A stretch of DNA of 64,000 bases from positions 2,082,594 through 2,146,593 of the forward strand of contig OZ241379.1 of NCBI GenBank assembly GCA_965200685.1. Reading direction: 5' to 3'. Below are positions 1 through 64,000 of the stretch, piece after piece; position 1 is the stretch's first letter; every line of letters starts with the position of its first letter. The notes beneath the pieces were generated by a model. That model had not been told where the DNA came from and searched no databases. It was given only the letters and a program-made list of their open reading frames with translations. The position numbers were made by a program, and so were the translations under genes. The stretch comes from Caldilineaceae bacterium. Its GTDB lineage: Bacteria > Chloroflexota > Anaerolineae > Caldilineales > Caldilineaceae.

Positions 1-1747
1 AGAGGTTCAAGGTCTGCAGCGTGGTAGAAAGATTGCCCAGTTGAGAAGGGATGCTGCCCGACAGTTGGTTGGTGGAGAGGTTCAAGGTCTGCAGCGTGGT
101 GGAAAGATTGCCCAGTGCAGAAGGGATGCTGCCTGTCAGGGTGTTGATGGAGAGGTTCAATTGTGTCAGATTGGAGAGGCTGCCCAGTTGAGTCGGGATC
201 TCGCCCGAGAGGGTGTTGGAGTAGAGGTTCAATTGTGTCAGATTGGAGAGGTCGCCCAGTGCAGGCGGGATGTTGCCCGACAGGGTGTTGGAGTAGAGGT
301 TCAATTCTGTCAAATTGGAGAGGTCGCCCAGTTGAGTTGGGATAGGGCCTGTCAGTTGGTTGTTGTGAAGGTACAACTGCTGCAGATTGCCGAGGTCCTC
401 GTCCAGTCGAGTTGGGATAGAGCCCGTCAGTTGGTTGTCGTTGAGGTACAACCGCTGCAAATTGACGAGGCTGTCTAGGTTAGCCGGGATGGGGCCCGAC
501 AGTTGGTTGTCGTTGAGGTACAAGTATCGCAGCTGGGTGAGTCTGCCCAGTGCAGCCGGGATGGGGCCCGACAGTTGGTTGTTGTAAAGGACCAACTGCT
601 GCAGATTGGAGATGTCGCCCAGTTGAGTTGGGATGGGGCCAGTCAGTTGGTTGTTGTGAAGGTACAAGGCCCGCAGCTGGGAGCCGATGGTACCCGTGCC
701 CAGTTGAGTTGGGATGGTGCCCGTCAGGTGGTTGTTATGAAGGTACAAGGTCAACAAGGGGAGATTGCCCAGTTCAGAGGGGATGGGGCCCGACAGTTGG
801 TTGTTGTAAAGGCGCAAGTGCCGCAGACGGAGGCGGCCCAGTTGCGGCGGGATGGCACCAGTCAATTGGTTGTTGTAAAGGTACAAGCGCAGCAGATACC
901 TTGTGTCTTGCGGGTTGGCCCTTCTCAGGTTTTCCAGTTGAGTTGGGATGCTGCCCGTCAGTTGGTTGTTGTGAAGGTACAAGCGCGCCAGATTGGAGAG
1001 GTTGCCCAGTTCGGGCGGGATGACACCAGTCAGTCGGTTGTTGTGAAGGTACAAGTTCCCAAGAGTGTTGGAGATGAGACCCGTGCCCAGTTGAGTTGGG
1101 ATGCTGCCCGTCAGTAGGTTGTTGTTGAGGTGCAACGCCTGAGTAGCGGAGAGGTTGCCCAGTTGCGGCGGGATGGCACCAGTCAGTTGGTTTTGGTCGA
1201 GCCGAAATTCAATCGTCTTGGAGAGGTTGCTGAGTGCAGGCGGGATGTTGCCCGTCAGTGTGTTGGAGTAGAGGTGCAAGTGTGTCAGATTGGAGAGGTT
1301 GCCCAGTTGAGTTGGGATGCTGCCCGTCAGTCGGTTGTCGTAGAGGTTCAAGTAGGTCAGAGTGGTGATGTTGCCCAGTTGTGGCGGGATGCTGCCCGTC
1401 AGTCGGTTGTTGCTGAGGTTTAACTGGGTCACCCTACCATCGGCGGAGAGAGTGAGGCCGCGCCACTGGTTTATCCTCGTTGTTGTAATCCAATCCCCTG
1501 TGGCAAATGTGGCAGTCCCTAGCAGGGTGTCCTTAGCGGCCAGGAGCGCGTTGCAAGCCGGGATTGCGTTGCTATAGCTATAGCCTGTACCCACAATCGC
1601 GGGGGTTCCGGGACATACATCCGCTACCGATATAGACTGCGCGGCTACGGGTGGGCCGGCGATGGTCATCAAGGCGGTTAAGGCGATGGCGGCACAGAGT
1701 ACGCTGAGAGCTGCCAGGAGGGTCCGGGCTGAGAGGCATGGTTTCAT
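1..1747 (-). CDS. Secreted leucine-rich repeat protein with plant-specific-type LRRs. This is the 5' part only; the gene runs off the window start.
   Basis: It is absent from the ORF track because it is truncated. Manual translation of the minus strand from the ATG at 1747..1745 gives MKPCLSARTLLAALSVLCAAIALTALMTIAGPPVAAQ, a signal peptide. A Cys-containing cap follows (ACNALLAAKDTLLG...INQWRGLTLS), then uninterrupted LxxLxLxxNxLTGxIPxxLGNLSxL units with no stop codon down to position 1. The start and upstream leader are paralogous to those of 27329..32233. Confidence 0.85.
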   Translation of the reverse strand, partial: MKPCLSARTLLAALSVLCAAIALTALMTIAGPPVAAQSISVADVCPGTPAIVGTGYSYSNAIPACNALLAAKDTLLGTATFATGDWITTTRINQWRGLTLSADGRVTQLNLSNNRLTGSIPPQLGNITTLTYLNLYDNRLTGSIPTQLGNLSNLTHLHLYSNTLTGNIPPALSNLSKTIEFRLDQNQLTGAIPPQLGNLSATQALHLNNNLLTGSIPTQLGTGLISNTLGNLYLHNNRLTGVIPPELGNLSNLARLYLHNNQLTGSIPTQLENLRRANPQDTRYLLRLYLYNNQLTGAIPPQLGRLRLRHLRLYNNQLSGPIPSELGNLPLLTLYLHNNHLTGTIPTQLGTGTIGSQLRALYLHNNQLTGPIPTQLGDISNLQQLVLYNNQLSGPIPAALGRLTQLRYLYLNDNQLSGPIPANLDSLVNLQRLYLNDNQLTGSIPTRLDEDLGNLQQLYLHNNQLTGPIPTQLGDLSNLTELNLYSNTLSGNIPPALGDLSNLTQLNLYSNTLSGEIPTQLGSLSNLTQLNLSINTLTGSIPSALGNLSTTLQTLNLSTNQLSGSIPSQLGNLSTTLQTLNL

Positions 1748-1749
1748 CT

Positions 1750-1782
<33 letters not shown>

Positions 1783-2048
1783 ATTATGTAATATATAATT
1801 GATAATACGAATTTAGTCACAAGACGTCGTCCCTCGCCCGCAACATGCGGGTGAGAGCGCGGCCCCTGCACAGGGTCATCCGCAATCATTGCACTGTCTA
1901 CGCGGACCTGATCTTGATTATTCATAATCGCACCTTGTTGACGGGATACAGATAACGTTCGGTACTATCTATAATGTTATCTTATCATACTTGCTTGATC
2001 CGTGTCAATCTTGAATAATTACACTTCTAGTTTGACCCAACGAAAACA
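1783..2048 (-). promoter_or_regulatory. Conserved upstream leader/promoter block of the LRR gene, paralogous to 32263..32461
   Basis: It is about 90% identical to the block upstream of the second LRR gene, except for a 68-nt insertion at 1935..2002. A candidate promoter is TTCGTA (1811..1806) - 17 nt - CATAAT (1788..1783), directly abutting the G tract. There are three conserved hairpins; the strongest is at 1833..1855. Confidence 0.55.
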
Positions 2049-2145
2049 GAGATGCTACAATCGTAACCGTGATTTTTAAGTTGCTCGTTTTCTGGCCTGT
2101 AATACACAGGCTGAAAACCTAGAACGAAAAACCGGAGTTTGACTT

Positions 2146-3120
2146 TTGCGAAAACAATTTTACGGTGGGCAGGCTGTCATTGAAGGCGTGATGATGCGGG
2201 GCCGTAAGGTCATGGCAATTGCTGTACGCAACACCCAGGGCAAGATCGTCGTCCACCAAGAACCGCTCACGGCCAAAATCTATACGAGTACATGGGGGCA
2301 ATGGCCCTTTGTGCGAGGGCTGGCTCTTTTGTGGGATGCGCTCGGGTTGGGTATGCAGGCACTTATGTGGAGCGCAAACGTATTAGAGGATGATGGCGAG
2401 GAGCAAGTCGAATTTTCCGCTTCTATGGCCTGGACGACAGTTGCCACCAGTCTTGCCTTTGCTGTGGCCCTCTTTTTTCTGCTGCCCACCTTTGCCAGCC
2501 GCTGGTTCGCCGGTTTCTTCGACCACAACCCCTACCTTGACGCGGTATTTGAGGGGGGCATGCGGCTGCTTCTATTCGTACTCTACCTATGGGGGATTGG
2601 TTTTCTGCCTGATATTCGCCGAGTGTTCGCCTACCATGGAGCCGAGCATAAAGCGGTGAATGCCTATGAGGCCGGCGATACACTGACCGTTGTCCATGTA
2701 CAAAAGCACAGTGTCCAACATACCCGTTGCGGCACAAGTTTCCTGCTCTACATTCTCGTACTCAGCATTTTGCTTTTCGCACCCCTCACATTTGCTTGGG
2801 TCGGACAGACTTGGCTGGCGTTGCTGCTGCGTTTCGTCACCCGGCTGTTGCTCGTTCCCGTGGTGGCCGCAATCGCCTACGAAATGATACGCTTCAGTGC
2901 CATTCATGAGAGCAACCGCTTGATGCGTCTTTTGATTGCCCCGGGCCTGTTGCTCCAGCGTATGACGACCCGTGAACCGGATGATGCGATGGTCGAATGC
3001 GCGCTAGCCGCGCTGCTCCCTGTCCTCGCCGCGGATGGAGTTGTCGTTGATGTGGGCTTGGCGGATATGGGCGAGGATGCAGCCACAACCATGCCAGCCC
3101 CGGCGATTTCCTCAGCCTAG
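2146..3120 (+). CDS. DUF1385 (YqhQ-like) family membrane protein
   Basis: 324-aa ORF. The [14 protein letters not shown] and [14 protein letters not shown] motifs plus several hydrophobic helices are the hallmarks I associate with DUF1385. The start is TTG at 2146, with GGAG about 9 nt upstream. Confidence 0.8.
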
Positions 3121-5783
3121 GAACCCCTGTACTGTCCCGGCAAGCCCTCCACAATCTCTACTGTCTCCACACTCACGGCGATGACCTTCTGCAGCAGGCC
3201 GATGATGTACTGATCATTTTCGCGGTTGGGATCATTGACGATACCGCTGCGTTTGTCTATCTTGACCCGGTACTGATCAAGGACCCATTCTAAGGCAGAC
3301 CGATTCCCTAGCCGATAGGCAAATGCTTTCTTTGGGATCCCCTCTAAGGTCAAGAAGTCGTTGTAGCGGATCGACTGTTTGTCCTTGGAGAGCCGCATCT
3401 TCTCCACCCGCCAAGTGGGGGCCTGGCCGGGCCTCTCTACCAGGGTGAGCGGATAGGCGGGCATCTGTTCATAGTTTACATGGATGTCTGCCAGACGTGC
3501 GCCGGCCTTGGCAAAGGCCCGGAAGTCGGACGACTGTGGGGTAAGGGGGATGTGTGGCAGGTCCCGCTTGAGGTTGGCTTGATACCGTTCACGATAGCCC
3601 GGGTGATGCAATAAGGCGTAAACGTAGTGGAAGATATCCCATTTGCTGATGGATTCATCCTGATACTGCCTGCGGAACTGTGCCAATGCCCAATCTGTAA
3701 TATTCTCGCGGCGGTTGCTGCCGTCTTCGTTGTAAGTGTAGAAGGGGAAACATTGGGAATTGCCAGTAAGATGCAGTTCTGGTATCTGCTGTGTCATCAG
3801 GCAGTGGAATGTTTTGTTGCTTCCGAGGCCTCTGACACAGACCGCCCGATTCTCTGTTTCCGCTGTAGGGAAGATGGACGGGAAGAGGTACACACTGTTG
3901 TTCATCAGCCGATCAAAATAAAGATACGACTTTGTAAATGGACGATAGAGGGATTGCCGAACTTTATCAATTGTAAAATACCCGGTCTTTTCCTTTTTAA
4001 GTGCCTGTTTCAAGTCGCCACTCCAACTAATTTTGCGATTATCAGAGATGACAAAATCATTTATATTCACATCATAGTTTTCCTGACGTTTCCAGCGGTC
4101 TACTTCCGCATTGTAGTGCCGAATCATGCGGTTCATGTTCTCAATGAGCACGTTGCGGTTGAAATTGTACGCCCATGCATCACGGCCCGTGACGACACCG
4201 CGACTATAACTCTTAAAGATTACATCTACCGCCTCGCCTTTCCCTGCTTTTGCTTCCTTTGTCCCCAAGGGGATAAAGGTCTCAAATTCAGCGTGGAGTC
4301 CTTCTGTGAGCCATGTATATCGCTTGTCCGGTCGTATCGCTTTCCATTCGATGTTGCGGTATTGTTCCTTTGCATCAAGATAGCCGTACTTCTCTTCCTT
4401 GCGCCACCACTCATCAACACGTGCGTAGAAGATTTCCGTTTGATCTGCCTTGTCGCGCCGCTTGACGCAAAAATTGATGCTCACACCCACTTGAATGCCA
4501 AAGACATTGTGTGTTGTCCCAGAGAGTTTTGGATTCTTACGCACGTTCCCAGCCAGATCCAGAATGTAGATGGCGTCGAAATCCTCTGCGAGGTGTTTCC
4601 GCATGCCATCGAACGCCACACCATCAAGAAAGCTGTTGTTGGTCACAAAGGCGACGATCCCTGCCTCGCCTATGCGGTCTGCTGCCCAGCGCATGGCCTT
4701 CACATAGGGATCATAGAGTGCGTTTTTATTGGTCGCGTTTGAGTCCTTTGCATAGGTCTCCCGAACCCGCTTGTCCATGGTGGCATAGGTGCGGTTCTTG
4801 TTGTTGTCATTCTCATTGACCTGCCCGATGTTGTAAGGCGGGTTGCCGATGATGACCGTAATATCCTGTTTCTTCTGATGCTCCACACGCTGTGTGTTCT
4901 CTTGGACAAACAAGCTGAGTTGGGTATCCTCGGCCAGCTCAAAGGTATCAACCAAGCAGATGCCCTCAAAGGGCGCGTACTGCCCCATCAGTTCATAGTA
5001 TTCATGCTCAATGTTCAGGGCCGCGATGTAGTAGGGCAGCAGCATCACTTCGTTGCAGTGTAGTTCCGTCTTGTACTTATGACGCAGGCTTGAGACTTTG
5101 CCCAGTTCCTGCAGGTGACGCATGACCCGCAGCATAAAATTGCCCGTACCCACGAAGGGGTCCAGCACATGTACGCCGGCATCGGCTAAAGAACGACCGA
5201 ACTCTTGGTTGAGGATAGCTTCCACGGAGCGCACCATAAACTCCACAATGGGCTGTGGTGTGTAGACGATGCCATGGGTGTCCGCGTCCTTGACGGAAAA
5301 GCCTTGGAAGAAGTTTTCGTAGACAGTGTTGAGGAAGCCCTGCTTCTCTGCATAGTCCCTGATAGTGGCTGCGGTCGTTTCAATGGCCGTGTAGAAACCC
5401 TCTAGGGGCAGGAAGAATTCATACCGGCTGAAATGCTGGCCGGTCAAGGCCTGCACCACCTCCTCGATCTCCCGTGCGATCACATTGCGGGCCACAAAGT
5501 CCGGGTTGTTGAACACCCGCCGGAAGATGCGTTCTGTCAGCAGGTGCTGGATCAGCATCTCCTCTACGGCTGCATCGGCGATGTTGGGGTTGATGGCATC
5601 TCGGCACAGAGTGGCGAAGCGGGCGAACGCCTGCCGAAAGGCCCGGTTGTGCTGCCGCTCCCCTTTGATTAAGGTCAGCAAAGACTCGGCCAGGGCCGGC
5701 ACTACCGTCTTGAACTCCTCCACTGACCAGTGCCAGCGCGCATAGGCCGGTGCCTGATAGGTATAGAAGTGGTTCGTAATCAA
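3117..5783 (-). CDS. N6-adenine DNA methyltransferase with a Type ISP-like C-terminal specificity domain. This is the N-terminally shorter tandem paralog and may be a silent or variant cassette.
   Basis: 888-aa ORF. SAM motif I is [11 protein letters not shown] and catalytic motif IV is IIGNPPYN, giving the gamma-class order. The C-terminal block ENITDWAL...[32 protein letters not shown]...ADIHVNYE resembles the LlaBIII/LlaGI-type (Type ISP) target-recognition tail. It starts at TTG exactly at the duplication breakpoint, with no convincing SD. Confidence 0.75.
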
Positions 5784-5885
5784 TCCTGGGCTGAGAAGCC
5801 GGTCTTTATCGTATCCGATTTTTCATAACTGGGCGCAGTTTGAGCCCGAGTTGGAGAGAAAAACGGGCATCTGGGTCGTTGTGGC

Positions 5886-8800
5886 TTATAGGCAGTGGGT
5901 AAACCGGCCCGGCAAGCCTTCCACAATCTCTACTGTCTCCACACTCACGGCGATGACCTTCTGCAGCAGGCCGATGATGTACTGATCATTTTCGCGGTTG
6001 GGATCATTGACGATGCCGCTGCGCTTGTCTACCTTGACCCGGTACTGATCAAGGACCCATTCCAACGCGGACCGGTTCCCCAGCCGATAGGCAAACGCTT
6101 TCTCTGGGATCCCCTCTAAGGTCAAGAAGTCGTTGTAGCGGATAGATTTTTTGTCCTTGGAGAGCCGCATCTTCTCCACCCGCCAAGTGGGGGCCTGGCC
6201 GGGCGTCTCTACCATGGTGAGCGGGTAGGCGGGCATCTGTTCATAGTTTACATGGATGTCTGCTAGACGCGCGCCGGCCTTGGCAAAGGCCCGGAAGTCC
6301 GCGGCTTTATCTGTTGCGCCTGCCATTGGGGGCGGCATGGGGATGTGTGGCAGGTCCCGCTTGAGGTTGGCCTGATATCGCTCTCTATATTGGGGATGAT
6401 GCAGCAGGCCGTAGACATAATGGAAGATATCCCATTTGCTGATGGATTCATCCTGATACTGCCTGCGGAACTGTGCCAATGCCCAATCTGTGATGTTCTC
6501 GCGGTGCTTGCTGCCGTCTTCGTTGTAGGTGTAGAAAGGGAAGCATTGGGTTTTTTCAAGTATGTCAACGCATGGAACCATAGAAGCCATCAAGGTCTGA
6601 AAAGGTTTGTTGCTTCCGAGGCCACTGACACAGATCGCCCGATTCTCTGTTTCCGCTGTAGGGAAGATGGAGGGGAAGACGTAGACTCTCTCGATCATCA
6701 TTCTATCAAAGTACAGGTGCGACTTTGTAAAGGGACGATAGAGAGAAGCCCTTACCTTTTCGTGTGAAAAATCAGCGATTTTCCCTCTTTTCAAATTTCG
6801 TTTCAGTGTTTCGCTCCACTTAATTTTCTGGTCATTATACACCACAAACTCATCAACATTCGCCCCCTGATCCCTCTGTCGTTCCCACTTGAATACCTGT
6901 TCATTATAGCAATCGATCATCCCCTGAATATTCTCTGTAAGCACACTTCGGTTAAAATTGTATGCCCATGCATCACGGCCCGTACTGATACCACAACTAT
7001 AACTCTTAAATAATACATCCCCCACCTCGCCCTTGGTCGCCTTTGCTTCTTTGCTCCCCATAGGGAGAAAGGTATCAAACTCGGCGTGGAATCCCTCTGT
7101 AAGCCAGGTATATCGCTTGTCCGGTCGTATCGCTTTCCATTCGATATTGCGGTACTGTTCCTTTGCATCAAGATAGCCGTACTTCTCTTCCTTGCGCCAC
7201 CACTCATCAACGCGTGCATAGAAGATTTCCGTTTGATCTGCCTTGTCGCGCCGCTTGACGCAAAAATTGATGCTCACACCCACTTGAATGCCAAAGACAT
7301 TGTGTGTTGTCCCAGAGAGTTTTGGATTCTTACGCACGTTCCCAGCCAGATCCAGAATGTAGATGGCGTCGAAATCCTCTGCGAGATGTTTCCGCATGCC
7401 ATCGAACGCCACAGCGTCAAGAAAGCTGTTGTTGGTCACAAAGGCGACAACCCCCTCATCCCCTATGCGGTCCGCTGCCCAGCGTATAGCCTTCACATAG
7501 GGGTCAGAGAGTGCGTTTTTATTGGTGGCCTTTGAGGCCTTTGCATAGGTCTCCCGTACCCGCTTGTCCATGGTGGCATAGGTACGGTTCTTGTTGTTGT
7601 CGTTCTCGTTGACCTGGCCTGCGTTGTAGGGTGGGTTGCCGATGATGACCGTAATATCCTGCTTCTTCTGGTTCTCCACGCGCTGTGTGTTCTCTTGGAC
7701 AAACAAGCTGAGTTGGCTGTCCTCGGCCAGCTCAAAGGTATCAACGAGACAGATGCCCTCAAAGGGCGCGTACTGGCCCATCAGTTCATAGTATTCATGC
7801 TCGATGTTCAGGGCCGCGATGTAGTATGGCAGCAACATCACCTCGTTGCAGTGTAGTTCCGTCTTGTACTTATGACGCAGGCTTGAGACTTTGCCCAGTT
7901 CCTGCAGGTGACGCATGACCCGCAGCATGAAATTGCCCGTACCCACGAAGGGGTCCAGCACATGTACGCCGGCATCGGCTAAAGAACGACTGAACTCTTG
8001 GTTGAGGATAGCTTCCACGGAGCGCACCATGAACTCCACAATGGGTTGTGGTGTGTAGACGATGCCATGGGTGTCCGCGACTTTGACGGAAAAGCCCTGG
8101 AAAAAGTTTTCGTAGACAGTGTTGAGGAAGCCCTGCTTCTCTGAAAAGTCCGTGATAGTCGCGGCTGTGGTTTCAATGGCCGTGTAGAAACCCTCTAGGG
8201 GCAGGAAGAATTCATAACGGCTGAAATGCTGGCCGGTCAAGGCCTGCACCACCTCCTCGATCTCCCGTGCGATCACATTGCGGGCCACAAAGTCCGGGTT
8301 GTTGAACACCCTGCGGAAGATGCGTTCGGTCAGCAGGTGTTGGATCAGCATCTCCTCTACGGCTGCATCAGCGATGTTGGGGTTGATGGCATCTCGGCAC
8401 AGAGTGGCGAAGCGGGCAAATGCCTCACGAAAGGCCCGGTTGTTCTGCCGCTCCCCTGCGATTAAAGTCAGCAAAGACTCGGCTAGGGCCGGCACAACCG
8501 TCTTGAACTCCTCCACTGCCTGTTGCCAGCGCGCATAGGCCGGTGCCTGATAGGTGAAGAAGGTCTGCAGGCCCTCAATCAGCAGTTCCGGCGCAGCGAT
8601 GGGGCTGTCCCACACCCGCTGCCCCTGTTGGATGACCACCATGCGCTGCGGGGCCTGGAAGAGGATATTGTCCTGGGGGTAGCCAGTAGCCAGCTTCTTG
8701 CGGATCTCTAGATCTAGGTCATCATCGCTATCTTTCGCTTCCCAATAGCCATGGGCCAGGTTGAAGTCGTCCAACAATGCGCCATCAATGCGAATGCTGC

Positions 8801-8987
8801 GGCCATCGGCCAGCTTGCGCGTGTACTGCTCGGTTAGGGTCCAGCCGAGGGGTTGCGCGCCTGCACGCAGGATATTGGCAAATGCCGGCGCGACCGCGCC
8901 CTCATGGGCAAAACCAAGCTCTGTCAGCTTGCTCAATTCGCTGAAATAGGCTGCGATGGCTTGTTGTGTGGCTTTGCGCTGGAGCAT
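5886..8987 (-). CDS. Type IIG/ISP-like fusion: PD-(D/E)xK-like N-terminal module, N6-adenine methyltransferase and specificity domain (no helicase)
   Basis: The track ORF is 5886..9107. I place the start at the ATG at 8987 (MLQRKATQQAIAAYF...). The 40 upstream codons are Cys/Trp-rich and overlap the preceding gene by 110 nt. The N-terminus has RIDGALLDDFNLAHGYWEAKD, a D..D-x9-E-x-K pattern. It is followed by [19 protein letters not shown] and the same C-terminal tail as the downstream paralog. Confidence 0.75.
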   Translation of the reverse strand: MLQRKATQQAIAAYFSELSKLTELGFAHEGAVAPAFANILRAGAQPLGWTLTEQYTRKLADGRSIRIDGALLDDFNLAHGYWEAKDSDDDLDLEIRKKLATGYPQDNILFQAPQRMVVIQQGQRVWDSPIAAPELLIEGLQTFFTYQAPAYARWQQAVEEFKTVVPALAESLLTLIAGERQNNRAFREAFARFATLCRDAINPNIADAAVEEMLIQHLLTERIFRRVFNNPDFVARNVIAREIEEVVQALTGQHFSRYEFFLPLEGFYTAIETTAATITDFSEKQGFLNTVYENFFQGFSVKVADTHGIVYTPQPIVEFMVRSVEAILNQEFSRSLADAGVHVLDPFVGTGNFMLRVMRHLQELGKVSSLRHKYKTELHCNEVMLLPYYIAALNIEHEYYELMGQYAPFEGICLVDTFELAEDSQLSLFVQENTQRVENQKKQDITVIIGNPPYNAGQVNENDNNKNRTYATMDKRVRETYAKASKATNKNALSDPYVKAIRWAADRIGDEGVVAFVTNNSFLDAVAFDGMRKHLAEDFDAIYILDLAGNVRKNPKLSGTTHNVFGIQVGVSINFCVKRRDKADQTEIFYARVDEWWRKEEKYGYLDAKEQYRNIEWKAIRPDKRYTWLTEGFHAEFDTFLPMGSKEAKATKGEVGDVLFKSYSCGISTGRDAWAYNFNRSVLTENIQGMIDCYNEQVFKWERQRDQGANVDEFVVYNDQKIKWSETLKRNLKRGKIADFSHEKVRASLYRPFTKSHLYFDRMMIERVYVFPSIFPTAETENRAICVSGLGSNKPFQTLMASMVPCVDILEKTQCFPFYTYNEDGSKHRENITDWALAQFRRQYQDESISKWDIFHYVYGLLHHPQYRERYQANLKRDLPHIPMPPPMAGATDKAADFRAFAKAGARLADIHVNYEQMPAYPLTMVETPGQAPTWRVEKMRLSKDKKSIRYNDFLTLEGIPEKAFAYRLGNRSALEWVLDQYRVKVDKRSGIVNDPNRENDQYIIGLLQKVIAVSVETVEIVEGLPGRFTHCL

Positions 8988-8997
8988 GGGTACAGTG

Positions 8998-11900
8998 CTA
9001 TTGTTGCGTTGGTTCTGTAGGCGCGGGCTCCATAAGCAGGAGCTGCGGGCGTAGGCTCGGATGCAGGCGCACCAATTCCGTTCGATATCGATAAATGCTT
9101 GCCACATCCTTCAGTTCAAAGCCGTGCATTGTCCGCACAAAGGTGATCTGAAATGGATCTCCTGACAATAAACGCGTGACCCGTAACCCCTGCAGAACGT
9201 CCTCTGTCAGGTCGCTATCGTGGTTGCCGGAAACTGCGGCAAATTCTACCGGCAGCCCGTGAGATGCCAGCCGGTCTGAGACATCGTGGTTGGCAGCAGG
9301 TTTGGCAGCAGTCCACACGTTTTCCAAATAGCGCAGCATGGTGGCTGCATGGGAGGGACCAGTCATGTCTACGTCAAAGGGCCGCGGTGGGGCCTGGGCA
9401 TCTGGTGCAGCAGCCCCGCCTCTGCTTTGTTCGGGCGCGGCCCGCGATGCTGCATCGACCTGGGGACCGTGTACATGCCGTGTTGGGGACGAGGCGTCCC
9501 GCCAGAGGAGATGTTCTAGATTGTATTCGTGGGCTAAGGTTCGCACGAGATCCGTACGCGCTTGATTGGCCTCGCTATCCTGTAGGCCGGTCACCGCCAT
9601 TTTCACACTTTCGCGGATGTAATTGAACAGGGTTTCGGCGAGGGGTGAGGCAGATCCTGTTTCGATGAATTCTGCTGGCGAACGCCGCGCATACGAGGCT
9701 GCATGTTCCCCGTTGAGCAGAGATGCTAATTGCCGGCGACGACGCAGAGATGTCCAGATTTCCCATAAACGCTCTTCCCCTTGCCGTCCTTCTAGGTCTT
9801 GGCGATTGCGTAGGATTGCTTGGCAGCGTGCCCACAATTTTGCTGTGAAATGGGGACGATACAGATGGGAGCCGGCCGTATGCGGCGGGAGTGTAGGTAT
9901 GCCCGTATCAACAGACCATTCACGCAGCTCCTCGCAGGTGTCCTCAAGGGCATGGGCCATGTGGCGTACCATCTGTTCTAGATGCCCATACGCCCGCACA
10001 AGTCCATGATGCACACGCTCCTGCACGTGGGCAGTCAGTTCAAGGCTGGCGAGCTCTACCCGTTCTTGTCGTAATGTCTGCGCGCGGCGTAGCCGCAGCC
10101 GATATGCTAGGATGGCACCTGACAACGCGCCGGCCATCAGCCCTAAAAATGTAGTTCCATTGACTTCCAGATCGAACGGTTGCCGGAACATGACAACATG
10201 GAGCCAGGCCAGCAGCGCAATGCCACCGAGCAGACAGAGAGCACGAACCAATGAAGCGGGCAGAGAGGGCTGGTCGGCAATGGCCCCTAGATAGCGGATA
10301 TGCCACTCTCGGACTTGCGGCTGGCGTTTCATCTCTGCCCCAGGGGGACTAACGGAAAGGTCTTTGAGTTCGGTCAGCCATTGCTGGAGCTGCTGCTGCG
10401 CCCGCAGAATCCCGCATGGCTGGGCACTGAGCAAGGTGAGCAGATAGTCTCGCATCTGACGAGAGGTGGCCGGCAGAAAGCGCTGGTCGCGCGGGTTGAG
10501 AGGCAGGCCATCCTCACCGAGAGCATCAAGCCCCCAGGCCTTGTCCAGTACAGTGGGCCCGATGCTCTCCTCAAGACGTGCCAACACTGTCTGAAATTGC
10601 TCGTCAAAGGCAGTCTGCCAGCCGATGGGGTCACGGCCGCGCAGTTTGAGGGCCATGGCCGCTGGCAGTATATATTCAGGATGGATGGCAAGTTGGTCCA
10701 GTGATTGAGGGGCCTTGTCCTCAAACAGATCCGGGAGCTGTGAGATGAGCTGGCCCAATACCTGTGGCGGCGTTGCCCCCAATTCCGCTAACCCCAGTGG
10801 CGAGTTACTTCCCCCCTCTTCACGCTCCACGGGTGTGAGGATCTGCTCCCGCAGCAGCCGCTTTTCTTCTTGCTCTTGCAGGGTCTGCAAGATATACGTT
10901 AGCGGCACATAATCTGTGGCTGCGCCCAGCAAGCTATAGGGGCGTTCCCTGGCGTTGCGGAGATCGATTCCAATCTGTTCATCGACAAAAGCGGCCCCAT
11001 CCGCAGCGATGAGGGCCTGTAGGCTGTTGCCAACCAGAACAGACAGTTCATAGCTGCTGTGGGCCAGCCCCTGGTTGCTTTTCTCCCGGTCCAGCAGATA
11101 GATGCGGTCAAACAGCCGGCGGCCCAGCCATGAACCCCAGGGTCCTGTGATCTGTGACCTGGGCCCAGGGGTGTCACTGGTTGTCCAGGGGTCATTGCCT
11201 ACTACAGGATCTTCCCCCAACAAGGGCAAAAATTCATTGAGATTTGCCCGGCGCAGGCCGGTAAGTGCCTCTAGTTCCGCGATGGCAGCATAGCAGGAGG
11301 CATCCTCAATGCGCCGGCTGTTGTCGGTGGCATAGCTCCCTGTGGCGAAGATGCCCACGACTTGCGAGATGTGACGCTGCCCCACATCATGGAGCTGATG
11401 TGCGACCATCGGCCAGATCAGCGCGGATGTCAACGGTTCATAGAGCGGTGCGACCACGTAAAGCGTCGTCTGTACGAAGGGGTCGGTGGGCGCATGGATG
11501 TCCGCGCGGATGGGGTTGATGATGTTGGAGGAGAAGGCCCTGGCAATCTCATCCCCGGCCCGCAGCGCGGCCCGAAAAGCAACCCGCCGGGTCATAGCGG
11601 TGGGCTGTGGCCTGTACTCTGTATTGGCTCCTGCCCATTCAGGATCCCTGGGTGTTTCGTTTTCCTGCCATGGCAGCGGCACTAGGACCTCGGCGGCTGC
11701 CTCGCGCAGCAGGTCTGCCCAACGCTGTGCTTGGCCAAACCCACTGGCCACGGGCCAATGGCCGCTTTTACTGGGCAATGATGTTGCGCTGCTCGTGCTT
11801 CGCAAGCGCTGTAGTAAGCCTTCTAGATAGAATGGCGGCAGGCGTCTGTCCTGCAGGGTGAGCAATTGGAGGGCCATCTGGCCATCGGGCCCGACCTGTT

Positions 11901-12078
11901 CTTCCGCCATAAGAGTGGCAAAGCGGGCAATGTGCGTCAGGTCCGGGCCATCTATGGCTGCGGCCATCCGTTGTTCTTGGGATTCCCGCAGCCGCGAGGC
12001 CAGGTGGAGCATTGTCTGCAAGCCCCAGCCTCCGAAACAGAGGATGGCGGCTCGGCTACGGGTAGCACCAGGAATCAT
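8998..12078 (-). CDS. Membrane-anchored paralog of the tubulin/FtsZ-like protein, with degenerate GTP-binding motifs
   Basis: 1026-aa ORF whose start overlaps the upstream stop (ATGA). It aligns by eye to the 839-aa neighbour at three points. (1) AILCFGGWGLQTMLHLA matches TLIVGVGGMGSNTVRAV. (2) TLYVVAPLYEPLTSALIWPMVAHQL matches LVYVVSSLCGGTGAGMFMDVAHRV. (3) QVVGIFATG...CYAAIAELEAL matches RVVGIFYLP...AYAALKELNYF. Two hydrophobic helices lie mid-protein (LVRALCLLGGIALLAWLHVVMF and FLGLMAGALSGAILAY). Confidence 0.6.
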   Translation of the reverse strand: MIPGATRSRAAILCFGGWGLQTMLHLASRLRESQEQRMAAAIDGPDLTHIARFATLMAEEQVGPDGQMALQLLTLQDRRLPPFYLEGLLQRLRSTSSATSLPSKSGHWPVASGFGQAQRWADLLREAAAEVLVPLPWQENETPRDPEWAGANTEYRPQPTAMTRRVAFRAALRAGDEIARAFSSNIINPIRADIHAPTDPFVQTTLYVVAPLYEPLTSALIWPMVAHQLHDVGQRHISQVVGIFATGSYATDNSRRIEDASCYAAIAELEALTGLRRANLNEFLPLLGEDPVVGNDPWTTSDTPGPRSQITGPWGSWLGRRLFDRIYLLDREKSNQGLAHSSYELSVLVGNSLQALIAADGAAFVDEQIGIDLRNARERPYSLLGAATDYVPLTYILQTLQEQEEKRLLREQILTPVEREEGGSNSPLGLAELGATPPQVLGQLISQLPDLFEDKAPQSLDQLAIHPEYILPAAMALKLRGRDPIGWQTAFDEQFQTVLARLEESIGPTVLDKAWGLDALGEDGLPLNPRDQRFLPATSRQMRDYLLTLLSAQPCGILRAQQQLQQWLTELKDLSVSPPGAEMKRQPQVREWHIRYLGAIADQPSLPASLVRALCLLGGIALLAWLHVVMFRQPFDLEVNGTTFLGLMAGALSGAILAYRLRLRRAQTLRQERVELASLELTAHVQERVHHGLVRAYGHLEQMVRHMAHALEDTCEELREWSVDTGIPTLPPHTAGSHLYRPHFTAKLWARCQAILRNRQDLEGRQGEERLWEIWTSLRRRRQLASLLNGEHAASYARRSPAEFIETGSASPLAETLFNYIRESVKMAVTGLQDSEANQARTDLVRTLAHEYNLEHLLWRDASSPTRHVHGPQVDAASRAAPEQSRGGAAAPDAQAPPRPFDVDMTGPSHAATMLRYLENVWTAAKPAANHDVSDRLASHGLPVEFAAVSGNHDSDLTEDVLQGLRVTRLLSGDPFQITFVRTMHGFELKDVASIYRYRTELVRLHPSLRPQLLLMEPAPTEPTQQ

Positions 12079-14594
12079 GGCACATTACCACCGGGGTGTA
12101 CAACATCCCAGGGATTGTACTCCCTGTTGAGGAACTGCTGGTTGCTGGGATGACGGGAATCTTCTTCGGTGATTTCGGGCAGATCGACCCAAGCGGGATT
12201 GAGATGAAATTCCTCCCGCACGGGGAAATCTTGGCTGTTTTCATACTGTTCCTGAAATTCATCTAGGCGGTCGATGAGGGTCACGGGCAGGCCATGGACA
12301 ATCCAGACAGCATCCATCCGCCCTGTGTCGCCGGTCGGCACCCATTTCAAGTCCTCTTGGCCGATCATGGCCAGGGCCAACTCTGCATCGTCTTCCCGGG
12401 CGGAGGGCGTGGCTGCCAGACGGATGTGTTCTAGGTCTGCATCATGAAAGCTGAAGCGGTCCGCGTCCCAGCGAATGTAAGGGTTCAGCCGGTCCAACCA
12501 TTGCTGCACCCGGTTGTTGGGGAGCGGGCGGGCCTGCTGCACCTCCTCCCCATATTGCACGCCGATGATGTGGCGGATGTCTATCTGTTGCTTTACTCTG
12601 CCCAACAGGCCCTGATCTTCGCTGAGTGTCTTCGTCAGCATGGTGAACAGATTTTCAGCATTGATTGCATTGCTGTAGTACAGAATCGTATCAATGAGCG
12701 TTCCGAGCAGAGCGTGCCAATCGCTGGGATAAACAGACTGGGCTGCGTTGTGATAGAAATGTTGTAGGTAATCCCGCCCGACTACACCGGTTTCTAGTTC
12801 GTAGTAGGTACTGGTGCTGGGCGTGCCATCGGGGATGCGGGGGTCGATGCGGTCTGCAGCTTGGCTGGTCTCCTGATTGGCGCGTAGCAGCGCGGCACCA
12901 GCATTGTTGATCTGCATGCGGAAGACGTCTCGCATCTGTGCGCCGTACACCGAGAGCCGTTCTACCAGTATTCGTTCCAGCATATCCCGGCGTTGGTTGA
13001 GTCGGGCGCGAGCCTTGCGGTTCCGTAGATCCAGAGCCCGGTCCCGGGCCTGACGAGGACTGAGGGCCGAGAGCAGGAGATCGCCGAAGCCACTGGCTAT
13101 CTGGCCGATTCGTTCGATATGTCCTCCTTCCTGGGCCAACAATGTGCGCCAGCGGGCCCGGTCCTCCTCTGCTACTGGTTGGTTGTTCAGCAGCAAAAGG
13201 CGTTGTTTGGGCAGGGATTCTAGAGGGGCGGTGGCAGGGTTCAACGGCCCTAGCAGATCTGTCAAGGCCAGAGCTCCTCGCAAGCCGAGTTCGAGAACTG
13301 CCTGACGGAAGGCAGTGTCCACGATTTCCTTAAAGCCTGTGTATGCGCTGCGGCTTTCCGCGATCTCGTCGGCTAATTCCTCTAGCCGGTCACTGTCTAG
13401 GGAAAGATAGCGGGCCCGCAATTCCAGCAAAAGCCCCTGCCAGATCGTGGTAGCCTTCTGGCGGTCTGTGTTGCTGATGGGCTGATGGGGGTCATTGAGA
13501 GAGGGGCCGGCCGCAAGGCGTCGTAGGCAATCCCCCAAAAAGGCCTGCTGCCAGAAATTCACCAGTGCTTCGTCCGGCGTGACAATGGCAGAGGTGGCAA
13601 AGCTACTGTAGACTAGGTAGTTCTTTTGCCGGCGTTCGCCTATCACCTCTGCGGCCGCGATGGCTCCGGACATGCGTTCCCTGACGATGTTCACCTCTAG
13701 GCCGAGGATTTCGCTGCTCAGGTGGCTGATGGCTGTCAGTTGGATGAGATGGGCAGCCAGTTTCTCTGCATCAGCTTTGCGGGCTAGGCTGCGGCCGTCT
13801 CGGTTGGTGCGCCCGACTAAGAAGATAAAATCAAAGGGGGCATAGGGGGTGTCGGGCAGGGCCCGCTGTTCGCTTGGGTACAGTTCATGGAACTGTTGCG
13901 TTTCTTGAAAGTAATTCAACTCCTTGAGGGCTGCATAGGCATTGGCCTTAATACGCCGTCGTTGGAGATCACTATGTATCTCCTCCTCCAGCACATCCGG
14001 CAGGTAGAAGATACCGACAACCCGGGCATTGCTACGCACGAGGGCGCGCACCCTGTGCGCCACATCCATAAACATCCCCGCGCCTGTGCCACCGCACAAG
14101 CTGCTCACCACATACACAAGCTGGTAGTTGCTCATCACCGGAAAGCCCCGGTTCTGGGCCATCTCCAGGTCCCGAATCTTATCTAAGGAGGCATACTTCG
14201 TCTCCAACAGGCGCTTGAATGTTACATAATTACGGAAAAAGGAGAGCCGGCCGATGGGCCGTAACTGTTTGGCCCCGTTGTGAATGTACCCCAAAGGAAT
14301 GGAGGGATAGTTCCACCAACGAGCGATCTCCGGATGGTTGTCTAGGTTGGAGACCAAGCGTGTGGCGTCAAATTTGCCCATGTAGGCGATTTCATCAGCA
14401 TGGAGAGGCTCTTGGTCGAGTCGGTTGACCAAAGGCTCTGTGTCGAGGGCCAGCAATTGGATCATGGCGGGCAAGGATTCTCGGCCCCATACATTACGTA
14501 GCCGGCGTTTGACCGCGCGCACTGTGTTGCTTCCCATGCCGCCCACGCCCACAATTAGCGTCGGATAGATAGTTGGCTTATCGCCGAGCTGCAT
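12075..14594 (-). CDS. Tubulin/FtsZ superfamily GTPase-like protein (Tubulin_2 / FtsZl1-like)
   Basis: 839-aa ORF. The N-terminal GVGGMGSN resembles the FtsZ T1 loop GVGGGGxN. NGAKQLRPIGRLSFF is present. SSLCGGTGAGMFMD matches the tubulin/FtsZ signature [SAG]GGTG[SAT]G. There are no predicted TM helices. Confidence 0.75.
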   Translation of the reverse strand: MQLGDKPTIYPTLIVGVGGMGSNTVRAVKRRLRNVWGRESLPAMIQLLALDTEPLVNRLDQEPLHADEIAYMGKFDATRLVSNLDNHPEIARWWNYPSIPLGYIHNGAKQLRPIGRLSFFRNYVTFKRLLETKYASLDKIRDLEMAQNRGFPVMSNYQLVYVVSSLCGGTGAGMFMDVAHRVRALVRSNARVVGIFYLPDVLEEEIHSDLQRRRIKANAYAALKELNYFQETQQFHELYPSEQRALPDTPYAPFDFIFLVGRTNRDGRSLARKADAEKLAAHLIQLTAISHLSSEILGLEVNIVRERMSGAIAAAEVIGERRQKNYLVYSSFATSAIVTPDEALVNFWQQAFLGDCLRRLAAGPSLNDPHQPISNTDRQKATTIWQGLLLELRARYLSLDSDRLEELADEIAESRSAYTGFKEIVDTAFRQAVLELGLRGALALTDLLGPLNPATAPLESLPKQRLLLLNNQPVAEEDRARWRTLLAQEGGHIERIGQIASGFGDLLLSALSPRQARDRALDLRNRKARARLNQRRDMLERILVERLSVYGAQMRDVFRMQINNAGAALLRANQETSQAADRIDPRIPDGTPSTSTYYELETGVVGRDYLQHFYHNAAQSVYPSDWHALLGTLIDTILYYSNAINAENLFTMLTKTLSEDQGLLGRVKQQIDIRHIIGVQYGEEVQQARPLPNNRVQQWLDRLNPYIRWDADRFSFHDADLEHIRLAATPSAREDDAELALAMIGQEDLKWVPTGDTGRMDAVWIVHGLPVTLIDRLDEFQEQYENSQDFPVREEFHLNPAWVDLPEITEEDSRHPSNQQFLNREYNPWDVVHPGGNVP

Positions 14595-14674
14595 AAGTTG
14601 ATTCCCTAACTGTAGTGGAGAGTGGTTGGTGGTGAGCCCTTGGAACCATGCGATCCTTCACTTTCCACAGGTGT

Positions 14675-17600
14675 TCACCAGTCGGATGCCCAGGGATTGC
14701 CAGACCCTGAGCGGTATTTGTTCCAGTCGCTGTTGGCCTGCTCTGCATCATGCGCTCCGTCAGTCGCTGTTGATTCCGCTCCCCACATGCCAGTGTCCTG
14801 TGGCCAGGGTGCTGTAGCCTGTGGGTTTGTATTGGTCTCGGGCCATGGAGCATTGTCTGTGGCAGTTTCACTGGCCCGGTGCTCCTCGGCCGCGGGGGTT
14901 GGTTCCTCGTCTATGTTATAGCCACGGCCACGGGTCCGGGCGATGATGACCAACAGCAGCAGAAAGAACAGGGGGCCGGAGCAAAATACCAGTGGAAATG
15001 TGTAAAACGGACGTAGCCACCACTCGACATAGCGTTGGTAGAAGGTTGGGCTGCGGAAGCTGGCATCCACGGAACGGGTTTCATGGGGCAGGCCCGCTAT
15101 GCCCAACACCAGATCTCCGCTATAAAATGAGCCATACAGGGGATCTTTGGGTATGGCCTTGCGGGCGACTAGGGTGATGGGAACCTCATAATAGCCGTCG
15201 GCGTCGGGCGTCCCGCTGATCTCAATCGCTGCTGCTTCCAAAAAAGATTCGTCCAGTGTCTGGGGCCCTTCGTCCGTTTCCCCTGCGGCAGTGAGTCCTA
15301 ACACTTGTACCACAAAAGGCGTCTTGCCATCGAATCGTAGTAGGAGTGATGCTGTGGCTTGTTCGCCTGCCAGCCCCAGATCACCGAAATGCAGGGATCC
15401 TGCGATGCGCCATTCAAGCCCGCGAATTTGCAGCCGGTAGGGAAGGGTATTGGGCAGAACGTCGAAATCTTCGCTCGGGCCGAGCAGGCGCAGAACACCA
15501 CTACAGCCGCCGGATAGCACAGGTACTTGGCTCTGCAAGCGAAGCGGAAGGAGCCCCGCTCTGGTAGGGGTAGTTTCACTGGGGCTCCCTTGGAACTGTA
15601 CATCAGCGGCTGTCACGGTCAGGCCGTCGCAGGTACTTTCGTTCACTTCCACCGTGAGCCGGAAGGGAGTGCCCTCCACAAAATCGACTGGTAGCAGAAT
15701 CGTCTCATCGAGTCGGAAATTGGGGGAAGTATCAAACAGTAGTTCGCCAAAGTCTGCTTCCTGCACTGCAATGTGGGCTGCGGCGCGGGAAACAGTAAAC
15801 ATCACAGGCAAGGAGGGCGCAGGGCGGATCAGAACATCCATGGGCAAACCGGCTGGACTGAGGACGGACAAGCGTAGGTCGCCCTCGTATGCACCAGGGC
15901 GCAGAAGATCGAGACCGTCCATCTGCAGGGTCGCGGTTTGGCTGCCTACTGCTGGCACATCAACCGCAAACTGTAAGTCAACATCACTGACAACTTCGCC
16001 GCTATCCGTCCGTCGTAAGGCCAGGGAGCCTACTAGGCTGCCGATATCGTATTTCGCGGAAGTACCAGCCTGAACCGTCACTGTCCAGCCTGTGGCTGGC
16101 ATTTTCAGCAGATCGAGCGTAGGCGGTAGGCCGCGCACATAGACTGCTGGCTCAACATCTAATAGGGCCCGTGCGAAACTGCCGAAGTGGAACCCCTGAT
16201 CATTGGCCATTGCGGTGAGCAAAAACAACACCTCATAGCTATGCCCATCTTGGGGCACAAACCCGTTGTCCGTGCAGATGCGTTCCCGGCAGGAGAGGGC
16301 CTTCTGGTATACTGGCTGCCGGCCGCTGTTGTCATCAAAGGGGGCAACGATCCCCGAAAGCTGAGAGGTTGCACTGTCCGCCTCGGTAATGTCCATCACG
16401 AATGCGGTTGCTTGCAACCCCTGTATGGGTAGGCCGGGCCCAAACCCCACCCTGAGTTGCAGGCTGCCATCGCCGAGTATGCCGGGATCGTTCACTGATG
16501 GCGAGTGAACCTGTACATTCGGCAGATCTGTGCGGGCGACTAGCCGGAAGGAGCGGCGCAACTGCAAGGCGTTTTCGTCATCCCCCAATTGTACCATGAC
16601 TTCTTCGGGGCTGCTGGTAAGCTGCACCGCGCCAATCGCATCTCGTCCCAACCCATCCTGGCCGAGGAGGGGGATGCGTGTTGTGCCATTGAGCAACAGC
16701 GGCTCGGCAGCAGCGGGCCCAGCCCCTCGTACTACTAGAAGAGGTGTCTGGCCGGCTGGGTAGAAACGCATGGAGGCAGGGCTGCCCTGAATACTGGGCG
16801 GCGGGAAGAGGAGCTCGGGGAAGCTGTCCGCCTGCACGACAGCAAAGCTGCTCAGGTCCGATGTTTCCGCGGTCCATTCTCCGGCCGGCAGAGGGCTGCC
16901 CGCCACCAGCAGATCGACATTGTCATCCGCGAGAACGCTCACAGTCCGCATGGGGGCCGCGTCCCGCCGAACACTGCTGATGGCTGCTTGAGGAGCGATG
17001 AAAGCCAATTCACCCACCCCATGTTCCTCGCGAATGGAAACGGCTAGATTGCCATAGACATTGCGTTGGCTGACGACCGAGCGGTCTGATTTCATTTCCG
17101 CGAAAACTTCGCTGAAAATCCGCAGAATATCCGGCGCACTTTTGGCCTCTTGGACTCGGGCTAACTGATTTTTGAGGAAATCGCCTGGGCAGCCGGCGTT
17201 CGGATTGCAGAGGAGTACCGGATAGATCTGCACGTCCGCGGCCTGCATCTGTGCAAGCTGTTCGCTGACCGTCTCGCGCTGGTTATAGATAGCATCGGGG
17301 GCGGTCGGCTCGCCATCGGTGAGCAGCAGCACATATTGGCTACGGTTCGGCTGCCGGCCGGCCGTGAGCAGACGCAGAGCCTCTTGTAGGCCCAAGTCCA
17401 TACGTGTATAGCCTCTGGTGCCATAATTTAGCGGCGGCTGTAGGGAAGCTGCTAAGCGACGGCGGTTCTCGCGGCTGCCGACTTCTTGTAGACGCCCCAA
17501 GGAGCCGACCCCCTCAGCGCCGCTGTCAAAGCGCAAGACAGCGATGCGGTCGTCTGGATCTGCCAGCGCAATCAGCAAACGGGCAGCACTATAGCGCAGC

Positions 17601-17848
17601 TCGTTCGGGTCGCTCGGTGGATTATAGCTATTGCCGCCACAGGGCGGGCCATAGGGAGGCCCATCCTGTGGCCAAGGCCAGCAGGTAGCCATACTGCCGG
17701 AGTCGTCAAGCATCACAACGACATCAATTTTCAGTGCTCTTTCTGTTTGCGCGTGTAGGGGCGCAACAAATTCTGCTGCCCACAAGGCGACACACCCCAA
17801 CAGTAGCCAGATGAACACGACTCGAAGCCGTTGAACGACGATTCTCAT
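14675..17848 (-). CDS. Large vWA-domain ectoprotein with an N-terminal signal/anchor and a C-terminal TM helix plus a cytoplasmic Trp-rich acidic tail
   Basis: The track ORF starts at the TTG at 17872. I prefer the ATG at 17848 (MRIVVQRLRVVFIWLLLGCVALWAAEF). The MIDAS motif is VVVMLDDSGSM (DxSxS), followed by LLLTDGEPT. A beta-rich ectodomain of about 800 aa follows, then the TM segment PLVFCSGPLFFLLLLVIIARTRGRG and an 87-aa tail. Confidence 0.8.
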   Translation of the reverse strand: MRIVVQRLRVVFIWLLLGCVALWAAEFVAPLHAQTERALKIDVVVMLDDSGSMATCWPWPQDGPPYGPPCGGNSYNPPSDPNELRYSAARLLIALADPDDRIAVLRFDSGAEGVGSLGRLQEVGSRENRRRLAASLQPPLNYGTRGYTRMDLGLQEALRLLTAGRQPNRSQYVLLLTDGEPTAPDAIYNQRETVSEQLAQMQAADVQIYPVLLCNPNAGCPGDFLKNQLARVQEAKSAPDILRIFSEVFAEMKSDRSVVSQRNVYGNLAVSIREEHGVGELAFIAPQAAISSVRRDAAPMRTVSVLADDNVDLLVAGSPLPAGEWTAETSDLSSFAVVQADSFPELLFPPPSIQGSPASMRFYPAGQTPLLVVRGAGPAAAEPLLLNGTTRIPLLGQDGLGRDAIGAVQLTSSPEEVMVQLGDDENALQLRRSFRLVARTDLPNVQVHSPSVNDPGILGDGSLQLRVGFGPGLPIQGLQATAFVMDITEADSATSQLSGIVAPFDDNSGRQPVYQKALSCRERICTDNGFVPQDGHSYEVLFLLTAMANDQGFHFGSFARALLDVEPAVYVRGLPPTLDLLKMPATGWTVTVQAGTSAKYDIGSLVGSLALRRTDSGEVVSDVDLQFAVDVPAVGSQTATLQMDGLDLLRPGAYEGDLRLSVLSPAGLPMDVLIRPAPSLPVMFTVSRAAAHIAVQEADFGELLFDTSPNFRLDETILLPVDFVEGTPFRLTVEVNESTCDGLTVTAADVQFQGSPSETTPTRAGLLPLRLQSQVPVLSGGCSGVLRLLGPSEDFDVLPNTLPYRLQIRGLEWRIAGSLHFGDLGLAGEQATASLLLRFDGKTPFVVQVLGLTAAGETDEGPQTLDESFLEAAAIEISGTPDADGYYEVPITLVARKAIPKDPLYGSFYSGDLVLGIAGLPHETRSVDASFRSPTFYQRYVEWWLRPFYTFPLVFCSGPLFFLLLLVIIARTRGRGYNIDEEPTPAAEEHRASETATDNAPWPETNTNPQATAPWPQDTGMWGAESTATDGAHDAEQANSDWNKYRSGSGNPWASDW

Positions 17849-17890
17849 AGCAAAATCATTGCCTAGGATCAATCAAGCATGCCCGCAAAG

Positions 17891-17899
17891 ATTGTAACA
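17891..17899 (-). promoter_or_regulatory. Possible extended -10 element (TGTTACAAT) upstream of the vWA gene
   Basis: The minus strand reads TGTTACAAT about 40 nt upstream of the ATG at 17848, in the 47-71 nt gap after the DsbA-like gene. This is a sequence match only. Confidence 0.25.
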
Positions 17900-17919
17900 C
17901 AAACTGCAGTGGAGGGCAG

Positions 17920-19371
17920 TCACTCTCCACTGGCATTGTTTTCTTCAAGGATCTCTGTAAGCGCAGCGACGAACTGGTCCGTGGGCAATGCGCCAGGGAT
18001 CAGGCGGCCTTGGTCGCTATACAGGACGATAAATGTCGGCGTGCCCCGCACGAAGGGCAGCCCTTCCTCGATATCATGCTGCACATCCTGCACAACCGCA
18101 TCGTCTGTCAGGCAGGTTGCAAATTCGTTGGTGTCTAGGTCGGATGCAGCGGCCAGCTCGATAAAATAGTCGCTGTTTTCCGCCTGACTCCACTCTTCTG
18201 TGTCCTCAAACAGGCGTTTGTGGAACGTCCAAAATGCGTTTTGCTGGGCTGCACATTCGGCAGCGATGGACGCGGAAAAAGCATAGGGGTGGATGTTTTC
18301 AATGGGAAAATGCTTGAACACCCACATGACATCTCCTACCTTAATAAACTCTTCATCCAGAATCGGCTGTGTTGTCAGCGTGTGGCGACGGCAGTAGGGA
18401 CACTGAAAGTCGCTAAATTCGATAACGACGAGAGGCGCATCACTGTTCCCATAATAGGTATCACCCGCGACAGTATAACCGGGACGCTGCGGGTCCGGGC
18501 TTAAGCCTTCTGCTGTAGCCCAGAAGGGGACTTGTTGGTTGCCCTGTTGTTGGCTCGCGGCCGCGCCTTGCGGTGAGCCGCCAGTGCGGATCGTTTCGAT
18601 CCACTCGGCAAAGACATCATAGGGCTGGGCCCCCCTCAAGCTGAACGATTGGCCTGTCTCTTCATGCACAAAGCGAAAACTAGGGGTCCCACTGAAGCCG
18701 AAGGACTGGGCTTCGGTCAGGCTTTCGGATACCCGCGCCAAGGGCACTGCAGTATTGGCCATGCACGCGCCGTATTGGGTCGCATCTGCCCCGATCTCTT
18801 GGACCAGCTCCGCAAAAAATGATAGGGCCACATCCAGAGATGCCCACTCCTGCTGGGTGAAGAAGAGCTGGTCGTGCATCTGCCAGAAGAGGATAATATC
18901 CTGCTCGGCGACACAGTTGGCGGCAATCGCGGCCGGGAGAGCATTGGGATGTAGAGAGGACAGAGGCATATCCCGGAACACGAATTTCACAAGGCCGGCT
19001 TCAACAAATCTGGCCAGCAAAGCCGGTTCGGTCTGGATAACGTGCCGGGCACAGAAGGGGCATTGGTAGTCGCTGTATTCGTAAATAGTAATCGCCGCGT
19101 TCGGGTCACCCCGGAAGGGGTACCCTTCGGCAGTAAAGCCCACAGGAAGGCCTTTGTACATGGCCTGCCCAGGGGCGGGAGAGAGGGGTTCTGGCTCCTC
19201 GTCTGCGGTGTTTGTGGCGGTAGGTTGCGCTTGCAGAACATCGACTGCTGTGTCCTTTGTGGGGACCGGGCTAGTGGCTAGAGAAATCCCACTCTCGCCG
19301 GCCACACAGCCGGAGATGAACAGAAGGGCAAGAACGAGGGAGAGCTGCGGGCATATGTTTGCTAAACTCAT
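17920..19371 (-). CDS. Lipoprotein with two tandem DsbA-like thioredoxin-fold domains (thiol:disulfide oxidoreductase)
   Basis: There are two CxxC active sites in DsbA-like context (YSDYQCPFCARH and FSDFQCPYCRRH). The lipobox is LLFISGC. I place the start at the ATG at 19371 (MSLANICPQLSLVLALLFISGC), which has GAGGAG 7 nt upstream. The track ORF extends to 19428. Confidence 0.85.
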   Translation of the reverse strand: MSLANICPQLSLVLALLFISGCVAGESGISLATSPVPTKDTAVDVLQAQPTATNTADEEPEPLSPAPGQAMYKGLPVGFTAEGYPFRGDPNAAITIYEYSDYQCPFCARHVIQTEPALLARFVEAGLVKFVFRDMPLSSLHPNALPAAIAANCVAEQDIILFWQMHDQLFFTQQEWASLDVALSFFAELVQEIGADATQYGACMANTAVPLARVSESLTEAQSFGFSGTPSFRFVHEETGQSFSLRGAQPYDVFAEWIETIRTGGSPQGAAASQQQGNQQVPFWATAEGLSPDPQRPGYTVAGDTYYGNSDAPLVVIEFSDFQCPYCRRHTLTTQPILDEEFIKVGDVMWVFKHFPIENIHPYAFSASIAAECAAQQNAFWTFHKRLFEDTEEWSQAENSDYFIELAAASDLDTNEFATCLTDDAVVQDVQHDIEEGLPFVRGTPTFIVLYSDQGRLIPGALPTDQFVAALTEILEENNASGE

Positions 19372-19482
19372 GTAAAGGCTCCTCATGGGACGAATCCAAT
19401 GGAAAGTGCGACCGGTGATTGGCCGCATTCAATTCGCTTCACTCCCTGTATTGTAACCGTGAGAGCAACAGACCGCAATTTA

Positions 19483-19557
19483 TGATCAGGATTTTATGGG
19501 CCGCGCCCGCGCGTAACATCCATGTTCGGCCACACGCTCCTCTGTAAATCCTGATCA
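19483..19557. promoter_or_regulatory. Long-range inverted repeat in the divergent dsbA-like/cysD intergenic region
   Basis: TGATCAGGATTT (19483..19494) and AAATCCTGATCA (19546..19557) are perfect 12-nt complements enclosing 51 nt. Imperfect pairing extends outward. Confidence 0.3.
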
Positions 19558-19645
19558 AAATTTGCTGGAAAGAGCCATAACATCGTACTATTGAAGACGT
19601 ACCTGCAGTTTTTATGGTTATGAAAAACTGGTGTGAAAGGCACCC

Positions 19646-20539
19646 ATGTCAAGACACCTACGTGAACTTGAATCGGAAGCGATCTATGTACTGCGGGAGG
19701 TAGCGGCCCAGTTTGAGAGGCCCTATCTGCTTTTCTCTGGCGGCAAAGATTCCATTGTCTGTACATATTTGGCCCGCAAAGCCTTCACCCCAGGCCGGAT
19801 TCCCTTTCCGCTTCTGCATATTGACACCGGCCATAATTTTCCTGAGACTTTGGCGTTTCGGGATCAATTGGTGGAGAAACTAGGTGCTCGTCTTGTGGTG
19901 CGCTATGTACAGGATTCGATTGATGCTGGGCGGGTGCAGGAGGAGCTCGGGCCGAACCCTAGCCGCAACGGACTGCAGACCGTGACACTCCTAGATGCCT
20001 TAGCGGAGCTACAGGTGGATGCGGCCATAGGCGGGGCCCGTCGTGATGAGGAAAAGGCCCGGGCCAAGGAGCGTTTCTTCTCACATCGGGACGAATTCGG
20101 CCAGTGGCATCCAAAAAATCAGCGCCCAGAGCTGTGGACCCTATTCAATGGGCGCAAACACAGCCGCGAACATTTCAGAGTTTTTCCCATCAGCAATTGG
20201 ACCGAACTGGACATCTGGCAGTATATCGCTGAACATGAGATCGACCTGCCCAGCCTCTACTTCGCACACGAACGGGAGGTGGTCAAACGGGATGGGGTTT
20301 TGCTGGCGACTGGTCCTTACGTAGTTCCTCAGCCGGGTGAAACCAGGACCCGCCTGCGAGTACGTTTCCGCACAATTGGCGACATGACCTGTACTGGTGC
20401 GCTGGTCTCGTCCGCCTGCACCGTGCTGGGGATCATTGAAGAGGTCGCCACAGCTCGCATCACCGAACGGGGCGGGCGTGCCGACGACCGCCGCAGCGAA
20501 GCGGCCATGGAAGATAGAAAGCGGCAGGGGTATTTTTGA
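19646..20539 (+). CDS. cysD: Sulfate adenylyltransferase subunit 2
   Basis: 297 aa. LRELESEAIYVLREVAAQFERPYLLFSGGKDS is the PAPS-reductase-like ATP-PPase motif. The length and the downstream CysN fusion are typical. Confidence 0.93.
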   Translation: MSRHLRELESEAIYVLREVAAQFERPYLLFSGGKDSIVCTYLARKAFTPGRIPFPLLHIDTGHNFPETLAFRDQLVEKLGARLVVRYVQDSIDAGRVQEELGPNPSRNGLQTVTLLDALAELQVDAAIGGARRDEEKARAKERFFSHRDEFGQWHPKNQRPELWTLFNGRKHSREHFRVFPISNWTELDIWQYIAEHEIDLPSLYFAHEREVVKRDGVLLATGPYVVPQPGETRTRLRVRFRTIGDMTCTGALVSSACTVLGIIEEVATARITERGGRADDRRSEAAMEDRKRQGYF

Positions 20540-22434
20540 TGATGGATATCCTGCGATTTTCCACGGCTGGCAGTGTAGATGATGGCAAATCCACACTGAT
20601 CGGGCGGCTGCTGTACGATTCTAAAGCCATTTTTGAAGATCAACTGCAAGCGATAGAGCAGGCGAGCAGCGCGCGCGGTGATGCTGCAGTGGAGCTGGCA
20701 CTCCTGACCGATGGCCTGCGCGCGGAGCGAGAGCAAGGCATCACCATTGATGTGGCCTATCGCTACGTCACCACACCCAGGCGCAAGTTCATCATCGCGG
20801 ATACGCCGGGCCATATCCAATATACCCGCAATATGGTAACAGGCGCGTCCACCACCGAGCTGGCGATTGTGCTGGTGGACGCCCGCAAGGGGGTACTGAC
20901 CCAATCCAAACGGCACACATTCATCGCCTCCTTGTTGCAGATCCCCCATCTGGTGGTGGCTGTCAACAAAATGGATCTGGTGGGATACAGCGAGGATGTC
21001 TACAAACAGATCGTTGCTGATTACAACGCTTTTGTGAGTAGGCTCAATGTGAGGGATGTCGTCTATATCCCCATCTCCGCGCTGCACGGTGATAATGTGG
21101 TACGCCAGAGCGACACTATGCCTTGGTACGATGGCACAACACTGCTCCATCATCTGGAAACGGTCAACATCGGTGCCAACCGCAACAGCATCGACTTTCG
21201 CCTGCCGGTCCAGTATGTGATCCGTCCGCATCAGAATTTCCGCGGCTTTGCCGGGCAGATCGTCTCTGGCCGGGTCGCAATCGGTGATGAGGTCGTGTCC
21301 CTGCCAACGGGGTTACGCAGTCAAGTCTCCGCGATCTGGCGTGGGGAGGAGAACTGCGAGCGGGCCAGTGTAGGGGATTCGGTGGTTCTTACACTCAGCG
21401 ATGAGATCGATATCAGCCGGGGGGATATGCTGGTGCGAGTACGCAACCTCCCCCACAAATCCAATCAGATCGACGCCACCCTCTGCTGGGTCAATGAAGA
21501 ACCCATGCACCCGCGGGGGAGCTATTGGCTGCAACATTCGACCCGGCAAGTACGGGCCTTTCTCCAGGATCTGAATTATCGCATCAACGTGGACACCATG
21601 CACCGAGAAGCGGCCGATATCCTACAGCTGAACGAAATTGGCCGGGTGCAGATCACCACGACCCAGCCGCTCTTTTTTGATTCCTACCAGATCAACCGGG
21701 CCACCGGCAGTTTCATTCTCATTGACCCGCATACCAACAACACGGTTGCCGCCGGTATGATCCGGGACCGCGCCCGGCGGGTGAGTGAACTGGTGGAGAG
21801 GACAGAGCAGAACGAGAGACAGAGGTCTGACAATGTTGTCTGGGAGCAGACCGACATCACTCTGCCCATGCGCGAGACATTGAACGGCCACCAGGCCGCA
21901 GTCCTCTGGTTTACAGGATTGTCCGGTGCGGGCAAATCCACCATCTCCCAAGCTCTGGAACAGCGGCTCTATGGCCTAGGCGTGCGTACATTTTCCCTTG
22001 ACGGGGATAATGTACGTCATGGCTTGAACGGAGATTTGGGCTTTTCTCCACAGGAACGCATGGAGAACATCCGGCGGGTAGCGGAAGTGGCCAAATTGGC
22101 CTTTGAGCATGGGAATATCGTGCTCTGTACATTCATCTCACCGTATGCCGCAGACCGGGCTGTGGCCCGCTCCCTCGTGCCGGAGGGCAGATTCTGGGAA
22201 GTGTACGTCAAGTGTGATCTCAGCGTCTGTCAACAGCGGGATCCCAAAGGGCTTTACGCCCGGGCCTTGCAGGGCGAGATCCCCAATTTTACAGGTGTCA
22301 CTGCTCCTTACGAGGAGCCGCAACAGCCGGAGATCGTCGTGGAGACGGACCTGCACACGGCCGCTGCCTTAAGTGCAAAAATTTTGCAGGAACTCATGCG
22401 AGCAGGCGTTGTATCCCCAAAGGAACAGCAGTGA
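20539..22434 (+). CDS. cysNC: Bifunctional sulfate adenylyltransferase subunit 1 / adenylylsulfate (APS) kinase
   Basis: The GTPase G1 motif is GSVDDGKSTLIGRLL, with DTPGH. The C-terminal APS kinase P-loop is GLSGAGKSTI. The start ATG overlaps the cysD stop (TGATGATG). Confidence 0.93.
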   Translation: MMDILRFSTAGSVDDGKSTLIGRLLYDSKAIFEDQLQAIEQASSARGDAAVELALLTDGLRAEREQGITIDVAYRYVTTPRRKFIIADTPGHIQYTRNMVTGASTTELAIVLVDARKGVLTQSKRHTFIASLLQIPHLVVAVNKMDLVGYSEDVYKQIVADYNAFVSRLNVRDVVYIPISALHGDNVVRQSDTMPWYDGTTLLHHLETVNIGANRNSIDFRLPVQYVIRPHQNFRGFAGQIVSGRVAIGDEVVSLPTGLRSQVSAIWRGEENCERASVGDSVVLTLSDEIDISRGDMLVRVRNLPHKSNQIDATLCWVNEEPMHPRGSYWLQHSTRQVRAFLQDLNYRINVDTMHREAADILQLNEIGRVQITTTQPLFFDSYQINRATGSFILIDPHTNNTVAAGMIRDRARRVSELVERTEQNERQRSDNVVWEQTDITLPMRETLNGHQAAVLWFTGLSGAGKSTISQALEQRLYGLGVRTFSLDGDNVRHGLNGDLGFSPQERMENIRRVAEVAKLAFEHGNIVLCTFISPYAADRAVARSLVPEGRFWEVYVKCDLSVCQQRDPKGLYARALQGEIPNFTGVTAPYEEPQQPEIVVETDLHTAAALSAKILQELMRAGVVSPKEQQ

Positions 22435-23795
22435 CCAGTCATAGGCCCCTCGGTACTGCAGTGATTGTGGGTGGCAGCATGGCCGGCCTTTTTGCGGCCC
22501 GGGTGCTTGCCGAACACTGCGAGCGGGTCAGTATCGTTGAACGGGATGATCTACCCGATGGCCCGTACGCCCGCAGAGGTGTGCCCCAATCCCGCCATGT
22601 ACATGTACTCCTCTTACGAGGGGTGGCAATTCTGCGGGCACATTTCCCCGGCCTAGAGGAAGAACTGTTGGCCCTGGGCGCGCCATCTATGAGCTGGTTG
22701 AAAGATACGGCCGCTTTGGTCGGCGGTAGCTGGCTGCCCCGCTTTGATGCGGACCGAAACGGCTATAGCGTCAGCCGGGATCTGCTGGAGTGGCTGGTGC
22801 GTCAGCATCTCAGTCGTCAAAACAATGTCCAATTTCGTTGCGGCCACAGAGTCACTGAGCTTGTTGCCAACCACGACAAGAGCCGCATCAGCGGCGTGAC
22901 TGTCCACACAGCAGATGGTCGTGAAGACACTCTCCAGGCGGATATCGTGGTTGATGCCAGCGGGAGATCTTCCCAGCTGCCTCGTTGGTTGGAAAGGCTC
23001 GGCTATGCTGCGCCCCAGGAATCAACAGTCAGTGCCAATGTGGCCTACGCCACCCGCTGGTATAAGATCCCTGCTGGTTGGCAGGCGGACTGGAAAATGG
23101 TGCTGCTTGCCTCTCGATTCCCCGATATCCCCAGGGGTGCGGTCGTCCAACCTGTTGAGGGCAATCGTTGGGTCGTTACCCTCGTTGGTTATGCTGGGGA
23201 TCACCCGCCGACCGATGAAGAGGGGTTCACAGCATTTGCGCGCAACCTGATCGGGCCACAGGTCTCTGAGGTGATAGACAGGGCAGAGCCGATCACGGGC
23301 ATCCGTGGCTACCGACGCACAGAGAATCACTGGCGTCATTACGAACGTCTGGAACGCTGGCCACAGGGCCTGGTCGCCTTGGGCGATGCAGTGTGTGTCT
23401 TCAATCCGGTCTATGCTCAAGGGATGACCGTAAGCGCACTTTCCGCGCAGATCTTGGACAAAGTCTTAGCCAAGGCGGGGTCCGCTGGCCTGGGGTTGGC
23501 CTTTCAGAAAGCGTTAGCGAAAATGCTGCAAACGCCTTGGCGGTTAGCCACAGCTGATGATTTTCGTTGGGCTGGCCGCACTGCCGGCGATGCCACCTTC
23601 TTTGACCGCCTCATACATACCTATCTGGAGCATGTGCTGGACCGGATCCATCAACCAGATACCTGCCTCACGTTTTTTAACGTCGCTCATCTGCTCAGTC
23701 CGCCTGTTGCCCTTTGCCGGCCGCGTATCTCTATGCCGATCCTGTGGCGCATGATGCTGGGGCGTGGGCCGGCGCGCAACACCAATGGCCGCTAA
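22431..23795 (+). CDS. FAD-dependent oxidoreductase/monooxygenase family protein
   Basis: 454 aa. The N-terminal Rossmann dinucleotide motif is VIVGGSMAGLFAARVLA, with VERD following. The GTG start overlaps the cysNC stop (GTGA). Substrate is unknown. Confidence 0.65.
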   Translation: MTSHRPLGTAVIVGGSMAGLFAARVLAEHCERVSIVERDDLPDGPYARRGVPQSRHVHVLLLRGVAILRAHFPGLEEELLALGAPSMSWLKDTAALVGGSWLPRFDADRNGYSVSRDLLEWLVRQHLSRQNNVQFRCGHRVTELVANHDKSRISGVTVHTADGREDTLQADIVVDASGRSSQLPRWLERLGYAAPQESTVSANVAYATRWYKIPAGWQADWKMVLLASRFPDIPRGAVVQPVEGNRWVVTLVGYAGDHPPTDEEGFTAFARNLIGPQVSEVIDRAEPITGIRGYRRTENHWRHYERLERWPQGLVALGDAVCVFNPVYAQGMTVSALSAQILDKVLAKAGSAGLGLAFQKALAKMLQTPWRLATADDFRWAGRTAGDATFFDRLIHTYLEHVLDRIHQPDTCLTFFNVAHLLSPPVALCRPRISMPILWRMMLGRGPARNTNGR

Positions 23796-23808
23796 CTGTC
23801 GTTACTGG

Positions 23809-24495
23809 CTATTGAACGCTGATCAAGGGTGTGAGTTCGGCGATGGTCTTGGGCCCGATGCCGGGGACCCGTTCCAATTCTTCCACTGAAGCGTAGGGGC
23901 GGTTGGCGATGATGGCCGCTGCTTTGCTGGGGCCGATGCCGGGCAGAACAACGAGTTCCTCAACCCTGGCCGTGTTTATATTGATCAGGGCCTCTGTTGG
24001 CGCAACTGTCCTCAAAGTATTTCCTGAAAGGCCGGGGCGCGGTAGTTCGATTGTGGGAAGACTTGATGATATCTCTGTTGCGATGGCCGCGGCCGCTGTC
24101 GGTTGTGGTAGGAGTATGTGAATTTGCGCGCCATCAAAAACGACTTCCGCTTGGTTCACCAAGGCTGCATCGACATCCGCGAGGAGGCCGCCGGCCGCGG
24201 CCAATGCCTCCCCCACCCGTGACCCCGCAGGCAGTTCATAGAGGCCGGGCCTATGCACTCCACCACTAATGAAAACGGTCACTGGGCCGGGCGTTGCGCT
24301 GGGCAATGGGACAGGGGTGGGGGCTAGGGTTGGCGGCGGGTGTAGCACAATCGGGACTGCTGCTGGCTGTCGGAGTTGCCACATCAAAAACCCTGCCACA
24401 ATCGCGCAGAGTAGAAAGCCGAGGGCTGTAAATTTCAAAGCCCACATCAACGGCAAGTCCCTGCTCTCTGCGTTCCTCTCTTCCACAGCTGTCAC
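23809..24495 (-). CDS. comEA: ComEA family DNA-binding protein (TM anchor, SLBB-like region, C-terminal helix-hairpin-helix pair)
   Basis: The C-terminus is NINTARVEELVVLPGIGPSKAAAIIANRPYASVEELERVPGIGPKTIAEL. There is an N-terminal TM helix. Confidence 0.85.
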   Translation of the reverse strand: MTAVEERNAESRDLPLMWALKFTALGFLLCAIVAGFLMWQLRQPAAVPIVLHPPPTLAPTPVPLPSATPGPVTVFISGGVHRPGLYELPAGSRVGEALAAAGGLLADVDAALVNQAEVVFDGAQIHILLPQPTAAAAIATEISSSLPTIELPRPGLSGNTLRTVAPTEALININTARVEELVVLPGIGPSKAAAIIANRPYASVEELERVPGIGPKTIAELTPLISVQ

Positions 24496-25691
24496 TCGTC
24501 GGTGTTGCGCTTCAGGGCATTTTGCCCGAACAGGACCAGGGCCTGGTCGTCGTTCAGCGGGTGGAAGAGACCGGGGCGCACATCTCGTAGGTAGCGTTCT
24601 AGCGGCAGGTTGCGATTCATGGCGGCCCCACCTACGACCCGCAGCGTGTGGTCAACAGCTTTGATGGCATGATTTGTGACAGTACATTTGGTGGCGACAA
24701 CCGCAAGAGAGAGTTCATCTCGGCGCGCGGGGTGTTCGTCCCAACTCCAGGCCGTAGTATAGAGGAGTGCTCTGGCTTGGGTCAGCAGCAGTTCTGCTTG
24801 CCCAAGGCGACGCTGAATGCTTTCTAGGTCCGCGATAGGTTTGTTGAGGGCGGTGGGGATCCGCTTGCGCGCGAAATCGGCAGCGAAGTCCAGGGCCGCT
24901 TGGGCGACGCCGAGGTAGACTGCCCCGACTGTACAGATAAACCAGGCATTGGCCGGGACCTTGCCTGTTGTGCGTGGGCTGGGCGCGCCGCGCGCGATCA
25001 TCTGCTCTGTGGTCACCTGTGCGTTGACGATTTTCAGGTCATGGCTGCCGGTGGCGCGCATCCCCAAGGAATCCCAGGTTTCAATGATTTCAAAGTGTGG
25101 GCCTGCGGGGATGACGAAGCGGGCCACATGGCCGCTGCCGTCCTGCAGGGCCGCGGGAATGATGAAATAGTCCAGTTCCGGGCTGAGGCTGGCAAAGGTT
25201 TTGAGACCGTTGATGAGCCAGGCAGTTGGCTGGCTTGCGCCAGGCGTCTGGTAGATCGGATCAGCCGTAGTTTCCGGCAACCCCCCACGGCTCGGGCTGC
25301 CTAGCTGCGGCTCTGTGGCAATGGAGTTGATCAGCGCGCCCTGCTCGACTGCCTCCCGGCATATTTGTGCGAAGAGAGGTTGTGGCCAGCCACGGCTCGC
25401 GGCAGCCCCCCCCATGGCCTGCACATGCATCACAAAACTGAGGGCTGTGCTGCCATCTCCCTGGGCCAGGGTTTCCATCGTCAGCGTTGATTCCAGCAGA
25501 TTCGCCCCCCAGCCACCAAATTCCTGGGGGATCACCAAAGCTGGCAGACCGACCCGACGAATGTCGGTAAAATTTTCATGGGGGAATGTCCCGGCCCGGT
25601 CGTGTTGCGCGGCCCGTTCCCGCAATAGGGGGACTAGCCCGCGGGCGATGTCCACAAAATGCTGCTGGCGTTCAGTCCTTGGGTAAAGCAT
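24492..25691 (-). CDS. Acyl-CoA dehydrogenase family protein
   Basis: 399 aa with ACAD-like layout (EFGGWG, a middle beta domain, and a C-terminal helical domain ending in a RYLRDVRPGLFHP-type motif). There is a 4-nt overlap with comEA. Confidence 0.8.
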   Translation of the reverse strand: MLYPRTERQQHFVDIARGLVPLLRERAAQHDRAGTFPHENFTDIRRVGLPALVIPQEFGGWGANLLESTLTMETLAQGDGSTALSFVMHVQAMGGAAASRGWPQPLFAQICREAVEQGALINSIATEPQLGSPSRGGLPETTADPIYQTPGASQPTAWLINGLKTFASLSPELDYFIIPAALQDGSGHVARFVIPAGPHFEIIETWDSLGMRATGSHDLKIVNAQVTTEQMIARGAPSPRTTGKVPANAWFICTVGAVYLGVAQAALDFAADFARKRIPTALNKPIADLESIQRRLGQAELLLTQARALLYTTAWSWDEHPARRDELSLAVVATKCTVTNHAIKAVDHTLRVVGGAAMNRNLPLERYLRDVRPGLFHPLNDDQALVLFGQNALKRNTDE

Positions 25692-25828
25692 ACAACCTCC
25701 TGAAACAGTATCCTAACAGATATTCTATCACAGTTCAAGCGGTTTCCTACTACGTGTGGCTTTCTTGTCATGGTTTCATGGCTATGATATAGTAGCAACG
25801 GCAATAGTTCGGTGTTGAGGAGTACGAT

Positions 25829-26242
25829 ATGCAGGAAGAACGGATTCGAGTGCTGGTCGCCAAACCTGGCTTAGATGGCCATGACCGGGGGGCCAAGGTC
25901 ATCTCCAGGGCCCTACGAGATGCCGGCTTTGAGGTCATTTACACAGGCATTCGGCAGACACCGCAGATGATCGCAGAGGCCGCCCTGCAGGAGGATGTGG
26001 ACGTGATCGGGCTGTCGGTCCTCAGCGGGGCACATATGACTCTGTGCCCCAAGGTCATCGAACGACTCTACGCCCAAGGCCAAGAGGATGTGCTGGTGTT
26101 GGTGGGCGGCATCATTCCTGATGAGGATGTGGAACAACTCAAAGCCATGGGCGTTCACGGCATCTTTGGGCCGGGCGCGTCCTCGGCCGAGATCGTTGCT
26201 TTCATCCACAAGACCCTACGCAGTGGTTCGGAGATTGGATGA
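25829..26242 (+). CDS. Cobalamin (B12)-binding domain protein (methylmalonyl-CoA mutase C-terminal domain/small subunit type)
   Basis: 137 aa. [34 protein letters not shown] contains the DxHxxG B12-binding signature. GAGGAG lies upstream of the ATG. Confidence 0.88.
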
Positions 26243-27207
26243 CCACTCAACATCTGGTCGAAGGCCTCCTCAATGGGAATCGGCTCTCCCTTGCCCGCGC
26301 CATCAGCCGGGTCGAGGACGAGGCCGTTGACGCCGCAGAAATCCTGCAAGTGGTTTTCCCACATACAGGCAAAGCCCATCTGGTCGGTGTGACCGGTGCG
26401 CCGGGTACGGGAAAATCCACCCTCATGACCGTACTGACCAGCAGCTACCGGCGGGCAGGGCAGACAGTCGCGGTGTTGGCCGTGGACCCTACTAGCCCAT
26501 TTAGCCGCGGCGCGCTGCTCGGGGACCGGGTGCGGATGACCGAGCACAGCGGCGATCCAGGGGTGTTCATCCGTTCCATGGCCACCCGGCGCGGCATGGG
26601 CGGTCTGGCAAAAACAACTAGCGATGTACTGCTCCTGCTGGACGCAGCCGGCTTTGACCGCATCCTCATTGAAACTGTGGGCGTGGGCCAGACGGAGGTG
26701 AAGATCGCCAGTACCGCCCACACCATAGTCGTTGTAGAAGCGCCGGGGATGGGAGATGAGGTGCAAGCACTCAAAGCAGGAATGCTGGAGATCGCCGACA
26801 TCTTTGTGGTCAACAAAGCAGACCGCAAAGGCGTGGAACGGACAGTCAGCGCGCTGGAGATGATAGAGCAGACCCGTAGCGAGCACTGTGGTTGGTCGAT
26901 TCCTGTACTGAGAACTGTGGCCAGCGGCGCAGGGGCTTCGGGGGATACCCGCAATCGTGGCGTTGAACAACTCCGCAACGCCATTGAACAGCATCGGGCA
27001 TGGCTACATGAGAGCGGGACCTTGACCGCGCGCGAAAAGAACCGCTTTGCCTCTCTGCTCGAGACGCTTGTCCAAACAGAATTATTGCGGCGGGTGAAAC
27101 ACGCGCGCGCCGCTGCTGTAGGGGACCGCCTTATTGAACAGATAGTGCGTCGGGAAGTTGATCCCTACCGGGCCGCAGCAGATGTGGTGAACGGCAGTGG
27201 TCTGTAA
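26239..27207 (+). CDS. meaB: Methylmalonyl-CoA mutase-associated GTPase (ArgK/MeaB)
   Basis: 322 aa. The P-loop is [15 protein letters not shown] and NKAD motifs are present. An ATGA overlap links it to the B12-domain gene. Confidence 0.9.
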
Positions 27208-27277
27208 CAGTGCATATCTAAAGCAGCGGTTCACGATTGCCCCATAGACACTGCAGCGGAGAACATCACCAAATCAC

Positions 27278-27314
27278 AAGGACCCAGGACATTCGCCCTG
27301 GGTCCTTACTTTTT
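27278..27314 (+). terminator. Intrinsic terminator hairpin between the convergent meaB and LRR genes
   Basis: AAGGACCCAGG (27278..27288) pairs with CCTGGGTCCTT (27297..27307). That is an 11-bp perfect stem with an 8-nt loop, followed by ACTTTTT. Confidence 0.6.
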
Positions 27315-27328
27315 GATCACCTACTGCG

Positions 27329-30300
27329 TTACTTCCGCACGAGCGGCAGGAAGAGATCCTGGCCAACAGGGGCAATCGGTGTAGCCGTGGGTGTCGGCGT
27401 GATTGTGGGCGTAGGTGTCGGTGTGACAGGGTCACAGAAAGACAACTCGATAGCCGACAGGTCGTTCTGGGCAACGCGTGTCAAGGCGTTGGGAATACAG
27501 CCGCTCAGGCGGTTGCCAGCCAAGGACAACGACGTAAGATTGGAGAGATCCACAAGGGTCGTCGGGATGCTGCCCGTCAGACTGTTGTTGGCCAGGTGCA
27601 AGGTCTGCAGGGTGGCAATACTGCCCAGATCAGTCGGCAGGCTGCTCGACAGGCGGTTGTTGGAGAAGTCCAAGACCTGCAGGTTGGCCAGCGCGCGCAG
27701 GCCAACCGGGATGCGGCCCGAGAGTTCGTTGTTGGAGAGATCCAAGGTCTGCAGACCTGTGAGCCGGCTCAAGGTAGACGGGATGCTGCCTTTCAATGTC
27801 TTGCCACTGATATCCAGCTCCAGCCTGACCACACGCTGCGGGGAACTGTCTATGGTTACCCCCTCCCAGGTGCCTATGCTGCTGTTCTCACTCCAGTTCA
27901 AGCGCATGGAGGTACTGATGCTTCCCTCCAGGGTGGCTTTGATGGTTAGAAGCTGTACGCAGTCTCTGACCAGGTCGGCATTGGCAGAGGGGTTGGCTAC
28001 AACAGTGCCATTGGTACATCGTGGTCTCTGTGATGAGCCGCCGCCACCGCCGCCGCCACCACCACCACCGCCACTACCTGTAGATGGCCGTGTAGGGGGG
28101 GGTTGTGGGTTCGCGGGGGTGGGGGCCGGGCAGCTAGCCAGTCCGAGATCCCTTAAGTCGGTGCCCTCAGTAAAGGAACGAGAGTGCAGATCATAGGGTA
28201 TACATCCGCTTAGTTGGTTCGGTTGGCTTGCGGTCTGCTTAAGGTACAACTTCCTCAGATTGGAGAGACTGCCCAGTTCAGCAGGGATGGAGCCCGTCAG
28301 TCGGTTACCGCTGAGGGACAAGTCCCGCAGATTGGTGAGTTGGCCCAGGGTAATGGGAATCGTACCCTCCAGTCGGTTATCTTTGAGGGACAGTACCAGC
28401 AGATTGGAGAGACTGCCCAGTTCAGCAGGGATGCTGCCCGTCAGTCGGTGACCGTTGAGGGACAAGTCCTGCAGATTGGTGAGTTGGCTCAGGGAAATGG
28501 GAATCGTACCCTCCAGGTAGTAGTTATCGCGGTAGGTGTTATCATCGAGGTATAATCGCTCCAGATTGGAGAGGGCGGCCAGTTCCGATGGAATCATACC
28601 CGTCAGTTGGTTACCGCTGAGGGACAACGTCTGCAGATTGGTGAGGGTGCCCAGGGCAGCAGGGATGCCGCCCGTCAGGTAGTTATCGTAGAGGTTCAAC
28701 GTCTGCAGATTGGTGAGGGTGCCCAGGAAAATGGGAATCGGACCATCCAGTTGGTTATCACCGAGGTTCAACGTCTGCAGATTTGCGAAGTCATCTAACC
28801 ACGGTGGGATGGGGCCCTCCAAGTCGTTCACATTTAGGTTCAAGGTGGTCAGTGTGTCGGAGAGGGCGGCCAGTTCCGATGGAATCGTACCCTCCAGTCG
28901 GTTATGGCTGAGGTCCAACTGCGTCAGAGCGGAGAGGGTGCCCAGTGCCGATGGAATCGTACCCCTCAGTTGGTTGTTGTGGAGGTTCAAGGTTGTCACG
29001 TTCGTGGGAGAGCCGATGTTGTCGAAACCAATGCCACCCCATGAAGTTATCAGACGCCCTTTATCCCAGTTCAGGTTACCTTGTAGAGGGTCCTTGGCTT
29101 CCAAAAGCGCGTTGCAATCCTGGACCAGGTCTGGCGGTTCGCTATCTGACCAGCCGGGAATCGCGTCGCTACCGTAACAGGGGTTAGAGCCAGAGGGGCA
29201 CTGCGACAGGGAGACGTCGACATTTACCGTGATCGTCCCCTCGAAGTTGTGACATCCTGTAAAGGAGTTGTCTTGTAAATAAACACTGTTGAGCATCGTT
29301 AATTTGCGGCCCAGTTCAGGTGGGACCGTGCCCGTCAGTTGGTTGTTGTTGAGTCTCAACTCCGTCAGATTGGAGAGGTCGCTCAGTTGAGGAGGGATGG
29401 TGCCACTCAGGTCGTTGTTGTTGAGTCTCAACTGCGTCAGATTGGAGAGGGCACTCAGTTGAGGAGGGATGCTACCCGTCAGTTGGTTGTGGTTGAGGTT
29501 CAACTCCGTCAGATTGGAGAGGTTGCCTAGGTTAGGGATGCCGCCCGTCAGGGTATTGGAGTAGAGGTTCAACTCCGTCAGATTGGAGAGGTTGTCCAGG
29601 TTAGCAGGGATGGTGCCCGTCAGTTGGTTGTTGTTGAGGTTCAACTGCGTCAGACGACCGGAGAGGGTGCCTAGGTCAGGGATGCTGCCCGTCAGTTGGT
29701 TGTTGTTGAGGTTCAACTCCGTCAGCAAGGAGAGGTTGCCTAGGGCAGGGAGGCCGCCCGTCAGTTGGTTGTTGTTGAGGTTCAACTGCGTCAGACCGGA
29801 GAGGGTGCTTAGGGCAGGGATGCCGCCCGTCAGTTGGTTGTTGTTGAGGTTCAACTGCGTCAGAGCGGAGAGGTTGCTTAGGGCAGGGATGTTGCCCGTC
29901 AGTTGGTTGTTGTTGAGGTTCAACTGCGTCAGAGCGGAGAGGTTGCTTAGGGCAGGGATGTTGCCCGTCAGTTGGTTGTTGTTGAGGTTCAACTGCGTCA
30001 GACCTGCGAAGTCCTCTAACCACGTTGGGAAGGAGCCAGTCAAGCCGTTCTGACCTAGGTTCAAGGTAGTCAGCGTGGTGGAGAGGGCACTTAGGTCAGG
30101 GATGGCGCCTGTCAGGGTGTTGGCAGTTAAGTTCAACCGCTGCAGCTTGGCGAGGGTGCCCAGTTCAGCAGGGATGCCGCCCGTCAGGCCCGTGTTGGCG
30201 AGGTACAATTCCTGCAAATTGGTGAGGGTGCCCAGGGCAGTAGGGATGCTGCCATCGATTCTCGTTGCAGAAACCCGGCTTCCCCCGCTATCGGGGTTGA

Positions 30301-32233
30301 TCTTTAACTCCTTCACATACGTATACGTTGTGGGTCCTGGGCCGAGAGTGATGCCCTCCCACTCAGCTATTGGCTTCCTTAGATCCCAGTCCAGTGTGGC
30401 ACTCCCTTGTAGGGTATTCTTGTTGTTCATGAGCGTGTTGCAATCGGCGACTAGGTTATCTGATTCGTCTGAACCCGGAATCGCAAGACTATTTGCACAG
30501 ACGGAGCAGGAAGTGTCTACCATAGCGTTTGTGTCAGAAATAATAGACATCGAGTGCAGGGCATAGGGTATACATCCGCGTAGTTGGTTGCCACCGATGT
30601 ACAACCTTTTTAGATTGGAGAGCTTGGTCAGTTCAGCAGGGATGGTGCCCGTCAGGCGGTTGTTGATGAGGGTTATCTGCTCTAGCTTGGAGAGATTGCC
30701 CAGTGTAGTAGGGATGAAGCCCGTCAGATCGTTGTTGTCGAGGGCTAAAAGCGCTAGATCGGAGAGTCTGCCCAGGTCATCAGGGATGGGGCCCGTCAGG
30801 AAGTTGGATCCGAGGAATAACTCCCATAGCTCGGAGAGATTGCCCAGTTGCGAGGGGATGGTGCCCCTCAGGTAGTTGTTGTAGAGGCGTAACCGCTGTA
30901 GCTCGGAGAGGTTGCCCAGTTGCGAGGGGATGGTGCCCGTCAGTTCGTTCCTGTCGAGGTACAAGTAGGTCAAATTGGAGAGGTCGCCCAGTTCAGGCGG
31001 GATGGTGCCCGTCAGTTGGTTGCGGAAGAGGATCAAGTAGCTCAAACTGGAGAGGTTGCCCAGTTCAGGCGGGATGCTGCCCGTCAGGTCGTTGTTGTTG
31101 AGGCTCAACTGTATCAGATTGTTGAGGTTGCCCAGTTCAGTCGGGATGCTGCCCGTCAGTGGGTTGACGCTGAGGAGCAAGTGTGTCAGATTGGAGAGGT
31201 CGCCCAGTTCAGCAGGGATTCTGCCCGTCAGTTGGTTGTCGTTGAGGTACAACCTCTGCAGATTGGAGAGGTTGCCCAGTTCAGTCGGGATGCTGCCACT
31301 CAGTCGGTTGTTGTTGAGGCTCAACTGTATCAGATTGGAGAGGTTGCCCAGTTCAGTCGGGATCAAGCCTGACAGTTGGTTGTCGTTGAGGTTCAACGTC
31401 TGCAGCGTGGTAGAAAGATTGCCCAATGTATCCGGGATGCTGCCCCCCAGTATGTTGTGGTTGAGGCTCAACGTCTGCAGCGTGGTAGAAAGATTGCTCA
31501 ATGTATCCGGGATGCTGCCACCCAGGGAGTTGTTGTTGAGGTTCAACGTCTGCAGATTGGTAGAAAGATTGCCCAATGTATCCGGGATGCTGCCTGTCAG
31601 TCGGTTGTGGTTGAGGCTCAACGTCCGCAGATTGGAGAAGTTTCCCAGGTCATCAGGGATGCTGCCTGTCAGTCGGTTGTTGTTGAGGTTCAACGTCTGC
31701 AGCGTGGTAGAAAGATTGCCCAATGTATCCGGGATGCTGCCTGTCAGTCGGTTGTTGTTGAGGCTCAACGTCTGCAGCGTGGTAGAAAGATTGCCCAATG
31801 TATCCGGGATGCTGCCTGACAGTAGGTTGCCGTTGAGGTCTAACTGCACTAGCTGCGGGAGATTGCCCAGGTCAGCAGGGATGGTGCCCGTCAGTACCCT
31901 GAGTTCCGTGCGCGGGAGGACCAAACGTGTCACATGAGAGCTAGAGACAGTGATGCCATCCCATTGGCTGATGGGACGTGATGCACTCCAGTTGAGATGA
32001 GAATATCTTGATTCTGTTGGTCCTGCGCTTCTCAGATCGTTCATCAGACCGAGGAGCGTTGCACAATCAGTTCTGAGGGTGGCGGATTCCGGATCCGGAA
32101 TCGCGGCCGTGTTGTCACACAATGTTGTCTGTGCGTTTACAGGGGTAGGCGCGAAGCCTATGGTCATCAGCAAGATGATGGCAGTGCTGCCGAGGACTGT
32201 TAGGATGGTTCGAGTTGCGATGCATGGTTTCAT
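27329..32233 (-). CDS. Giant secreted multi-module leucine-rich repeat protein (plant-specific-type LRRs, four capped modules)
   Basis: 1634-aa ORF with signal peptide MKPCIATRTILTVLGSTAIILLMTIGFAPTPVNAQ. There are dozens of 23-24-aa units of form LxxLxLxxNxLTGxIPxxLGNLSxL. Four N-cap-like segments match DC..L...K..L......L.W......W.G[IV]. A poly-Gly linker (G12) and a PT-rich C-terminal linker are present. Confidence 0.9.
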   Translation of the reverse strand: MKPCIATRTILTVLGSTAIILLMTIGFAPTPVNAQTTLCDNTAAIPDPESATLRTDCATLLGLMNDLRSAGPTESRYSHLNWSASRPISQWDGITVSSSHVTRLVLPRTELRVLTGTIPADLGNLPQLVQLDLNGNLLSGSIPDTLGNLSTTLQTLSLNNNRLTGSIPDTLGNLSTTLQTLNLNNNRLTGSIPDDLGNFSNLRTLSLNHNRLTGSIPDTLGNLSTNLQTLNLNNNSLGGSIPDTLSNLSTTLQTLSLNHNILGGSIPDTLGNLSTTLQTLNLNDNQLSGLIPTELGNLSNLIQLSLNNNRLSGSIPTELGNLSNLQRLYLNDNQLTGRIPAELGDLSNLTHLLLSVNPLTGSIPTELGNLNNLIQLSLNNNDLTGSIPPELGNLSSLSYLILFRNQLTGTIPPELGDLSNLTYLYLDRNELTGTIPSQLGNLSELQRLRLYNNYLRGTIPSQLGNLSELWELFLGSNFLTGPIPDDLGRLSDLALLALDNNDLTGFIPTTLGNLSKLEQITLINNRLTGTIPAELTKLSNLKRLYIGGNQLRGCIPYALHSMSIISDTNAMVDTSCSVCANSLAIPGSDESDNLVADCNTLMNNKNTLQGSATLDWDLRKPIAEWEGITLGPGPTTYTYVKELKINPDSGGSRVSATRIDGSIPTALGTLTNLQELYLANTGLTGGIPAELGTLAKLQRLNLTANTLTGAIPDLSALSTTLTTLNLGQNGLTGSFPTWLEDFAGLTQLNLNNNQLTGNIPALSNLSALTQLNLNNNQLTGNIPALSNLSALTQLNLNNNQLTGGIPALSTLSGLTQLNLNNNQLTGGLPALGNLSLLTELNLNNNQLTGSIPDLGTLSGRLTQLNLNNNQLTGTIPANLDNLSNLTELNLYSNTLTGGIPNLGNLSNLTELNLNHNQLTGSIPPQLSALSNLTQLRLNNNDLSGTIPPQLSDLSNLTELRLNNNQLTGTVPPELGRKLTMLNSVYLQDNSFTGCHNFEGTITVNVDVSLSQCPSGSNPCYGSDAIPGWSDSEPPDLVQDCNALLEAKDPLQGNLNWDKGRLITSWGGIGFDNIGSPTNVTTLNLHNNQLRGTIPSALGTLSALTQLDLSHNRLEGTIPSELAALSDTLTTLNLNVNDLEGPIPPWLDDFANLQTLNLGDNQLDGPIPIFLGTLTNLQTLNLYDNYLTGGIPAALGTLTNLQTLSLSGNQLTGMIPSELAALSNLERLYLDDNTYRDNYYLEGTIPISLSQLTNLQDLSLNGHRLTGSIPAELGSLSNLLVLSLKDNRLEGTIPITLGQLTNLRDLSLSGNRLTGSIPAELGSLSNLRKLYLKQTASQPNQLSGCIPYDLHSRSFTEGTDLRDLGLASCPAPTPANPQPPPTRPSTGSGGGGGGGGGGGGSSQRPRCTNGTVVANPSANADLVRDCVQLLTIKATLEGSISTSMRLNWSENSSIGTWEGVTIDSSPQRVVRLELDISGKTLKGSIPSTLSRLTGLQTLDLSNNELSGRIPVGLRALANLQVLDFSNNRLSSSLPTDLGSIATLQTLHLANNSLTGSIPTTLVDLSNLTSLSLAGNRLSGCIPNALTRVAQNDLSAIELSFCDPVTPTPTPTITPTPTATPIAPVGQDLFLPLVRK

Positions 32234-32237
32234 CTTA

Positions 32238-32262
32238 CCCCCCCCCCCCCCCCCCCCCCCCC
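32238..32262 (-). repeat. 25-nt homopolymeric G tract (C on the + strand), ending 4 nt upstream of the LRR start codon
   Basis: Counted directly: 3+10+10+2 C residues. In minus-strand sense the sequence reads TATAAT-G25-TAAG-ATG. Confidence 0.95.
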
Positions 32263-32461
32263 ATTATATATCTTATAATGGACAATTTGAATTTGGACAC
32301 AAATCCTCGTCCCTCGCCCGCAGCATGCGGGTGAGAGCACGGCCCCTGCGCGGGGACATCCGCAAGCGTTGCACTGTCTACGCGGACCTGATCTTGATTA
32401 TTCATAATCGCACCGGTTCCTTGTCAATCTTGAAGTATTTCACGTTTTGACTCAACGAAAA
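32263..32461 (-). promoter_or_regulatory. Conserved upstream leader/promoter block of the LRR gene, paralogous to 1783..2048
   Basis: A candidate promoter is TTCAAA (32291..32286) - 17 nt - TATAAT (32268..32263), abutting the G tract. The same three hairpins are present as in the other copy; the strongest is at 32313..32335. A distal TTGACA lies within the conserved CAAGATTGACA. Confidence 0.55.
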
Positions 32462-32563
32462 GTCTGTAAATTCCTGAGGACTTCGCTCAGTATAGTACAC
32501 AGCGATTTAACTGTCAAATTATATTACACAGTGTTTGACTGTCAAATTCAATTTCCAGCAATT

Positions 32564-34282
32564 CTACGTCAGTTCTGCAGGATTTCCCAAGGAATCTTCT
32601 TTATCCTGGTCCAGTGCTGCCAGTTCTGCGCGCAGGTCGGCCAGCTCCGCATCCAGACGTTCAATGCGGGAGATCAGTTCGTCTCGGCGGTTGTGCTCTT
32701 CAACAACAATGTCCTCTTCCTCACCGGCCTGTTGGCTGTCCGCGCGGATGACGATAATATGAAGGATCCAAAAGATGGCAGCAGTGCCACTGCGTACCAG
32801 GCTATCTAGGGTTTCAATACCGAAGGGGTCTGCATTGGGGTCGGCCAGTGCCCACAGAAAGAGACGATAGATGACTTGGGCCAGCTCGAACAAGATCAGC
32901 AATGCGCCAACCAGGGCAATGCCGTACAGGTAGGCTCGGCGGGGCCAGGACCCTCGCTCGGAGCGGCCTACAGGGCCATCCTGGCCGGCCGCGTGTTGGG
33001 CCGTGCGCCAGTGGAGCACCCGGACCGGCGCGCCTACAGCGATGAGGCTTATTCCGGTCGCGATCTGCTCGGTGCGAAAATTATTTTCTGTGGAAGCAGC
33101 ACCAATGACAGCAAAGTCTAGGAGTGCCCGCAACAGATCGACCAGCCCGATCCACAGAAGAACCAGGCCAGTGGCCGCGATGCTGTAGTAGTATAGGCGT
33201 CGGACCAGTTCGCTTTCACGTGAATCCTCATAGTGACGAGCTTCCGCGGACACCTGTCCCCAATGCCAGCGCCAAGCGAGGATGCCGATGGGCAAGAATC
33301 CAAGCTGCAAGGAGATTTCATTCACATTGACAGAATCGCCGGCCCCGAGCAGAAACAAAATGCCCATCCGCAGGAGAACTGCCGCGGGGACTAGGGCGGA
33401 TATCGCGCTGAGGATCGTAGCGATATAGAGGTACAGCCGGCGCAGTGCTGTGCGGCCTTCCGCAGGGGGAAATGGTTTCGTGCCACTCTCCACTCGGACC
33501 GCCATCAGAGTATCCCAGCGTAGGAGGTTCAGCCGCCAGATCAGGCCGCCGACCATTACGTTTGTCACCGAGTTGGCAATGCTTCCTTGCCACCAGCCGA
33601 CACCTGCGGACATAGTTATATCGCTGAAAAATTCCAAGAGCATCTGCCAGACGAATGCCAGCACACCAGCCGCCCCAGTGATCAGCAGACCAAGCCCCGT
33701 GAGGCCGACAATCATCTGAAAAAGCCGTCGCCAAGTCCCAGCCCACCCCTTCTCTGTGCCCAGATCACCATCGGATTGGATCTGTTGGGCAAAATACAGA
33801 AACAGGGCCAGATGTGTGCCGGCGAGGAGGAGGTGGATCAGCCACTGATTGGGCCACAGCGCAGATTCTGCGAGGGAGCGTCCCAGCAAAAGTTCTACGC
33901 TGCCTTCAATGAGTTGGTAGAGGGTTTCGATTGCGACAATCAAGGTGAGAGCCATGCAGGCGTACATAAATAGCTTGCGTAGGGCTGCGGATGACTCCCT
34001 AGGTTTTTCAGCTAGGCCGCGGATGTACCGCCAATGGATCAAAAAGACCGGCGTGCTGACGATCAGGAACCCTCCCTGGCGAGCTATCTGATCACGTACG
34101 AAATTGGAGGAATTGGTCTCAAGTAGTGTTTCGCCTGTCAGCCAGAACGGGACAAGAACCTCGATCAGGCCGCGCAGAGCCGACAGGCCGGCGATCAGAC
34201 TGATAAAGGCTACAAGATAGAAATAAAGACGCCGGATCGTTGCCAGTCGTCCCGTATTGGTGGAAGATATCTGCTCAGTCAT
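32564..34282 (-). CDS. Polytopic membrane protein built from six repeated two-helix modules, with a C-terminal acidic coiled-coil tail
   Basis: The track ORF extends to 34435. I start it at the ATG at 34282 (MTEQISS...) to avoid overlap with the upstream gene. The motif R-[RK]-L-[YF]-x-[YM] recurs before a TM helix six times (IRRLYFY, LRKLFMY, WRRLFQM, LRRLYLY, VRRLYYY, PRRAYLY). The tail is EEEDIVVEEHNRRDELISRIERLDAELADLRAELAALDQDKED. Confidence 0.65.
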   Translation of the reverse strand: MTEQISSTNTGRLATIRRLYFYLVAFISLIAGLSALRGLIEVLVPFWLTGETLLETNSSNFVRDQIARQGGFLIVSTPVFLIHWRYIRGLAEKPRESSAALRKLFMYACMALTLIVAIETLYQLIEGSVELLLGRSLAESALWPNQWLIHLLLAGTHLALFLYFAQQIQSDGDLGTEKGWAGTWRRLFQMIVGLTGLGLLITGAAGVLAFVWQMLLEFFSDITMSAGVGWWQGSIANSVTNVMVGGLIWRLNLLRWDTLMAVRVESGTKPFPPAEGRTALRRLYLYIATILSAISALVPAAVLLRMGILFLLGAGDSVNVNEISLQLGFLPIGILAWRWHWGQVSAEARHYEDSRESELVRRLYYYSIAATGLVLLWIGLVDLLRALLDFAVIGAASTENNFRTEQIATGISLIAVGAPVRVLHWRTAQHAAGQDGPVGRSERGSWPRRAYLYGIALVGALLILFELAQVIYRLFLWALADPNADPFGIETLDSLVRSGTAAIFWILHIIVIRADSQQAGEEEDIVVEEHNRRDELISRIERLDAELADLRAELAALDQDKEDSLGNPAELT

Positions 34283-34307
34283 TATTCGTGAAACACTGGT
34301 GTACACC

Positions 34308-34784
34308 TCAATAGAAGAGGTCCATCGTCTCCGTATCGATCTTCCATGCCCCTTCCTCCCGGACCAGTGGGATTGTGCGTCGGTCAGTCCAAGTGGAGCC
34401 ACTGTCAAAGAGACCACCAGGACGGAAACGGTCAATCGCTAGGGTGACATATGCTGTATCGTCATTGATGTCTACTTTGAGGATACGCAGCCGCTGGTTC
34501 TGGCGGTTGGAATCGTAGTAGCTAACTCTTTCAGCAAAGGAGGCTTTGTTCTCGTCGTCAGCCAGCACCTTTGCTGAATAGTAGTTCGCAGCAAGGGCCG
34601 GCTCGTTGCGGACAAAGGCCACGAATGCGTCGTGGACAACCGCTGCCGGTGTATTTTCGTTCAGATAGTCATCGGTCGTCCAGCCACGCCCACCGCTGGC
34701 TGTCACCATCACAATAGCAGCAGCGATCAACAGCAACACGATGAGAATGATGCTCCAAGTAAAGCGGTCGATTTTCATTCCCAT
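34308..34784 (-). CDS. Hypothetical membrane-anchored protein
   Basis: 158-aa ORF with one N-terminal TM helix (WSIILIVLLLIAAAIVMV) and a soluble domain of about 120 aa. I recognise no family. Confidence 0.5.
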   Translation of the reverse strand: MGMKIDRFTWSIILIVLLLIAAAIVMVTASGGRGWTTDDYLNENTPAAVVHDAFVAFVRNEPALAANYYSAKVLADDENKASFAERVSYYDSNRQNQRLRILKVDINDDTAYVTLAIDRFRPGGLFDSGSTWTDRRTIPLVREEGAWKIDTETMDLFY

Positions 34785-34930
34785 GGGCTTCCTCTTTCCT
34801 GTCTCCAGAACCTATGCTACCCTAAGATTACCAGGTACCTAGAGTATATCCAAAATATAGTCGCATGGCAAAGTGCTGTAGGCGCAATAACATCACAGTA
34901 TCTATCAATATCCTAGATTACAGCTTACGG

Positions 34931-35659
34931 CTACGACCCCTGATCAAATTCTGTCAGTTCAAACAGGGCCCGGGAACGTCCGTCAATGAACTTGACGACC
35001 GGGAAGGGGGCGTCCATCGCCACCCAAACCTCTGTGGTGCGTTCATTTGAGCGCAGATCAACAACCCATGTGTCAAAAGTACCGGCGGGCACTGTTACCG
35101 ACTCTTGACGCCGTACTTGCACAGTCACTCGTTCTGTATGGCCGACGACTGGCAGAAAACTGTTGAGGCGGGTGGCGTACCCCTGTGCTAAGGGGAGGGC
35201 CCGCAGGATCAGCAGCAGTGTACGCTCGTCGCGGATGTCCGAAGGTACCTGCACCCGTTCGTAAACTGTTGCGCCTTGATAGTTCGTCAGCGTGATGTCT
35301 ACTTGGCTGCCCGCAATGTGCGTCTCTACCATCTGGCTACTGCCATTGGCTGTACGCACGAGCGTACTGTAGACAGGTTGAAAGCCGCTGGCCCGCATTT
35401 CAATGGTTGCACGTTCCTGCACGCCTGCATCGTTTATCTCCCTGGTCAGCGTCCAACCGTCGCTTCCCGCCTGCACCCGAAAGATAGCCGTGCCGACGAT
35501 CCGGTCCGCCCGATTCGTCACCCGATAGGTACTTGTCTCGCGGTCCGTCCAGACCGGCTCCCCAAAGATGAGGGGCTGGGGTTGGGCAGAACAGGAGGTG
35601 AGGAAAACCGCGCTGCAGATCAGAACAGCAGTAACTCGCACGGTTGTATTGTTGGGCAC
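34931..35659 (-). CDS. Hypothetical lipoprotein
   Basis: 242-aa ORF with a signal peptide and lipobox (AVFLTSC). The remainder is beta-rich. No family is recognised. Confidence 0.55.
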   Translation of the reverse strand: MPNNTTVRVTAVLICSAVFLTSCSAQPQPLIFGEPVWTDRETSTYRVTNRADRIVGTAIFRVQAGSDGWTLTREINDAGVQERATIEMRASGFQPVYSTLVRTANGSSQMVETHIAGSQVDITLTNYQGATVYERVQVPSDIRDERTLLLILRALPLAQGYATRLNSFLPVVGHTERVTVQVRRQESVTVPAGTFDTWVVDLRSNERTTEVWVAMDAPFPVVKFIDGRSRALFELTEFDQGS

Positions 35660-35753
35660 AGAATCGCACCTTTGGGAAAAAGGTCAAATCTATCCAATTC
35701 GTGGCCGCTGCCATGGCTAGGGGCTGGTAACTGCAGCGGCTACGGCTGTTTCA

Positions 35754-38700
35754 CTATTTCGGCATGTCCCGCAGGGCATAGAAGACCGGCAGCGGGCTCC
35801 AGTCATTGCTGACAATCCCCCATTGGGCCTTCTCTGTGCCATCCGCCACTACCCGAAAGTTCAGATTCCACAGAAATGCTGGCCCTACCCAGCCCCAATT
35901 CCGCATCATCTGATAAGCCTCGACCGTCCAGCGAGATTGCTCATCATAGCTATTGTCATCCGCGTAGCCATAAGCGGGGTTGAACTTGCCACCGGCCGCC
36001 CAGCCGAACTCCGTCGGCCAGATGCGTTGACCGCCCGCACCGTAGCGTACCGCCAAGTTGCGATACCCCTCCATTGTGCTGCGGAAACTCCAAGAATGGT
36101 GTGGGTTGTCACAGGCACCATTGAAACTGTTGCCATTCGCCTGAATCGCAGCACAGGCTGTCTGCCAGGTGTGCGAGGGCGGCACATTGTAGCCGCTCGG
36201 ATGCGCGCCAAATCCATCCGCATAGTCCCGCAACCCCTGCTCTAGCATGGCCTCAAAATAGCGGAAGTCATCCATGGCTATGGAGCCATTGTCCCCAGCC
36301 GGTGTCAGCGCACCGCTGATCACCAACATAGATGGGCAAGCACTCTTGATCGCCGCATAGGACGGGCGCAACAGGGCCATATACTCGCTGGGATTGATGG
36401 GGCGGTTGCCCCATTCGTAGTGTAGATTCTGCTCGTTCCACACTTCGATAGCCTTCAGCGCAGAACCGCAGAACTCGCTCGCCAGTCTTCCTAAGAAGTT
36501 GGCAAACATCTGGGGATTGGCAGGGGGGCCGCCGACAGAGCCATCAAAGCCCGGCTCCCGCGCCCAGTCCGGGGCATTGACCACACTGAACAGCAGGTTG
36601 ATGCCCCGGGCATTGGCTCTGTTGACAATCGCATGAATGTCGCCGAAGCCGTATTGACCCTGCTGGGACTCAAAGATCTTCCATTCGATCTGTTGTTTGA
36701 CCCAGCCGAAGCCCAACTCTTGGGTTTTGTCCATCACCAGGTCGATCATATGATCGCCGGTATGGACCATATGGGCTTGGACACCATAGCCGAAACTGCC
36801 ACCAGTGCTGGGGGCGGGGGCTGGAGGTGGAGCCGCGGTCGGGGTCGGAGGTGGGGGAATGTCGGTAATCGTTGTCACGTTGTCCAGCGGACCGTTGGCC
36901 GTCACCAACTCACCGAATACCCAGCCCTTGCCGCCTTGAACATCCTCTGTAGCGATCTGCCACCAATCATTGCCTTCGTTCTTGCCCACAATGAGATACC
37001 TCTGGTTGGGGGTCATCTGGCCGAGGACCGTATAGTTGGTACTCGGTCCTTGGCGGATATTGAGCAGCAGCTCGCTGACCACAGAGGCACTCTCAGGTGT
37101 GGAGGTCGGCGTGGGCACGGGGGTGGAGGTAGGGGGGATTACTACTGGTGTCAGGGTTGCCAATGGCGTCAGGGTTGCCAACGGTAGGGTTATCAGATTC
37201 CTGGGGCTGACCGGCTGCTTGTTCTGCACGACTTGGACCGCAACCTGTACAGCTCCCTGGCCGTCGGGGGCGGTGAAGGTAAATTCGCGCGCCTCTTGGG
37301 GGCGCGATGTGTAGTCTGGATACCCGATGGCGCGCAGTTCGGAGTGCAAGACCGAGTCTGATGGGTGAAAGACAGTATAGGCCATCTCAAAAGTCGCCCT
37401 GTCAGCAACCGGCCCCTGCCCCTCTTGGAACTGCCGGACGATGTCCCACAAGGCCGGGTCTACATCCCCGGATTCCATACCCCCAATCATCACCTGTGTC
37501 ACCTTGTATGGAGCCAGCAGGCTGAGTTTGTGTGCAAAGCTGCTCTGGTTTTCAATGTAGACGGTGCGCTCAAACTGCTGGTCGTCTATGTAACTGTAGA
37601 CAGAGGTGCCGGTCATTTCGTCAAACCTTAGGTCACGGGAAATGCGCGCAGTGTCCACAGACAGCACCACCATCTCGCCGGGTATGAGAACCTCTCTGTC
37701 CGCCTGAATCTGGGCGACGAAGGGCTGGAGGGCCTCTTGATAGCCCTTAGGCAGCAGAGAGCTTCCCAACTGTTCTACGGACAGGCCCGGCAGTTCCATT
37801 TGCACTTTGCGGCGGTCGATCTGATCGGTAGCAAAGGCCAGCAGAGCTGCCATCGTCCCACCGGGCTGATAGGCGCGGGGGTCCATGGGGCTGGGAATGA
37901 TAATGCGGTCGGCAGCCTTGCCTAGGGCCTGCCAGTCGTATCCTTGGGTGTTCCACTGCACCGCTGAAATCTGTTGGGGTGGTTCTACCCGCACAGCCAG
38001 CCAGCGGTTTACTTCTGGGGCATGCAGACGTTCTGCCAGCCGTTCGATGAAGCGCACGAAATTTTGCTGTACCTGTGGTTCTGTGCCAACGCCTTGATAG
38101 TCGATAATGACACCAGGGTAGTGATTGGTCATCAGCAGATCAGGGATAGCAATTAGCTGATTCTCCTGCAAGCTCAAGTCTACCAGCATATTGTGCAACA
38201 GGTCGGTCCGAGGAACCTCACCGCTGCGCCAGTTGCGGAGGATGGGCACGAGGGTATAGCTGTCGCTTGCTCTGTTGTGCGCGGCAATTTCCAGCGCGCC
38301 ATCGCCCCGCAGATAGAAGCCGGCCACAGCTAGGGTGGTAATCGCATTCTCGGCGTTAGGGGGGAGCTGCTCGCGCATACCAATAGTGGCCTCAACCTGG
38401 GGAAGAGATGCGGCCGTCTGCATGACAACGAAATTCTGCGGCGGGAGCCCATGGATTGATGCAACGATGCGGTCGTCGGCTGGCCGCACGCTACTGGGCA
38501 TAAACACCCAACTGTTCCCGTCCCATGTGTACAGTTCTAGGGTTTCATAGGGTTCGCTGTCATTGGGAATGGGAATCTGCACAATGGACTGAGTTACACG
38601 CCCACCCTGCACATCCACCTCATAGACCGGGCTTTTGGGTTGCAGAGAAGCGGGCAGAGCGGCCTTCATGGCGGCCCATTCCTCTTGTGTGCTGTCGTTC

Positions 38701-39020
38701 AAGAACTCCGCGCGCGGAATGCTGCTGAGGAGAATCCGAAACGGTTCAAGCACGTTTTCCGGCGGGAAAACAAGCGCGGTCCCGTCCGGCTCCGAAATCG
38801 TAGCCCCATTGCTATCAACGGGCGTATAGGCTAGGTAGGGAATCCGGTCCAGCAGCCTGACCGGTGGCAGCAGCAGCGCGGCCACGAGCAGAAAGAGCAA
38901 AAGAACCGTTATCGTCGTTCCTTCCAAGATCGATGCTAGGTTCGCGCCCAAGGACGAGCGTGACTCAGAATCGTAAGAAGTCCGTCGCATACCATTTCCT
39001 CCGCGCAGATACGCTCTCAT
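35754..39020 (-). CDS. Membrane-anchored multidomain glycoside-hydrolase-like protein (GH18-like region, PT linker, SH3b-like domain, clan GH-A TIM-barrel)
   Basis: 1088 aa with an N-terminal TM helix. PGVIIDYQGV resembles a degenerate GH18 DxxDxDxE motif. The SH3b-like segment is LNIRQGPSTNYTVLGQMTPNQRYLIVGKNEGNDWWQI. The C-terminal domain has IEVWNEQN and WPTEFGW, the acid/base and nucleophile Glu contexts typical of clan GH-A. Confidence 0.65.
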   Translation of the reverse strand: MRAYLRGGNGMRRTSYDSESRSSLGANLASILEGTTITVLLLFLLVAALLLPPVRLLDRIPYLAYTPVDSNGATISEPDGTALVFPPENVLEPFRILLSSIPRAEFLNDSTQEEWAAMKAALPASLQPKSPVYEVDVQGGRVTQSIVQIPIPNDSEPYETLELYTWDGNSWVFMPSSVRPADDRIVASIHGLPPQNFVVMQTAASLPQVEATIGMREQLPPNAENAITTLAVAGFYLRGDGALEIAAHNRASDSYTLVPILRNWRSGEVPRTDLLHNMLVDLSLQENQLIAIPDLLMTNHYPGVIIDYQGVGTEPQVQQNFVRFIERLAERLHAPEVNRWLAVRVEPPQQISAVQWNTQGYDWQALGKAADRIIIPSPMDPRAYQPGGTMAALLAFATDQIDRRKVQMELPGLSVEQLGSSLLPKGYQEALQPFVAQIQADREVLIPGEMVVLSVDTARISRDLRFDEMTGTSVYSYIDDQQFERTVYIENQSSFAHKLSLLAPYKVTQVMIGGMESGDVDPALWDIVRQFQEGQGPVADRATFEMAYTVFHPSDSVLHSELRAIGYPDYTSRPQEAREFTFTAPDGQGAVQVAVQVVQNKQPVSPRNLITLPLATLTPLATLTPVVIPPTSTPVPTPTSTPESASVVSELLLNIRQGPSTNYTVLGQMTPNQRYLIVGKNEGNDWWQIATEDVQGGKGWVFGELVTANGPLDNVTTITDIPPPPTPTAAPPPAPAPSTGGSFGYGVQAHMVHTGDHMIDLVMDKTQELGFGWVKQQIEWKIFESQQGQYGFGDIHAIVNRANARGINLLFSVVNAPDWAREPGFDGSVGGPPANPQMFANFLGRLASEFCGSALKAIEVWNEQNLHYEWGNRPINPSEYMALLRPSYAAIKSACPSMLVISGALTPAGDNGSIAMDDFRYFEAMLEQGLRDYADGFGAHPSGYNVPPSHTWQTACAAIQANGNSFNGACDNPHHSWSFRSTMEGYRNLAVRYGAGGQRIWPTEFGWAAGGKFNPAYGYADDNSYDEQSRWTVEAYQMMRNWGWVGPAFLWNLNFRVVADGTEKAQWGIVSNDWSPLPVFYALRDMPK

Positions 39021-39306
39021 TCTGACTTTGCGGCTGGCCTTGTTGTGATGACATCGTCACCGCGAAGATGTGCGTGCTGAATCGAAAACAACTATCTTTC
39101 ATCTTATCACATATACCATGTTACACAAAAACGGACTGCAAAGGCAATTGACGTCACGCCCCTGCACGAACGAGGTATGTAGGATTTCTGACAATTCATC
39201 GTTAGTCCCCTAGGGATTGTTGAATCATTCCCAACTGGGTTATACTATGTTGTAGGAATTGTAGTGGCTAGGGCTGTTGATTTTCACTGAGCACTGGTGT
39301 TCGGGG

Positions 39307-40410
39307 ATGTATCAGAGAATTATTGTCAAGTTGGGTACAAGCGTACTCACCCGAGGGAGCAGATTTTTAAGTCAGCCACAGATGGTGGAACTGACTCGGC
39401 AATTTGCCACACTTCATCGGCAGGGCAAGGATGTGGTCGTCTGTACGTCCGGCGCGCAGGCCGCGGGGCGGGCGAAGTTGGATTTCCCCGACCTGCCTGC
39501 TACCTTGTCTAGTCGGCAGATGCTGGCCGCGGTCGGCCAAAGCCGTTTGATGCACCTATGGGAGCGGTTCTTTGAGATCTACGGCATACATGCAGGCCAG
39601 ATTTTGCTGACCAGAGCGGACACGGAAAATCGACAGCGTTTTTTGAACGCCCGAGACGCCTTGAACGCCCTGCTACAGAATCGCATCATCCCAGTGGTCA
39701 ATGAAAACGATGCGGTTGTTGTCGAAGAGATCAAAGTGGGGGATAATGACAATCTTTCCGCGTTGGTGTCTGTGTTGATCGGCGCGGATCTGCTGTTACT
39801 GCTGACGGACCAGCCGGGCCTGTTTACTGCTGACCCGCGCACAGACCCGAATGCGGAACTTATTCGTGAAGTCCATGCCATTGATGATTCTCTGCGAGCC
39901 CGAGCCGGCGGTAGTCAATCCGGGCTGGGGATCGGTGGTATGAGCACAAAATTGCAGGCCGCGGAAGTCGCCTGTCGGGCCGGGACGGCTGTTGTGGTCG
40001 CCGCCGGCAGCGAGCCGGATGTTGTGTTGCGGGCTGTGGCCGGCGAGCCAGTGGGTACTCATTTTCTCGCTATAGAGACGCCCTTAGAGAACCGCAAACG
40101 CTGGATCTTGGCCGGGCCCGCCCCGGCAGGACGGCTGCTGGTGGATGCAGGCGCAGCCTCGGCCTTACGGCATCATGGCCATAGCCTGCTGCCTGTGGGG
40201 GTCACCGAGGTGGAAGGGCATTTTGAACGGGGGGATACAGTCTTTGTACAGGAAAGGGATGGCCTGGACCTGGCGCGGGGCATCACCCGCTACAACAGCG
40301 ACGATCTCCGTCTCATTCACGGCTGCCAGTCAAATGAGATTCACGAACGTTTGGGCTATGGCTATGGGCCGGTGGTCATCCACCGCAATGATATGATCTT
40401 ATTGGGATAG
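39307..40410 (+). CDS. proB: Glutamate 5-kinase with a C-terminal PUA domain
   Basis: The start [15 protein letters not shown] matches the canonical ProB N-terminus (the track ORF begins at the TTG at 39277). VVNENDAV is present, followed by a PUA-like C-terminus. Confidence 0.92.
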
Positions 40411-40469
40411 GGATCCCCTTCGGTTTGTAGGGATATCCTGCTCATGTTACATTGATGTGGAGGAGTTGT

Positions 40470-41798
40470 ATGACAGTTGCTGTGAGAGAAGAGGTAAATG
40501 GGCGCGCCACGTTGGGACGCGACGGGCGGGCAGCACAGATGGTTGATCTGAATACAATGGGCCAGCGCGCGCGGCTGGCAAGCCGCACATTGGCAGTGCT
40601 GACGCCTACCCAGAAGAACGAGGCTCTACATGCCATCGCCGCTGCGCTGGAGGCCAAGAGCGCAGCGGTGATCGCGCAAAATGAACTGGACATCGCCGAT
40701 GGCCGCGCCAATGGACTCAGCGACGCCTTGCTAGATAGGCTGCTGCTGACGCGGCAACGGATTCGAGGGCTGACGGACGACACCCGGCGGGTGGCTGCCT
40801 TGCCGGACCCAGTAGGCACGGACCTGGAAAGCCGCCTGCTGCCCAATGGAGTGCGTCTCAGCCGGCGACGCATCCCCATCGGTGTCCTCGGTGTTATCTA
40901 TGAAGCCCGGCCCAACGTGACCATCGATATCGCCGTCTTAAGCCTGAAGACCGGCAATGCCGCGATTCTGCGGGGCGGTAAAGAGACTCTGCGTAGCAAT
41001 CTAGCCCTGGTGGAGGTCATTCGTGATGCCTTGATCGAGCAGGGCCTGCCCAGCGAATCGATCCAATATATCGGCAACCCCGACCGGGCCCTGGTCTCCC
41101 AGTTCTTGCGTATGGATGAGTACGTGGATATGCTGATCCCGCGAGGGGGCAACAGCCTGCACCGCCTGTGCCGGGAACAGAGCACGATTCCCGTGATCAC
41201 CGGTGGCATAGGCATCTGCCACTATTATGTGGACATCAGCGCAGATCAGGAGAGGGGGATAGATGTCATTGTAAATGCCAAAACCCAGCGTCCTTCGGTT
41301 TGCAATACGCTGGACACACTGCTGGTCAACCGCCAGATCGCGGCCGAATTTCTGCCGAAATTGGCCCATCGCATGGCTGTATGCGGGGTGGAGATGCGGG
41401 CTGCCCCCGACGCGCTACCACTCCTGCAGGGCCAAGGGGCAACCGTTGCGCCGGCAGGCCCTCATGATTGGGACACGGAGTGGATGGCATTGATTTTGGG
41501 CGTCAAATTGGTGGATTCGCTGGAGGAAGCCATCGTCCACATTCAGGAACACAGCCAGGACCATTCCGACGGTATCCTAACCAACGATTGGAACAACGCA
41601 CAGAAATTTGTCGATGCCATCAACTCTTCTGCGGTCTTTGTCAACGCCAGTACCCGCTTCAACGATGGCGGCCAGTTCGGCTTGGGCGCAGAAGTCGCGA
41701 TCAGTACCCAGAAACTCCATGCACGAGGCCCAATGGGCTTGGAGGAATTGACCACCTATAAGTGGGTAGTGCTAGGGGATATGCACGTGCGGGAGTAA
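40470..41798 (+). CDS. proA: Gamma-glutamyl phosphate reductase
   Basis: [40 protein letters not shown] is canonical ProA. The chosen start is the ATG at 40470, with GGAGGAG 4 nt upstream. The ATG at 40539 is an alternative that aligns better with the E. coli ProA N-terminus. Confidence 0.9.
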
Positions 41799-41919
41799 CG
41801 TTCGGAGATGCTCTTAGATGAGTAATTCTATGGCCAGTGAACCAAGTGAGAGGGTTCTCTACAGGTCATAGCGTACGCATTCAGGTCGAAATCATTATCT
41901 ATCACAGGAGGAGATTGTT

Positions 41920-43341
41920 ATGAAGATGCACATTGGTGGGCAATGGGTAGACAAGACCGAGAAGATCGAAGTGCTGCATCCGTTCGATGGTTCAGTCATT
42001 GATACCATTCCCCAAGGGGATGCAGCAGATGTGGAATTGGCACTGGCAACCGCGCAGCGAGGCGCGAAGGTTATGGCGAAGATGACCGGCTACGAGCGCT
42101 ATGAGATTCTGCGTAAAGTCGCGGACCTGATGGTGGAGAGGTCTGAAGATCTGGCCCGAACCATCACCTTGGAGGAGGGCAAAATTATCGCTGAGGGCCG
42201 GGTAGAGGCATCTCGTGCCGCAGAGATCATCGCGCTTTCTGCCGAAGAGGCCAAGCGCTTGGGTGGGGAGGTTGTGCCCTTGGATGGCGCGCCGGGCGTC
42301 AGCGGCAAATTTGGCTTTACCGTGCGAGTGCCCTGTGGCGTCATTGTCGGCATCAGCCCCTTCAACTTTCCACTACATCTAGTCTGCCACAAAGTCGGCC
42401 CGGCCCTGGCAGCAGGCAATGCCATCATTTTGAAGCCGGCCACAGACACGCCGCTTTCTGCGCTGAAGCTGGTGGAAATCTTCCTAGAAGCCGGGACCCC
42501 GCCAGAGGCAATCCAATGTCTCACCGGCTCCGGTGGGGTCATCGGCGATGCTCTCTGCGCGGACGCGCGCGTGCGTAAGATTACCTTCACCGGCAGCCGA
42601 GATATCGGTGAGCACATCTGCCGTACCGCCGGCCTGAAGCGGGTGACCATGGAACTTGGCTCAAACGCGCCTTTGATCGTCATGCCGGACGCGGATCCCG
42701 AACGGGTCGCGCAGGCCGCGGCCGCTTCTGGGTATTCAAATGCTGGCCAGGTCTGTATCTCTACCCAACGGGTTGTCACCCACGAAAAGATCTACGCTGA
42801 TTTTCTCGACGCCTTTCAGGCAACGGTCAAAAATATTACGACCGGCGACCCTCTGGCCACTTCAACGAAAATGGGGCCAATGATCCGAGAATCCGATGCT
42901 GTGCGGGTGGACCAATGGGTCAATGATGCCGTGCGCGATGGCGCGGACCTGATCCTCGGCGGCCAGCGCAATGGGCAGATGTACGAGCCGACCATTGTTT
43001 CCAATGTCAGACCAGAGATGCGTATCTCGTGCGATGAGGTATTTGGGCCGGTGGTGGGCGTGACTCGGGTCAGCGATATCCATGAAGCCATCGCCATTGC
43101 CAATGACACGAATTACGGCTTGAGCGCGGCCATCTTCACCCAAAACATTGATTGGGCGATGAAGTTCGTGCAGGAGGTCGAGTCCGGCAATCTGCATGTA
43201 AATTGGGGGACCCAGTGGCGGGCTGATCTGATGCCCTATGGCGGTGTCAAAGAGAGCGGCATGGGCAAGGAAGGGCCCAAATATGCCATTGAAGAGATGA
43301 CTGAGATGAAAATGGCGGTTTTCCATCTCGGCGATTCATAA
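41920..43341 (+). CDS. NAD(P)-dependent aldehyde dehydrogenase family protein
   Basis: 473 aa. The ALDH motifs are ELGSNAP (ELGG-like) and the catalytic Cys context NAGQVCIS. AGGAGG lies upstream. Confidence 0.88.
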   Translation: MKMHIGGQWVDKTEKIEVLHPFDGSVIDTIPQGDAADVELALATAQRGAKVMAKMTGYERYEILRKVADLMVERSEDLARTITLEEGKIIAEGRVEASRAAEIIALSAEEAKRLGGEVVPLDGAPGVSGKFGFTVRVPCGVIVGISPFNFPLHLVCHKVGPALAAGNAIILKPATDTPLSALKLVEIFLEAGTPPEAIQCLTGSGGVIGDALCADARVRKITFTGSRDIGEHICRTAGLKRVTMELGSNAPLIVMPDADPERVAQAAAASGYSNAGQVCISTQRVVTHEKIYADFLDAFQATVKNITTGDPLATSTKMGPMIRESDAVRVDQWVNDAVRDGADLILGGQRNGQMYEPTIVSNVRPEMRISCDEVFGPVVGVTRVSDIHEAIAIANDTNYGLSAAIFTQNIDWAMKFVQEVESGNLHVNWGTQWRADLMPYGGVKESGMGKEGPKYAIEEMTEMKMAVFHLGDS

Positions 43342-43354
43342 CACCCGTGGCTTG

Positions 43355-43403
43355 TGATCAGTGGCCTGTGCAGTGGCAAGGACTGCCCATCAGCCACTGA
43401 TCA
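43355..43403. terminator. Inverted repeat between convergent genes (possible bidirectional terminator)
   Basis: TGATCAGTGGC (43355..43365) pairs with GCCACTGATCA (43393..43403), an 11-bp stem with a 27-nt loop. There is no clear U-tract, and it overlaps the stop of the minus-strand gene. Confidence 0.3.
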
Positions 43404-44312
43404 TTGGCTATGACAGTGAAAGATCCCCAGACGGAATTCGTGGTTCATCTCTGGCTCTTGGAGGGCCAGCCCTCCTGTGGCGATCCACTCTGTACATGGG
43501 CCAAAGGAACAGATGGTCAGCGGACGTTCGCTTGCCTCCTGGCGCAAGCGGGCTATGACTGTTTGCAGCATCTCTCCACGGAAAGGACTAAAGAGAAAGT
43601 AAACTGTCCCCGCGCCTAAGTCTACGCTCCTGGCGTCTCCTTGTTCAAACACCACGCCATCAAGTCCGAGGGTGGCTGCTTGGTGGCGCGCCTGCTTCAC
43701 AAAGGCCGGCATAACCTCCAGCCCAACAGCCTCAACCCCTGTCAACAGATGCACCAACAGCACCACTTGGCCCAAACCGGAGCCGATGTCCACAAATGTG
43801 TCCTCTGCTGTCAAAGGGACCCGGTCCACCAATTCGAGGAGAACGCTCACGGGTGTTGTTTCGTAGTGGATCATCTCTGCATGGCTGGCATTCCATGGAT
43901 GTGGCAGGCAGTCGCTGTGGAACAGGCCTGCGGCCAACTCATCGGCGGCTTCTGCTCCCCAATGTAGGCAAGCTGGGCCCTGGCCGGCCTGGTAGCGACT
44001 GTTGCGTTGCAGAAGAGTGCGTACTTGGAGGGCTGTGATTGTCCCTGCTCGGACCCCAGCGCGTAGTTTTTGATAGAAAAGACTGTTACGTCTCTCCAAA
44101 TCTGCTCGTCGTGCGATGGCTCGGTGTAAGGGCATAGTGAGCGGCTGCCCTTGTCTATTGGTGGGCTGCGGGGTGTAGGTGCGGAGTGCTTTCTCCAGAA
44201 AGTCAAGGGTATGCAGGGCCTGGAAGCGTGCCTGAAAATTGGCGTCATTGTCAAGGCTCTTATCTTGCTCTAGCACGCGTAAATCCCGTTCCAATTGGGC
44301 TAGGTCGGGCAT
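43401..44312 (-). CDS. Class I SAM-dependent methyltransferase family protein
   Basis: 303 aa with motif I FVDIGSGLGQVVLL followed by an acidic residue at the end of beta-2 (GLEV). The N-terminal region of about 130 aa is helical. Substrate is unknown. Confidence 0.6.
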   Translation of the reverse strand: MPDLAQLERDLRVLEQDKSLDNDANFQARFQALHTLDFLEKALRTYTPQPTNRQGQPLTMPLHRAIARRADLERRNSLFYQKLRAGVRAGTITALQVRTLLQRNSRYQAGQGPACLHWGAEAADELAAGLFHSDCLPHPWNASHAEMIHYETTPVSVLLELVDRVPLTAEDTFVDIGSGLGQVVLLVHLLTGVEAVGLEVMPAFVKQARHQAATLGLDGVVFEQGDARSVDLGAGTVYFLFSPFRGEMLQTVIARLRQEASERPLTICSFGPCTEWIATGGLALQEPEMNHEFRLGIFHCHSQ

Positions 44313-44337
44313 TGTGGCCTCTGATGCGGTCAGGGAT

Positions 44338-45753
44338 TTATGCTGATGATTCTTGAAGTCTGATCAAATCTGCTTGGCTTGAGAAGGTTTCTGCCAGCAG
44401 TGGTTCGCCGACCAGATCGTACTCTAGCGCGCCGTTGATGTGAACTTCCAGCATTGTGCCGGCCGGCGCGCCGCTGATGCTGGGGACAAGCACCAGCCCA
44501 TCCACTTCCGGCGCGTCTCGATAGCTACGGCCCAACAGCAGGGGTTCACCGGTCTCCGCGATCTCGCCTTCACCTTCTACTAAGATGTCGAGCACTCTGC
44601 CGATTTGCTTCTGGTTTTGGCGCAGACTGATCGGCTGTTGGGCTTGCATGAGACGCCCATAGCGCTCTTCTTTCTCCTCTTCAGGGACAGGGTCGGGCAA
44701 TGCTGCAGCAGGTGTAGATGGCTCCGGGCTGAAGGGAAATGCACCGATCTTGTCGAATTTGATGACCCGAATGAAATCCAACAGATGTTGGAACTCCTCT
44801 TCTGTCTCGCCGGGGTAGCCGACGATAAATGTTGTCCGCAGGGCGATATCCGGCATGGCGGCCCGCAGTTTTCCTAGATGGTCGTAGACCATTTCCAGCC
44901 GGGAAGGGCGGCGCATGCGGCGCAGCGTGTGGGGATCTGCATGCTGCAGGGGCATGTCCAGATACGGCACGATCTTTTCCTGCATGGCCATCACTTCGAT
45001 CAGGCGGTCGCTTACATGCCCAGGATAGGCGTACATCAGGCGCAGCCATTGCAGGGAATCGCTGCTGCGATTGCAGAGCGTCTGCAACAGACGAGGCAGG
45101 CTGTCCGCTTCGCCCCAATCCCGCCCGAAATCAGTCGTGTCTTGGGCGACGATCACCAGCTCCTTGGCCCCCGCCGCGACCAGCGCATTGGCTTCATCAA
45201 TGATGGCCTCGATAGGACGGCTCCGCAGCTTGCCTTTGAAAGTGGGGATCGTGCAGAAAGCACAGGGCGCGTTGCAGCCATCGGAAATTTTGAGATAGGC
45301 ACTGCCCCCGACTACGGGTGGGCGCGGCACCGGGCTTAGATAGCTTTCATCCGGGTCGCCCAGCAGGCTGTAGCGTTGCAAGCGCGCAGGCTGTGGGCCG
45401 CCCCGGATGCGCTTGAGCAGTTCCACCACATCCATCCAGCGCCGGGTCCCCAGCAGGCCGTCTACCTGTGGCACCCGGCGCAACACCTCCTCGCCGTTGC
45501 GTTGCGCTAGACAACCGGCCGCTATCAACAGCTGGCTATGGCATTTGGTATCGGCTAACTCCTGTAATACACCAATCGACTCCTCTTTGGCGGCTTCCAG
45601 AAAGCCACAGGTGTTGACGATCAGCACATCTGCACTGTGCATATCCGCGGCCGCATGGATGTCCGCACCCTGTAACAGCATCTCCATGCCGTCACTGTCC
45701 ACTTTATTTTTCGGGCAGCCCAGGGTAATCAGGTGATAGGTCTGGTTCGTCAT
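44338..45753 (-). CDS. rimO: Ribosomal protein S12 methylthiotransferase
   Basis: The N-terminus is [16 protein letters not shown]. The radical-SAM motif is [14 protein letters not shown]. There is a C-terminal TRAM-like domain. Confidence 0.85.
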
Positions 45754-46391
45754 GTGGTTCGTGGTTCAATCTCCAGAATTTGATAGGGGTAGATGTTGAT
45801 CACTTGTGTCTGGTGGTAGTAGGTTTTGGTAATCGTATCGGAGCGATAGAGATGGATATGCCCATGCAACAGATAGTTCGGCTTGAACCATTCCATAAAA
45901 TGGAGAAAGGAACGAAACCCTGTATGCGCGCGGTCGGGCTGGTCATGGATGCCAAAGGGTGGTGAGTGGGAAACCAACACATCCAACCAGCGGCCATGAC
46001 GTAGGCGATTGAACAACAATCCTGGAAGCATTTTGGCGATATTCCCCCACATCTCTGCGTTGGTATACTGGAAGCGGGGTGCCGAATTGTAACGCATAGA
46101 GCCTTCCAGGCCCGCCAGCAGTAGGCCGCCTGTATCATGGGTGGCGCAATGTAAGTTGGTCGCACCGGCCGGGCCGCTCATCACCTGGTTGTTGGACCAA
46201 TACTCCTCTTCCTTGCCATGGTTGCCATAGACGAAATAGCTAGGACGGTTCAGCATACTGACGACGAAATCAATGTAATAGTAGGGCAGGTCCCCGCAGC
46301 TAATGATCAGATCAACATCGCCCACGTGCTCGCGGATGCCGCCACTGTACAGGACAGGAACTACTTTATCGCTGATGGCAAGGACGCGCAT
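45750..46391 (-). CDS. Metallophosphoesterase family protein
   Basis: 213 aa. [18 protein letters not shown] and GHIH are metal-ligand motifs in the calcineurin-like order. Confidence 0.8.
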
Positions 46392-46412
46392 AGTTGTATC
46401 TAGCTGCTGCCC

Positions 46413-47036
46413 CTACGAATCAGGTGCCATTGGGGTTGGCCGAATTTGATCCAGCAGAGCATCAAACTCCATCTGATTGGTAAGGGGCCCGACAACGACC
46501 TCAACGATTTGGCCTGCGGGATTGATGAAGAACGTCTCTGGAACGCCTTGGATTTGATAGCGGCGGGCTGCTTGGCTGTGTAGGTCCGGGCCATTGGGGT
46601 AGGTGATATTGAACTCTGCTAGGTAAGCGAGGGCGGCCGGCTCCTGGTCTAGATAGTCCAGTCCGAGGAAGATGATCCCGTTCTCCTTTTCTCTGCGCCA
46701 GGTCTGCTCCAACAATGCTGCCTCGTCACGACAGGGGGCACACCAACTGGCCCAAAAGTTGATCACAACGCCTTTCCCCCGCAGATGTTGTAGGTCAATG
46801 GTTTCGCCTGCGAAAGTCGTGAATTTCAGCTGCGGTGCTTCCCCCGCGGCCCGCTGCTGCTGCACATTTGTCTGCCACAAGCGTACAGCCAGCAGCGAGA
46901 GAAAGCCCAAACCGATGACAACAAACAGAATCTGCCAAAGTGTAGTGGCGAATGGCGAGTATTTCGGGGCGAGTACCTGCTCTCTACGTTCCATGTGCCA
47001 CTCGCGAGTATCAGTCATAGTGGGCCAGTTCCTCAT
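46413..47036 (-). CDS. TlpA/CcmG(DsbE)-like membrane-anchored thiol:disulfide oxidoreductase
   Basis: It has an N-terminal TM helix and a thioredoxin motif [12 protein letters not shown], and it sits directly downstream of ccmH. The true start may be the ATG at 46994, which avoids a 26-nt overlap. Confidence 0.8.
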
Positions 47037-47550
47037 CTAGGCGTCGTTCGTATTCATGGTCCGGCTTTGTGCTGGCTGTTTGGCGAACTGGCCGGGACAT
47101 CTGCCGCAGACGCGCCCCCAAAAAGAACCCGCTACCCACAACAGCTACCAGCGGCAAAATCCATGCCAGCCAGTTGAACCCTTGTCGGGGCGGCTCGCCC
47201 AGAACCTGCGGTCCGTACTGTTCCAAGAAATAGGCTTTGATCGATTCCGCGTCTTCGCCAGCCGCCAATTTCATGGCGATCATCTCCTTCATCTGCGCGC
47301 AAGCCTTTAGCTCACAGGTATCCAGACGCAGCCCACCACCGCATAGGGGACACCACAATTGCCGGGCCACGATGTTTACTTCGTCTGCTGTAATGGCCGT
47401 AGGGCCTTCCTGGGCCAATACAAGCTGCCCACTATGGCTGCAGGCAAGCAGGGCCCACAAGACGATGAGGAGTCTCTGGATGAAAACCGTATCAACAATG
47501 CTTCGCAGTGCGGCAGAAGCGATGCGCGGCACTATGTAGATCTTGGGCAT
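47011..47550 (-). CDS. ccmH: Cytochrome c-type biogenesis protein CcmH/NrfF family
   Basis: 179 aa. The CxxC motif is in CcmH context ([19 protein letters not shown]). A C-terminal TM helix follows ([19 protein letters not shown]). Confidence 0.75.
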
Positions 47551-47564
47551 GGCGATGGGGCAGG

Positions 47565-48266
47565 CTATGGGCCCACTTTCACAAAGAGTCGTTTTGTCAA
47601 TGTCCGCCCGATAATTCTCACGATATTTTCTGGGCTTTCTGGGGTCAGGTTACCTTGTATCTGGACGGTGATTGGCCCATCAAACGGTTCAACATTCAGT
47701 ACTTTGATGTGATGGCCAGGGACCAAATGCAGTTGCGACAGATAGCGCAGCAGGGGTCCATCGTGGTTGGCCACCCGGCGCAAGATACCGGCCTGTCCCG
47801 GTTTCATCTCTGCTAAGCAGACCAGGTCCTCGTTCAGAATTTTGCCGATTCGGTTGGGGACAGGGTCCCCATGGGGGCAATGGGTCGGAAAGCCGCACAG
47901 AATTTCCATGCGTTTTTCAAATTCGGAGCTGATCGAGTGCTCTAGCCGCATGGCTTCCGTCTTCACTTGATCCCAAGTGAAGCCCATGACTTCGATCAGA
48001 AATACTTCCAATAGACGATGTCTACGCAGCAGTTGCAGCGCGGCCAGACGCCCTTGCTCTGTCAGGCGAATGCCGGCTCGCGCAGCTCGCACCACATGGC
48101 CGGTCTCTGTCAGGCGTTTCGTCATGCTGCTGGCAGCAGCCGGCGAAACCTCCATCTTTTGTGCAAGGGCTGATGTGGAAACCCTATCTGTCTCTTCACT
48201 CAACTCGTAGATCGCTACCAGATAGTCGAGCATTCCATCGGTGATGATATTGCAGAATGTACGCAT
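47565..48266 (-). CDS. DtxR/MntR family metal-dependent transcriptional regulator with a FeoA/SH3-like C-terminal domain
   Basis: DYLVAIYELSEE, RHRLLEVFL and THCPHGDPVP are DtxR-family hallmarks. The start is uncertain (48332, 48266 or 48233); I chose the ATG at 48266. Confidence 0.8.
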   Translation of the reverse strand: MRTFCNIITDGMLDYLVAIYELSEETDRVSTSALAQKMEVSPAAASSMTKRLTETGHVVRAARAGIRLTEQGRLAALQLLRRHRLLEVFLIEVMGFTWDQVKTEAMRLEHSISSEFEKRMEILCGFPTHCPHGDPVPNRIGKILNEDLVCLAEMKPGQAGILRRVANHDGPLLRYLSQLHLVPGHHIKVLNVEPFDGPITVQIQGNLTPESPENIVRIIGRTLTKRLFVKVGP

Positions 48267-48401
48267 AATCGTTGCAACGCCCGCGTGTTTATATATCAAT
48301 GTAAGAGTAGTGCCTATAGTATAGTTTGGCACAGGTAGGTTGTCAATGACGAATCCGAGTGGCCTGCAGTGGCTCTGGCAAACTACGTGCTGCTCTTGTA
48401 G

Positions 48402-49295
48402 TCAAGCCTTAATCCCGGATAGAACCACCCCACGAATCATCAATTTCTGGGCAAAGAAGAAAACCACAATCATGGGGATCACCATCAGGAAAGACATGGC
48501 CATCATATAGGGAATCTGCGTACTGTAAAGGCCCTTGAAGAACGTAATGCCGAGGGCTAGGGTGTAGTTTTCTTGGCTAGTGAGGAAGATCAAGGGGCCG
48601 AAGTAGTCGTTCCACACGGCCTGGAAGGTGAAGACCGAGATGGTGGCGATGGCTGGTCGGGAGAGAGGGATGAAGATCTGCCAGAGGATACGTAGGCGGT
48701 TGGCACCGTCCATCAGGGCTGCTTCTTCTAGTTCGAGGGGGAGGCCTTTGAAAAACTGGCGCATCAAAAAGATATTGAAGGCTCCACCGCCGAAGAAGGC
48801 CGGTACGGTCAAGGGTAGAAATGTATCCAGCCAGCCGACCCGATGGAAACCGATGAACAAGGGAATCAACGTGACCGCATTGGGCAACATAATGGACGCC
48901 AACACCATGATGAACCAGATATCTCGCCCCGGAAAGCTGATGCGTGCGAATCCATAGCCGCACAAAGAAGCCGAAAGCAGGGTGCCCACCATCACGGCAA
49001 TGGTAATGGCCAGAGTATTCAACAGCCAGCGGGTCCATTGCATACTCTCATAGGTCCACCCTTCCGGGAAGTTCTGCCAGCGGAATGTCTGGGGGAAGAA
49101 CGTGGGTGGGAAGACGTACACCTCTGTTTGGGTTTTCAAGGATGTGGTGATCATCCAGAACAGAGGCAGCAGGAATACGACCGCGCTCATAGCGAGCAGC
49201 AGATAGATGAGGGCAATGCGGTTACTCTGGGCCGGTTTGCGCCGCCAATCCAGGTCCAGAATACTTCTGTAAACTTCTCGATCTCCGAGCATCAC
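48402..49295 (-). CDS. Carbohydrate ABC transporter permease
   Basis: 297 aa with six TM helices. The EAA-type loop is LELEEAALMDGANRLRILWQIFIPLSRP. Confidence 0.88.
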   Translation of the reverse strand: MMLGDREVYRSILDLDWRRKPAQSNRIALIYLLLAMSAVVFLLPLFWMITTSLKTQTEVYVFPPTFFPQTFRWQNFPEGWTYESMQWTRWLLNTLAITIAVMVGTLLSASLCGYGFARISFPGRDIWFIMVLASIMLPNAVTLIPLFIGFHRVGWLDTFLPLTVPAFFGGGAFNIFLMRQFFKGLPLELEEAALMDGANRLRILWQIFIPLSRPAIATISVFTFQAVWNDYFGPLIFLTSQENYTLALGITFFKGLYSTQIPYMMAMSFLMVIPMIVVFFFAQKLMIRGVVLSGIKA

Positions 49296-50206
49296 TGAAC
49301 CTCCGCCTCATAGAAGACCCACAGAGCGGAAGAGCGGAAGACTAGCAATGTCACTACGAGGACCACAAAGAGCAAAAACCAGGCCATAGCCGAAGCCATG
49401 CCCATCTGTGTCCATTGAAAGGCCCGCTCGTAAAGCATTAGATTATAGAAATAGGTTGATTTCAGGGGTCCGCCTTCTGTCAGCACAAAAGCGTTCATAA
49501 ATGTTTGGGAAGCGGCGATCAGCCCTATCACTAGGTTGAAGAAGATCGTGGGTGTCATCATGGGAATCGTGATATGGCGGAAGAGTTGTCGTTCATTGGC
49601 TCCGTCCAATTTGCCCGCTTCATAGAGGGATTCGGGGATGCCTTGGAGACCGGCCAAATAGATGATCATGCCGGCCCCAATCCCCCATAGACTCATCATC
49701 ACCATGGATGCCAGCGCAGTTTCAGGTTCTGCAAAGAAAGAGAATTTTGGCAAACCGACCCGTACTAGGATGGCGTTGATCAGACCGTAGTCCCGGTTCA
49801 TCAGCCAGCCCCAGAGAATCAGGCTGGCGATGGCTGGTACGATGGCCGGCATATAAAAACTGGTGCGGAAGAAAGCGATGCCCTTCACCCGCTGGTTCAG
49901 GAGCATCGCTAGGATAAACGCTCCGACCATGCCTAAGGGTACGGATGTCCCGGCATAGATCAGCGTGACTTTACATGCTTGCCAGAAGTTCTTATCGGCC
50001 GTGAACATCCCCATGTAATTGCGAATGCCGATCCATTCTGGCGCACGTAAAAGAGGAAACTTGGTGAAGCTCAAATACAGAGAGGCCAGCATCGGGCCAA
50101 TGGTGAAGAGAAGCAATCCCAAGACGACCGGGCTAATAAAGAGATAGCCATGTACGGTATCCCGCGTACGCTTGTTCATGTGCGGAAACAATCGGGTACG
50201 AGGCAT
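49292..50206 (-). CDS. Sugar ABC transporter permease
   Basis: 304 aa. The EAA loop is LYEAGKLDGANERQLFRHITIP. There is a 4-nt overlap with the next permease. Confidence 0.88.
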   Translation of the reverse strand: MPRTRLFPHMNKRTRDTVHGYLFISPVVLGLLLFTIGPMLASLYLSFTKFPLLRAPEWIGIRNYMGMFTADKNFWQACKVTLIYAGTSVPLGMVGAFILAMLLNQRVKGIAFFRTSFYMPAIVPAIASLILWGWLMNRDYGLINAILVRVGLPKFSFFAEPETALASMVMMSLWGIGAGMIIYLAGLQGIPESLYEAGKLDGANERQLFRHITIPMMTPTIFFNLVIGLIAASQTFMNAFVLTEGGPLKSTYFYNLMLYERAFQWTQMGMASAMAWFLLFVVLVVTLLVFRSSALWVFYEAEVQ

Positions 50207-50289
50207 TGTAGTTGTCGCCCCCCATGTGCTCCTGTACGAACTGCTAATGGTACGTGACCAGTGGTGTTACCACTGGTCATTGAGCTGGG

Positions 50290-51660
50290 TTAGGCGTTCT
50301 GATCGAGACAGGCCTGAATGGTAGCGTCGGTTTCGGCGAAGGCCTCTTCTGCTGTTGCCTGGCCGCGGATGACCGCTTCAAGAGCCTGCCTGTAGCTATC
50401 GCTCACCATGCCTGCGTAGAAGCTGCCGCAATCTCCTGGGTGATCGATCACCGGCAGAATGGCATCATCCGCACCATTGATGAAGGCCATTAGGTTGGTG
50501 GGCGGTGTCGGCAGCCCTTCCATCCAGCTTGAATCATTGGCCACAGATTTCAACAGGGGTACGCCTAATTCTGCTTTGGCCGATTCAAGCTGTACAGATG
50601 GCCGGATCAATTGCTTGATGTACTCGTAAGCCATGTCTAGGTTCTGGCCGTCGGCATATGCGGACATCCCCCATGTACCCATGCCCGTTCGATGACGGCC
50701 ATCAGGCATCAGCGGCATGACCTGTACATCCCAGTCGAACTTATCGGTCGCGGCTTCACGCACAGGGCCGCGCAGGCTTTGGATGTGTGTAAAGACAGCG
50801 GCCCGCCCCAGGAAGAAAGCATTGCCACCGACATCCAACCCCAACGGCTGGGCAATATTGTGCTCGTTCCATAGGGCCGCATAGGCTGTAAGCCCTTCAA
50901 GTGTATTGGGATCTGACCAGGTCGATAGATTGTTCTCCATGTCCAGAATTGTACCGCTGTGACCCACGACCCACGGATAGACTGTGGCCCACCAGTTCCA
51001 GGTGCCATTGGCCAGGCCCCAGAAGCGAGGTGTTCCGTCTTCTTCTGTCTCTAGAGCGGTGATCTTCTGACAATTGACGATAAAATCTTCCCAGGTCCAT
51101 TGGTCTGTGGGCAATTCGGCACCGGCTTCCTCAAAGAGAGTCTTGTTGTAGTACATCGTCACCACATCAAGAGCCGATGGCAACATCTGGATCTTGCCAT
51201 CAAAGATGCCTAGGCCCAGCATGTTCTCAAAGACATCGTCGATGTCAATGTCTGCATCACCTTCAATGTATGGTCCGAGATCCAAGGTAACGCCGTTATT
51301 GGCAAAGGGGACCACGAACAGGTCAGCACTGAAGAAGACATCGGACAGGGTGCCGGCCGCGGCTGCCGTGTAATACTTCTCAGCCAGATCACCGGAAACG
51401 AAATTGAATGTGACGGTAACGTCTGGGTGCTGCTCGGTAAACGCCGCCTTAATGAGTTCATTCACTGACTCGACCGGCGCGCCTTGTAGGACAGATATCT
51501 CCAATTCGATAGGCTCTGCCATCTCAGCTCCGTCGCCTGCTTGGGGAGCCGGAGGCGGGGCACATGCTGCCAGCATTGCGCCGCCACCAATCGCCCCTGC
51601 CAGCTTGAGGATATCGCGCCGGCTGATGCTCCGTTGACTGCTCTGATTCTCGACTGACAT
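50290..51660 (-). CDS. ABC transporter extracellular solute-binding lipoprotein (sugar family, Tat signal)
   Basis: 456 aa. The twin-arginine signal is SRRDILKLAGAIGGGAMLAAC, with a lipobox Cys. Confidence 0.85.
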   Translation of the reverse strand: MSVENQSSQRSISRRDILKLAGAIGGGAMLAACAPPPAPQAGDGAEMAEPIELEISVLQGAPVESVNELIKAAFTEQHPDVTVTFNFVSGDLAEKYYTAAAAGTLSDVFFSADLFVVPFANNGVTLDLGPYIEGDADIDIDDVFENMLGLGIFDGKIQMLPSALDVVTMYYNKTLFEEAGAELPTDQWTWEDFIVNCQKITALETEEDGTPRFWGLANGTWNWWATVYPWVVGHSGTILDMENNLSTWSDPNTLEGLTAYAALWNEHNIAQPLGLDVGGNAFFLGRAAVFTHIQSLRGPVREAATDKFDWDVQVMPLMPDGRHRTGMGTWGMSAYADGQNLDMAYEYIKQLIRPSVQLESAKAELGVPLLKSVANDSSWMEGLPTPPTNLMAFINGADDAILPVIDHPGDCGSFYAGMVSDSYRQALEAVIRGQATAEEAFAETDATIQACLDQNA

Positions 51661-51928
51661 TTAGTTTACTCCTTAGTATGTAGGTTCCGTTTGAGTTTGA
51701 TCGGGGTATTTCTCATTATTACAGACTTTTACATTTTCTGCCAATTGAAACAGCGGTAGTCTGTGCCCGCGACTGCTATTGGCCTGGTCACGTGTACTCA
51801 GTTGGCCTGGACTTTGGTTAATATCTTTTTCTTGCGTACAATGACCGTGTGGCTCGTAGCCTGTACCTGCAGAAAGATTGTTGACGATTGGCATTATACA
51901 TTGGCATTATATAATGAAAGGACCTGTA

Positions 51929-52984
51929 ATGCGTACACTGAAAGTTGGCCTCGTCGGTGTCGGCGGTATTTCCCGCACTCATATGCCTGGCTGGGCCGCG
52001 TCGGAAGAGGCGGAGGTCGTGGCGGGTAGTGACATCAACGCTGAAGTATTGGAACAATGGGGCGCGCTTCATGCGATCTCCAAACTGGCGACGAACCCCG
52101 CTGACCTGTTCTCGGATCCTGATATTGATATCATCGATCTGTGTGTACCCAATATGTACCATGCCCCTCTTGCGATTGCCGCGCTGGAAGCGGGCAAGCA
52201 TGTCATCTGTGAGAAGCCTCTAGCCCCCACACCCCAGGCCATCAGACAGATGATTGAAGCACGGGACAAAGCGGGGAAGTTGCTGATGACCGCGCAACAT
52301 TTCCGCTTTCATGGTGTGTCCCAGGCCATGAAAGCGGAGGTTGACAGCGGTGTGCTGGGTGATATCTACCACGCCCGCAGCTGGATGCTACGCCGCAACG
52401 GCCTGATCCCTACCCCGGCATTCATTGAGAAAAAACACAGTGGCGGCGGCCCCTGCATTGACATCGGTGTGCATGTCCTTGACCTGACCTTGTGGCTGAT
52501 GGGCAACCCGAGGCCAGTGGCAGTCTCCGGTGTGGCTGATGCCCGGCTGGCCCACCATCCGGGCGCATTCGCTACTTGGCGAGCAGGGCCGATCCCCAGT
52601 AGCTTTGATGTGGAAGACTACGCGGTAGCCTTCGTGCGCTTTGAAACCGGTGCCACTCTCGTCTTGGAGGTGAGCTGGCTCCTGCATCATGACGTGGAAG
52701 GCGAGGATATGCAGGTCTGGATCTACGGTGATGAGGGCGGTTGTCACTGGCCATCGGCCCAGTTCCTAGACACCAACTACACCACCCGCCAGTTCAACAA
52801 CCGCACCCTCCAGCTCATCCGGGATAAAATGGAACCCCACGCGCTGGAATGTGTCGAGTTTGCCAAAGCCATCGCCAGCGGCGCGCCCTCCCCTGTCCCA
52901 GCAGAGCAGTCCCTGCAGGTATTGGCGATCCTTGATGGCATCTACCGCAGCCAGGCCGAAGCCCGGGAGATCCAACTGCAGTAG
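51929..52984 (+). CDS. Gfo/Idh/MocA family oxidoreductase
   Basis: MRTLKVGLVGVGGISRTH is a Rossmann N-terminus, and EKPLA is present. The start is moved from the track position 51878 to the ATG at 51929. Confidence 0.85.
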   Translation: MRTLKVGLVGVGGISRTHMPGWAASEEAEVVAGSDINAEVLEQWGALHAISKLATNPADLFSDPDIDIIDLCVPNMYHAPLAIAALEAGKHVICEKPLAPTPQAIRQMIEARDKAGKLLMTAQHFRFHGVSQAMKAEVDSGVLGDIYHARSWMLRRNGLIPTPAFIEKKHSGGGPCIDIGVHVLDLTLWLMGNPRPVAVSGVADARLAHHPGAFATWRAGPIPSSFDVEDYAVAFVRFETGATLVLEVSWLLHHDVEGEDMQVWIYGDEGGCHWPSAQFLDTNYTTRQFNNRTLQLIRDKMEPHALECVEFAKAIASGAPSPVPAEQSLQVLAILDGIYRSQAEAREIQLQ

Positions 52985-53027
52985 CTAGGCGCGCATGGCC
53001 AGGAACAGAAGAGAAGGAGACCCAACT

Positions 53028-54107
53028 GTGACCACTTATCGAGTCGGTATTATCGGCTGCGGACGGCCCTGGAAATCAGAAAGGGCAACCGGTTTTGGCA
53101 TGGCCCACCGGCATGCCATGGGCTATGCCGAGTCCCCCCATACAGAGCTTGTCGCCCTGGCGGATATCAGCCTAGAAAATGCCCAGGCTTTTCAGGAACA
53201 GCACGGGGGTGATGCCCTCTACCAAGACTATCGCCAGATGTTGTCCGCAGAGAATCTGGACATTGTGTCCGTCTGCGTTTGGCCTCATCTGCACGCGGAG
53301 ATGGTGCTGGCCGCGGCCGCAGCGGGCGTCAAAGCCATCCACTGTGAGAAGCCCATGGCACCCACCTTTGGCGAAGCCCGGCGCATGGTCGAAACCTGTG
53401 AGCAGAACGGGGTACAATTGACCTTCAACCATCAACGCCGCTTTGCACCACCCTTTCGTAGGGCCCGTAAGCTATTGCAGGAAGGGGCAATCGGTGAGTT
53501 GCAGCGCATTGAGGGCTACTGCCCGGACATGAATGACTGGGGCACCCATTGGTTCGATATGATGTATTTTTACAACAACGAGATACCCGCCCACTGGGTG
53601 CTGGGCCAGATCGACGCGACACGTATTCGCGAGATTTTCGCCATGGCCCACGAAACCCAGGGCATCAGCCATATCAGATTTCAAAACGGTGTGGAAGGGC
53701 TGCTGATTACCAGCATCGAGAGCTCCTTCTCACCTGCCAACCGGCTGCTGGGCAGTGAAGGGATCATTGAAGTTGGCGTCAGCCAGGAGATTCCCCTACG
53801 CTTGTGGAACGAACACACTGCTGGCTGGCAGAGCATCGATCCGCACGATTCGATTCATGATATGGATGCGGTGCAAAGGGGTATTGGGGATCTGGTCGAG
53901 GCCCTGAAGGACGGACGAGAGCCGGAACTCTGCGGCCAGCGAGCGTTGCGGGCCGCAGAGCTGACATTCGCTACCTATGAATCTAGCCGCCGTCAAGGCC
54001 GGGTAGACCTGCCTTTGGAGATCGACGACTCGCCCTTGTTGGCCATGTTGGACAGCCAGCCCGAGACACGTCTCCAAGATAGGCAGTTGTCAAATAACCA
54101 TATTTGA
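53028..54107 (+). CDS. Gfo/Idh/MocA family oxidoreductase
   Basis: The N-terminus is VTTYRVGIIGCGR, and HCEKPMA is present. The GTG at 53028 has AAGGAGA 7 nt upstream. The track ORF begins at 52995. Confidence 0.8.
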   Translation: MTTYRVGIIGCGRPWKSERATGFGMAHRHAMGYAESPHTELVALADISLENAQAFQEQHGGDALYQDYRQMLSAENLDIVSVCVWPHLHAEMVLAAAAAGVKAIHCEKPMAPTFGEARRMVETCEQNGVQLTFNHQRRFAPPFRRARKLLQEGAIGELQRIEGYCPDMNDWGTHWFDMMYFYNNEIPAHWVLGQIDATRIREIFAMAHETQGISHIRFQNGVEGLLITSIESSFSPANRLLGSEGIIEVGVSQEIPLRLWNEHTAGWQSIDPHDSIHDMDAVQRGIGDLVEALKDGREPELCGQRALRAAELTFATYESSRRQGRVDLPLEIDDSPLLAMLDSQPETRLQDRQLSNNHI

Positions 54108-54323
54108 CAACTATAATTGTAACAGGTATAGTAGTATTGGTTTGTTGTTCCCTCTCTGTGGTCTCGTTGGCTGGTGAAAATATATTGTTTTGTCGCCTTT
54201 GTGGGTGTGCAAAATGCTGTTTGACCCCTTGATCCAGTAGGCCGCAAGGTTGGATACCATCATACTGAGACTATCCACCTTGCGGGCGTACATTACCTTA
54301 CAATTGTATTCCGAGGAGGAAAG

Positions 54324-55700
54324 ATGACACAGATTTCTGAAAGAACTGTCTCTCGGCGCGATTTTATGCGCTGGAGTGGCCTAGCAGTTGGTACGGCTGC
54401 CGTGGCCGCCTGTACACCGCCCGCCGCGCCGATGGGTGGAGATGCATCTAGCGGCGAGGCTGCTGCACCCGCCGAGGACATGGAAGTAGTCGTTGAAGCT
54501 TGGGCCCACTGGGAGCAGGGCCTCGGCTGGATTCAGAATTCCATGGACAATTATGGCTTCAGCGAAGAGAACCCTCATATCCAGTGGAACCCGGTTGTGG
54601 CCCCGTTCAATGAGATCCACGACAAGATGCTGGCTGCATGCGCTTCGGGCGTAGGTGTGCCCGATGTTATGCGCGTGGAGCAAGGGCGCATGGCCGCATT
54701 CTTCAAGGGCGATGAGATCTGCTTCATTGACCTGACCGACCGCATCGGCGGCCGTATGGATGATCTGGTGCTCGGTTCAGCCGTAGACTATTGGTCCTGG
54801 AAAGGCAGCATCTACGGCATCGGCAACGAAGTCAACGCCTGTTCGCTAGCCTATCGCAAAGCTGTGTTTGATGAAATCGGCATTGAAACCCCGTTTGAAA
54901 CTTGGAATGATCTCGTTGAAGCCGGTCTTGTCCTGAAGGAAGCCAAAGATATGGCTGTCATTTCCTGGCATGATCTGCATGATGGTGATTTCCAGATCAT
55001 GCTCTTCGCGGCCGGCGGTGAAATGTTCGACGAGAACGGTGACTTCGGCGGCCTCAATGAGTTGGGCAAAGAGATTCTTGCATTCCAAAGCTCCACCATC
55101 CACGACCTGGGCATTGCCATCGCCGCGCCAGTGACGGGTGATTCGACTTGGTCTCCACCGATCTACTGGGAATCTTTCCGCCAGGATCAGATCGCCTGTA
55201 CCATTGGCGCGCCCTGGCACAACGGCAAATTAGGCAGAGATGATAAGATCGGCCCAGGCCAGGAGAACGAATGGCGCTTGCAGCGGCTGCCCGGCGGCTT
55301 TGGTGACAACCTGCCCACCGCCACCCATGGTGGCACCAGTGTGAGCATCCCCAAGCAGGCCCAACATCCCGAGGAAGCTTGGCAGATCATTGAATTTACC
55401 CACCTGACGGAAGCCGTTTTGCAGGATTCCATTGAGCGCGGCATCTGGCCCTCCTACATCCCCGTGTTGGATGATCCGGTCCTGAATGAGCCTTATGATT
55501 ACTACGAAGGGCAGGTAATCGGCGAGCTGTACAAAGATCTGGCCCTACAGATGCCTCGTATCTTCCAATCACCGTGGGCACCGGAATTCCACACGGCGAT
55601 CAACAACTTCGTCATCACGCCGGTTCTGCAGGAACAGGCGGATATCGATGCAGCCTTTAGTGAGCTAGAACCGGAACTGGAACGCCTCAAGTCCCTCTAG
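54324..55700 (+). CDS. ABC transporter extracellular solute-binding lipoprotein (sugar family, Tat signal)
   Basis: 458 aa. The twin-arginine signal with lipobox is SRRDFMRWSGLAVGTAAVAAC. AGGAGG lies upstream of the ATG. Confidence 0.85.
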   Translation: MTQISERTVSRRDFMRWSGLAVGTAAVAACTPPAAPMGGDASSGEAAAPAEDMEVVVEAWAHWEQGLGWIQNSMDNYGFSEENPHIQWNPVVAPFNEIHDKMLAACASGVGVPDVMRVEQGRMAAFFKGDEICFIDLTDRIGGRMDDLVLGSAVDYWSWKGSIYGIGNEVNACSLAYRKAVFDEIGIETPFETWNDLVEAGLVLKEAKDMAVISWHDLHDGDFQIMLFAAGGEMFDENGDFGGLNELGKEILAFQSSTIHDLGIAIAAPVTGDSTWSPPIYWESFRQDQIACTIGAPWHNGKLGRDDKIGPGQENEWRLQRLPGGFGDNLPTATHGGTSVSIPKQAQHPEEAWQIIEFTHLTEAVLQDSIERGIWPSYIPVLDDPVLNEPYDYYEGQVIGELYKDLALQMPRIFQSPWAPEFHTAINNFVITPVLQEQADIDAAFSELEPELERLKSL

Positions 55701-55777
55701 TCAAGAAGCGAGGAGTTTTCTTAACTCCTCGCTTTTTCACGCCGTTTGAAGATGAGACCCATACTCCGGAGCACTTC

Positions 55778-56743
55778 ATGGCCCTATCTAGCGAAACGTC
55801 CGCGCACGGACGTCCCTACGCGCCCGGAACCCCCACGGGTTTAAGGCTGTGGTGGCATCGTCACCGCTTACAGGTGATTCCCTATTTCTACATTGCACCT
55901 TTTTTCATCCTCTTTGCCATCTTTCTGGCATGGCCGGTTGCCCGCAGCTTTTATCTGAGTTTTCATAAACAACAGGGGATCAGCACGCCTACATTTATCG
56001 GTATCGACAATTATATCAACCTCTTGGCCGACCCGCGTTTCAAACAGTCACTGGTCAACACGACCGTGTACGCGTTAGGAAGCCTGTTCCTGCAAATTCC
56101 ACTTGCCTTCATTCTGGCAGTCGTTGTCAACTCCAAACTTGTGCCTTGGCCCAATGGGAAGAGTTTTTATCGTCTTTCGTATTTCGTACCACTGCTGACT
56201 TCTGCGGTCATCGCTAGTCTGATGTTCAGTATTCTTTATGACTATAATTCCGGGCTCATCAACAGTTATCTGATGCAGGTCTTTGGTGAAGATGCCAAAG
56301 TGGGGTGGGTACGCGATGCAAATATAGTGAAATTTTCGATCATTCTACTGCTGATCTGGCGTTATACTGGCATCAACTCGCTCTATTTTGTCGCGGGCCT
56401 GCAAAATATCCCCAAAGAGTTAGAAGAGGCGGCCGCGATTGACGGGGCCAACTGGTGGCAGGTGTTGGTAGGCATTACGATTCCGCTGATGCGGCCAGTG
56501 ATTCTCTTTGTTACAGTGACAGCAATCAACGGCTCCTATCAGATCTTTGCCGAGCCTTACCTATTGACCGGCGGCGGTCCTCGGGACCAGTCTCTCAGTA
56601 TCGTGCAGTATCTCTACAATACCGGCTTCTCCTATTTCAATTTGGGATATGCGTCGGCCATCGGTTATACATTGGTCACAATTATTGTGATCTTAGCCAT
56701 TTTGAATCTGCGCTTCTTTGGTGCCTTCCGTGAAGATCAGTAA
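55778..56743 (+). CDS. Sugar ABC transporter permease
   Basis: 321 aa. The EAA loop is LEEAAAIDGANWWQVLVGITIPLMRP. Confidence 0.88.
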   Translation: MALSSETSAHGRPYAPGTPTGLRLWWHRHRLQVIPYFYIAPFFILFAIFLAWPVARSFYLSFHKQQGISTPTFIGIDNYINLLADPRFKQSLVNTTVYALGSLFLQIPLAFILAVVVNSKLVPWPNGKSFYRLSYFVPLLTSAVIASLMFSILYDYNSGLINSYLMQVFGEDAKVGWVRDANIVKFSIILLLIWRYTGINSLYFVAGLQNIPKELEEAAAIDGANWWQVLVGITIPLMRPVILFVTVTAINGSYQIFAEPYLLTGGGPRDQSLSIVQYLYNTGFSYFNLGYASAIGYTLVTIIVILAILNLRFFGAFREDQ

Positions 56744-56753
56744 GGGCTAATTT

Positions 56754-57632
56754 ATGACGACAAAGGTGCAGCCTGTGCCTTCATCAGGGCCAACATTCTC
56801 TGGCATCCGTATCCGCAATGGCATTCTTGTCAGCCTGACAAACTTTATTTTGCTCATCGGCGTATTGCTTACTGCGGTCCCCTTTCTGTACATGATTTCT
56901 GCGTCATTCAAACCACAGAATGAGATATTCACATTCCCTGTGCAGATTTTTCCGCAAGAGCCTTTCTTTGACAACTACACGACGTTAATTGGGGAAACCC
57001 TCTATCTGCGCTGGTTTCTGAACACCGCTATCGTCGCGATTGGGCGTACATCCTTGTCTCTGCTTCTCTGTATGCTGGCCGGCTTTGCTTTCGCTAAATA
57101 TGAGTTCCCGTTTCGGCGTGTTCTCTTTGTGATGGTCTTGGCTAGTTTTACGCTTCCCTTTGAGGTCGTGTTGGTCCCTCTGTATACGATGATGGTCAAC
57201 TTAGGCTGGCTAAACACCTATTGGGTGCTGATCGTCCCCTTTGCCGCCAGTGCGTTCGGCATCTTCCTAGCACGGCAATACGCATTAGCCCTGCCGACAG
57301 AGTTGATGGAAGCCGCCCGCATAGATGGCTCCAGTGAATTGGGGATCTTTTTTCGCATTGCTCTGCCCAATCTACGCCCCGCCCTGGCAGTGATGGGCAT
57401 TATCTTTTTCCAAGCATCATGGAACGATTTTCTCTGGCCCTTGATCGTCCTCAATGACTCAAGTATGTACGTTATCAACCTAGCCCTGCCCACCCTGCGC
57501 GGCCCGTACGGCGACCAGTACGGTCTCGTCCTCGGGGGGGCGGTCATCGCCGTCATACCGATTGTCATTATCTTCTTCGCCATGCAGCGGTATTTCATTG
57601 AAGGGATTATGGCCGGCGCGCTGAAAGGATAA
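56754..57632 (+). CDS. Carbohydrate ABC transporter permease
   Basis: 292 aa. The EAA loop is LMEAARIDGSSELGIFFRIALPNLRP. Confidence 0.88.
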   Translation: MTTKVQPVPSSGPTFSGIRIRNGILVSLTNFILLIGVLLTAVPFLYMISASFKPQNEIFTFPVQIFPQEPFFDNYTTLIGETLYLRWFLNTAIVAIGRTSLSLLLCMLAGFAFAKYEFPFRRVLFVMVLASFTLPFEVVLVPLYTMMVNLGWLNTYWVLIVPFAASAFGIFLARQYALALPTELMEAARIDGSSELGIFFRIALPNLRPALAVMGIIFFQASWNDFLWPLIVLNDSSMYVINLALPTLRGPYGDQYGLVLGGAVIAVIPIVIIFFAMQRYFIEGIMAGALKG

Positions 57633-57637
57633 AACTT

Positions 57638-58900
57638 GTGGCCAGTGAAACTCCAAATACCGAACACCAACCCCTACAGGCTGCTGCAATTGCAGACTCT
57701 AGAGGTTACATCTCCGCCATCCAAGCTGCCGTGCAGAAGGAGAGGAATGCCATCATCCGTTTCCTGCGCGAGATCTGTGCTATCCCCTCAATGGATTCAC
57801 AGATCGGCCCTGTAGGTGAACGTGTGCAGGCGGAGATGGGCAAACTAGGCTTTGATAAGGTCTGGTTCGACGCCATGGGCAATACTGTCGGCAAGATTGG
57901 CAATGGGGAGCGGGTGCTCGTCTATGACAGCCATATTGATACCGTGGGCATCGGTGATCCGGACGAGTGGGAATGGGACCCATTCGAGGGCAAAATTGAG
58001 GATGGCGTTTTGTACGCGCGGGGTGCATGTGATGAAAAGGGCAGCACCCCTGGCATGATCTACGGCCTAGCCATCGCGAGGCGTCATGGCCTGTTGGAGG
58101 GCTGGACTGCATACTATTTCGGCAATATGGAGGAGTGGTGCGATGGCATCGCGCCGCATGCTTTTGTGGAGCATGAGGGCATCCGCCCGGACTTCGTGGT
58201 CATCGGCGAGCCAACAAAGATGCAGATCTACCGTGGCCATAAAGGCCGGGTAGAGATGAAGGCTATCGCCAAGGGGAAGAGTGCCCACGCGGCCAGTAAC
58301 CATCTCGGTGACAATGCTATCTATAAAGTCCTCCCTCTGCTTGAAGGCATCAGCCGCTTGGAGCCGGAATTGGGAGATCACCCGTTTTTGGGTCATGGAA
58401 AGATCACCGTCACTGATATCCATGTTGAGACCCCGAGCATCAATGCTGTGCCCAACGAATGTACTGTCTACATTGACCGGCGGATGACTTTCGGTGAGGA
58501 TATGAACATGGTGATCGAGCAGGTCCAACAGCTGATCCCACAGGCAAATCGTCAGGCCGGAGATGTAACCCTAGAGATGCTGTATTATGATGAGCCGAGT
58601 TACACTGGTTTCGTCTTTCCTGTTGAAAAGTATTTCCCCGCTTGGGCCCTGGATGAGAATGCGCCCCTTGTCCAGGCTGGGCAGATGGCTCGTAAGCTCA
58701 TCGGCCTGCCGGATGCGCCCTCCGGCAAATGGGATTTCAGCACGAACGGCATATATTGGCGAGGCAAAGCCGGTATCCCCAGCATCGGCTTTGCCCCCGG
58801 CGACGAAGTGACCGCCCACACCGTCTTGGACAGCGTCCCCTTGATGGATGTGGTCAAATCAACGGAGTTTTACGCGGTGCTGCCCACCTTGATAACGTAA
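57638..58900 (+). CDS. M20 family metallohydrolase (YgeY/ArgE/DapE-like deacylase)
   Basis: 420 aa. The M20 metal and catalytic motif contexts are SHIDTVG, ARGACDEKG and VIGEPT. The start is GTG. Confidence 0.75.
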   Translation: MASETPNTEHQPLQAAAIADSRGYISAIQAAVQKERNAIIRFLREICAIPSMDSQIGPVGERVQAEMGKLGFDKVWFDAMGNTVGKIGNGERVLVYDSHIDTVGIGDPDEWEWDPFEGKIEDGVLYARGACDEKGSTPGMIYGLAIARRHGLLEGWTAYYFGNMEEWCDGIAPHAFVEHEGIRPDFVVIGEPTKMQIYRGHKGRVEMKAIAKGKSAHAASNHLGDNAIYKVLPLLEGISRLEPELGDHPFLGHGKITVTDIHVETPSINAVPNECTVYIDRRMTFGEDMNMVIEQVQQLIPQANRQAGDVTLEMLYYDEPSYTGFVFPVEKYFPAWALDENAPLVQAGQMARKLIGLPDAPSGKWDFSTNGIYWRGKAGIPSIGFAPGDEVTAHTVLDSVPLMDVVKSTEFYAVLPTLIT

Positions 58901-59010
58901 ACCATGATCTGTTGATGAGGAGTAAGAGAGATTCTCTCCCTTTTATGGATTCGACGAAATCCGCAAGATCGGTGAAAATACTGGGTCTGTATCAATTGTG
59001 ATGAATTGAC

Positions 59011-59760
59011 ATGACGATTGCTGAAAACCTATGCATGGTCCGCGAGCGCATGGCCCAGGCCGCGCTACGAGCACAGCGTTCGCCGCATGAGATTACGCTC
59101 GTAGCGGTGAGCAAAACAAAGTCGCTTGCCATGATCGCAGAGACTGTAGCAGCAGGCCAGGTCGACTTCGGTGAAAACCGCTTAGAGGAGTTGTGGGAGA
59201 AGGTGGAGGCATCGGCAACACTGCCCGGGCTGGACACCATCCGCTGGCATGTTATCGGCACAATCCAGAGCCGCAAGACGAAACTGGCTGTGGGCCCGTT
59301 CGCTCTCATCCATTCGCTGGACAGGCTGAAGGTTGCCCAGCGTTTAAGCCGACATGCCAGCGAAATCGGGCGGGAGTTGGATGTGCTGCTGGAGGTAAAT
59401 GTTAGCGGCGAAGAGAGCAAACATGGCTTTTGGATCGAAGGCCCGGATTCACCTGCTGGGCATGCCAATGTGCTGCCCACTCTGCTGCCAGATCTTCTGG
59501 CTCTGCCGGCTCTACGTTACTGTGGGCTGATGACCATGGCCCCCTTAGTCGAAGATCCAGAAGAGGCCCGCCCGTATTTCCGCAAATTGAAGCGTTTTTT
59601 AGATGAACTGCGGCGCATCTACCCGACCGCTGCCTATCCCCAGGCCACTTGGCAGCATCTTTCTATGGGTATGACCAATGATTTTGAAATTGCCATTGAA
59701 GAGGGTGCCACAATTGTGCGGGTCGGCACAGCGATCTTCGGCCACAGGGAGTATAACTGA
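59011..59760 (+). CDS. yggS: YggS family pyridoxal-phosphate-binding homeostasis protein
   Basis: 249 aa. LVAVSKTK provides the PLP lysine. The layout is YggS-like with [10 protein letters not shown] and [27 protein letters not shown]. Confidence 0.9.
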
Positions 59761-60590
59761 TGCAGTTGCAAGGCAAAATTACCTTTATCGGCGGCGGGGC
59801 TATGGGAGAGGCGATCATCGGCTCGCTGATCCGGGATGAGTTGGTAGACGCCTGCCAGATCTGTGTCTCCGAACCGGTCCCGGCCCGCCGGGCCCATCTG
59901 AGCCGCACCTACCATGTAACCACAGAGACCGACAATGCACGGGCTGCCTTGGACGCAGCTATCGTAATTCTAGCGGTGAAGCCCCAGGTACTCGGCCTCG
60001 TATTGGCGGACCTGAAAGGGAATCTGTCCCCCGAGACACTTGTCGTCAGTATTATGGCCGGTGTGCCTAGCAGCACCTTGGGCAATGGTCTGGACCACCG
60101 CAAAATCGTCCGTTCCATGCCCAATACCCCAGCACAAGTGGGCAAAGGCATGACCGTTTGGACAGCCACTGCTGCGGTAATGGACATGGACCGGGCCTCT
60201 GCTCAAGCGATCCTTGAAGCCATGGGCCAGGCAATCTACATTGACGAAGAACACTACCTAGACATGGCCACCGGCTTGAGCGGCTCCGGTCCCGGCTTCG
60301 TGTATCTGTTCCTAGAGGCCCTCATTGACGCCGGGGTACATATCGGCTTCAGTCGCGACCAGGCGCAACAAATGGTGTTACAGATCGTAGAGGGAAGTGT
60401 AGCGTTGATGCATCAGAGTGGTCTCCATTCAGCGGAATTACGCAATCGGGTGACCAGTCCGGCGGGGGCAACCTCCGCTGGTCTTCTCGTGTTGGAGCGC
60501 AGAGGCGTGCGTTCGGCCCTGATCGATGCGGTGGACACGGCCTACCGGCGCAGCAAAGAGTTGGGCGACAGCAGCGAGCAATCATTGTAG
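59760..60590 (+). CDS. proC: Pyrroline-5-carboxylate reductase
   Basis: 276 aa. Motifs are [28 protein letters not shown] and [10 protein letters not shown]. The ATG overlaps the yggS stop by 1 nt. Confidence 0.9.
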
Positions 60591-60618
60591 TGTTCGCAAC
60601 GAAAAACCGGGTGTACTG

Positions 60619-60885
60619 GTGTTAGGAGTGGCTGTGATTTTTCTTCTTTTGGCCCGAGTGCTTCAGATTTATACCTTTGTTCTTTTGGTTCGTATCTTGA
60701 TTACATGGATTCCGAACCTAGATCCATACAATCCGATTGTGCAGATGCTCTTTCAGGTGACAGAACCGGTGTTGGAGCCAGCCCGGAAGTTGATCCCGCC
60801 GCTTGGAATGATCGACATTTCACCGATTGTCGTGTTTATTGTGCTGGGAATTTTGCAGGATCTGTTGATGCAACTCGCCTATTAA
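60619..60885 (+). CDS. yggT: YggT family membrane protein
   Basis: LLVRILITWIP......NPIVQMLFQVTEPVLEPARKLIPPLGMIDISPIV is the YggT signature. The start is moved to the GTG at 60619, after the proC stop. The track ORF 60526.. overlaps proC. Confidence 0.8.
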   Translation: MLGVAVIFLLLARVLQIYTFVLLVRILITWIPNLDPYNPIVQMLFQVTEPVLEPARKLIPPLGMIDISPIVVFIVLGILQDLLMQLAY

Positions 60886-60987
60886 GGCCTGGAGCAGATG
60901 TGCTTCTGCCTTCGGCTTTGGGAACATAACAGTATTGGACAATCTCTTCTTCTGCGGTCAGAATTTTACAGGCCAAAAGGAGGTATT

Positions 60988-61479
60988 GTGCTTCAAAATA
61001 GGAAGATCATTGTCATTCTGGTGCTTATCTCTGCGCTCATGCTGAGTGCCTGTGCTGTTGGGGGCTTCGGCGCTCCAGAAGATGTGGTGTTGCCAACGGA
61101 TACACCGCAGCCGCCACCGACTACAATACCGTCGCCAGAGCCAACAGCCGTTCCGACACTTGAGCTTATCGTCCCGGCCGATGAGATATTGCCACAAGGA
61201 GGTGTGCAGGTGGGTGATGGGGGAGGTCTGGAACGCCTGCTTGAACGGGCCAAAGAGGATATCGTACAAATGGCCCGCACGAGTACCGACCAGATCACTG
61301 TTGTAAGCACAGAGCAGGTGGAGTGGAGCAATGCCAGCTTGGGCTGCCCGCAGCCCGATATGATGTACGCACAGGTGATCACACCGGGGTATCGCATTAT
61401 TTTGGAGGCCAATGGTCAGGCCTACCAATATCACAGCGGCCTTGATGGCGAAGGGCCGCTGGTACAGTGCGATCCCTGA
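60988..61479 (+). CDS. Hypothetical lipoprotein
   Basis: The GTG at 60988 is preceded by AAGGAGG. The signal with lipobox is LISALMLSAC, followed by a PT-rich linker. No family is recognised. Confidence 0.55.
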   Translation: MLQNRKIIVILVLISALMLSACAVGGFGAPEDVVLPTDTPQPPPTTIPSPEPTAVPTLELIVPADEILPQGGVQVGDGGGLERLLERAKEDIVQMARTSTDQITVVSTEQVEWSNASLGCPQPDMMYAQVITPGYRIILEANGQAYQYHSGLDGEGPLVQCDP

Positions 61480-61599
61480 CAGAAGAAACCAACTGCTTTA
61501 CAGCGCTTCTCCTGTTTGCGATATCGCAAGAACGGGTAGACAGTCTGCTGTATAGACTATACAGTACTCTAGGTTAGCGTAGGTTCTGGGAAATCATTG

Positions 61600-61980
61600 A
61601 TGAGTGCCAACCAAACACGGGAACAGTTTGATGAATTGGTTCTCAAGGCAATTGAAGACCTGCCGGATCCATTTCTGGCCTATCTGCAAAATGTCGCAAT
61701 CCTCGTTGAAGATTGGCCTGATAGGGAGGCACTCCAAGCAGTAGGCATGGCTGTGCGCGCGAATCTGCTCGGCTTGTATCAGGGTATCCCGCAGACAGCT
61801 CGTACCCATGGCTATACTCTGGTTATGCCGGATCGGATCAGCATCTATCGACGCCCGATCCTTATGCGTTGCCGCACGGACCAGGAAGTCCGGGAACTGG
61901 TGCAACGGGTCGTCCGTCATGAAATTGCCCACCATTTCGGCATTGATGATGATCGCCTTATGGAAATCGGCGCGTACTAA
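61600..61980 (+). CDS. Small zinc metallopeptidase-like protein (zincin-like, HExxH)
   Basis: About 126 aa. The N-terminus is FDELVLKAIEDLPDPF and the HExxH motif is VVRHEIAHHFG. This pattern fits the small cytoplasmic zincin-like family. Confidence 0.7.
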   Translation: MSANQTREQFDELVLKAIEDLPDPFLAYLQNVAILVEDWPDREALQAVGMAVRANLLGLYQGIPQTARTHGYTLVMPDRISIYRRPILMRCRTDQEVRELVQRVVRHEIAHHFGIDDDRLMEIGAY

Positions 61981-62013
61981 CGTAACGACTATGCGACTCA
62001 GGAGAGATTTCCC

Positions 62014-62847
62014 GTGAAGATCTATCGTCTGCTATGTATTGTTCTGGCTGCATTTGCTGTTCTGGCCGCCTGTGGCCCTCGGGAGATCCCTGTCGCGCCG
62101 GAAGTGCCGCAACTGCCAGTGAATCCTGCCCTCCCTTTGCTTGATGATCTGTCGCAACTGCTGCAGGAATTTGATGTAGAGCTGTTGCGGGAGCTCGGAT
62201 TGCCGGACCTGAATGCTATTCCCAATCTGCCGCAGATTGGCGACCTGCCCGGCCTGGCTGTGGGCGAAGACGCGATCTCCTTTGCCGGGCCCATGGACAT
62301 ACGCATTGGGGTAGGCGAATTTATCCCTGGCACCGACATACAGTTGGCAGGGATTGTTGATGGCCGCGCTGAATTTCTGTTTAATGGCCTGCGGACAGAG
62401 CGGATTATGGGCGATTCTCTGGACTTTGATGGTGCTTGGCCGAACATCACGGGCGTCAACTATACTCTGCGCCTGCGGGTCTATCTGGTTGGGCAAGAGT
62501 ACGTGCGTTCAGCCGGTGTCCATCGCTTGGTGGTGGAAGGCATCCACCCTGTGCAGCAGGTGGTGGGGCTCACGGAGCAGGCCCTCAAAATCCCCTATAC
62601 TGGGTCGGCGAATGTAGGGGCTGTATTCAAAGGAATGACCTTCGGCTATGCTGGGCTCAATGAGCAGGGTGCTGAGATCAGCGGCATGTCTGCCGCTGAT
62701 TTCCCATTTCGCAAAATCGGGGATAGCCTGCGCTGGCAGGGTATGCTGCGGGCGGACCTGCCCAGCGAGTTCAACTTGCGTATTGTGCGCTACAGCGACA
62801 GTTCGCTGCAAGTGGTCGGGGTCGTCACCCTCCAGCTCCCTGTTTAG
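62014..62847 (+). CDS. Hypothetical lipoprotein
   Basis: 277 aa with a GTG start and GGAGAG upstream. The signal with lipobox is FAVLAAC. No family is recognised. Confidence 0.5.
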   Translation: MKIYRLLCIVLAAFAVLAACGPREIPVAPEVPQLPVNPALPLLDDLSQLLQEFDVELLRELGLPDLNAIPNLPQIGDLPGLAVGEDAISFAGPMDIRIGVGEFIPGTDIQLAGIVDGRAEFLFNGLRTERIMGDSLDFDGAWPNITGVNYTLRLRVYLVGQEYVRSAGVHRLVVEGIHPVQQVVGLTEQALKIPYTGSANVGAVFKGMTFGYAGLNEQGAEISGMSAADFPFRKIGDSLRWQGMLRADLPSEFNLRIVRYSDSSLQVVGVVTLQLPV

Positions 62848-62987
62848 CATGGAAATCTTGTCGTTGCATCCATGCAGACCAAAATTCTCGTAAGAACATT
62901 CGTGGTGAGCACAGGGCCGGAACCTAGAAGGTGTTCACGCCTGCGTCACTAAGGGCCACGGATTGAAGATGAGCTACGAATTTTTGT

Positions 62988-63806
62988 ATGGAGCACGGAA
63001 CGATGGATGAGGGTGTAAGCAATCTAGGAACACTCAGTAACATCCGCAGGTCCAGTTCATACACAGACCTTCAGGGAATTCGCGCAGACTATTACAATCT
63101 CACGGATGTGAAGGGCGCGCCCTTGGCGGGGATGCTTGTATTGATGGACCGAGGCGGGCGACCTGTGCGGGCTGAAGTTCATATGAACGACACTGACCCT
63201 GATAGCCTGTATGAGATAGCCTTACGCCAGGCCAATCACCTCATCACCGACCGCTATCGCAGCGACAGATCAATTCGTCTCTACCCCCTGCTGGTACGTC
63301 TGGACCACGACCCACTTGCACTTGAGCTTAAAGCACCTACCCAGGACACGAGGAGGGTTCCGCGATGGTTCTTTTCAATGGTAGGTGGTGTGCTCGTGCT
63401 CTTTTTGGCACTAGGCGGCGGATGGTTTCTGAATGAGTGGCTCACTGGCAATGCGGACAGCAATCCACTGCCGGCTCGTGTCCTCGTGGATTCATCCAAT
63501 AGCCAAATCAGCTTTGAGACAAACGGGCTGCCCCCAAGCCGCAACGCTATCCCCATGGAAGTGGGCAATCGGGTCCGATTTCTGTCGGGGTACAGTACCC
63601 CGATACGCACAGAACCCGGGGTCGGTGCAGGTGAGATCGCCGGCGACCTGCAAAATGTCGATTCTATGACACTCATCAATGGCCCTGTTTGGCTGCCAGG
63701 GAACAGTGATACAATCGTATGGTGGTATGTACAGCTTGATGACGGCACCGAAGGTTGGGTGCCAGCCAATACCAGCGAGCTGACATTGTTGGAGCCGGCT
63801 CCATAA
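62988..63806 (+). CDS. Hypothetical single-pass membrane protein with an SH3b-like C-terminus
   Basis: 272 aa. The TM helix is WFFSMVGGVLVLFLALGGGWFL. The C-terminus is IRTEPGVGAGEIAGDL...DTIVWWYVQLDDGTEGWVP. Confidence 0.5.
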   Translation: MEHGTMDEGVSNLGTLSNIRRSSSYTDLQGIRADYYNLTDVKGAPLAGMLVLMDRGGRPVRAEVHMNDTDPDSLYEIALRQANHLITDRYRSDRSIRLYPLLVRLDHDPLALELKAPTQDTRRVPRWFFSMVGGVLVLFLALGGGWFLNEWLTGNADSNPLPARVLVDSSNSQISFETNGLPPSRNAIPMEVGNRVRFLSGYSTPIRTEPGVGAGEIAGDLQNVDSMTLINGPVWLPGNSDTIVWWYVQLDDGTEGWVPANTSELTLLEPAP

Positions 63807-63841
63807 ACACTGTACGCTATCGCTTCTGGCTGTAGAGAAAA

Positions 63842-64000
63842 ATGAATCGCGAAAACAGTACCCCATGGAATGTGATCGTAGTGGTTGCTGATACAGTGCG
63901 CCCGAAGTTTCTGGGGTGTTATGGGAATGAGTGGATGCAGACACCATGCATCGACCAATTTGCCCAAGAGAGTACCCGCTTTACTCGTGCTCATCCGGAA
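63842..64000 (+). CDS. Sulfatase/alkaline-phosphatase superfamily protein. This is the 5' part; the gene runs off the window end.
   Basis: Manual translation from the ATG at 63842 gives MNRENSTPWNVIVVVADTVRPKFLGCYGNEWMQTPCIDQFAQESTRFTRAHPE. This resembles the sulfatase N-terminus (xxVxDxxRxDxLGCYG...TPNLDxLAxEG). Confidence 0.55.
   Translation, partial: MNRENSTPWNVIVVVADTVRPKFLGCYGNEWMQTPCIDQFAQESTRFTRAHPE

Follow-up and report, generated by a model that had tools for sequence, protein, structure and literature searches.

The window, by which we mean the whole 64,000-nucleotide stretch of DNA that was analysed, carries two neighbouring genes, A and B, that very probably belong to a multi-copy DrdV-like family whose members exchange modules by homologous recombination, with gene A a deletion derivative and gene B a chimera. 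On homology, both are assigned to the helicase-free, DrdV-like Type IIL restriction-modification genes. The original prediction was right to call them methyltransferase paralogs, but they do not appear to be plain methyltransferases. The pair is laid out as follows.

3117..5783, minus strand: gene A, an open reading frame of at most 888 aa with a TTG start at 5783
5784..5885, minus strand: intergenic spacer between B and A, identical in four assemblies one base aside
5886..8987, minus strand: gene B, 1033 aa from the ATG at 8987

The open reading frame listed at 5886..9107 runs into the upstream gene, and the start of gene B was taken as the ATG at 8987. No terminator-like site was found between genes B and A.

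Genes A and B are direct repeats offset by 2772-2793 nt, with ~120 nt of unrelated sequence between the repeat units. Gene A has no counterpart to the first ~142 codons of gene B, and the repeat stops just short of the stop codons, leaving different C-terminal tails (GQYRGS vs GRFTHCL). Global alignment gave 94% identity over the core (1376 of 1462 columns; 4290-5750 vs 7084-8544), 71% over the middle (3781-4289 vs 6575-7083; 47% for shuffled sequence) and 87% over the 3' part (3130-3780 vs 5903-6574), the last value being 91% when indels are left out. Within the 3' part, A ~3515-3554 and B ~6290-6347 form a short stretch of divergence that includes a 21-nt indel. The predicted direct-repeat pair with a conserved/variable/conserved mosaic was therefore recovered, including the >90% identity of the ~1.5-kb core; the 0.65 kb at the 3' end is conserved, but "well above 90%" slightly overstated its identity. 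Codon analysis agreed with the segment identities that divergence is concentrated in the ~0.5-kb middle and is not uniform across the genes: dS was 0.0-0.4 with dN/dS ~0.1 in the flanks, and 0.6 to >1.4 (saturated) with dN/dS 0.15-0.5 in the middle block. Given this contrast in dS, the segments of the mosaic differ in history and not only in the rate of protein change. Direct repeats with this pattern would also be expected if one gene had duplicated locally in tandem and the TRD of one of the copies had then come under diversifying selection, but this scenario leaves the saturated synonymous divergence unexplained, the dN/dS of the block does not exceed 1, unrelated sequence separates the repeat units, and the body of gene B has its ortholog at another locus (L084, see below). 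The segment-wise dS and this orthology rule the duplication scenario out for practical purposes, and we regard it as exceedingly improbable.

The family assignment came from Pfam and structure-based comparison. Gene B matched ISP_coupler, N6_Mtase, Eco57I and Type_ISP_C, and gene A matched the same families starting at residue 22; NCBIfam provided no useful family name. Gene B aligned with DrdV (PDB 7LO5/7LVV, 1029 aa) over residues 25-1027 with an E value of 1.9e-208. Both genes show the order connector, gamma-class N6-adenine methyltransferase (MTase) and C-terminal TRD. The N-terminal nuclease domain characteristic of Type IIL enzymes is present in gene B, where residues 25-145 align to the PD-(D/E)XK domain of DrdV and D68...E83-A-K85 is kept, and is deleted from gene A. 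The domains of gene B are given here with approximate limits that follow the DrdV paper.

8553-8987, minus strand: nuclease domain, aa 1-145
8103-8552, minus strand: helical connector, aa 146-295
7083-8102, minus strand: gamma-class N6-adenine MTase, aa 296-635, with motifs FxGxG and NPPY
5889-7082, minus strand: TRD, aa 636-1033

Neither gene had a Pfam match to a helicase or ATPase domain, and no recurrent partner gene was found among 80 loci with family members, as is typical of Type IIL systems. Type ISP enzymes have an SF2 helicase-like ATPase between nuclease and coupler, which A and B lack, and the alignment to LlaGI and LlaBIII, both of Type ISP, accordingly begins at their coupler (chain residues 562 and 726). 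The encoded enzyme would be a single polypeptide of PD-(D/E)XK nuclease, helical connector, N6-adenine MTase and TRD. Type IIL enzymes methylate one strand only (bioRxiv 10.1101/2021.01.06.425610), and by homology with DrdV this enzyme would methylate one strand of an asymmetric site and cleave at a fixed distance only upon assembly of several site-bound molecules. In our own reading of the alignment, the dimer-interface residues of DrdV are not kept in the A/B family, so the oligomeric mechanism may differ in detail.

The differences between family members fall into two DNA-reading modules, V1 and V2.

7113..7359, minus strand: V1 of B (aa 544-626), the DNA-reading loop of the MTase domain and the following strands
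6528..7020, minus strand: V2 of B (aa 657-821), TRD core and jaw, the block differing from A
4320..4566, minus strand: V1 of A, the donor copy of the tract in B (offset to B, 2793 nt)
3735..4227, minus strand: V2 of A, TRD core and jaw, stable across strains

V1 of B holds the equivalents of the DrdV contacts N548, R554 and K567, and D808/K812 in its V2 are the equivalents of DrdV D803/K807. Nine of the 12 DrdV contact positions vary within the family. At the TRD base contacts, A and B differ at three of five, namely the equivalents of R721 (E/G), D803 (D/H) and K807 (K/N). The divergent block was predicted to lie in the TRD, and it does, matching there the subdomains termed "core + jaw" in Type ISP enzymes (PMC4872093). 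It isolates the base-reading part of that domain but not the whole of it, since the conserved 0.65 kb at the 3' end is also TRD, contributing the conserved core helices and the "guide" subdomain, which takes no part in reading. On these correspondences, base reading in the TRD falls to the divergent block, and A and B are likely to differ in specificity. A protein search with the V2 block of A returned only short TRD fragments, not even A itself.

Comparison with related strains revealed the origin of gene B. Its backbone is orthologous to L084/P0002, a paralog at another locus. V2 of B is L084-type at nearly all of 150 informative sites (97-100% nt identity) and not A-type. The V1 tract of B (7359-7113, 247 nt), in contrast, is A-type rather than L084/P0002-type at 146 consecutive informative sites, and is 100% identical to A but 43-65% identical to L084. 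The V1 of gene B came from gene A by gene conversion, and the homologous exchange between copies that had been proposed is directly visible in this tract. The TRD of B was not obtained from A; it arrived with the body of the other-locus paralog. Gene B is thus a recent chimera made of that body, a 3' tail taken from the gene that used to neighbour A, and an A tract of ~250 nt. It arose by a reciprocal crossover in which the body of the paralog located behind a DsbA-VWA-tubulin-like operon was fused to this 3' tail; A subsequently contributed the ~250 nt of V1. The genome of B also appears to contain P0016, the reciprocal product.

The crossover and its partner P0016 could in principle represent an assembly mis-join at a repeat, but the stretch shared there is only ~300 nt and a mis-join could not produce the V1 tract. 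An artefact of collapsed or mis-joined paralogs as the source of the whole arrangement is very improbable. Assembly is difficult for repeats of ~3 kb that are 85-100% identical, and a swap error would also yield a reciprocal chimera pair such as B and P0016. However, the contig is 4.36 Mb, and a full-length gene, a truncated gene and the DUF1385 gene occur in tandem with the same deletion junction in three independent assemblies. The A-type V1 in B cannot come from mis-mapped reads, because the sequence that it replaced is only 43-65% identical. The upstream operon (DsbA, VWA, tubulin-like and 1026-aa proteins) had no match in PADLOC. It was rejected as part of the system because its four proteins are absent from 80 other family-bearing loci, and it is only the native neighbour of the gene B backbone.

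Gene A is a 5'-truncated paralog that comprises connector, MTase and TRD, without the nuclease domain and without its original ATG. It is orthologous to a full-length gene, L083 gene 2 (P0003), with 99-100% nt identity in the TRD, and alignment with this intact gene located the deletion.

5762..5763, minus strand: junction of the 430-nt deletion, CACTTCTAT joined to ACCTATCAGG

The deletion took out the G of the ATG and 143 codons, and the window, L081 and L082 (three assemblies) share exactly this junction. A metagenome scan with the sequence directly upstream of the junction found no match. A single event removed both the ATG and the nuclease domain from a full-length ancestor, and gene A would now serve at least as a module reservoir. 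A-type V1 is 94-100% identical (nt) in the orthologs of A (L081A, L082A and L083g2), and V2 is 97-100% identical among four assemblies. Between these orthologs the scaffold differs by up to 14% per window and the unique TRD by 0-3%, suggesting that paralogs continue to convert the scaffold; the flanking single-copy DUF1385 gene is 98.9-99.4% identical between the strains.

Whether gene A yields a product bears on how the pair is read. It may be an active stand-alone methyltransferase (R-minus, M-plus) that provides a second, strain-stable m6A motif, so that two specificities exist side by side, and we consider this a realistic if tentative possibility. In three assemblies its open reading frame (868-888 codons) remains free of stops and frameshifts and shows a single in-frame length difference of 3 nt, and the MTase motifs are preserved (DPFVGTGNF, of the FxGxG type, at aa 208 and NPPY at aa 314). 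The nuclease domain was removed almost exactly at the domain boundary, transcription from B would meet no recognisable terminator, and 7 of 150 distant cluster representatives are likewise 830-943 aa long and begin near the connector. In-frame start codons are available at TTG 5783 (888 aa) and at GTG 5726, which gene callers also used (868/869 aa). The original ATG is destroyed, however, and the AGGA before the TTG abuts it with zero spacing, although family genes have no Shine-Dalgarno sequences anyway. The unique TRD of A shows 0-3.5 synonymous and 3-6.5 non-synonymous differences between orthologs, a pN/pS of ~0.5 or higher from fewer than 10 changes, a number too small to interpret. The intact frame could also reflect how recently the deletion occurred (the strains are ~99% identical), together with repair from intact paralogs. 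We hold it possible, with some reserve, that gene A is translated and active, and lean towards a still recombining remnant with little or no translation; a role as a selected silent cassette is unlikely.

A further suggestion was that gene A methylates the complementary strand of the asymmetric site of B, as does the separate MTase of the Eco57I system. One-strand methylation by Type IIL enzymes fits this idea, as do the different TRD and missing nuclease domain of A. In one strain, however, the ortholog of A is a full restriction-modification enzyme, and the TRD of A is 97-100% identical in four strains while V1 and V2 of the upstream gene differ by 19-59%. Gene A therefore does not co-vary with its neighbour, and this extremely improbable idea was rejected.

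The pair sits within a larger family. At least ten paralogs appear to share the genome of the window, as at least 10 protein clusters come from a contig of the same length (4,361,640 bp) as that of the window proteins. The other paralogs of this genome (including P0062, P0004 and P0052) were compared as proteins only. The best partner of each segment among the paralogs changes along the gene. Across five non-allelic genes, the synonymous difference was 0.07-0.30 in the scaffold vs 0.44-0.69 in V1/V2, and the connector was the most uniform part (aa 198-277; non-synonymous 0.00, synonymous 0.07-0.11). A-type V1+V2abc also occurs in P0015 of a sister genome, and B-type V2abc in P0008. The same variable module is thus found at non-orthologous loci between conserved coding flanks, with segment-wise incongruence. 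A four-gene tandem array in a Poribacteria genome shows the same patchwork, and the family has grown to many copies per genome in assemblies of Caldilineaceae, Poribacteria and Latescibacteria, whose record names suggest an association with sponges. Recurrent homologous exchange would keep the scaffold of the paralogs similar, and the scaffold would in turn provide the homology through which V1 and V2 reassort.

Exchange of this kind is distinct from a programmed switch. The original prediction offered a donor-cassette arrangement. In a programmed form of it, A would be a selected silent cassette and B the expression site, with high-frequency TRD replacement in a clonal population. Gene A does resemble a silent cassette in being an incomplete donor, lacking ATG and nuclease, with one documented transfer to the intact copy directly upstream, and the truncated arrangement is retained in three assemblies. 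However, A derives from one accidental-looking deletion and is full length in a sister strain, and among the best 120 homologs truncation was seen only in its own orthologs. V2 of B is A-type in no strain, and the gene at the position of B has three different TRDs in three strains, none of them from A. Phase-variable switches have inverted repeats with a site-specific recombinase, or a simple-sequence tract. Here the repeats are direct, no inverted repeats were found within 1-14000, a search of 3000-9300 gave no simple-sequence tract but only two trivial two-copy repeats, and, as predicted, no recombinase gene is among the neighbours. A dedicated pair of donor and expression cassettes is highly unlikely, and programmed switching is not supported. 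The comparison with related strains instead revealed homologous exchange between strains, with A as donor once, and no two-gene switch. The orthology and deletion of A, together with the chimeric B and its A-derived tract, support homologous recombination between strains that is predicted to change specificity. Restriction and methylation specificities would turn over at the strain level via RecA-type recombination.

DrdV (bioRxiv 10.1101/2021.01.06.425610) has the same single-chain architecture as gene B (1029 vs 1033 aa, aligned end to end), which keeps the LEKTQC loop bearing the DrdV contacts D803/K807. DrdV is described as a single gene, whereas here at least ten apparent paralogs recombine in one genome and one lacks the nuclease; the DrdV dimer interface is not retained, and activity is predicted. 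The closest precedents are two. LlaGI and LlaBIII (PMC3553950, PMC4872093) form a natural mosaic pair with first domains >95% identical and a divergent TRD, share homologous coupler, MTase and TRD with A and B (E 1e-154 to 1e-160), and show the same pattern of V1, V2 and conserved 3' part. They are plasmid alleles rather than chromosomal paralogs in one genome, and the lack of an SF2 helicase-like ATPase in A and B excludes their translocation-collision mechanism. In Helicobacter pylori, recognition-domain sequences move between loci via recombination in flanking conserved coding sequence (PMC3467074; also PMC3077401, PMC3983042), with segment-wise phylogenetic incongruence and strain-specific specificities (Furuta & Kobayashi, PMC3467074). 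The same movement between non-orthologous genes is seen in the A/B family. The H. pylori cases come from a naturally competent pathogen and involve Type III mod, Type I hsdS and Type IIG genes. In Caldilineaceae, by contrast, the genes are Type IIL, two separate modules (the MTase loop and the TRD) are reassorted, a reciprocal crossover can be seen and the donor is nuclease-deleted. In Type I hsdS shufflons and pilE/pilS silent cassettes, a complete copy has an incomplete one beside it, from which it receives sequence. Gene A beside gene B, with its transfer to B, is similar, but inverted repeats and a site-specific recombinase are absent and the incomplete copy is a recent deletion derivative.

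The A/B family is a clear new example of a known route by which bacteria vary anti-virus specificity. It is a well-resolved natural record of specificity change in single-chain restriction-modification enzymes, which among ~99% identical strains includes a reciprocal crossover, a conversion tract with exact borders and a domain deletion. Both DNA-reading elements known from structures of DrdV and Type ISP enzymes can be exchanged as modules, and the natural chimeras could guide the design of new specificities. The many-copy genomes are good material for linking methylome motifs to module combinations.

In DrdV, the DNA bound to a given subunit is cleaved by nuclease domains belonging to others (bioRxiv 10.1101/2021.01.06.425610). 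Given this cutting in trans and the uniform connector of the family, paralogs may form mixed assemblies in which the product of A presents targets while restriction is supplied in trans, or acts as a brake on B. By analogy with DrdV this is conceivable, though unlikely. If so, cleavage could be licensed by incoming DNA that bears any combination of the sites of at least ten paralogs, gene A would encode no dead enzyme but a nuclease-less protein that presents targets and methylates, and the homogenised scaffold would be selected for cross-compatibility as well as recombination. The dispersed 3-kb repeats also mediate chromosome rearrangement.

The pair lies on the minus strand of the window:

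3117..5783, minus strand: gene A, the downstream copy, from a long-ORF call
5886..8987, minus strand: gene B, full length, counted from the ATG after the upstream gene's stop

Pfam matches to ISP_coupler, N6_Mtase/Eco57I and Type_ISP_C were found in both A and B, with no Pfam helicase domain in either, and PADLOC Type IIG models matched end to end. The closest solved structure was that of DrdV (7LO5/7LVV, 1029 aa), to which B residues 25-1027 were aligned (E 1.9e-208). DrdV is a Type IIL enzyme composed of a nuclease, a helical connector, a methyltransferase (MTase) domain (295-635) and a target-recognition domain (TRD; 636-1029). Its methylation is confined to one strand of CATGNAC, and it cleaves at 10/8 nt from this site, only upon assembly of several DNA-bound molecules, with the DNA of one subunit being cut by the nuclease domains of other subunits (bioRxiv 10.1101/2021.01.06.425610). 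B retains the nuclease motif (D68, E83-x-K85) and the two methyltransferase motifs, FxGxG and NPPY; A retains FxGxG and NPPY, and the first ~142 codons of B are absent from it. Relatives among the cluster representatives were mostly ~1000-aa Type IIL-like or ~1600-aa Type ISP-like proteins, and only 7 of 150 representatives were 830-943 aa long and started near the connector. This suggests that nuclease-less forms exist and are uncommon; some may be truncated gene calls.

A and B are direct repeats with a spacing of 2772-2793 nt. The original prediction had described a conserved/variable/conserved pattern, and a 60-nt sliding comparison recovered all three parts. In global alignments, identity was 94% over the core, 71% over the middle 0.5 kb and 87% over the 3' 0.65 kb (91% with indels ignored), the last part containing a small divergent patch and a 21-nt indel. 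Differences in the flanks were mostly synonymous (dS 0.0-0.4, dN/dS ~0.1), and in the middle block dS was saturated (dN/dS 0.15-0.5). This saturation marks the block as much older than the flanks, rather than merely faster in its protein evolution. Duplication followed by positive selection is ruled out by dS. Two stops within window 5823..5888 (TAA 5888-5886 and TGA 5825-5823) separate the ORFs of B and A, which share a reading frame, probably by coincidence.

DrdV contacts bases through N448, Q485, K486, K488, N548, R554 and D564 of the MTase domain and N673, R721, Y764, D803 and K807 of the TRD, and its K567 occupies the space that the flipped adenine vacates (bioRxiv 10.1101/2021.01.06.425610). 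These positions were carried over to A, B and the family via the DrdV-B alignment. Nine of the 12 contact positions were variable among 20 family members; DrdV R721, D803 and K807 correspond to E726, D808 and K812 of B and to G, H and N in A. The divergent block falls in the specificity domain as predicted: in Type ISP terms it is the TRD core plus jaw (PMC4872093), with predicted base contacts inside it. By analogy with these enzymes, the variable middle block is predicted to read DNA. The 3' 0.65 kb, taken earlier for a flank outside this domain, is indeed conserved and yet belongs to the TRD, as its conserved core helices and the 'guide', a subdomain of the Type ISP TRD that does not read bases (PMC4872093).

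With B as the query, a protein search yielded thousands of homologs, and at least 10 distinct clusters (73-100% identity) lie on the 4,361,640-bp contig carrying the window's own two proteins, from which we infer that these clusters sit in the window's genome. The paralog protein alignment is a patchwork in which the nearest partner of A or B switches segment by segment. Two regions are hypervariable: V1 (aa 541-630), which covers the loop with the DrdV contacts N548/R554/D564/K567 and has three types of loop, one resembling that of DrdV, and V2 (aa 655-815; TRD core and jaw), which is further divisible. Variation is also seen in a small patch (aa 880-900) and in the tails. For the five non-allelic genes whose nucleotide sequence was available, synonymous difference was 0.07-0.30 in the conserved remainder of the gene, the scaffold, compared to 0.44-0.69 in V1/V2, a pattern characteristic of a scaffold that evolves in concert around old modules. 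Assemblies of Caldilineaceae, Poribacteria and Latescibacteria contain the family in abundance and in multiple copies, and record names denoting sponge-metagenome bins suggest a sponge origin for some carriers. The same patchwork is seen in a Poribacteria genome with four full-length copies in tandem, and a further locus carries two. These arrays and some short family fragments are located as follows:

L044 3127..16543 (Poribacteria OY282383.1): four tandem full-length DrdV-like genes
L027 10001..16436 (Poribacteria OY282383.1): two tandem full-length DrdV-like genes
L009 17292..17525, C-terminal family fragment (the three such fragments are 50-77 aa)
L024 15342..15570, C-terminal family fragment
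L053 14647..14787, C-terminal family fragment

In the Poribacteria copies, tracts of 100% identity abut tracts of 50-65% identity, and copies c and d of the four-gene array are identical over their first ~300 codons. Each C-terminal fragment is preceded, at a distance of 1.6-4 kb and in the same orientation, by a full-length copy. Short ORFs consisting of a TRD alone are numerous in the protein database, some of them within Mb-size contigs (P0135, P0154, P0175, P0194). No recurrent neighbour gene of the family was found at 80 loci.

The locus of A was also found in three related assemblies, beside a convergent DUF1385 gene 98.9-99.4% identical to that of the window. An assembly error is unlikely to have produced the tandem arrangement, since it is present in three independent assemblies. 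In one of the related assemblies (L083, 4.30-Mb contig), the second gene has kept its full length (P0003, 1025 aa), and its TRD shares 99-100% nucleotide identity with that of A. The window and the other two loci, L081 and L082, have one 430-nt deletion in common, which begins with the G of the ATG and reaches codon 143 (junction CACTTCTAT|ACCTATCAGG at window 5763|5762). The 120-nt spacer upstream of A is identical in all four assemblies except at one base. Judged from sequence, the full-length ortholog and the shared deletion identify A as an ordinary family member that has lost its nuclease domain and its ATG. The in-frame start candidates left are TTG 5783 and GTG 5726; no ribosome-binding site was found at either, as is also the case for intact family genes, and no terminator was found between B and A. 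Each of the three truncated copies has an intact ORF. Private changes in the TRD of A (0-3.5 synonymous, 3-6.5 non-synonymous) are too few for a selection reading. Among A orthologs this private TRD differs by 0-3% and the scaffold by up to 14% per window of comparison, suggesting that paralogs keep overwriting the scaffold. Mixed cleavage complexes of paralogs, in which nuclease-less A would be complemented in trans, are allowed by the trans-cutting of DrdV and by the extremely uniform connector; we consider them quite improbable. A complementary-strand methyltransferase role for A was rejected, as its TRD is constant while that of its neighbour varies.

B has a different history, which involves the genes upstream of it:

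8998..19428, minus strand: four-gene block encoding DsbA/thioredoxin (502 aa), VWA (1065 aa), Tubulin_2/PF13809 (839 aa) and a 1026-aa protein

In strain ERZ25070167, this DsbA-VWA-tubulin-like-1026-aa operon is followed by the paralog P0002, on a contig other than that of the A locus. B and P0002 are 97-100% identical at the nucleotide level over the upstream region, the first 60 codons and the whole of V2. The final ~60 nt of B, together with the spacer after it, match the gene found upstream of A in other strains. P0016, on the 4,361,640-bp contig, is the mirror image of B, with the body of the other gene (0.90-1.00 amino acid identity, aa 1-900) and the tail of P0002. These mirror-image structures suggest that a reciprocal crossover within aa ~830-1010 swapped the downstream contexts, and the arrangement in the window is derived, since the un-exchanged form occurs in two of the three genomes. 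P0016 would imply an inversion or translocation via two dispersed paralogs; that an assembly error created the crossover is only remotely conceivable.

Across nt 1629-1875 of B (window 7359-7113), 146 informative sites in a row agree with A, and P0002 is only 43-65% identical over the same stretch; assembly error is impossible for this V1 tract. A-type V1 is present in four of four A orthologs, and the V1 type of the backbone is common to L084, the ERZ25070167 locus, and the family protein P0009, so the transfer went from A to B. The A-derived V1 replaces the MTase DNA-reading loop of B, and specificity beside the methylated adenine should change. A second, weaker A-like tract lies at window 7698..8049 (aa 314-431), where B equals A rather than L084 at 14 consecutive informative sites; it may stem from a further conversion event or from change along the L084 lineage.

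The near-identical flanks had been proposed to permit RecA-type exchange of specificity modules. The idea is borne out for evolution between strains and fails as a dedicated two-gene switch, because A is a recent deletion product, the TRD of B moved together with the body of its gene, the position of B is occupied in three strains by genes whose TRDs are unrelated to one another and do not come from A, and switch machinery is lacking. No recombinase was found near the pair, as first noted, nor any other switch machinery. Mosaicism and mobile TRDs are already well known in restriction-modification genes, as in the MmeI family. They have been described in H. pylori (PMC3467074) and for LlaGI/LlaBIII (PMC3553950). 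New here are the DrdV-like Type IIL family, with at least 10 paralogs per genome across several phyla, and a two-module reassortment that fits the structural contact map and whose individual events are resolved. A literature search of incomplete coverage found no paper on such DrdV-like Type IIL reassortment.

The 8998..19428 block, with a 4-nt overlap between its last two genes, is conserved in ERZ25070167 (L084 1..9990). The 1026-aa protein had no match in Pfam, PADLOC or NCBIfam, and the DsbA-VWA-tubulin-like block was not found at 80 other loci with the restriction-modification family. Leucine-rich-repeat (LRR) genes lie further out:

1..1577, minus strand: LRR gene, with a 72-nt unit in 19 copies
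27329..32233, minus strand: second LRR gene, encoding a 1634-aa protein

Eukaryote-like repeat proteins such as LRR proteins have been reported in sponge symbionts. The LRR genes are 66-77% identical between strains, compared to 99% for DUF1385.

Follow-up and report, generated by a model that had tools for sequence, protein, structure and literature searches.

Operons in which a vWA gene accompanies an FtsZl1 gene (Pfam PF13809, Tubulin_2) were predicted in 2010 by Makarova and Koonin (Biol Direct 5:33; PMC2875224). Their vWA genes have an intact MIDAS together with membrane or secreted features, and a membrane-associated complex with a proposed role in 'membrane remodeling' was predicted for the operons (PMC2875224). 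Additional file 5 of that paper tabulates a trio from Chloroflexus aggregans: Cagg_1317 (vWA, 1017 aa), Cagg_1316 (FtsZl1, 763 aa) and Cagg_1315 (1083 aa). Related tubulin/vWA neighbourhoods were later read as conflict systems by Kaur, Burroughs, Iyer and Aravind (2020, eLife 9:e52696; PMC7159879). We found no experimental work on any FtsZl1 protein in the searchable literature.

The 64,000-nucleotide stretch of DNA analysed here (the window) comes from a filamentous Chloroflexota bacterium. Judging from its sequence, the segment 8998..17848 appears to code for a receptor-like protein of the cell surface, a GTPase related to tubulin/FtsZ and a membrane-anchored copy of this GTPase with a degenerate GTP site. 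The three large minus-strand open reading frames that a first-pass annotation had placed there are all present (every feature given below is also on the minus strand): gene 1, the vWA protein (14675..17848, 1057 aa from an ATG start; ORF, Pfam, hydropathy and alignment); gene 2, the 839-aa Tubulin_2/FtsZl1 protein, a predicted soluble GTPase (12075..14594; ORF and Pfam); and gene 3, its 1026-aa membrane-anchored, T4-less paralog (8998..12078; ORF and hhalign). Gene 1 has an alternative TTG start at 17872 (ORF 14675..17872, 1065-aa numbering), but the ATG is favoured because the homolog alignments are gapped across the first 8 residues. The stop codon of gene 2 does overlap the gene 3 start in an ATGA; translational coupling is nevertheless not a shared trait, since the overlap occurs only in this genome and is not kept in relatives, where the spacing is usually ~10-250 nt.

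The gene order and size pattern are those of Cagg_1317/1316/1315, whereas the OmpA-like proteins, distinct P-loop GTPases and kinases of the published operons are absent from the window (PMC2875224). The presumed novelty of the arrangement is thus only partial: the vWA/FtsZl1 operon has been in print since 2010 and the same trio was tabulated in Chloroflexus, but the third gene went unrecognised there, being labelled only by a spurious COG0576/GrpE match and not as a paralog. We found no earlier account in the literature that describes this third gene of the Chloroflexota trio as an FtsZl1 paralog lacking T4 and anchored by a hairpin, and its recognition as such is apparently new.

Gene 2 is, as had been proposed from its motifs, an FtsZ/tubulin superfamily member, more precisely a bona fide Tubulin_2/FtsZl1 protein (203.6 bits against a cut-off of 27, E=6.9e-60, residues 13-352; 13539..14558). 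Both the T1-like loop GVGGMGSN (14526..14549, aa 16-23) and the T4 loop GGTGAG (14076..14093, aa 168-173) are in place; the T4 residues are invariant across 30 homologs, and both loops are in register with those of E. coli FtsZ (hhalign E=0.012) and CetZ 3zid (E=0.44). Downstream of the Tubulin_2 domain come a long helical or coiled-coil region and a C-terminal alpha/beta domain with the motif PTGD...VHGLP (12285..12338). Conservation is very high along the whole protein, coiled-coil and C-terminal domains included (mean column identity 65%), and hydropathy reveals no TM segment. Its GTPase domain was modelled unreliably by AF2 (pLDDT <50), and Foldseek searches with the model returned no matches. 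Tubulin_C and FtsZ_C domains are absent and no T7 loop was identified; according to Makarova and Koonin, T6, H7 and T7 are not identifiable in FtsZl1, which makes filament formation by these proteins uncertain (PMC2875224).

Gene 3 had been called a full-length paralog of gene 2. This holds in so far as the two family alignments are collinear in hhalign (N-domain, 5-410 vs 7-358, E=1.8e-4; C-terminal half, E=4.9e-4; last ~110 aa, E=1e-5), but the relationship is very divergent and escapes BLASTP, which gave no significant match between the two. Tubulin_2 is matched by 11 of 33 gene 3 family members, with distant ones reaching 28-29.7 bits, above the gathering cut-off of 27. In the tubulin-like N-domain (10849..12066) T1 is retained as FGGWGLQ (12016..12036), while the T4 position reads APLYEPLTS (11425..11451); across the family a GxGxWG T1 is kept and T4 is replaced by SL[AST][ED][DP]-type segments. 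The suggested pairing of an active with an inactive copy is supported in so far as gene 3 is a divergent paralog without the T4 glycine loop. A C-terminal domain common to both proteins lies at 9019..9351. The hydrophobic helical hairpin (10096..10263, aa 606-661) that had been described is also evident, with a strong hydropathy segment at aa 613-631 and a weaker one at aa 642-661; in the AF2 model (pLDDT 76) helices 606-631 and 637-722 occupy this region. The connecting loop is short and a strongly basic stretch follows the second helix, so that the two large domains would both lie in the cytoplasm. Distant family members show a similar pair of hydrophobic segments. Foldseek searches with the model gave recurrent weak matches to CetZ2, FtsZ and gamma-tubulin (E 0.04-0.4, prob 0.85-0.93), all tubulin/FtsZ and other matches of gene 3 having E >1e-3; for the helical/hairpin part the best matches were the alpha-pore-forming toxins AhlB and SmhB (E=5e-3, prob <=0.97). 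The collinear profile matches, the Tubulin_2 scores, the replacement of T4 and the recurrence of tubulin folds in Foldseek are our grounds for regarding gene 3 as an ancient gene 2 paralog in which the phosphate-binding T4 loop was lost and a membrane hairpin acquired.

Side-by-side paralogous tubulin-superfamily genes, presumably acting together, with a non-catalytic or altered nucleotide site in one partner, recall alpha/beta-tubulin and BtubA/BtubB. All four of these proteins keep the T4 signature and bind GTP, whereas gene 3 has no T4 at all and is predicted to be an integral membrane protein; nor do the present proteins have the Tubulin_C or FtsZ_C domain or a T7 loop. With FtsZ and its partners FtsA and ZipA the locus would share the dependence of a soluble tubulin-superfamily GTPase on a separate membrane-anchored protein, and also the likely docking element, a short C-terminal peptide that is conserved and sits on a disordered linker. 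Here, however, the tether is itself paralogous to the GTPase and not an actin-fold or unrelated protein, the peptide is on the tail of the vWA receptor and not on the GTPase, and gene 2 is under the membership cut-off of Pfam Tubulin PF00091 (E=8e-4, 20.1 bits vs 33).

The gene 1 product matches Pfam VWA (27.8 bits, cut-off 23.8) and VWA_2. Its vWA domain (17216..17725, aa 50-219 in the 1065-aa numbering; Pfam and alignment) contains the motif LLLTDGEP (17306..17329) and, as first reported, an intact MIDAS motif, DDSGSM (17690..17707, aa 56-61), whose residues are kept in at least 90% of 67 homologs. This domain is the most conserved part of the protein in the 67-sequence alignment, in which the vWA ectodomain showed no hypervariable or diversifying segment. 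The cysteine-containing ectodomain spans ~740 aa, and eight of its cysteines are essentially invariant (99-100% of the 67 homologs). A hydrophobic N-terminal signal peptide and a single C-terminal TM helix (14942..14998, aa 959-977), both from hydropathy, the positively charged ARTRGRG directly after this helix and a predicted cytoplasmic tail of 88 aa (14678..14941) agree with the out-to-in topology claimed earlier, which is also kept in distant lineages: in six distant loci the signal peptide and MIDAS are kept in five vWA proteins, a C-terminal TM segment is seen in four (at the threshold used), and all six proteins end in a C-terminal region of ~90-150 aa. In 12 representatives the tail is acidic, of low complexity and poorly conserved, with recurrent Trp-Gly/Asp motifs. 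Amid this variation its extreme C-terminus carries a conserved D/N-P-W-x-S-x-W peptide (GNPWASDW, 14678..14701), a candidate docking motif. By analogy only, gene 1 resembles an integrin: a type-I membrane protein whose MIDAS vWA domain is extracellular, whose long ectodomain is predicted to be disulfide-bonded, and whose one TM helix leads to a short cytoplasmic tail bearing a conserved aromatic motif, next to genes for members of a cytoskeletal protein family. We claim homology for the vWA fold only; an alpha/beta heterodimer is lacking here, and the putative cytoskeletal partner is tubulin-like, as against talin and actin.

The three genes form one conserved unit, as had been supposed, with the same order and strand in the Caldilineales and in distant loci. 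Where there was room to see it, the vWA gene is upstream of the Tubulin_2 gene on the same strand in 70/71 Caldilineales loci, and the gene 3 paralog downstream on the same strand in 62/67. The order recurs in six distant metagenomic loci with different accessory genes, and order and strand are conserved down to ~35% identity. Across an order-level clade the trio is vertically inherited at a fixed core-genome position, and in 26 loci a convergent DUF1385 gene closes the unit. A subclade of five loci keeps the vWA and Tubulin_2 genes without gene 3 within 10 kb, so that gene 3 is there either dispensable or encoded elsewhere. In the 27 loci sharing CysD, median identities are 83 for CysD, 80 for gene 2, 76 for CysN, 70 for Dsb, 59 for vWA and 49 for gene 3; gene 2 evolves as slowly as core metabolic enzymes. 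The neighbours in the window are Dsb, CysD/CysNC, restriction-modification and DUF1385 genes. Immediately upstream of gene 1 is a possible accessory gene (17920..19428) for a lipoprotein with two DsbA/thioredoxin-like domains (Pfam Thioredoxin_4 and DSBA; lipobox-like LLFISGC), which might oxidise the eight invariant ectodomain cysteines. Such a Dsb-type gene is lineage-specific, being found in 54/80 Caldilineales loci, generally upstream of the vWA gene, and in 0/6 distant ones. The restriction-modification genes flanking the trio, a Type IIG/ISP-like pair, are an insertion.

Could the three genes be mere neighbours, with the likeness of gene 3 to gene 2 a profile artefact of helical, compositionally biased regions? 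Apart from the BLASTP result, an initial hhalign comparison reached a probability of just 15%, and promoter and terminator scans were uninformative. We nevertheless consider this most improbable: the globular N- and C-domains are among the regions covered by the three independent collinear profile matches, distant gene 3 relatives exceed the curated Tubulin_2 threshold, tubulin and FtsZ structures recur in Foldseek, and the synteny extends to ~35% identity and to the six distant loci. Synteny and transitive profile evidence thus largely refute it. Somewhat less doubtful, but still improbable, is the idea that the tubulin-like pair, without forming any cytoskeleton, is a nucleotide-dependent assembly or quality-control device dedicated to the vWA protein, comparable to the MoxR-vWA pairs of chaperone and co-chaperone, which helps to insert, cluster or activate a large ectoprotein that is itself the functional adhesin or surface component. 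vWA proteins are habitually paired with an NTPase (PMC5898192; PMC7159879), a classical AAA ATPase gene is upstream of the vWA gene in 4/6 distant versions, the Caldilineales have the Dsb-type oxidoreductase upstream, and Makarova and Koonin allowed for a non-filamentous FtsZl1 (PMC2875224). Against this, the full-length conservation of gene 2 suggests many fixed protein-protein interfaces, typical of polymer formers, and an anchored gene 3 with both large domains in the cytoplasm would be odd for an export helper. We know of no chaperone with a tubulin fold.

A stronger competitor, although on balance still unlikely, is a conflict/immunity system in which the vWA protein senses a peptide derived from an invader or from damage, triggering GTP-dependent tubulin-like assembly and then the gene 3 hairpin as effector; the hairpin may, for example, perturb or perforate the membrane, aborting infection within the multicellular filament. 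The GAP1-N2 GTPase-centric systems, enriched in multicellular prokaryotes including chloroflexi, have Firmicutes versions in which two genes for tubulin-domain plus coiled-coil proteins accompany a TM-anchored vWA protein whose vWA domain is outside (PMC7159879). The vWA/Tubulin_2 pairs of other phyla are carried by megaplasmids, with BREX, IS elements, CHAT proteins and caspases next to them; plasmid-borne cassettes lie beside brxL and between two IS701 copies; kinases, PP2C, AAA and HerA-like genes accompany the distant trio versions; and restriction-modification or nuclease-like genes adjoin the module in the window and in loci L001, L052 and L054. The toxin matches of the hairpin region point the same way, but their TM-scores are <=0.3, and nothing more than a long bundle of helices with a hydrophobic tip may lie behind them. 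Moreover, the defining GAP1, Zn-ribbon TRAFAC GTPase and FNIII-repeat components are absent from the neighbourhood, the tubulin theme is confined in that paper to firmicutes and actinobacteria, and nothing is said there of a paralog that has lost the GTP loop or carries a membrane hairpin (PMC7159879). Unlike those systems, the present module is a stand-alone trio, vertically inherited at a fixed chromosomal site; the three proteins gave no PADLOC match, gene 2 equals CysD in conservation, and no part of gene 1 is better conserved than its vWA domain, which has no diversifying segment.

The reading that we tentatively prefer is a Chloroflexota vWA/FtsZl1 module in which a membrane-tethered GTPase/pseudo-GTPase assembly is coupled to an extracellular ligand-binding receptor, and in which the trio would work as one transmembrane complex. 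That it is one functional unit is argued by the gene order kept in the Caldilineales and the six distant loci and by the DUF1385 gene that closes it; the coupling across the membrane is suggested by the signal, MIDAS, TM helix, invariant cysteines and conserved DPWxSxW end. Gene 1 would be exported, its MIDAS-vWA domain and disulfide-bonded ectodomain outside the cell, with the single TM helix as anchor and the Trp-containing end of the tail pointing into the cytoplasm. Gene 2 would be a soluble GTP-binding tubulin-superfamily protein, perhaps GTP-dependent and able to polymerise, and gene 3 a non-catalytic partner that keeps it at the inner membrane face as a heterodimer or co-polymer. GTP-dependent assembly of the two could then be coupled, via the tail of gene 1, to the binding of a ligand by the vWA domain outside the cell, and could run outside-in or inside-out, much as an integrin is linked to the cytoskeleton. 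We count against this preferred reading the doubt over FtsZl1 filaments, the weak gene 2 model, the high Foldseek E-values of gene 3, the subclade lacking a nearby gene 3, the defence-type settings and the published conflict-system interpretation (PMC7159879). Since gene 2 is close to CysD in identity, PADLOC finds no match and the ectodomain has no hypervariable segment, we judge that in the Caldilineales the module would serve the envelope in a housekeeping role, for instance by shaping the membrane, in adhesion or in keeping the filament intact, and not as a mobile defence.

ORF analysis places six large ORFs on the minus strand of the window from position 19428 down to 3117, and three of them are our main concern here: a vWA protein (gene 1), a Tubulin_2 protein (gene 2) and a relative of the latter (gene 3), collectively the trio. 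The first-pass annotation had taken these three to be one unit, and the order vWA – Tubulin_2 – gene 3 proved to be very well conserved. Our gene 2 profile scan, with one genome per species, gave 80 loci, labelled almost without exception as Caldilineales or related Chloroflexota, and so sets the window in the Caldilineaceae; its reach is confined to the Caldilineales because the back-translated patterns are lineage-specific, and the wider distribution was taken from a profile search of representatives. Of the scanned loci, 71 have room for a vWA gene upstream of gene 2, and 70 of these carry one there on the same strand; gene 3 lies downstream of gene 2 in 62 of 67. In 26 loci a convergent DUF1385 gene comes directly after gene 3, which argues that the unit ends there. 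The same order is kept in all six distant metagenomic loci that were reached via remote gene 3 relatives, with a varying complement of accessory genes (classical AAA, Ser/Thr kinases, PP2C, radical SAM, HerA-like). Five of these six distant vWA proteins have a signal peptide and a MIDAS, a C-terminal TM segment was detected in four, and all six finish in a C-terminal region of ~90-150 aa.

There is some variation around this core. In five loci of one Caldilineaceae subclade (L052, L054, L055, L056 and L058) gene 3 was not found within 10 kb, HMM search included; the vWA and Tubulin_2 genes are kept, and the gene 3 slot is taken by unrelated genes, those for a C-5 DNA methylase, a YozE_SAM_like/MUG113 protein and a CoA transferase. 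In four of the distant loci (L082, L083, L085 and L087) the AAA gene is 5' of the vWA gene and is a classical PF00004 type, with one weak Vps4_C match, and not MoxR. Three of these four have an unannotated gene of ~550-620 aa further upstream, and some have Ser/Thr kinase, PP2C and radical SAM genes behind the trio, with no counterparts near the trio of the window. No AAA+ gene lies beside the window trio, which is thus not a MoxR-vWA arrangement. In the window, genes 1 and 2 are 80 nt apart. At the next junction the gene 3 start codon and the gene 2 stop share the sequence ATGA, from which translational coupling had been proposed. The overlap is indeed present in the window, but it is not conserved: the relatives usually have a gap of ~10-250 nt at this junction, and we have dropped it as a sign of conserved coupling. 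A promoter and terminator scan gave counts at the shuffle level and was uninformative on operon structure.

Gene 2 (12075..14594, minus strand) encodes a protein of 839 aa, of which residues 13-352 match Tubulin_2 (PF13809) with 203.6 bits (cut-off 27, E=6.9e-60; profile positions 1-350 of 356). Within the tubulin superfamily, FtsZl1/Tubulin_2 has been described as the branch that diverges most. The T1 loop GVGGMGSN (aa 16-23) and the T4 loop GGTGAG (aa 168-173), from which an FtsZ-like family had been claimed for this protein, align by hhalign in register with their counterparts in E. coli FtsZ (E=0.012) and also with those of CetZ 3zid. The T4 residues G168, G169, T170, G171 and G173 are invariant across 30 homologs. 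Against PF00091 the protein scores 20.1 bits, below the cut-off of 33 and over the T4 region alone, and Pfam gave no FtsZ_C or Tubulin_C match; it is therefore no canonical FtsZ or tubulin. Hydropathy detected no hydrophobic segment. Mean column identity in the 30-sequence alignment is 65% across the full length, and gene 2 is constrained over its whole length like a core enzyme. The AlphaFold2 (AF2) model, made from an input alignment that is too shallow (30 sequences, 62-82% identity), has a mean pLDDT of 53.7, with values below 50 over most of residues 1-340 and a disordered GTPase domain. Its confident portion is helical (helices 341-448 and 476-583, the latter with a 70-residue helix at 513-583, then helical segments as far as 742), and Foldseek with this low-confidence model gave no meaningful match. 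Support for a tubulin/FtsZ fold in gene 2 would be indirect, via the matches of the gene 3 model and the homology between the two genes. The best-supported description of gene 2 is a predicted soluble GTPase of the tubulin superfamily.

Gene 3 (8998..12078, minus strand) encodes 1026 aa, with a strong hydrophobic helix at aa 613-631, a weaker second one at aa 642-661 and then a basic stretch. It had been called a full-length paralog of gene 2, a relationship that pairwise BLASTP between the two does not recover (no significant match) but that profile comparison upholds. Gene 3 alone scores only 12.4 bits against PF13809 (E=0.091; gathering score not reached), and in view of this weak score and the BLASTP negative we gathered homologs of both genes into alignments of 33 (gene 3 family) and 30 sequences (gene 2 family). 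Eleven of the 33 gene 3 family members match Tubulin_2 at E<=0.01. The whole profiles match each other by hhalign at E=0.0017 and, region by region, they are collinear: E=1.8e-4 for the N-domain (gene 3 residues 5-410 against gene 2 residues 7-358), E=4.9e-4 for the C-terminal half and E=1e-5 for the final ~110 residues, where the two proteins have a common [ST]GD...VHG[LF] motif. HMMER with the 33-sequence alignment found 189 relatives in all among 1.8 billion representatives, and the family is accordingly a narrow one. Three remote relatives, recovered with the gene 3 profile at E 1e-31 to 1e-50, exceed the Tubulin_2 cut-off of 27 (P0311, 29.7 bits; P0324, 28.9 bits; P0340, 28.0 bits). By such transitive evidence gene 3 is best classed as a divergent Tubulin_2 relative and not as a direct Pfam member.

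For gene 3, AF2 gave a usable model (pLDDT 76.4, pTM 0.70). At full length it gave nothing below E=1e-3 in a Foldseek search of the PDB, with weak but recurrent matches to CetZ2, gamma-tubulin, FtsZ and OdinTubulin (probability 0.85-0.93, ~240 columns). Taken together, the Tubulin_2 matches within the family, the collinear profiles and these recurrent tubulin matches argue that gene 3 is a full-length, very divergent FtsZl1 paralog. The best Foldseek matches of this model (m64f671add584) are not tubulins; they are AhlB and SmhB, components of tripartite alpha-pore-forming toxins, and MakA (E from 5e-3, probability up to 0.97, TM-score <=0.3), and they likely stem from a long helical bundle with a hydrophobic hairpin tip. 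At the T4 position gene 3 has APLYEPLTS instead of GGTGAG, and its family has SL[AST][ED][DP]xA[AST], without the glycine loop; a T1-like GGWG or GxGxWG is retained. In FtsZ and tubulin the phosphates are held by the T4 backbone amides, and the loss of T4 leads us to infer that canonical GTP binding is absent in gene 3. The recognition of this third gene as a T4-less, hairpin-anchored, full-length FtsZl1 paralog is apparently new.

Gene 1 can be read on the minus strand from a TTG (14675..17872) or from an ATG (14675..17848; 1057 aa), and we favour the ATG since the first eight residues of the longer form are gapped in the family alignments. A vWA ectoprotein had been proposed here, and Pfam and hydropathy bore out each of its features: signal, intact MIDAS, C-terminal TM helix and tail. 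The protein scores 27.8 bits against Pfam VWA (PF00092; cut-off 23.8), and its metal-site motifs DDSGSM (aa 56-61) and LLLTDGEP (aa 182-189) are kept in at least 90% of 67 homologs. The N-terminal signal reads MRIVVQRLRVVFIWLLLGCVALWAA...LHA/QT, and a single C-terminal TM helix (aa 959-977) is followed by ARTRGRG and an 88-aa tail. Conservation across the 67 aligned homologs is highest in the vWA domain. The ectodomain has eight cysteines that are all but invariant (99-100%), and no hypervariable segment was found. The tail is of low complexity, with W-G/D repeats, and a terminal D/N-P-W-x-S-x-W peptide is retained. This predicted layout is integrin-like with a conserved cytoplasmic end-peptide, an element that is apparently new. 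Directly 5' of gene 1 is a lipoprotein-like gene with two DsbA/thioredoxin domains (Dsb, 17920..19428), which was detected in 54 of the 80 Caldilineales loci, mostly upstream of the vWA gene. An inverted repeat with a 10-bp stem (17907..17932) covers the Dsb stop codon and the intergenic space, and is a possible partial terminator that would separate the trio from Dsb.

The three genes differ considerably in their rates of change. Twenty-seven of the loci have CysD as well, and for these the median identity to the window is 83% for CysD, 80% for gene 2, 76% for CysN, 70% for Dsb, 59% for the vWA protein and 49% for gene 3. The degenerate paralog thus evolves far faster than gene 2, and this strong asymmetry between the two paralogs is apparently new.

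By Pfam, the trio is flanked in the window by Dsb, CysD, CysNC, Type IIG/ISP-like restriction-modification genes and DUF1385. The two tandem Type IIG/ISP-like genes (3117..9107, minus strand; ISP_coupler, N6_Mtase and Type_ISP_C in Pfam, REase_MTase_IIG in PADLOC) are 86% identical over 887 aa, and both are missing the helicase/nuclease part of a full Type ISP enzyme. The downstream copy (3117..5783) is without the first ~180 residues, and the copies differ chiefly around aa 720-850 of the longer one, likely its target-recognition part. The longest ORF of the upstream copy runs 110 nt into the end of gene 3, and so its true start is probably later. We considered this pair as module members and rejected them: they adjoin the trio only here and in locus L001, and since DUF1385 occupies that slot in the 26 loci, the pair is an insertion in the genome of the window. 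Further along, a 1634-aa protein (27329..32233, minus strand) consists almost entirely of leucine-rich repeats, and GC skew is unusually high (~0.2) at 28-32 kb and at positions 1..2000 of the window. Two uncharacterised large envelope-type proteins are encoded a few genes from the trio, one of 623 aa with three DUF5671 stretches (32564..34435) and one of 1088 aa whose sole recognisable domain is a bacterial SH3 (35754..39020).

FtsZl1 was defined by Makarova and Koonin (2010; PMC2875224), who found a vWA gene in most of its operons, with the MIDAS intact and the product often secreted or membrane-bound, and who put forward a complex for membrane remodelling. Beyond H5 they obtained no alignment of FtsZl1, T6 to T7 could not be identified, and they left it open whether filaments form. 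For Chloroflexus aggregans, Additional file 5 of that paper gives a vWA protein (Cagg_1317, 1017 aa), an FtsZl1 (Cagg_1316, 763 aa) and a 1083-aa protein labelled COG0576/GrpE only (Cagg_1315). A distant gene 3 relative (P0372, 1084 aa) has the same weak GrpE match and similar downstream genes, and on this basis Cagg_1315 is probably homologous to gene 3. Related neighbourhoods were reread by Kaur et al. (2020; PMC7159879) as GTPase-centric conflict systems, of which the Firmicutes versions have two tubulin-domain genes and an extracellular, TM-anchored vWA protein. Sixteen years after the description of the family, our literature search brought up no work on the biochemistry, structure or genetics of FtsZl1/Tubulin_2; PDB sequence searches with genes 1-3 gave no relative with a solved structure, and NCBIfam gave no match for any of the three. 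The gene set is a variant of a known, computationally predicted and experimentally untouched class, its function being inferred.

The best-supported picture is a transmembrane complex of three parts. Gene 1 would be an exported, disulfide-stabilised MIDAS receptor whose tail extends into the cytoplasm, gene 2 the soluble tubulin-superfamily GTPase within the complex, and gene 3 the pseudo-GTPase paralog that keeps gene 2 at the membrane. The observation of the first-pass annotation is confirmed and its interpretation stands in part, as regards unit, family, paralogy and topology. The trio has a fixed core-genome position and is vertically inherited, gene 2 is constrained to an FtsZ-like degree, and diversifying segments are lacking; on these grounds the role that we favour for the trio in these filamentous bacteria is a housekeeping one at the envelope. 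A conflict system in the sense of Kaur et al. is a serious rival. Defence-type genes adjoin the module in the window and in some relatives, and in the gene 3 model the helices and hairpin bear a weak resemblance to alpha-pore-forming toxins (AhlB, SmhB). On a Nostoc plasmid, a distant vWA/Tubulin_2 cassette neighbours CHAT and caspase genes, and another lies on a Thermaceae megaplasmid, pMESIL01 of Allomeiothermus silvanus (L088; NC_014213.1 155224-174000). The latter encodes a 521-aa vWA protein without a signal peptide, a 909-aa tubulin-like protein and a 686-aa hypothetical protein, which we rejected as a gene 3 homolog (hhalign E=0.18, no Tubulin_2 match). It is flanked by two copies of one IS701-family transposase, with a WYL protein and a RecQ helicase on one side and brxL and a helicase on the other, and looks like a composite transposon within a defence island. 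However, the components that define the GAP1-N2 systems of Kaur et al. (GAP1, a TRAFAC GTPase with N-terminal Zn-ribbons and an FNIII-repeat protein) are absent from the Pfam annotation of the window neighbours, and PADLOC-DB 2.0 at E<=0.1 gave zero families for genes 1, 2 and 3.

A bolder version of the three-part complex, to which we give rather little credence, is a bacterial integrin-type outside-in coupling, in which the Trp-peptide of the MIDAS receptor recruits or releases a membrane-bound gene 2/gene 3 heteropolymer on a tubulin scaffold; in a sharper variant, the gene 3 hairpin may be a regulated membrane-perturbing effector. Were this coupling real, the trio would represent an uncharacterised class with an obligate active/inactive pair of tubulin-fold proteins, the inactive member being an integral membrane protein.

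The Caldilineales trio is a compact and well-delimited set: three genes at a fixed locus across the order, with no variable accessory genes. It makes two predictions, namely that a paralog unable to bind GTP canonically tethers the soluble GTPase, and that the conserved C-terminal peptide of the receptor tail docks onto the gene 2/gene 3 pair. If gene 2 is non-polymerising, it would be informative on the capabilities of the ancestral tubulin fold. If the two predictions are true, the trio would be an example of how a tubulin-fold GTPase can be connected to an extracellular receptor, and would help to choose between the published readings of the family, membrane remodelling or conflict system.

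Follow-up and report, generated by a model that had tools for sequence, protein, structure and literature searches.

A putative pseudo-GTPase paralog of FtsZl1 with a predicted membrane hairpin is encoded beside an active-type FtsZl1 gene in Caldilineaceae

RESULTS

Organization of the locus

The window (the whole 64,000-nucleotide stretch of Caldilineaceae DNA analyzed here) contains two neighboring open reading frames that the first-pass annotation had described as a pair of tubulin-like genes, and we recovered both on the reverse strand with the same coordinates and lengths (1026 and 839 aa). The 839-aa protein, here referred to as P1, is a regular member of FtsZl1 (Pfam Tubulin_2, PF13809), matching the Tubulin_2 model with an E value of 6.9e-60. 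Its GGTG motif is invariant across 22 P1 orthologs, and hydropathy analysis found no hydrophobic segment. The 1026-aa protein encoded immediately downstream is referred to as P2. The features of the two genes and of their upstream neighbors are as follows, with the basis for each in parentheses.

12075..14594, (-): P1, an 839-aa active-type FtsZl1/Tubulin_2 protein with T1 (G16-N23) and T4 (C167-G173) intact
14076..14096, (-): T4 signature of P1, C167-GGTGAG173 (sequence, ortholog conservation)
12075..12078, (-): ATGA, in which the stop codon of P1 overlaps the start codon of P2, suggesting translational coupling (sequence)
8998..12078, (-): P2, a 1026-aa degenerate FtsZl1/Tubulin_2 paralog and putative pseudo-GTPase (open reading frame, profile-profile homology to P1)
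10834..12078, (-): N-terminal Tubulin_2-like domain of P2, residues 1-415 (hhalign, Pfam on relatives, AF2)
12016..12036, (-): T1-like glycine loop of P2, F15-G-G-W-G-L-Q21, kept (conservation, alignment to P1)
11599..11787, (-): T3-equivalent region of P2, residues 98-160, decayed (conservation, pLDDT)
11410..11451, (-): swapped T4 signature of P2, A210-PLYEPLTSALIW-P223, where the P1 type has SLCGGTGAGMFMD (alignment)
10102..10251, (-): hydrophobic (transmembrane) hairpin of P2, residues 610-659, followed by RLRLRR (hydropathy)
9064..9354, (-): C-terminal alpha/beta domain of P2, residues 909-1005, common to P1 (hhalign, shuffle control)
14675..17872, (-): vWA-domain membrane protein (Pfam VWA, E = 3.6e-6; hydropathy; motif)
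17920..19428, (-): secreted double thioredoxin/DsbA-like protein (Pfam Thioredoxin_4, E = 4.9e-48; DSBA)

By hydropathy and motif analysis, the vWA protein has an N-terminal signal or transmembrane segment (residues 18-36), a MIDAS motif (DDSGS, 56-60), and a C-terminal transmembrane segment (959-977) followed by a cytoplasmic tail. At 56 of 80 loci a thioredoxin/DsbA-like gene is found upstream, and it often opens the gene cluster.

The FtsZl1 family and its vWA-containing operons were described by Makarova and Koonin in 2010 (PMC2875224). The neighborhood table of that study includes the same arrangement in Chloroflexus aggregans, with Cagg_1317 (vWA), Cagg_1316 (FtsZl1), and Cagg_1315 (1083 aa), and the gene at the P2 position is labeled COG0576/GrpE rather than FtsZ-like. 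A homolog search with P0372, a distant P2 relative that gives a spurious GrpE match, returned no named Chloroflexus protein; we therefore infer the equivalence of Cagg_1315 and P2 from the gene layout, the protein length, and the same spurious GrpE match. We found no description of a P2-type paralog in the searchable literature.

P2 is a divergent homolog of P1

Profile-profile comparison indicates that P2 is a genuine paralog of the neighboring P1, although a very divergent one. The first-pass annotation had proposed, from a by-eye alignment, that the two proteins are collinearly similar from the N to the C terminus, and hhalign comparison of broad family profiles recovered three such blocks: the T1 region (P2 6-33 versus P1 8-35; E = 3.5e-6), the core of the N-terminal domain (P2 155-416 versus P1 107-364; E = 1e-23, probability of 99.6%, 231 columns), which was compared against a profile of bona fide active family members, and the C-terminal domain (E = 5.7e-10). 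No similarity was detectable between the helical middles of P1 and P2 in the profile-profile comparison. The by-eye pairings were themselves reproduced around T4 (P2 204-229, TTLYVVAPLYEPLTSALIWPMVAHQL, versus P1 158-182, QLVYVVSSLCGGTGAGMFMDVAHRV), in the strand and helix that follow (VVGIFATG..CYAAIAELEAL versus VVGIFYLP..AYAALKELNYF), and at the C-terminal ends (FQITFVRTMHGFELKDVASIY versus MDAVWIVHGLPVTLIDRLDEF). The similarity was also significant with narrow family profiles (N core, P = 9.3e-5; C domain, P = 5.2e-5), and the controls scored far lower. The narrow-profile scores were 41.2 and 35.8, respectively, versus means of 16.4 and 13.4 and maxima of 25.0 and 22.4 in 150 column shuffles of each region, and reversed profiles gave 12.3 and 11.5. 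The P1-P2 scores lie ~9 SD above the column shuffles.

Pfam analysis of P2 alone gave a subthreshold match to Tubulin_2 (12.4 bits, E = 0.091, short of the gathering score of 27 bits), and the link between P2 and Tubulin_2 was made via distant family members and profile-profile comparison. Within the broad P2 family, 17 of 31 members match Tubulin_2 at an E value of ≤0.01 (best, 9.4e-15), and of nine members that were also scanned one by one, four exceed the 27-bit cutoff (P0326, 32.0 bits; P0338, 33.5 bits; P0353, 30.2 bits; and P0310, 29.7 bits). Searching 1.84e9 representative proteins with the P2-family profile gave 187 matches at an E value of ≤0.001, and the full-length matches that were examined were P2-family members. 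NCBIfam and PADLOC gave no match to P2, and the system is not among the catalogued defense systems.

The AF2 model of full-length P2 has a pLDDT of 67, with an N-terminal domain (pLDDT of ~70 to 90) composed of alternating strand and helix elements. Judged by the secondary structure of the model and the homology of the C domain, P2 has the Tubulin_2/FtsZl1 architecture of an N-domain, an extended helical region, and a C-terminal globular domain. A Foldseek search of the PDB with the full-length P2 model, which was dominated by long helices, recovered no tubulin/FtsZ structure (best gamma-tubulin, E = 0.77), and a search of BFVD returned coiled-coil proteins only. For P1, the alignment was too shallow to give a good AF2 model (pLDDT of 50, below 50 in the N-domain), leaving the model unfit for comparison and a fold search with it meaningless. 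At the sequence level, the P1-family profile matched only CetZ (3zid, E = 0.39) among PDB entries, and no FtsZl1 relative was detectable among solved structures.

GTP-binding loops and the pocket face

The backbone amides of the T4 glycines hold the phosphates in all characterized FtsZ proteins and tubulins. In the hhalign alignment, GGTGAG of P1 is paired with E214-PLTSA219 of P2, in agreement with the earlier proposal that the T4 signature had been replaced, and T4 is degenerate in all 26 of the distant P2-family members inspected. The broader claim that P2 has lost its GTP signatures stands for T4, and extends to a decayed T3-like loop, but it does not hold for T1, where the glycines of G16-G-W-G19 (G-x-G-x-x-G/GGWG) are kept, with G16 and G19 each showing at least 90% conservation in the broad family. 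The T3-equivalent region of P2 (98-160) is indel-rich and ranks lowest in conservation within the N domain (mean top-residue frequency of 0.40), with pLDDT values below 50 over most of its length (residues 98-112 and 140-158); in the P1 family, the T3-like HNGAKQLRPIGR block is the most conserved part of the N domain (0.97).

The most conserved parts of P2 are the segments S4-"T4"-H4 (0.81), S5-H5 (0.78), and S6 plus DREKSNQG (0.82). Residues P211, E214, P215, L220, W222, and P223 are invariant within the Caldilineaceae family, and E214, N335, and E344 of P2 are invariant. Because the substitute T4 segment is so highly conserved (0.81 versus 0.40 for the T3 region), the pocket face of P2 looks re-purposed rather than merely decayed. 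We also looked in P2 for an intact alternative nucleotide pocket; neither a Walker A motif (GxxxxGK[ST]) nor NKxD was present, and a P-loop or dynamin-like pocket was rejected on this basis. With a GTPase-family fold that is kept, T4 replaced, and T3 decayed, P2 shows the pattern of a putative pseudo-GTPase, and we infer that it has lost GTP binding.

A membrane hairpin specific to the P2 lineage

Hydropathy analysis of P2 residues 610-659 identified a strongly hydrophobic TM1 and a weaker TM2, and the AF2 model places helices at 606-631 and 637-721 around this hairpin. Two central hydrophobic segments were found in 28 of the 31 members of the degenerate family and in 0 of 13 active partners; the membrane hairpin is thus specific to the P2 lineage, consistent with its earlier description as a gain by P2.

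Selection, pairing, and gene order

Both genes are under purifying selection, with a dN/dS of 0.222 for P2 and 0.049 for P1, which supports the earlier proposal that P2 has been retained. The P2 reading frame is intact at 80 loci, with invariant motifs, and a decaying pseudogene was rejected on the strength of the dN/dS value and these intact frames.

The active and degenerate copies nearly always occur together. In 76 of 80 species-level Caldilineaceae loci, P1 is the gene immediately upstream of P2, and the distant metagenomic relatives of P2 are located downstream of a P1 homolog in 8 of 8 loci, where the five complete P1 homologs all have intact T1 and T4. Upstream vWA genes were detected at 70 of the 80 Caldilineaceae loci and at three of the eight distant ones (L082, L087, and L088). 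The identities of P1 and P2 covary over loci (r = 0.90), and the P2-P1 gene order persists to ~20% identity. Adjacency is not obligatory, because at three loci (L060, L069, and L070) a P2-like gene stands alone, and neither P1 nor a vWA gene occurs within 10 kb of it.

DISCUSSION

The reading that we favor, with a probability of about 0.62, is that P2 is a pseudo-GTPase subunit, derived from a duplicated FtsZl1 gene, whose role is to anchor the active FtsZl1 to the membrane or to regulate it there. The duplication would be ancient and would have taken in the entire gene, from the GTPase-like domain at the N terminus through the helical middle to the alpha/beta domain at the C terminus. In this lineage the T3-like loop would have decayed, the T4 glycine signature would have given way to a different, strongly conserved Glu/Pro-containing segment, and a hydrophobic helical hairpin would have been inserted into the helical middle. 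Co-produced with intact P1 via the overlapping stop and start codons, P2 would no longer bind or hydrolyze GTP canonically. It would presumably form a complex with P1 through its tubulin-like domain and the shared C-terminal domain, a partnership to which the ATGA overlap and the conserved adjacency lend indirect support. Its presumed anchoring role would be to tether, nucleate, cap, or regulate assemblies of P1 on the cytoplasmic side of the membrane. The upstream vWA protein, with its MIDAS intact outside the membrane and its tail in the cytoplasm, would contribute the extracytoplasmic portion of this machine.

That the similarity of P1 and P2 is due to chance or composition, with P2 an unrelated membrane protein, is extremely improbable. 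It would fit the subthreshold Pfam score of P2 alone, the fold search without a tubulin match, and a pairwise BLASTP comparison of P1 and P2 in which nothing was significant (best E = 0.6). However, the BLASTP result is negative because the method is too insensitive at such divergence, and compositional similarity is ruled out by the three collinear profile-profile matches (to E = 1e-23), the distance of the scores from the column shuffles, and the relatives of P2 that pass the Tubulin_2 cutoff. It is unlikely, though far from negligible, that P2 is not nucleotide-dead but accommodates a nucleotide or small ligand in a remodeled pocket, acting as a sensor or regulatory subunit rather than an inert scaffold. 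Ligand binding would draw on the T1 loop, which is retained, and on three conserved segments (EP...WP, GSYA.D, and DREKSNQG). The kept G-x-G-x-x-G of T1, the invariance of E214, N335, and E344, and the rank of the pocket-lining segments as the most conserved parts of P2 (0.81, 0.78, and 0.82) all speak for such a role; the retained T1 and these pocket segments are also compatible with re-purposing of the pocket for a ligand. In contrast, Pro and Glu are among the residues that now stand in place of the phosphate-holding glycines of T4, the T3-like loop lacks conservation and is rich in indels, and P2 has no alternative P-loop motif.

P2 might instead be a membrane protein that functions without P1, possibly as a ClyA/MakA-like helical inserting module, with the adjacency of P1 a mere remnant of tandem duplication; we regard this as quite improbable. 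The three stand-alone P2-like genes are in its favor, as is the resemblance of the P2 middle to alpha-pore-forming toxins by two methods: Foldseek matched AhlB, SmhB, and MakA (E of ~6e-3, probability up to 0.99, TM-scores of at most 0.32), and the broad P2 profile (A3) matched MakA among PDB sequences (E of ~1e-4). Yet these TM-scores are low, and the MakA match is gone with the narrow profile (A1). The Pfam HBL/ClyA models gave no match to the P2 family. ClyA-family toxins (AhlB, SmhB, MakA, and YaxA) share with P2 long helices flanking a hydrophobic helical hairpin, but P2, whose cytoplasmic domains are large, belongs to the cytoplasmic membrane and is not a secreted toxin, and the resemblance may be architectural only. 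Independence of P1 is also difficult to square with a gene order conserved to ~20% identity, overlapping P1 stop and P2 start codons, correlated divergence of the two proteins (r = 0.90), and the selective maintenance of the tubulin-like and C-terminal domains that P2 has in common with P1.

As a degenerate FtsZl1 copy, P2 resembles the family (PF13809) in its succession of N-domain, helical middle, and C-terminal domain and in its operon with a vWA membrane protein, but it lacks a GGGTG(S/T)G-type T4 and the T3-like loop, falls under the Pfam cutoff, and has a transmembrane hairpin. Alpha/beta-tubulin and BtubA/B likewise comprise two paralogous tubulin-fold subunits that are used or encoded jointly, with diverged roles in nucleotide handling. 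The subunits of tubulin and Btub, including alpha-tubulin, have intact T1-T4 loops and bind GTP, and the alpha/beta asymmetry lies in nucleotide exchange and the T7 residue of the partner. The first-pass analogy to the nonexchangeable site of alpha/beta-tubulin is accordingly a loose one: it captures the pairing of paralogs, but alpha-tubulin keeps its GTP loops, whereas T3 and T4 are gone from P2. P2 also resembles pseudo-GTPases and inactive FtsZ-like domains, such as that of plant ARC3, in which the fold is kept under selection after loss of the nucleotide signature and a regulatory or scaffold role toward an active relative is presumed, as for P2. Archaeal FtsZ paralogs without the motifs have also been noted (PMC2875224). 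P2 differs from other inactive FtsZ-like domains in belonging to the FtsZl1 branch, in being embedded in the membrane by a hairpin, and in its translational coupling to the active paralog. FtsA, ZipA, and SepF have the role proposed for P2, in which a tubulin-like polymer that is itself soluble is held to the cytoplasmic membrane. These tethers recognize the C-terminal peptide of FtsZ and are unrelated to it in fold, whereas the candidate tether described here is a degenerate paralog of the polymerizing protein itself.

If P2 is a nucleotide-dead, membrane-anchored copy, it would provide the FtsZl1 system with both a candidate membrane tether and a candidate regulatory partner. Together, P1 and P2 would add a bacterial case of active and inactive paralogs in the tubulin superfamily, with bearing on the evolution of heteromeric cytoskeletal polymers. 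Much more speculatively, the FtsZl1 systems of Chloroflexota could be obligate two-paralog machines, in which a membrane-embedded, nucleotide-dead protomer works with a soluble, GTP-hydrolyzing one and an extracellular vWA/MIDAS receptor is coupled to a GTP-controlled assembly at the inner face; if true, this doubtful extension would represent a division of labor that arose independently of alpha/beta-tubulin. The helix-hairpin-helix module of the dead protomer might then be a switchable, ClyA/MakA-like device for membrane insertion. At the level of annotation, the proposed identity of P2 would explain a conserved operon member that has so far been labeled "hypothetical" or "GrpE-like."

Homology of the two tubulin-like proteins

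The stop codon of the active-type gene overlaps the start codon of its degenerate paralog (ATGA), and both open reading frames are as described earlier:

12075..14594 (-), P1, active-type FtsZl1/Tubulin_2 protein, 839 aa
8998..12078 (-), P2, putative pseudo-GTPase paralog, 1026 aa

P1 matches Pfam Tubulin_2 (PF13809) over residues 13-352 (E=6.9e-60) and is clearly a member of that family, which Makarova and Koonin (PMC2875224) named FtsZl1. The match of the same profile to P2 was sub-threshold (12.4 bits, E=0.091), although positionally sensible (P2 226-401 to profile positions 183-347), and direct BLASTP of P1 against P2 gave no significant alignment (best E=0.6). Because BLASTP and single-sequence Pfam searches were insufficient, homology had to be tested with profiles, for which homologs of each protein were drawn from Caldilineaceae and other Chloroflexota. 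With these narrow family profiles, hhalign aligned the N-domain core (P2 156-272 with P1 108-229; P=9.3e-5, score 41.2) and the C-terminal domain (P=5.2e-5, score 35.8). Reversed profiles scored 12.3 and 11.5, respectively, and 150 column shuffles gave means of 16.4±2.8 and 13.4±2.6 with maxima of 25.0 and 22.4, which contradicts a similarity of composition only.

Run against 1.84 billion representatives, the P2 profile returned only 187 proteins at E<=0.001, among them far more distant full-length members (~20% identity). Tubulin_2 was matched at E<=0.01 by 17 of 31 broad P2-family members (best E=9.4e-15), and 4 of 9 scanned individually passed the Pfam gathering score. Broad profiles were then compared, built from the distant P2-family members and from the active genes adjoining them.

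Blocks aligned between P2 and P1 by hhalign with broad profiles
S1-T1-H1: P2 6-33, P1 8-35; E=3.5e-6, probability 87.6%
N-domain core: P2 155-416, P1 107-364; E=1e-23, probability 99.6%
C-terminal alpha/beta domain: P2 ~911-1005, P1 ~691-789; E=5.7e-10, probability 96.6%

The three blocks are collinear, indicating that the whole gene was duplicated. The by-eye alignments of the first-pass annotation were reproduced with the narrow profiles, and its collinear similarity from N to C terminus holds outside the helical middle, where the profile comparison detected none. AF2 models of the two proteins have the same order of predicted secondary-structure elements, the P1 model being of low confidence. 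Fold searches did not confirm the tubulin fold, because the models submitted were full length.

Loss of GTP-binding signatures in P2

In the T4 loop, P2 Y213-EPLTSA219 aligns with P1 C167-GGTGAG173. The Caldilineaceae P2 family shows no variation at P211, E214, P215, L220, W222, and P223, and the T4 glycines are absent from all 26 distant family members inspected (e.g., SLTEDAASSILWPL and ATWEPSGCALLWPA). In P1, conservation peaks in the T3-like block, H105-NGAKQLRPIGR116 (0.97); its P2 counterpart (residues 98-160) is indel rich, has the lowest conservation of the N domain (0.40), and is modeled by AF2 with a pLDDT of <50 at residues 98-112 and 140-158. The T1 loop is kept as G16-G-W-G19, so the proposed loss of GTP signatures stands for T4 and the T3-like block but not for the T1 glycines. 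A motif search of P2 found neither a Walker A nor an NKxD motif, and thus no alternative pocket of P-loop or dynamin-like type. T4 backbone amides play a universal part in characterized FtsZ and tubulin proteins, from which we infer that P2, with this loop replaced, no longer binds GTP.

Conservation within P2 is highest in the S6 strand with DREKSNQG (0.82), the replaced T4 with its flanks (0.81), and S1-T1-H1 (0.78), which places the former pocket face under constraint. Rather than decayed, this face looks repurposed, either to form an interface or to hold a pocket that is now filled. Two features that define FtsZl1/Tubulin_2, the T4 signature and a score above the Pfam cutoff, are lacking in P2, which is related to the family but is for this reason classed here as a degenerate offshoot, not as a regular member.

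Conserved pairing and selection

Upstream of P1 lie two further genes:

14675..17872 (-), vWA protein
17920..19428 (-), DsbA-like protein, secreted, with two thioredoxin/DsbA-like domains

P2 relatives are encoded in 93 stretches from species-representative genomes, all of them Caldilineaceae, Caldilineales, or other Chloroflexota records. In the 80 loci kept, P1 was immediately upstream of P2 in 76, the vWA gene was present in 70, and the DsbA-like gene was present in 56, in the order Dsb-vWA-P1-P2. The DsbA-like gene may be part of this operon; its product could, for example, form disulfides in the external vWA protein, which contains Cys. Each of the eight distant metagenomic P2 relatives looked up was directly downstream of a P1 homolog, and the P1 homologs with complete N termini had intact T1 (GLGG[STA]G) and T4 (CGGTG) in 5/5. 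A vWA gene precedes the pair at three distant loci (L082, L087, and L088). Extra genes accompany distant versions of the vWA-P1-P2 cluster (L082 9897-14579; L087 459-2890 and 11992-20208; L088 1162-3270), differing among loci: an upstream AAA ATPase (weak Vps4_C match), a small conserved downstream gene of 165-183 aa, an ATPase of HerA/DUF87-like type, and Ser/Thr kinases with WD40/beta-propellers.

Among the four loci lacking an adjoining P1, one (L071) is a short contig, and three carry stand-alone P2-like genes of ~34% identity (L060 10001-13066, L069 9950-13213, and L070 10001-13219), with T4 again degenerate and neither P1 nor a vWA gene within 10 kb on either side. Adjacency of the two copies is therefore the rule at most loci but, given these three, not obligatory.

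Against one relative at 97% identity (L089), dN/dS was 0.049 for P1, 0.222 for P2, 0.237 for the vWA protein, and 0.189 for the DsbA-like protein. Across 70 loci, P1 and P2 varied together in their identity to the window proteins (r=0.90), with P2 diverging at ~2.2 times the rate of P1. By these comparisons, P2 is a functional gene under constraint relaxed relative to P1, as expected of a noncatalytic partner.

A membrane hairpin and a proposed membrane assembly

P2 has a strongly hydrophobic helix (610-631), a short loop, and a weaker hydrophobic helix (644-659) followed by RLRLRR. Two central hydrophobic segments occur in 28 of 31 P2-family members but in none of 13 active partners, which upholds the hairpin as a lineage-specific gain of P2. 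The large parts of P2 flanking it would both be cytoplasmic. In the vWA protein, a signal/TM segment at the N terminus is followed by an intact MIDAS (DDSGS), a C-terminal TM helix, and a cytoplasmic, acidic, Trp-rich tail of ~90 residues (978-1065).

The hairpin region (window 9900-10600; P2 ~500-730), a helix, a hydrophobic hairpin, and a long helix, was likened by two methods to alpha-pore-forming toxins of the ClyA family. Foldseek matched AhlB, SmhB, MakA, and YaxA (E from ~6e-3 to 0.3, with probabilities reaching 0.99 and TM-scores of at most 0.32), and the broad P2 profile matched MakA among PDB sequences (E ~1e-4, 24 bits); the narrow profile gave no MakA match, and Pfam did not see the likeness. 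The likeness may reflect no more than a shared architecture (helix, hydrophobic hairpin, helix) or may be remote homology, and we treat it as a lead.

We favor, at a probability of roughly 0.6, a model in which P2 is a pseudo-GTPase paralog that would associate with P1 and, at the membrane, anchor or regulate its assembly; the vWA protein would supply the outer portion of a single machine spanning the membrane. The analysis shows the homology, the loss of motifs, the selection, the coupling of the two genes, their conserved pairing, and the hairpin particular to the P2 lineage; the lack of GTP binding, the interaction with P1, and the tethering role are inferred. The conserved former pocket face, with its T1 glycines, could also reflect a pocket remodeled for ligand binding, which we consider unlikely. 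That P2 is an independent membrane protein would suit the toxin-like hairpin region and the three stand-alone genes and sits poorly with the conserved gene order, making it quite improbable. Chance similarity, to which the failed BLASTP might point, is scarcely credible beside the shuffled controls.

Relation to known systems

In functional terms, P2 as a putative P1 partner comes closest to two concepts, the pseudo-GTPase and the FtsZ membrane tether. Because the GTP site is retained in alpha-tubulin, the suggested parallel with alpha/beta-tubulin is limited to a division of labor between paralogs. In the literature searched, we found no account of an FtsZl1 paralog that has been inactivated. 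A Chloroflexus aggregans neighborhood has the same layout (Cagg_1317 vWA, Cagg_1316 FtsZl1, and Cagg_1315), and Cagg_1315 (1083 aa) was labeled COG0576/GrpE in the 2010 neighborhood table (PMC2875224). A distant P2 relative of 1084 aa (P0372) gives a spurious GrpE match, as for Cagg_1315, which probably belongs to the P2 family.

Other features of the window

3117-5783 (-) and 5886-8987 (-), tandem, closely related genes with Type ISP coupler, N6-methyltransferase, and C-terminal specificity domains
19646-22434 (+), sulfate-assimilation genes divergent from the cluster, one for a CysD-like protein with a PAPS_reduct domain and one for a CysNC-like fusion of an EF-Tu-type GTPase with an APS kinase
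27329-32233 (-), 1634-aa protein, almost entirely leucine-rich repeats

Pfam found neither a nuclease nor a helicase part in the tandem Type ISP-like genes. As the long ORF called at 5886..9107, the second gene would reach across the P2 stop codon, but its start is likely the ATG at ~8987; one related locus (L001) has one such gene at the same position (70% identity). The L089 cluster is flanked by the same sulfate-assimilation genes. The leucine-rich-repeat gene coincides with an unusually high GC skew (~0.2 at 28-32 kb), and a similar skew occurs at window positions 1-2000.
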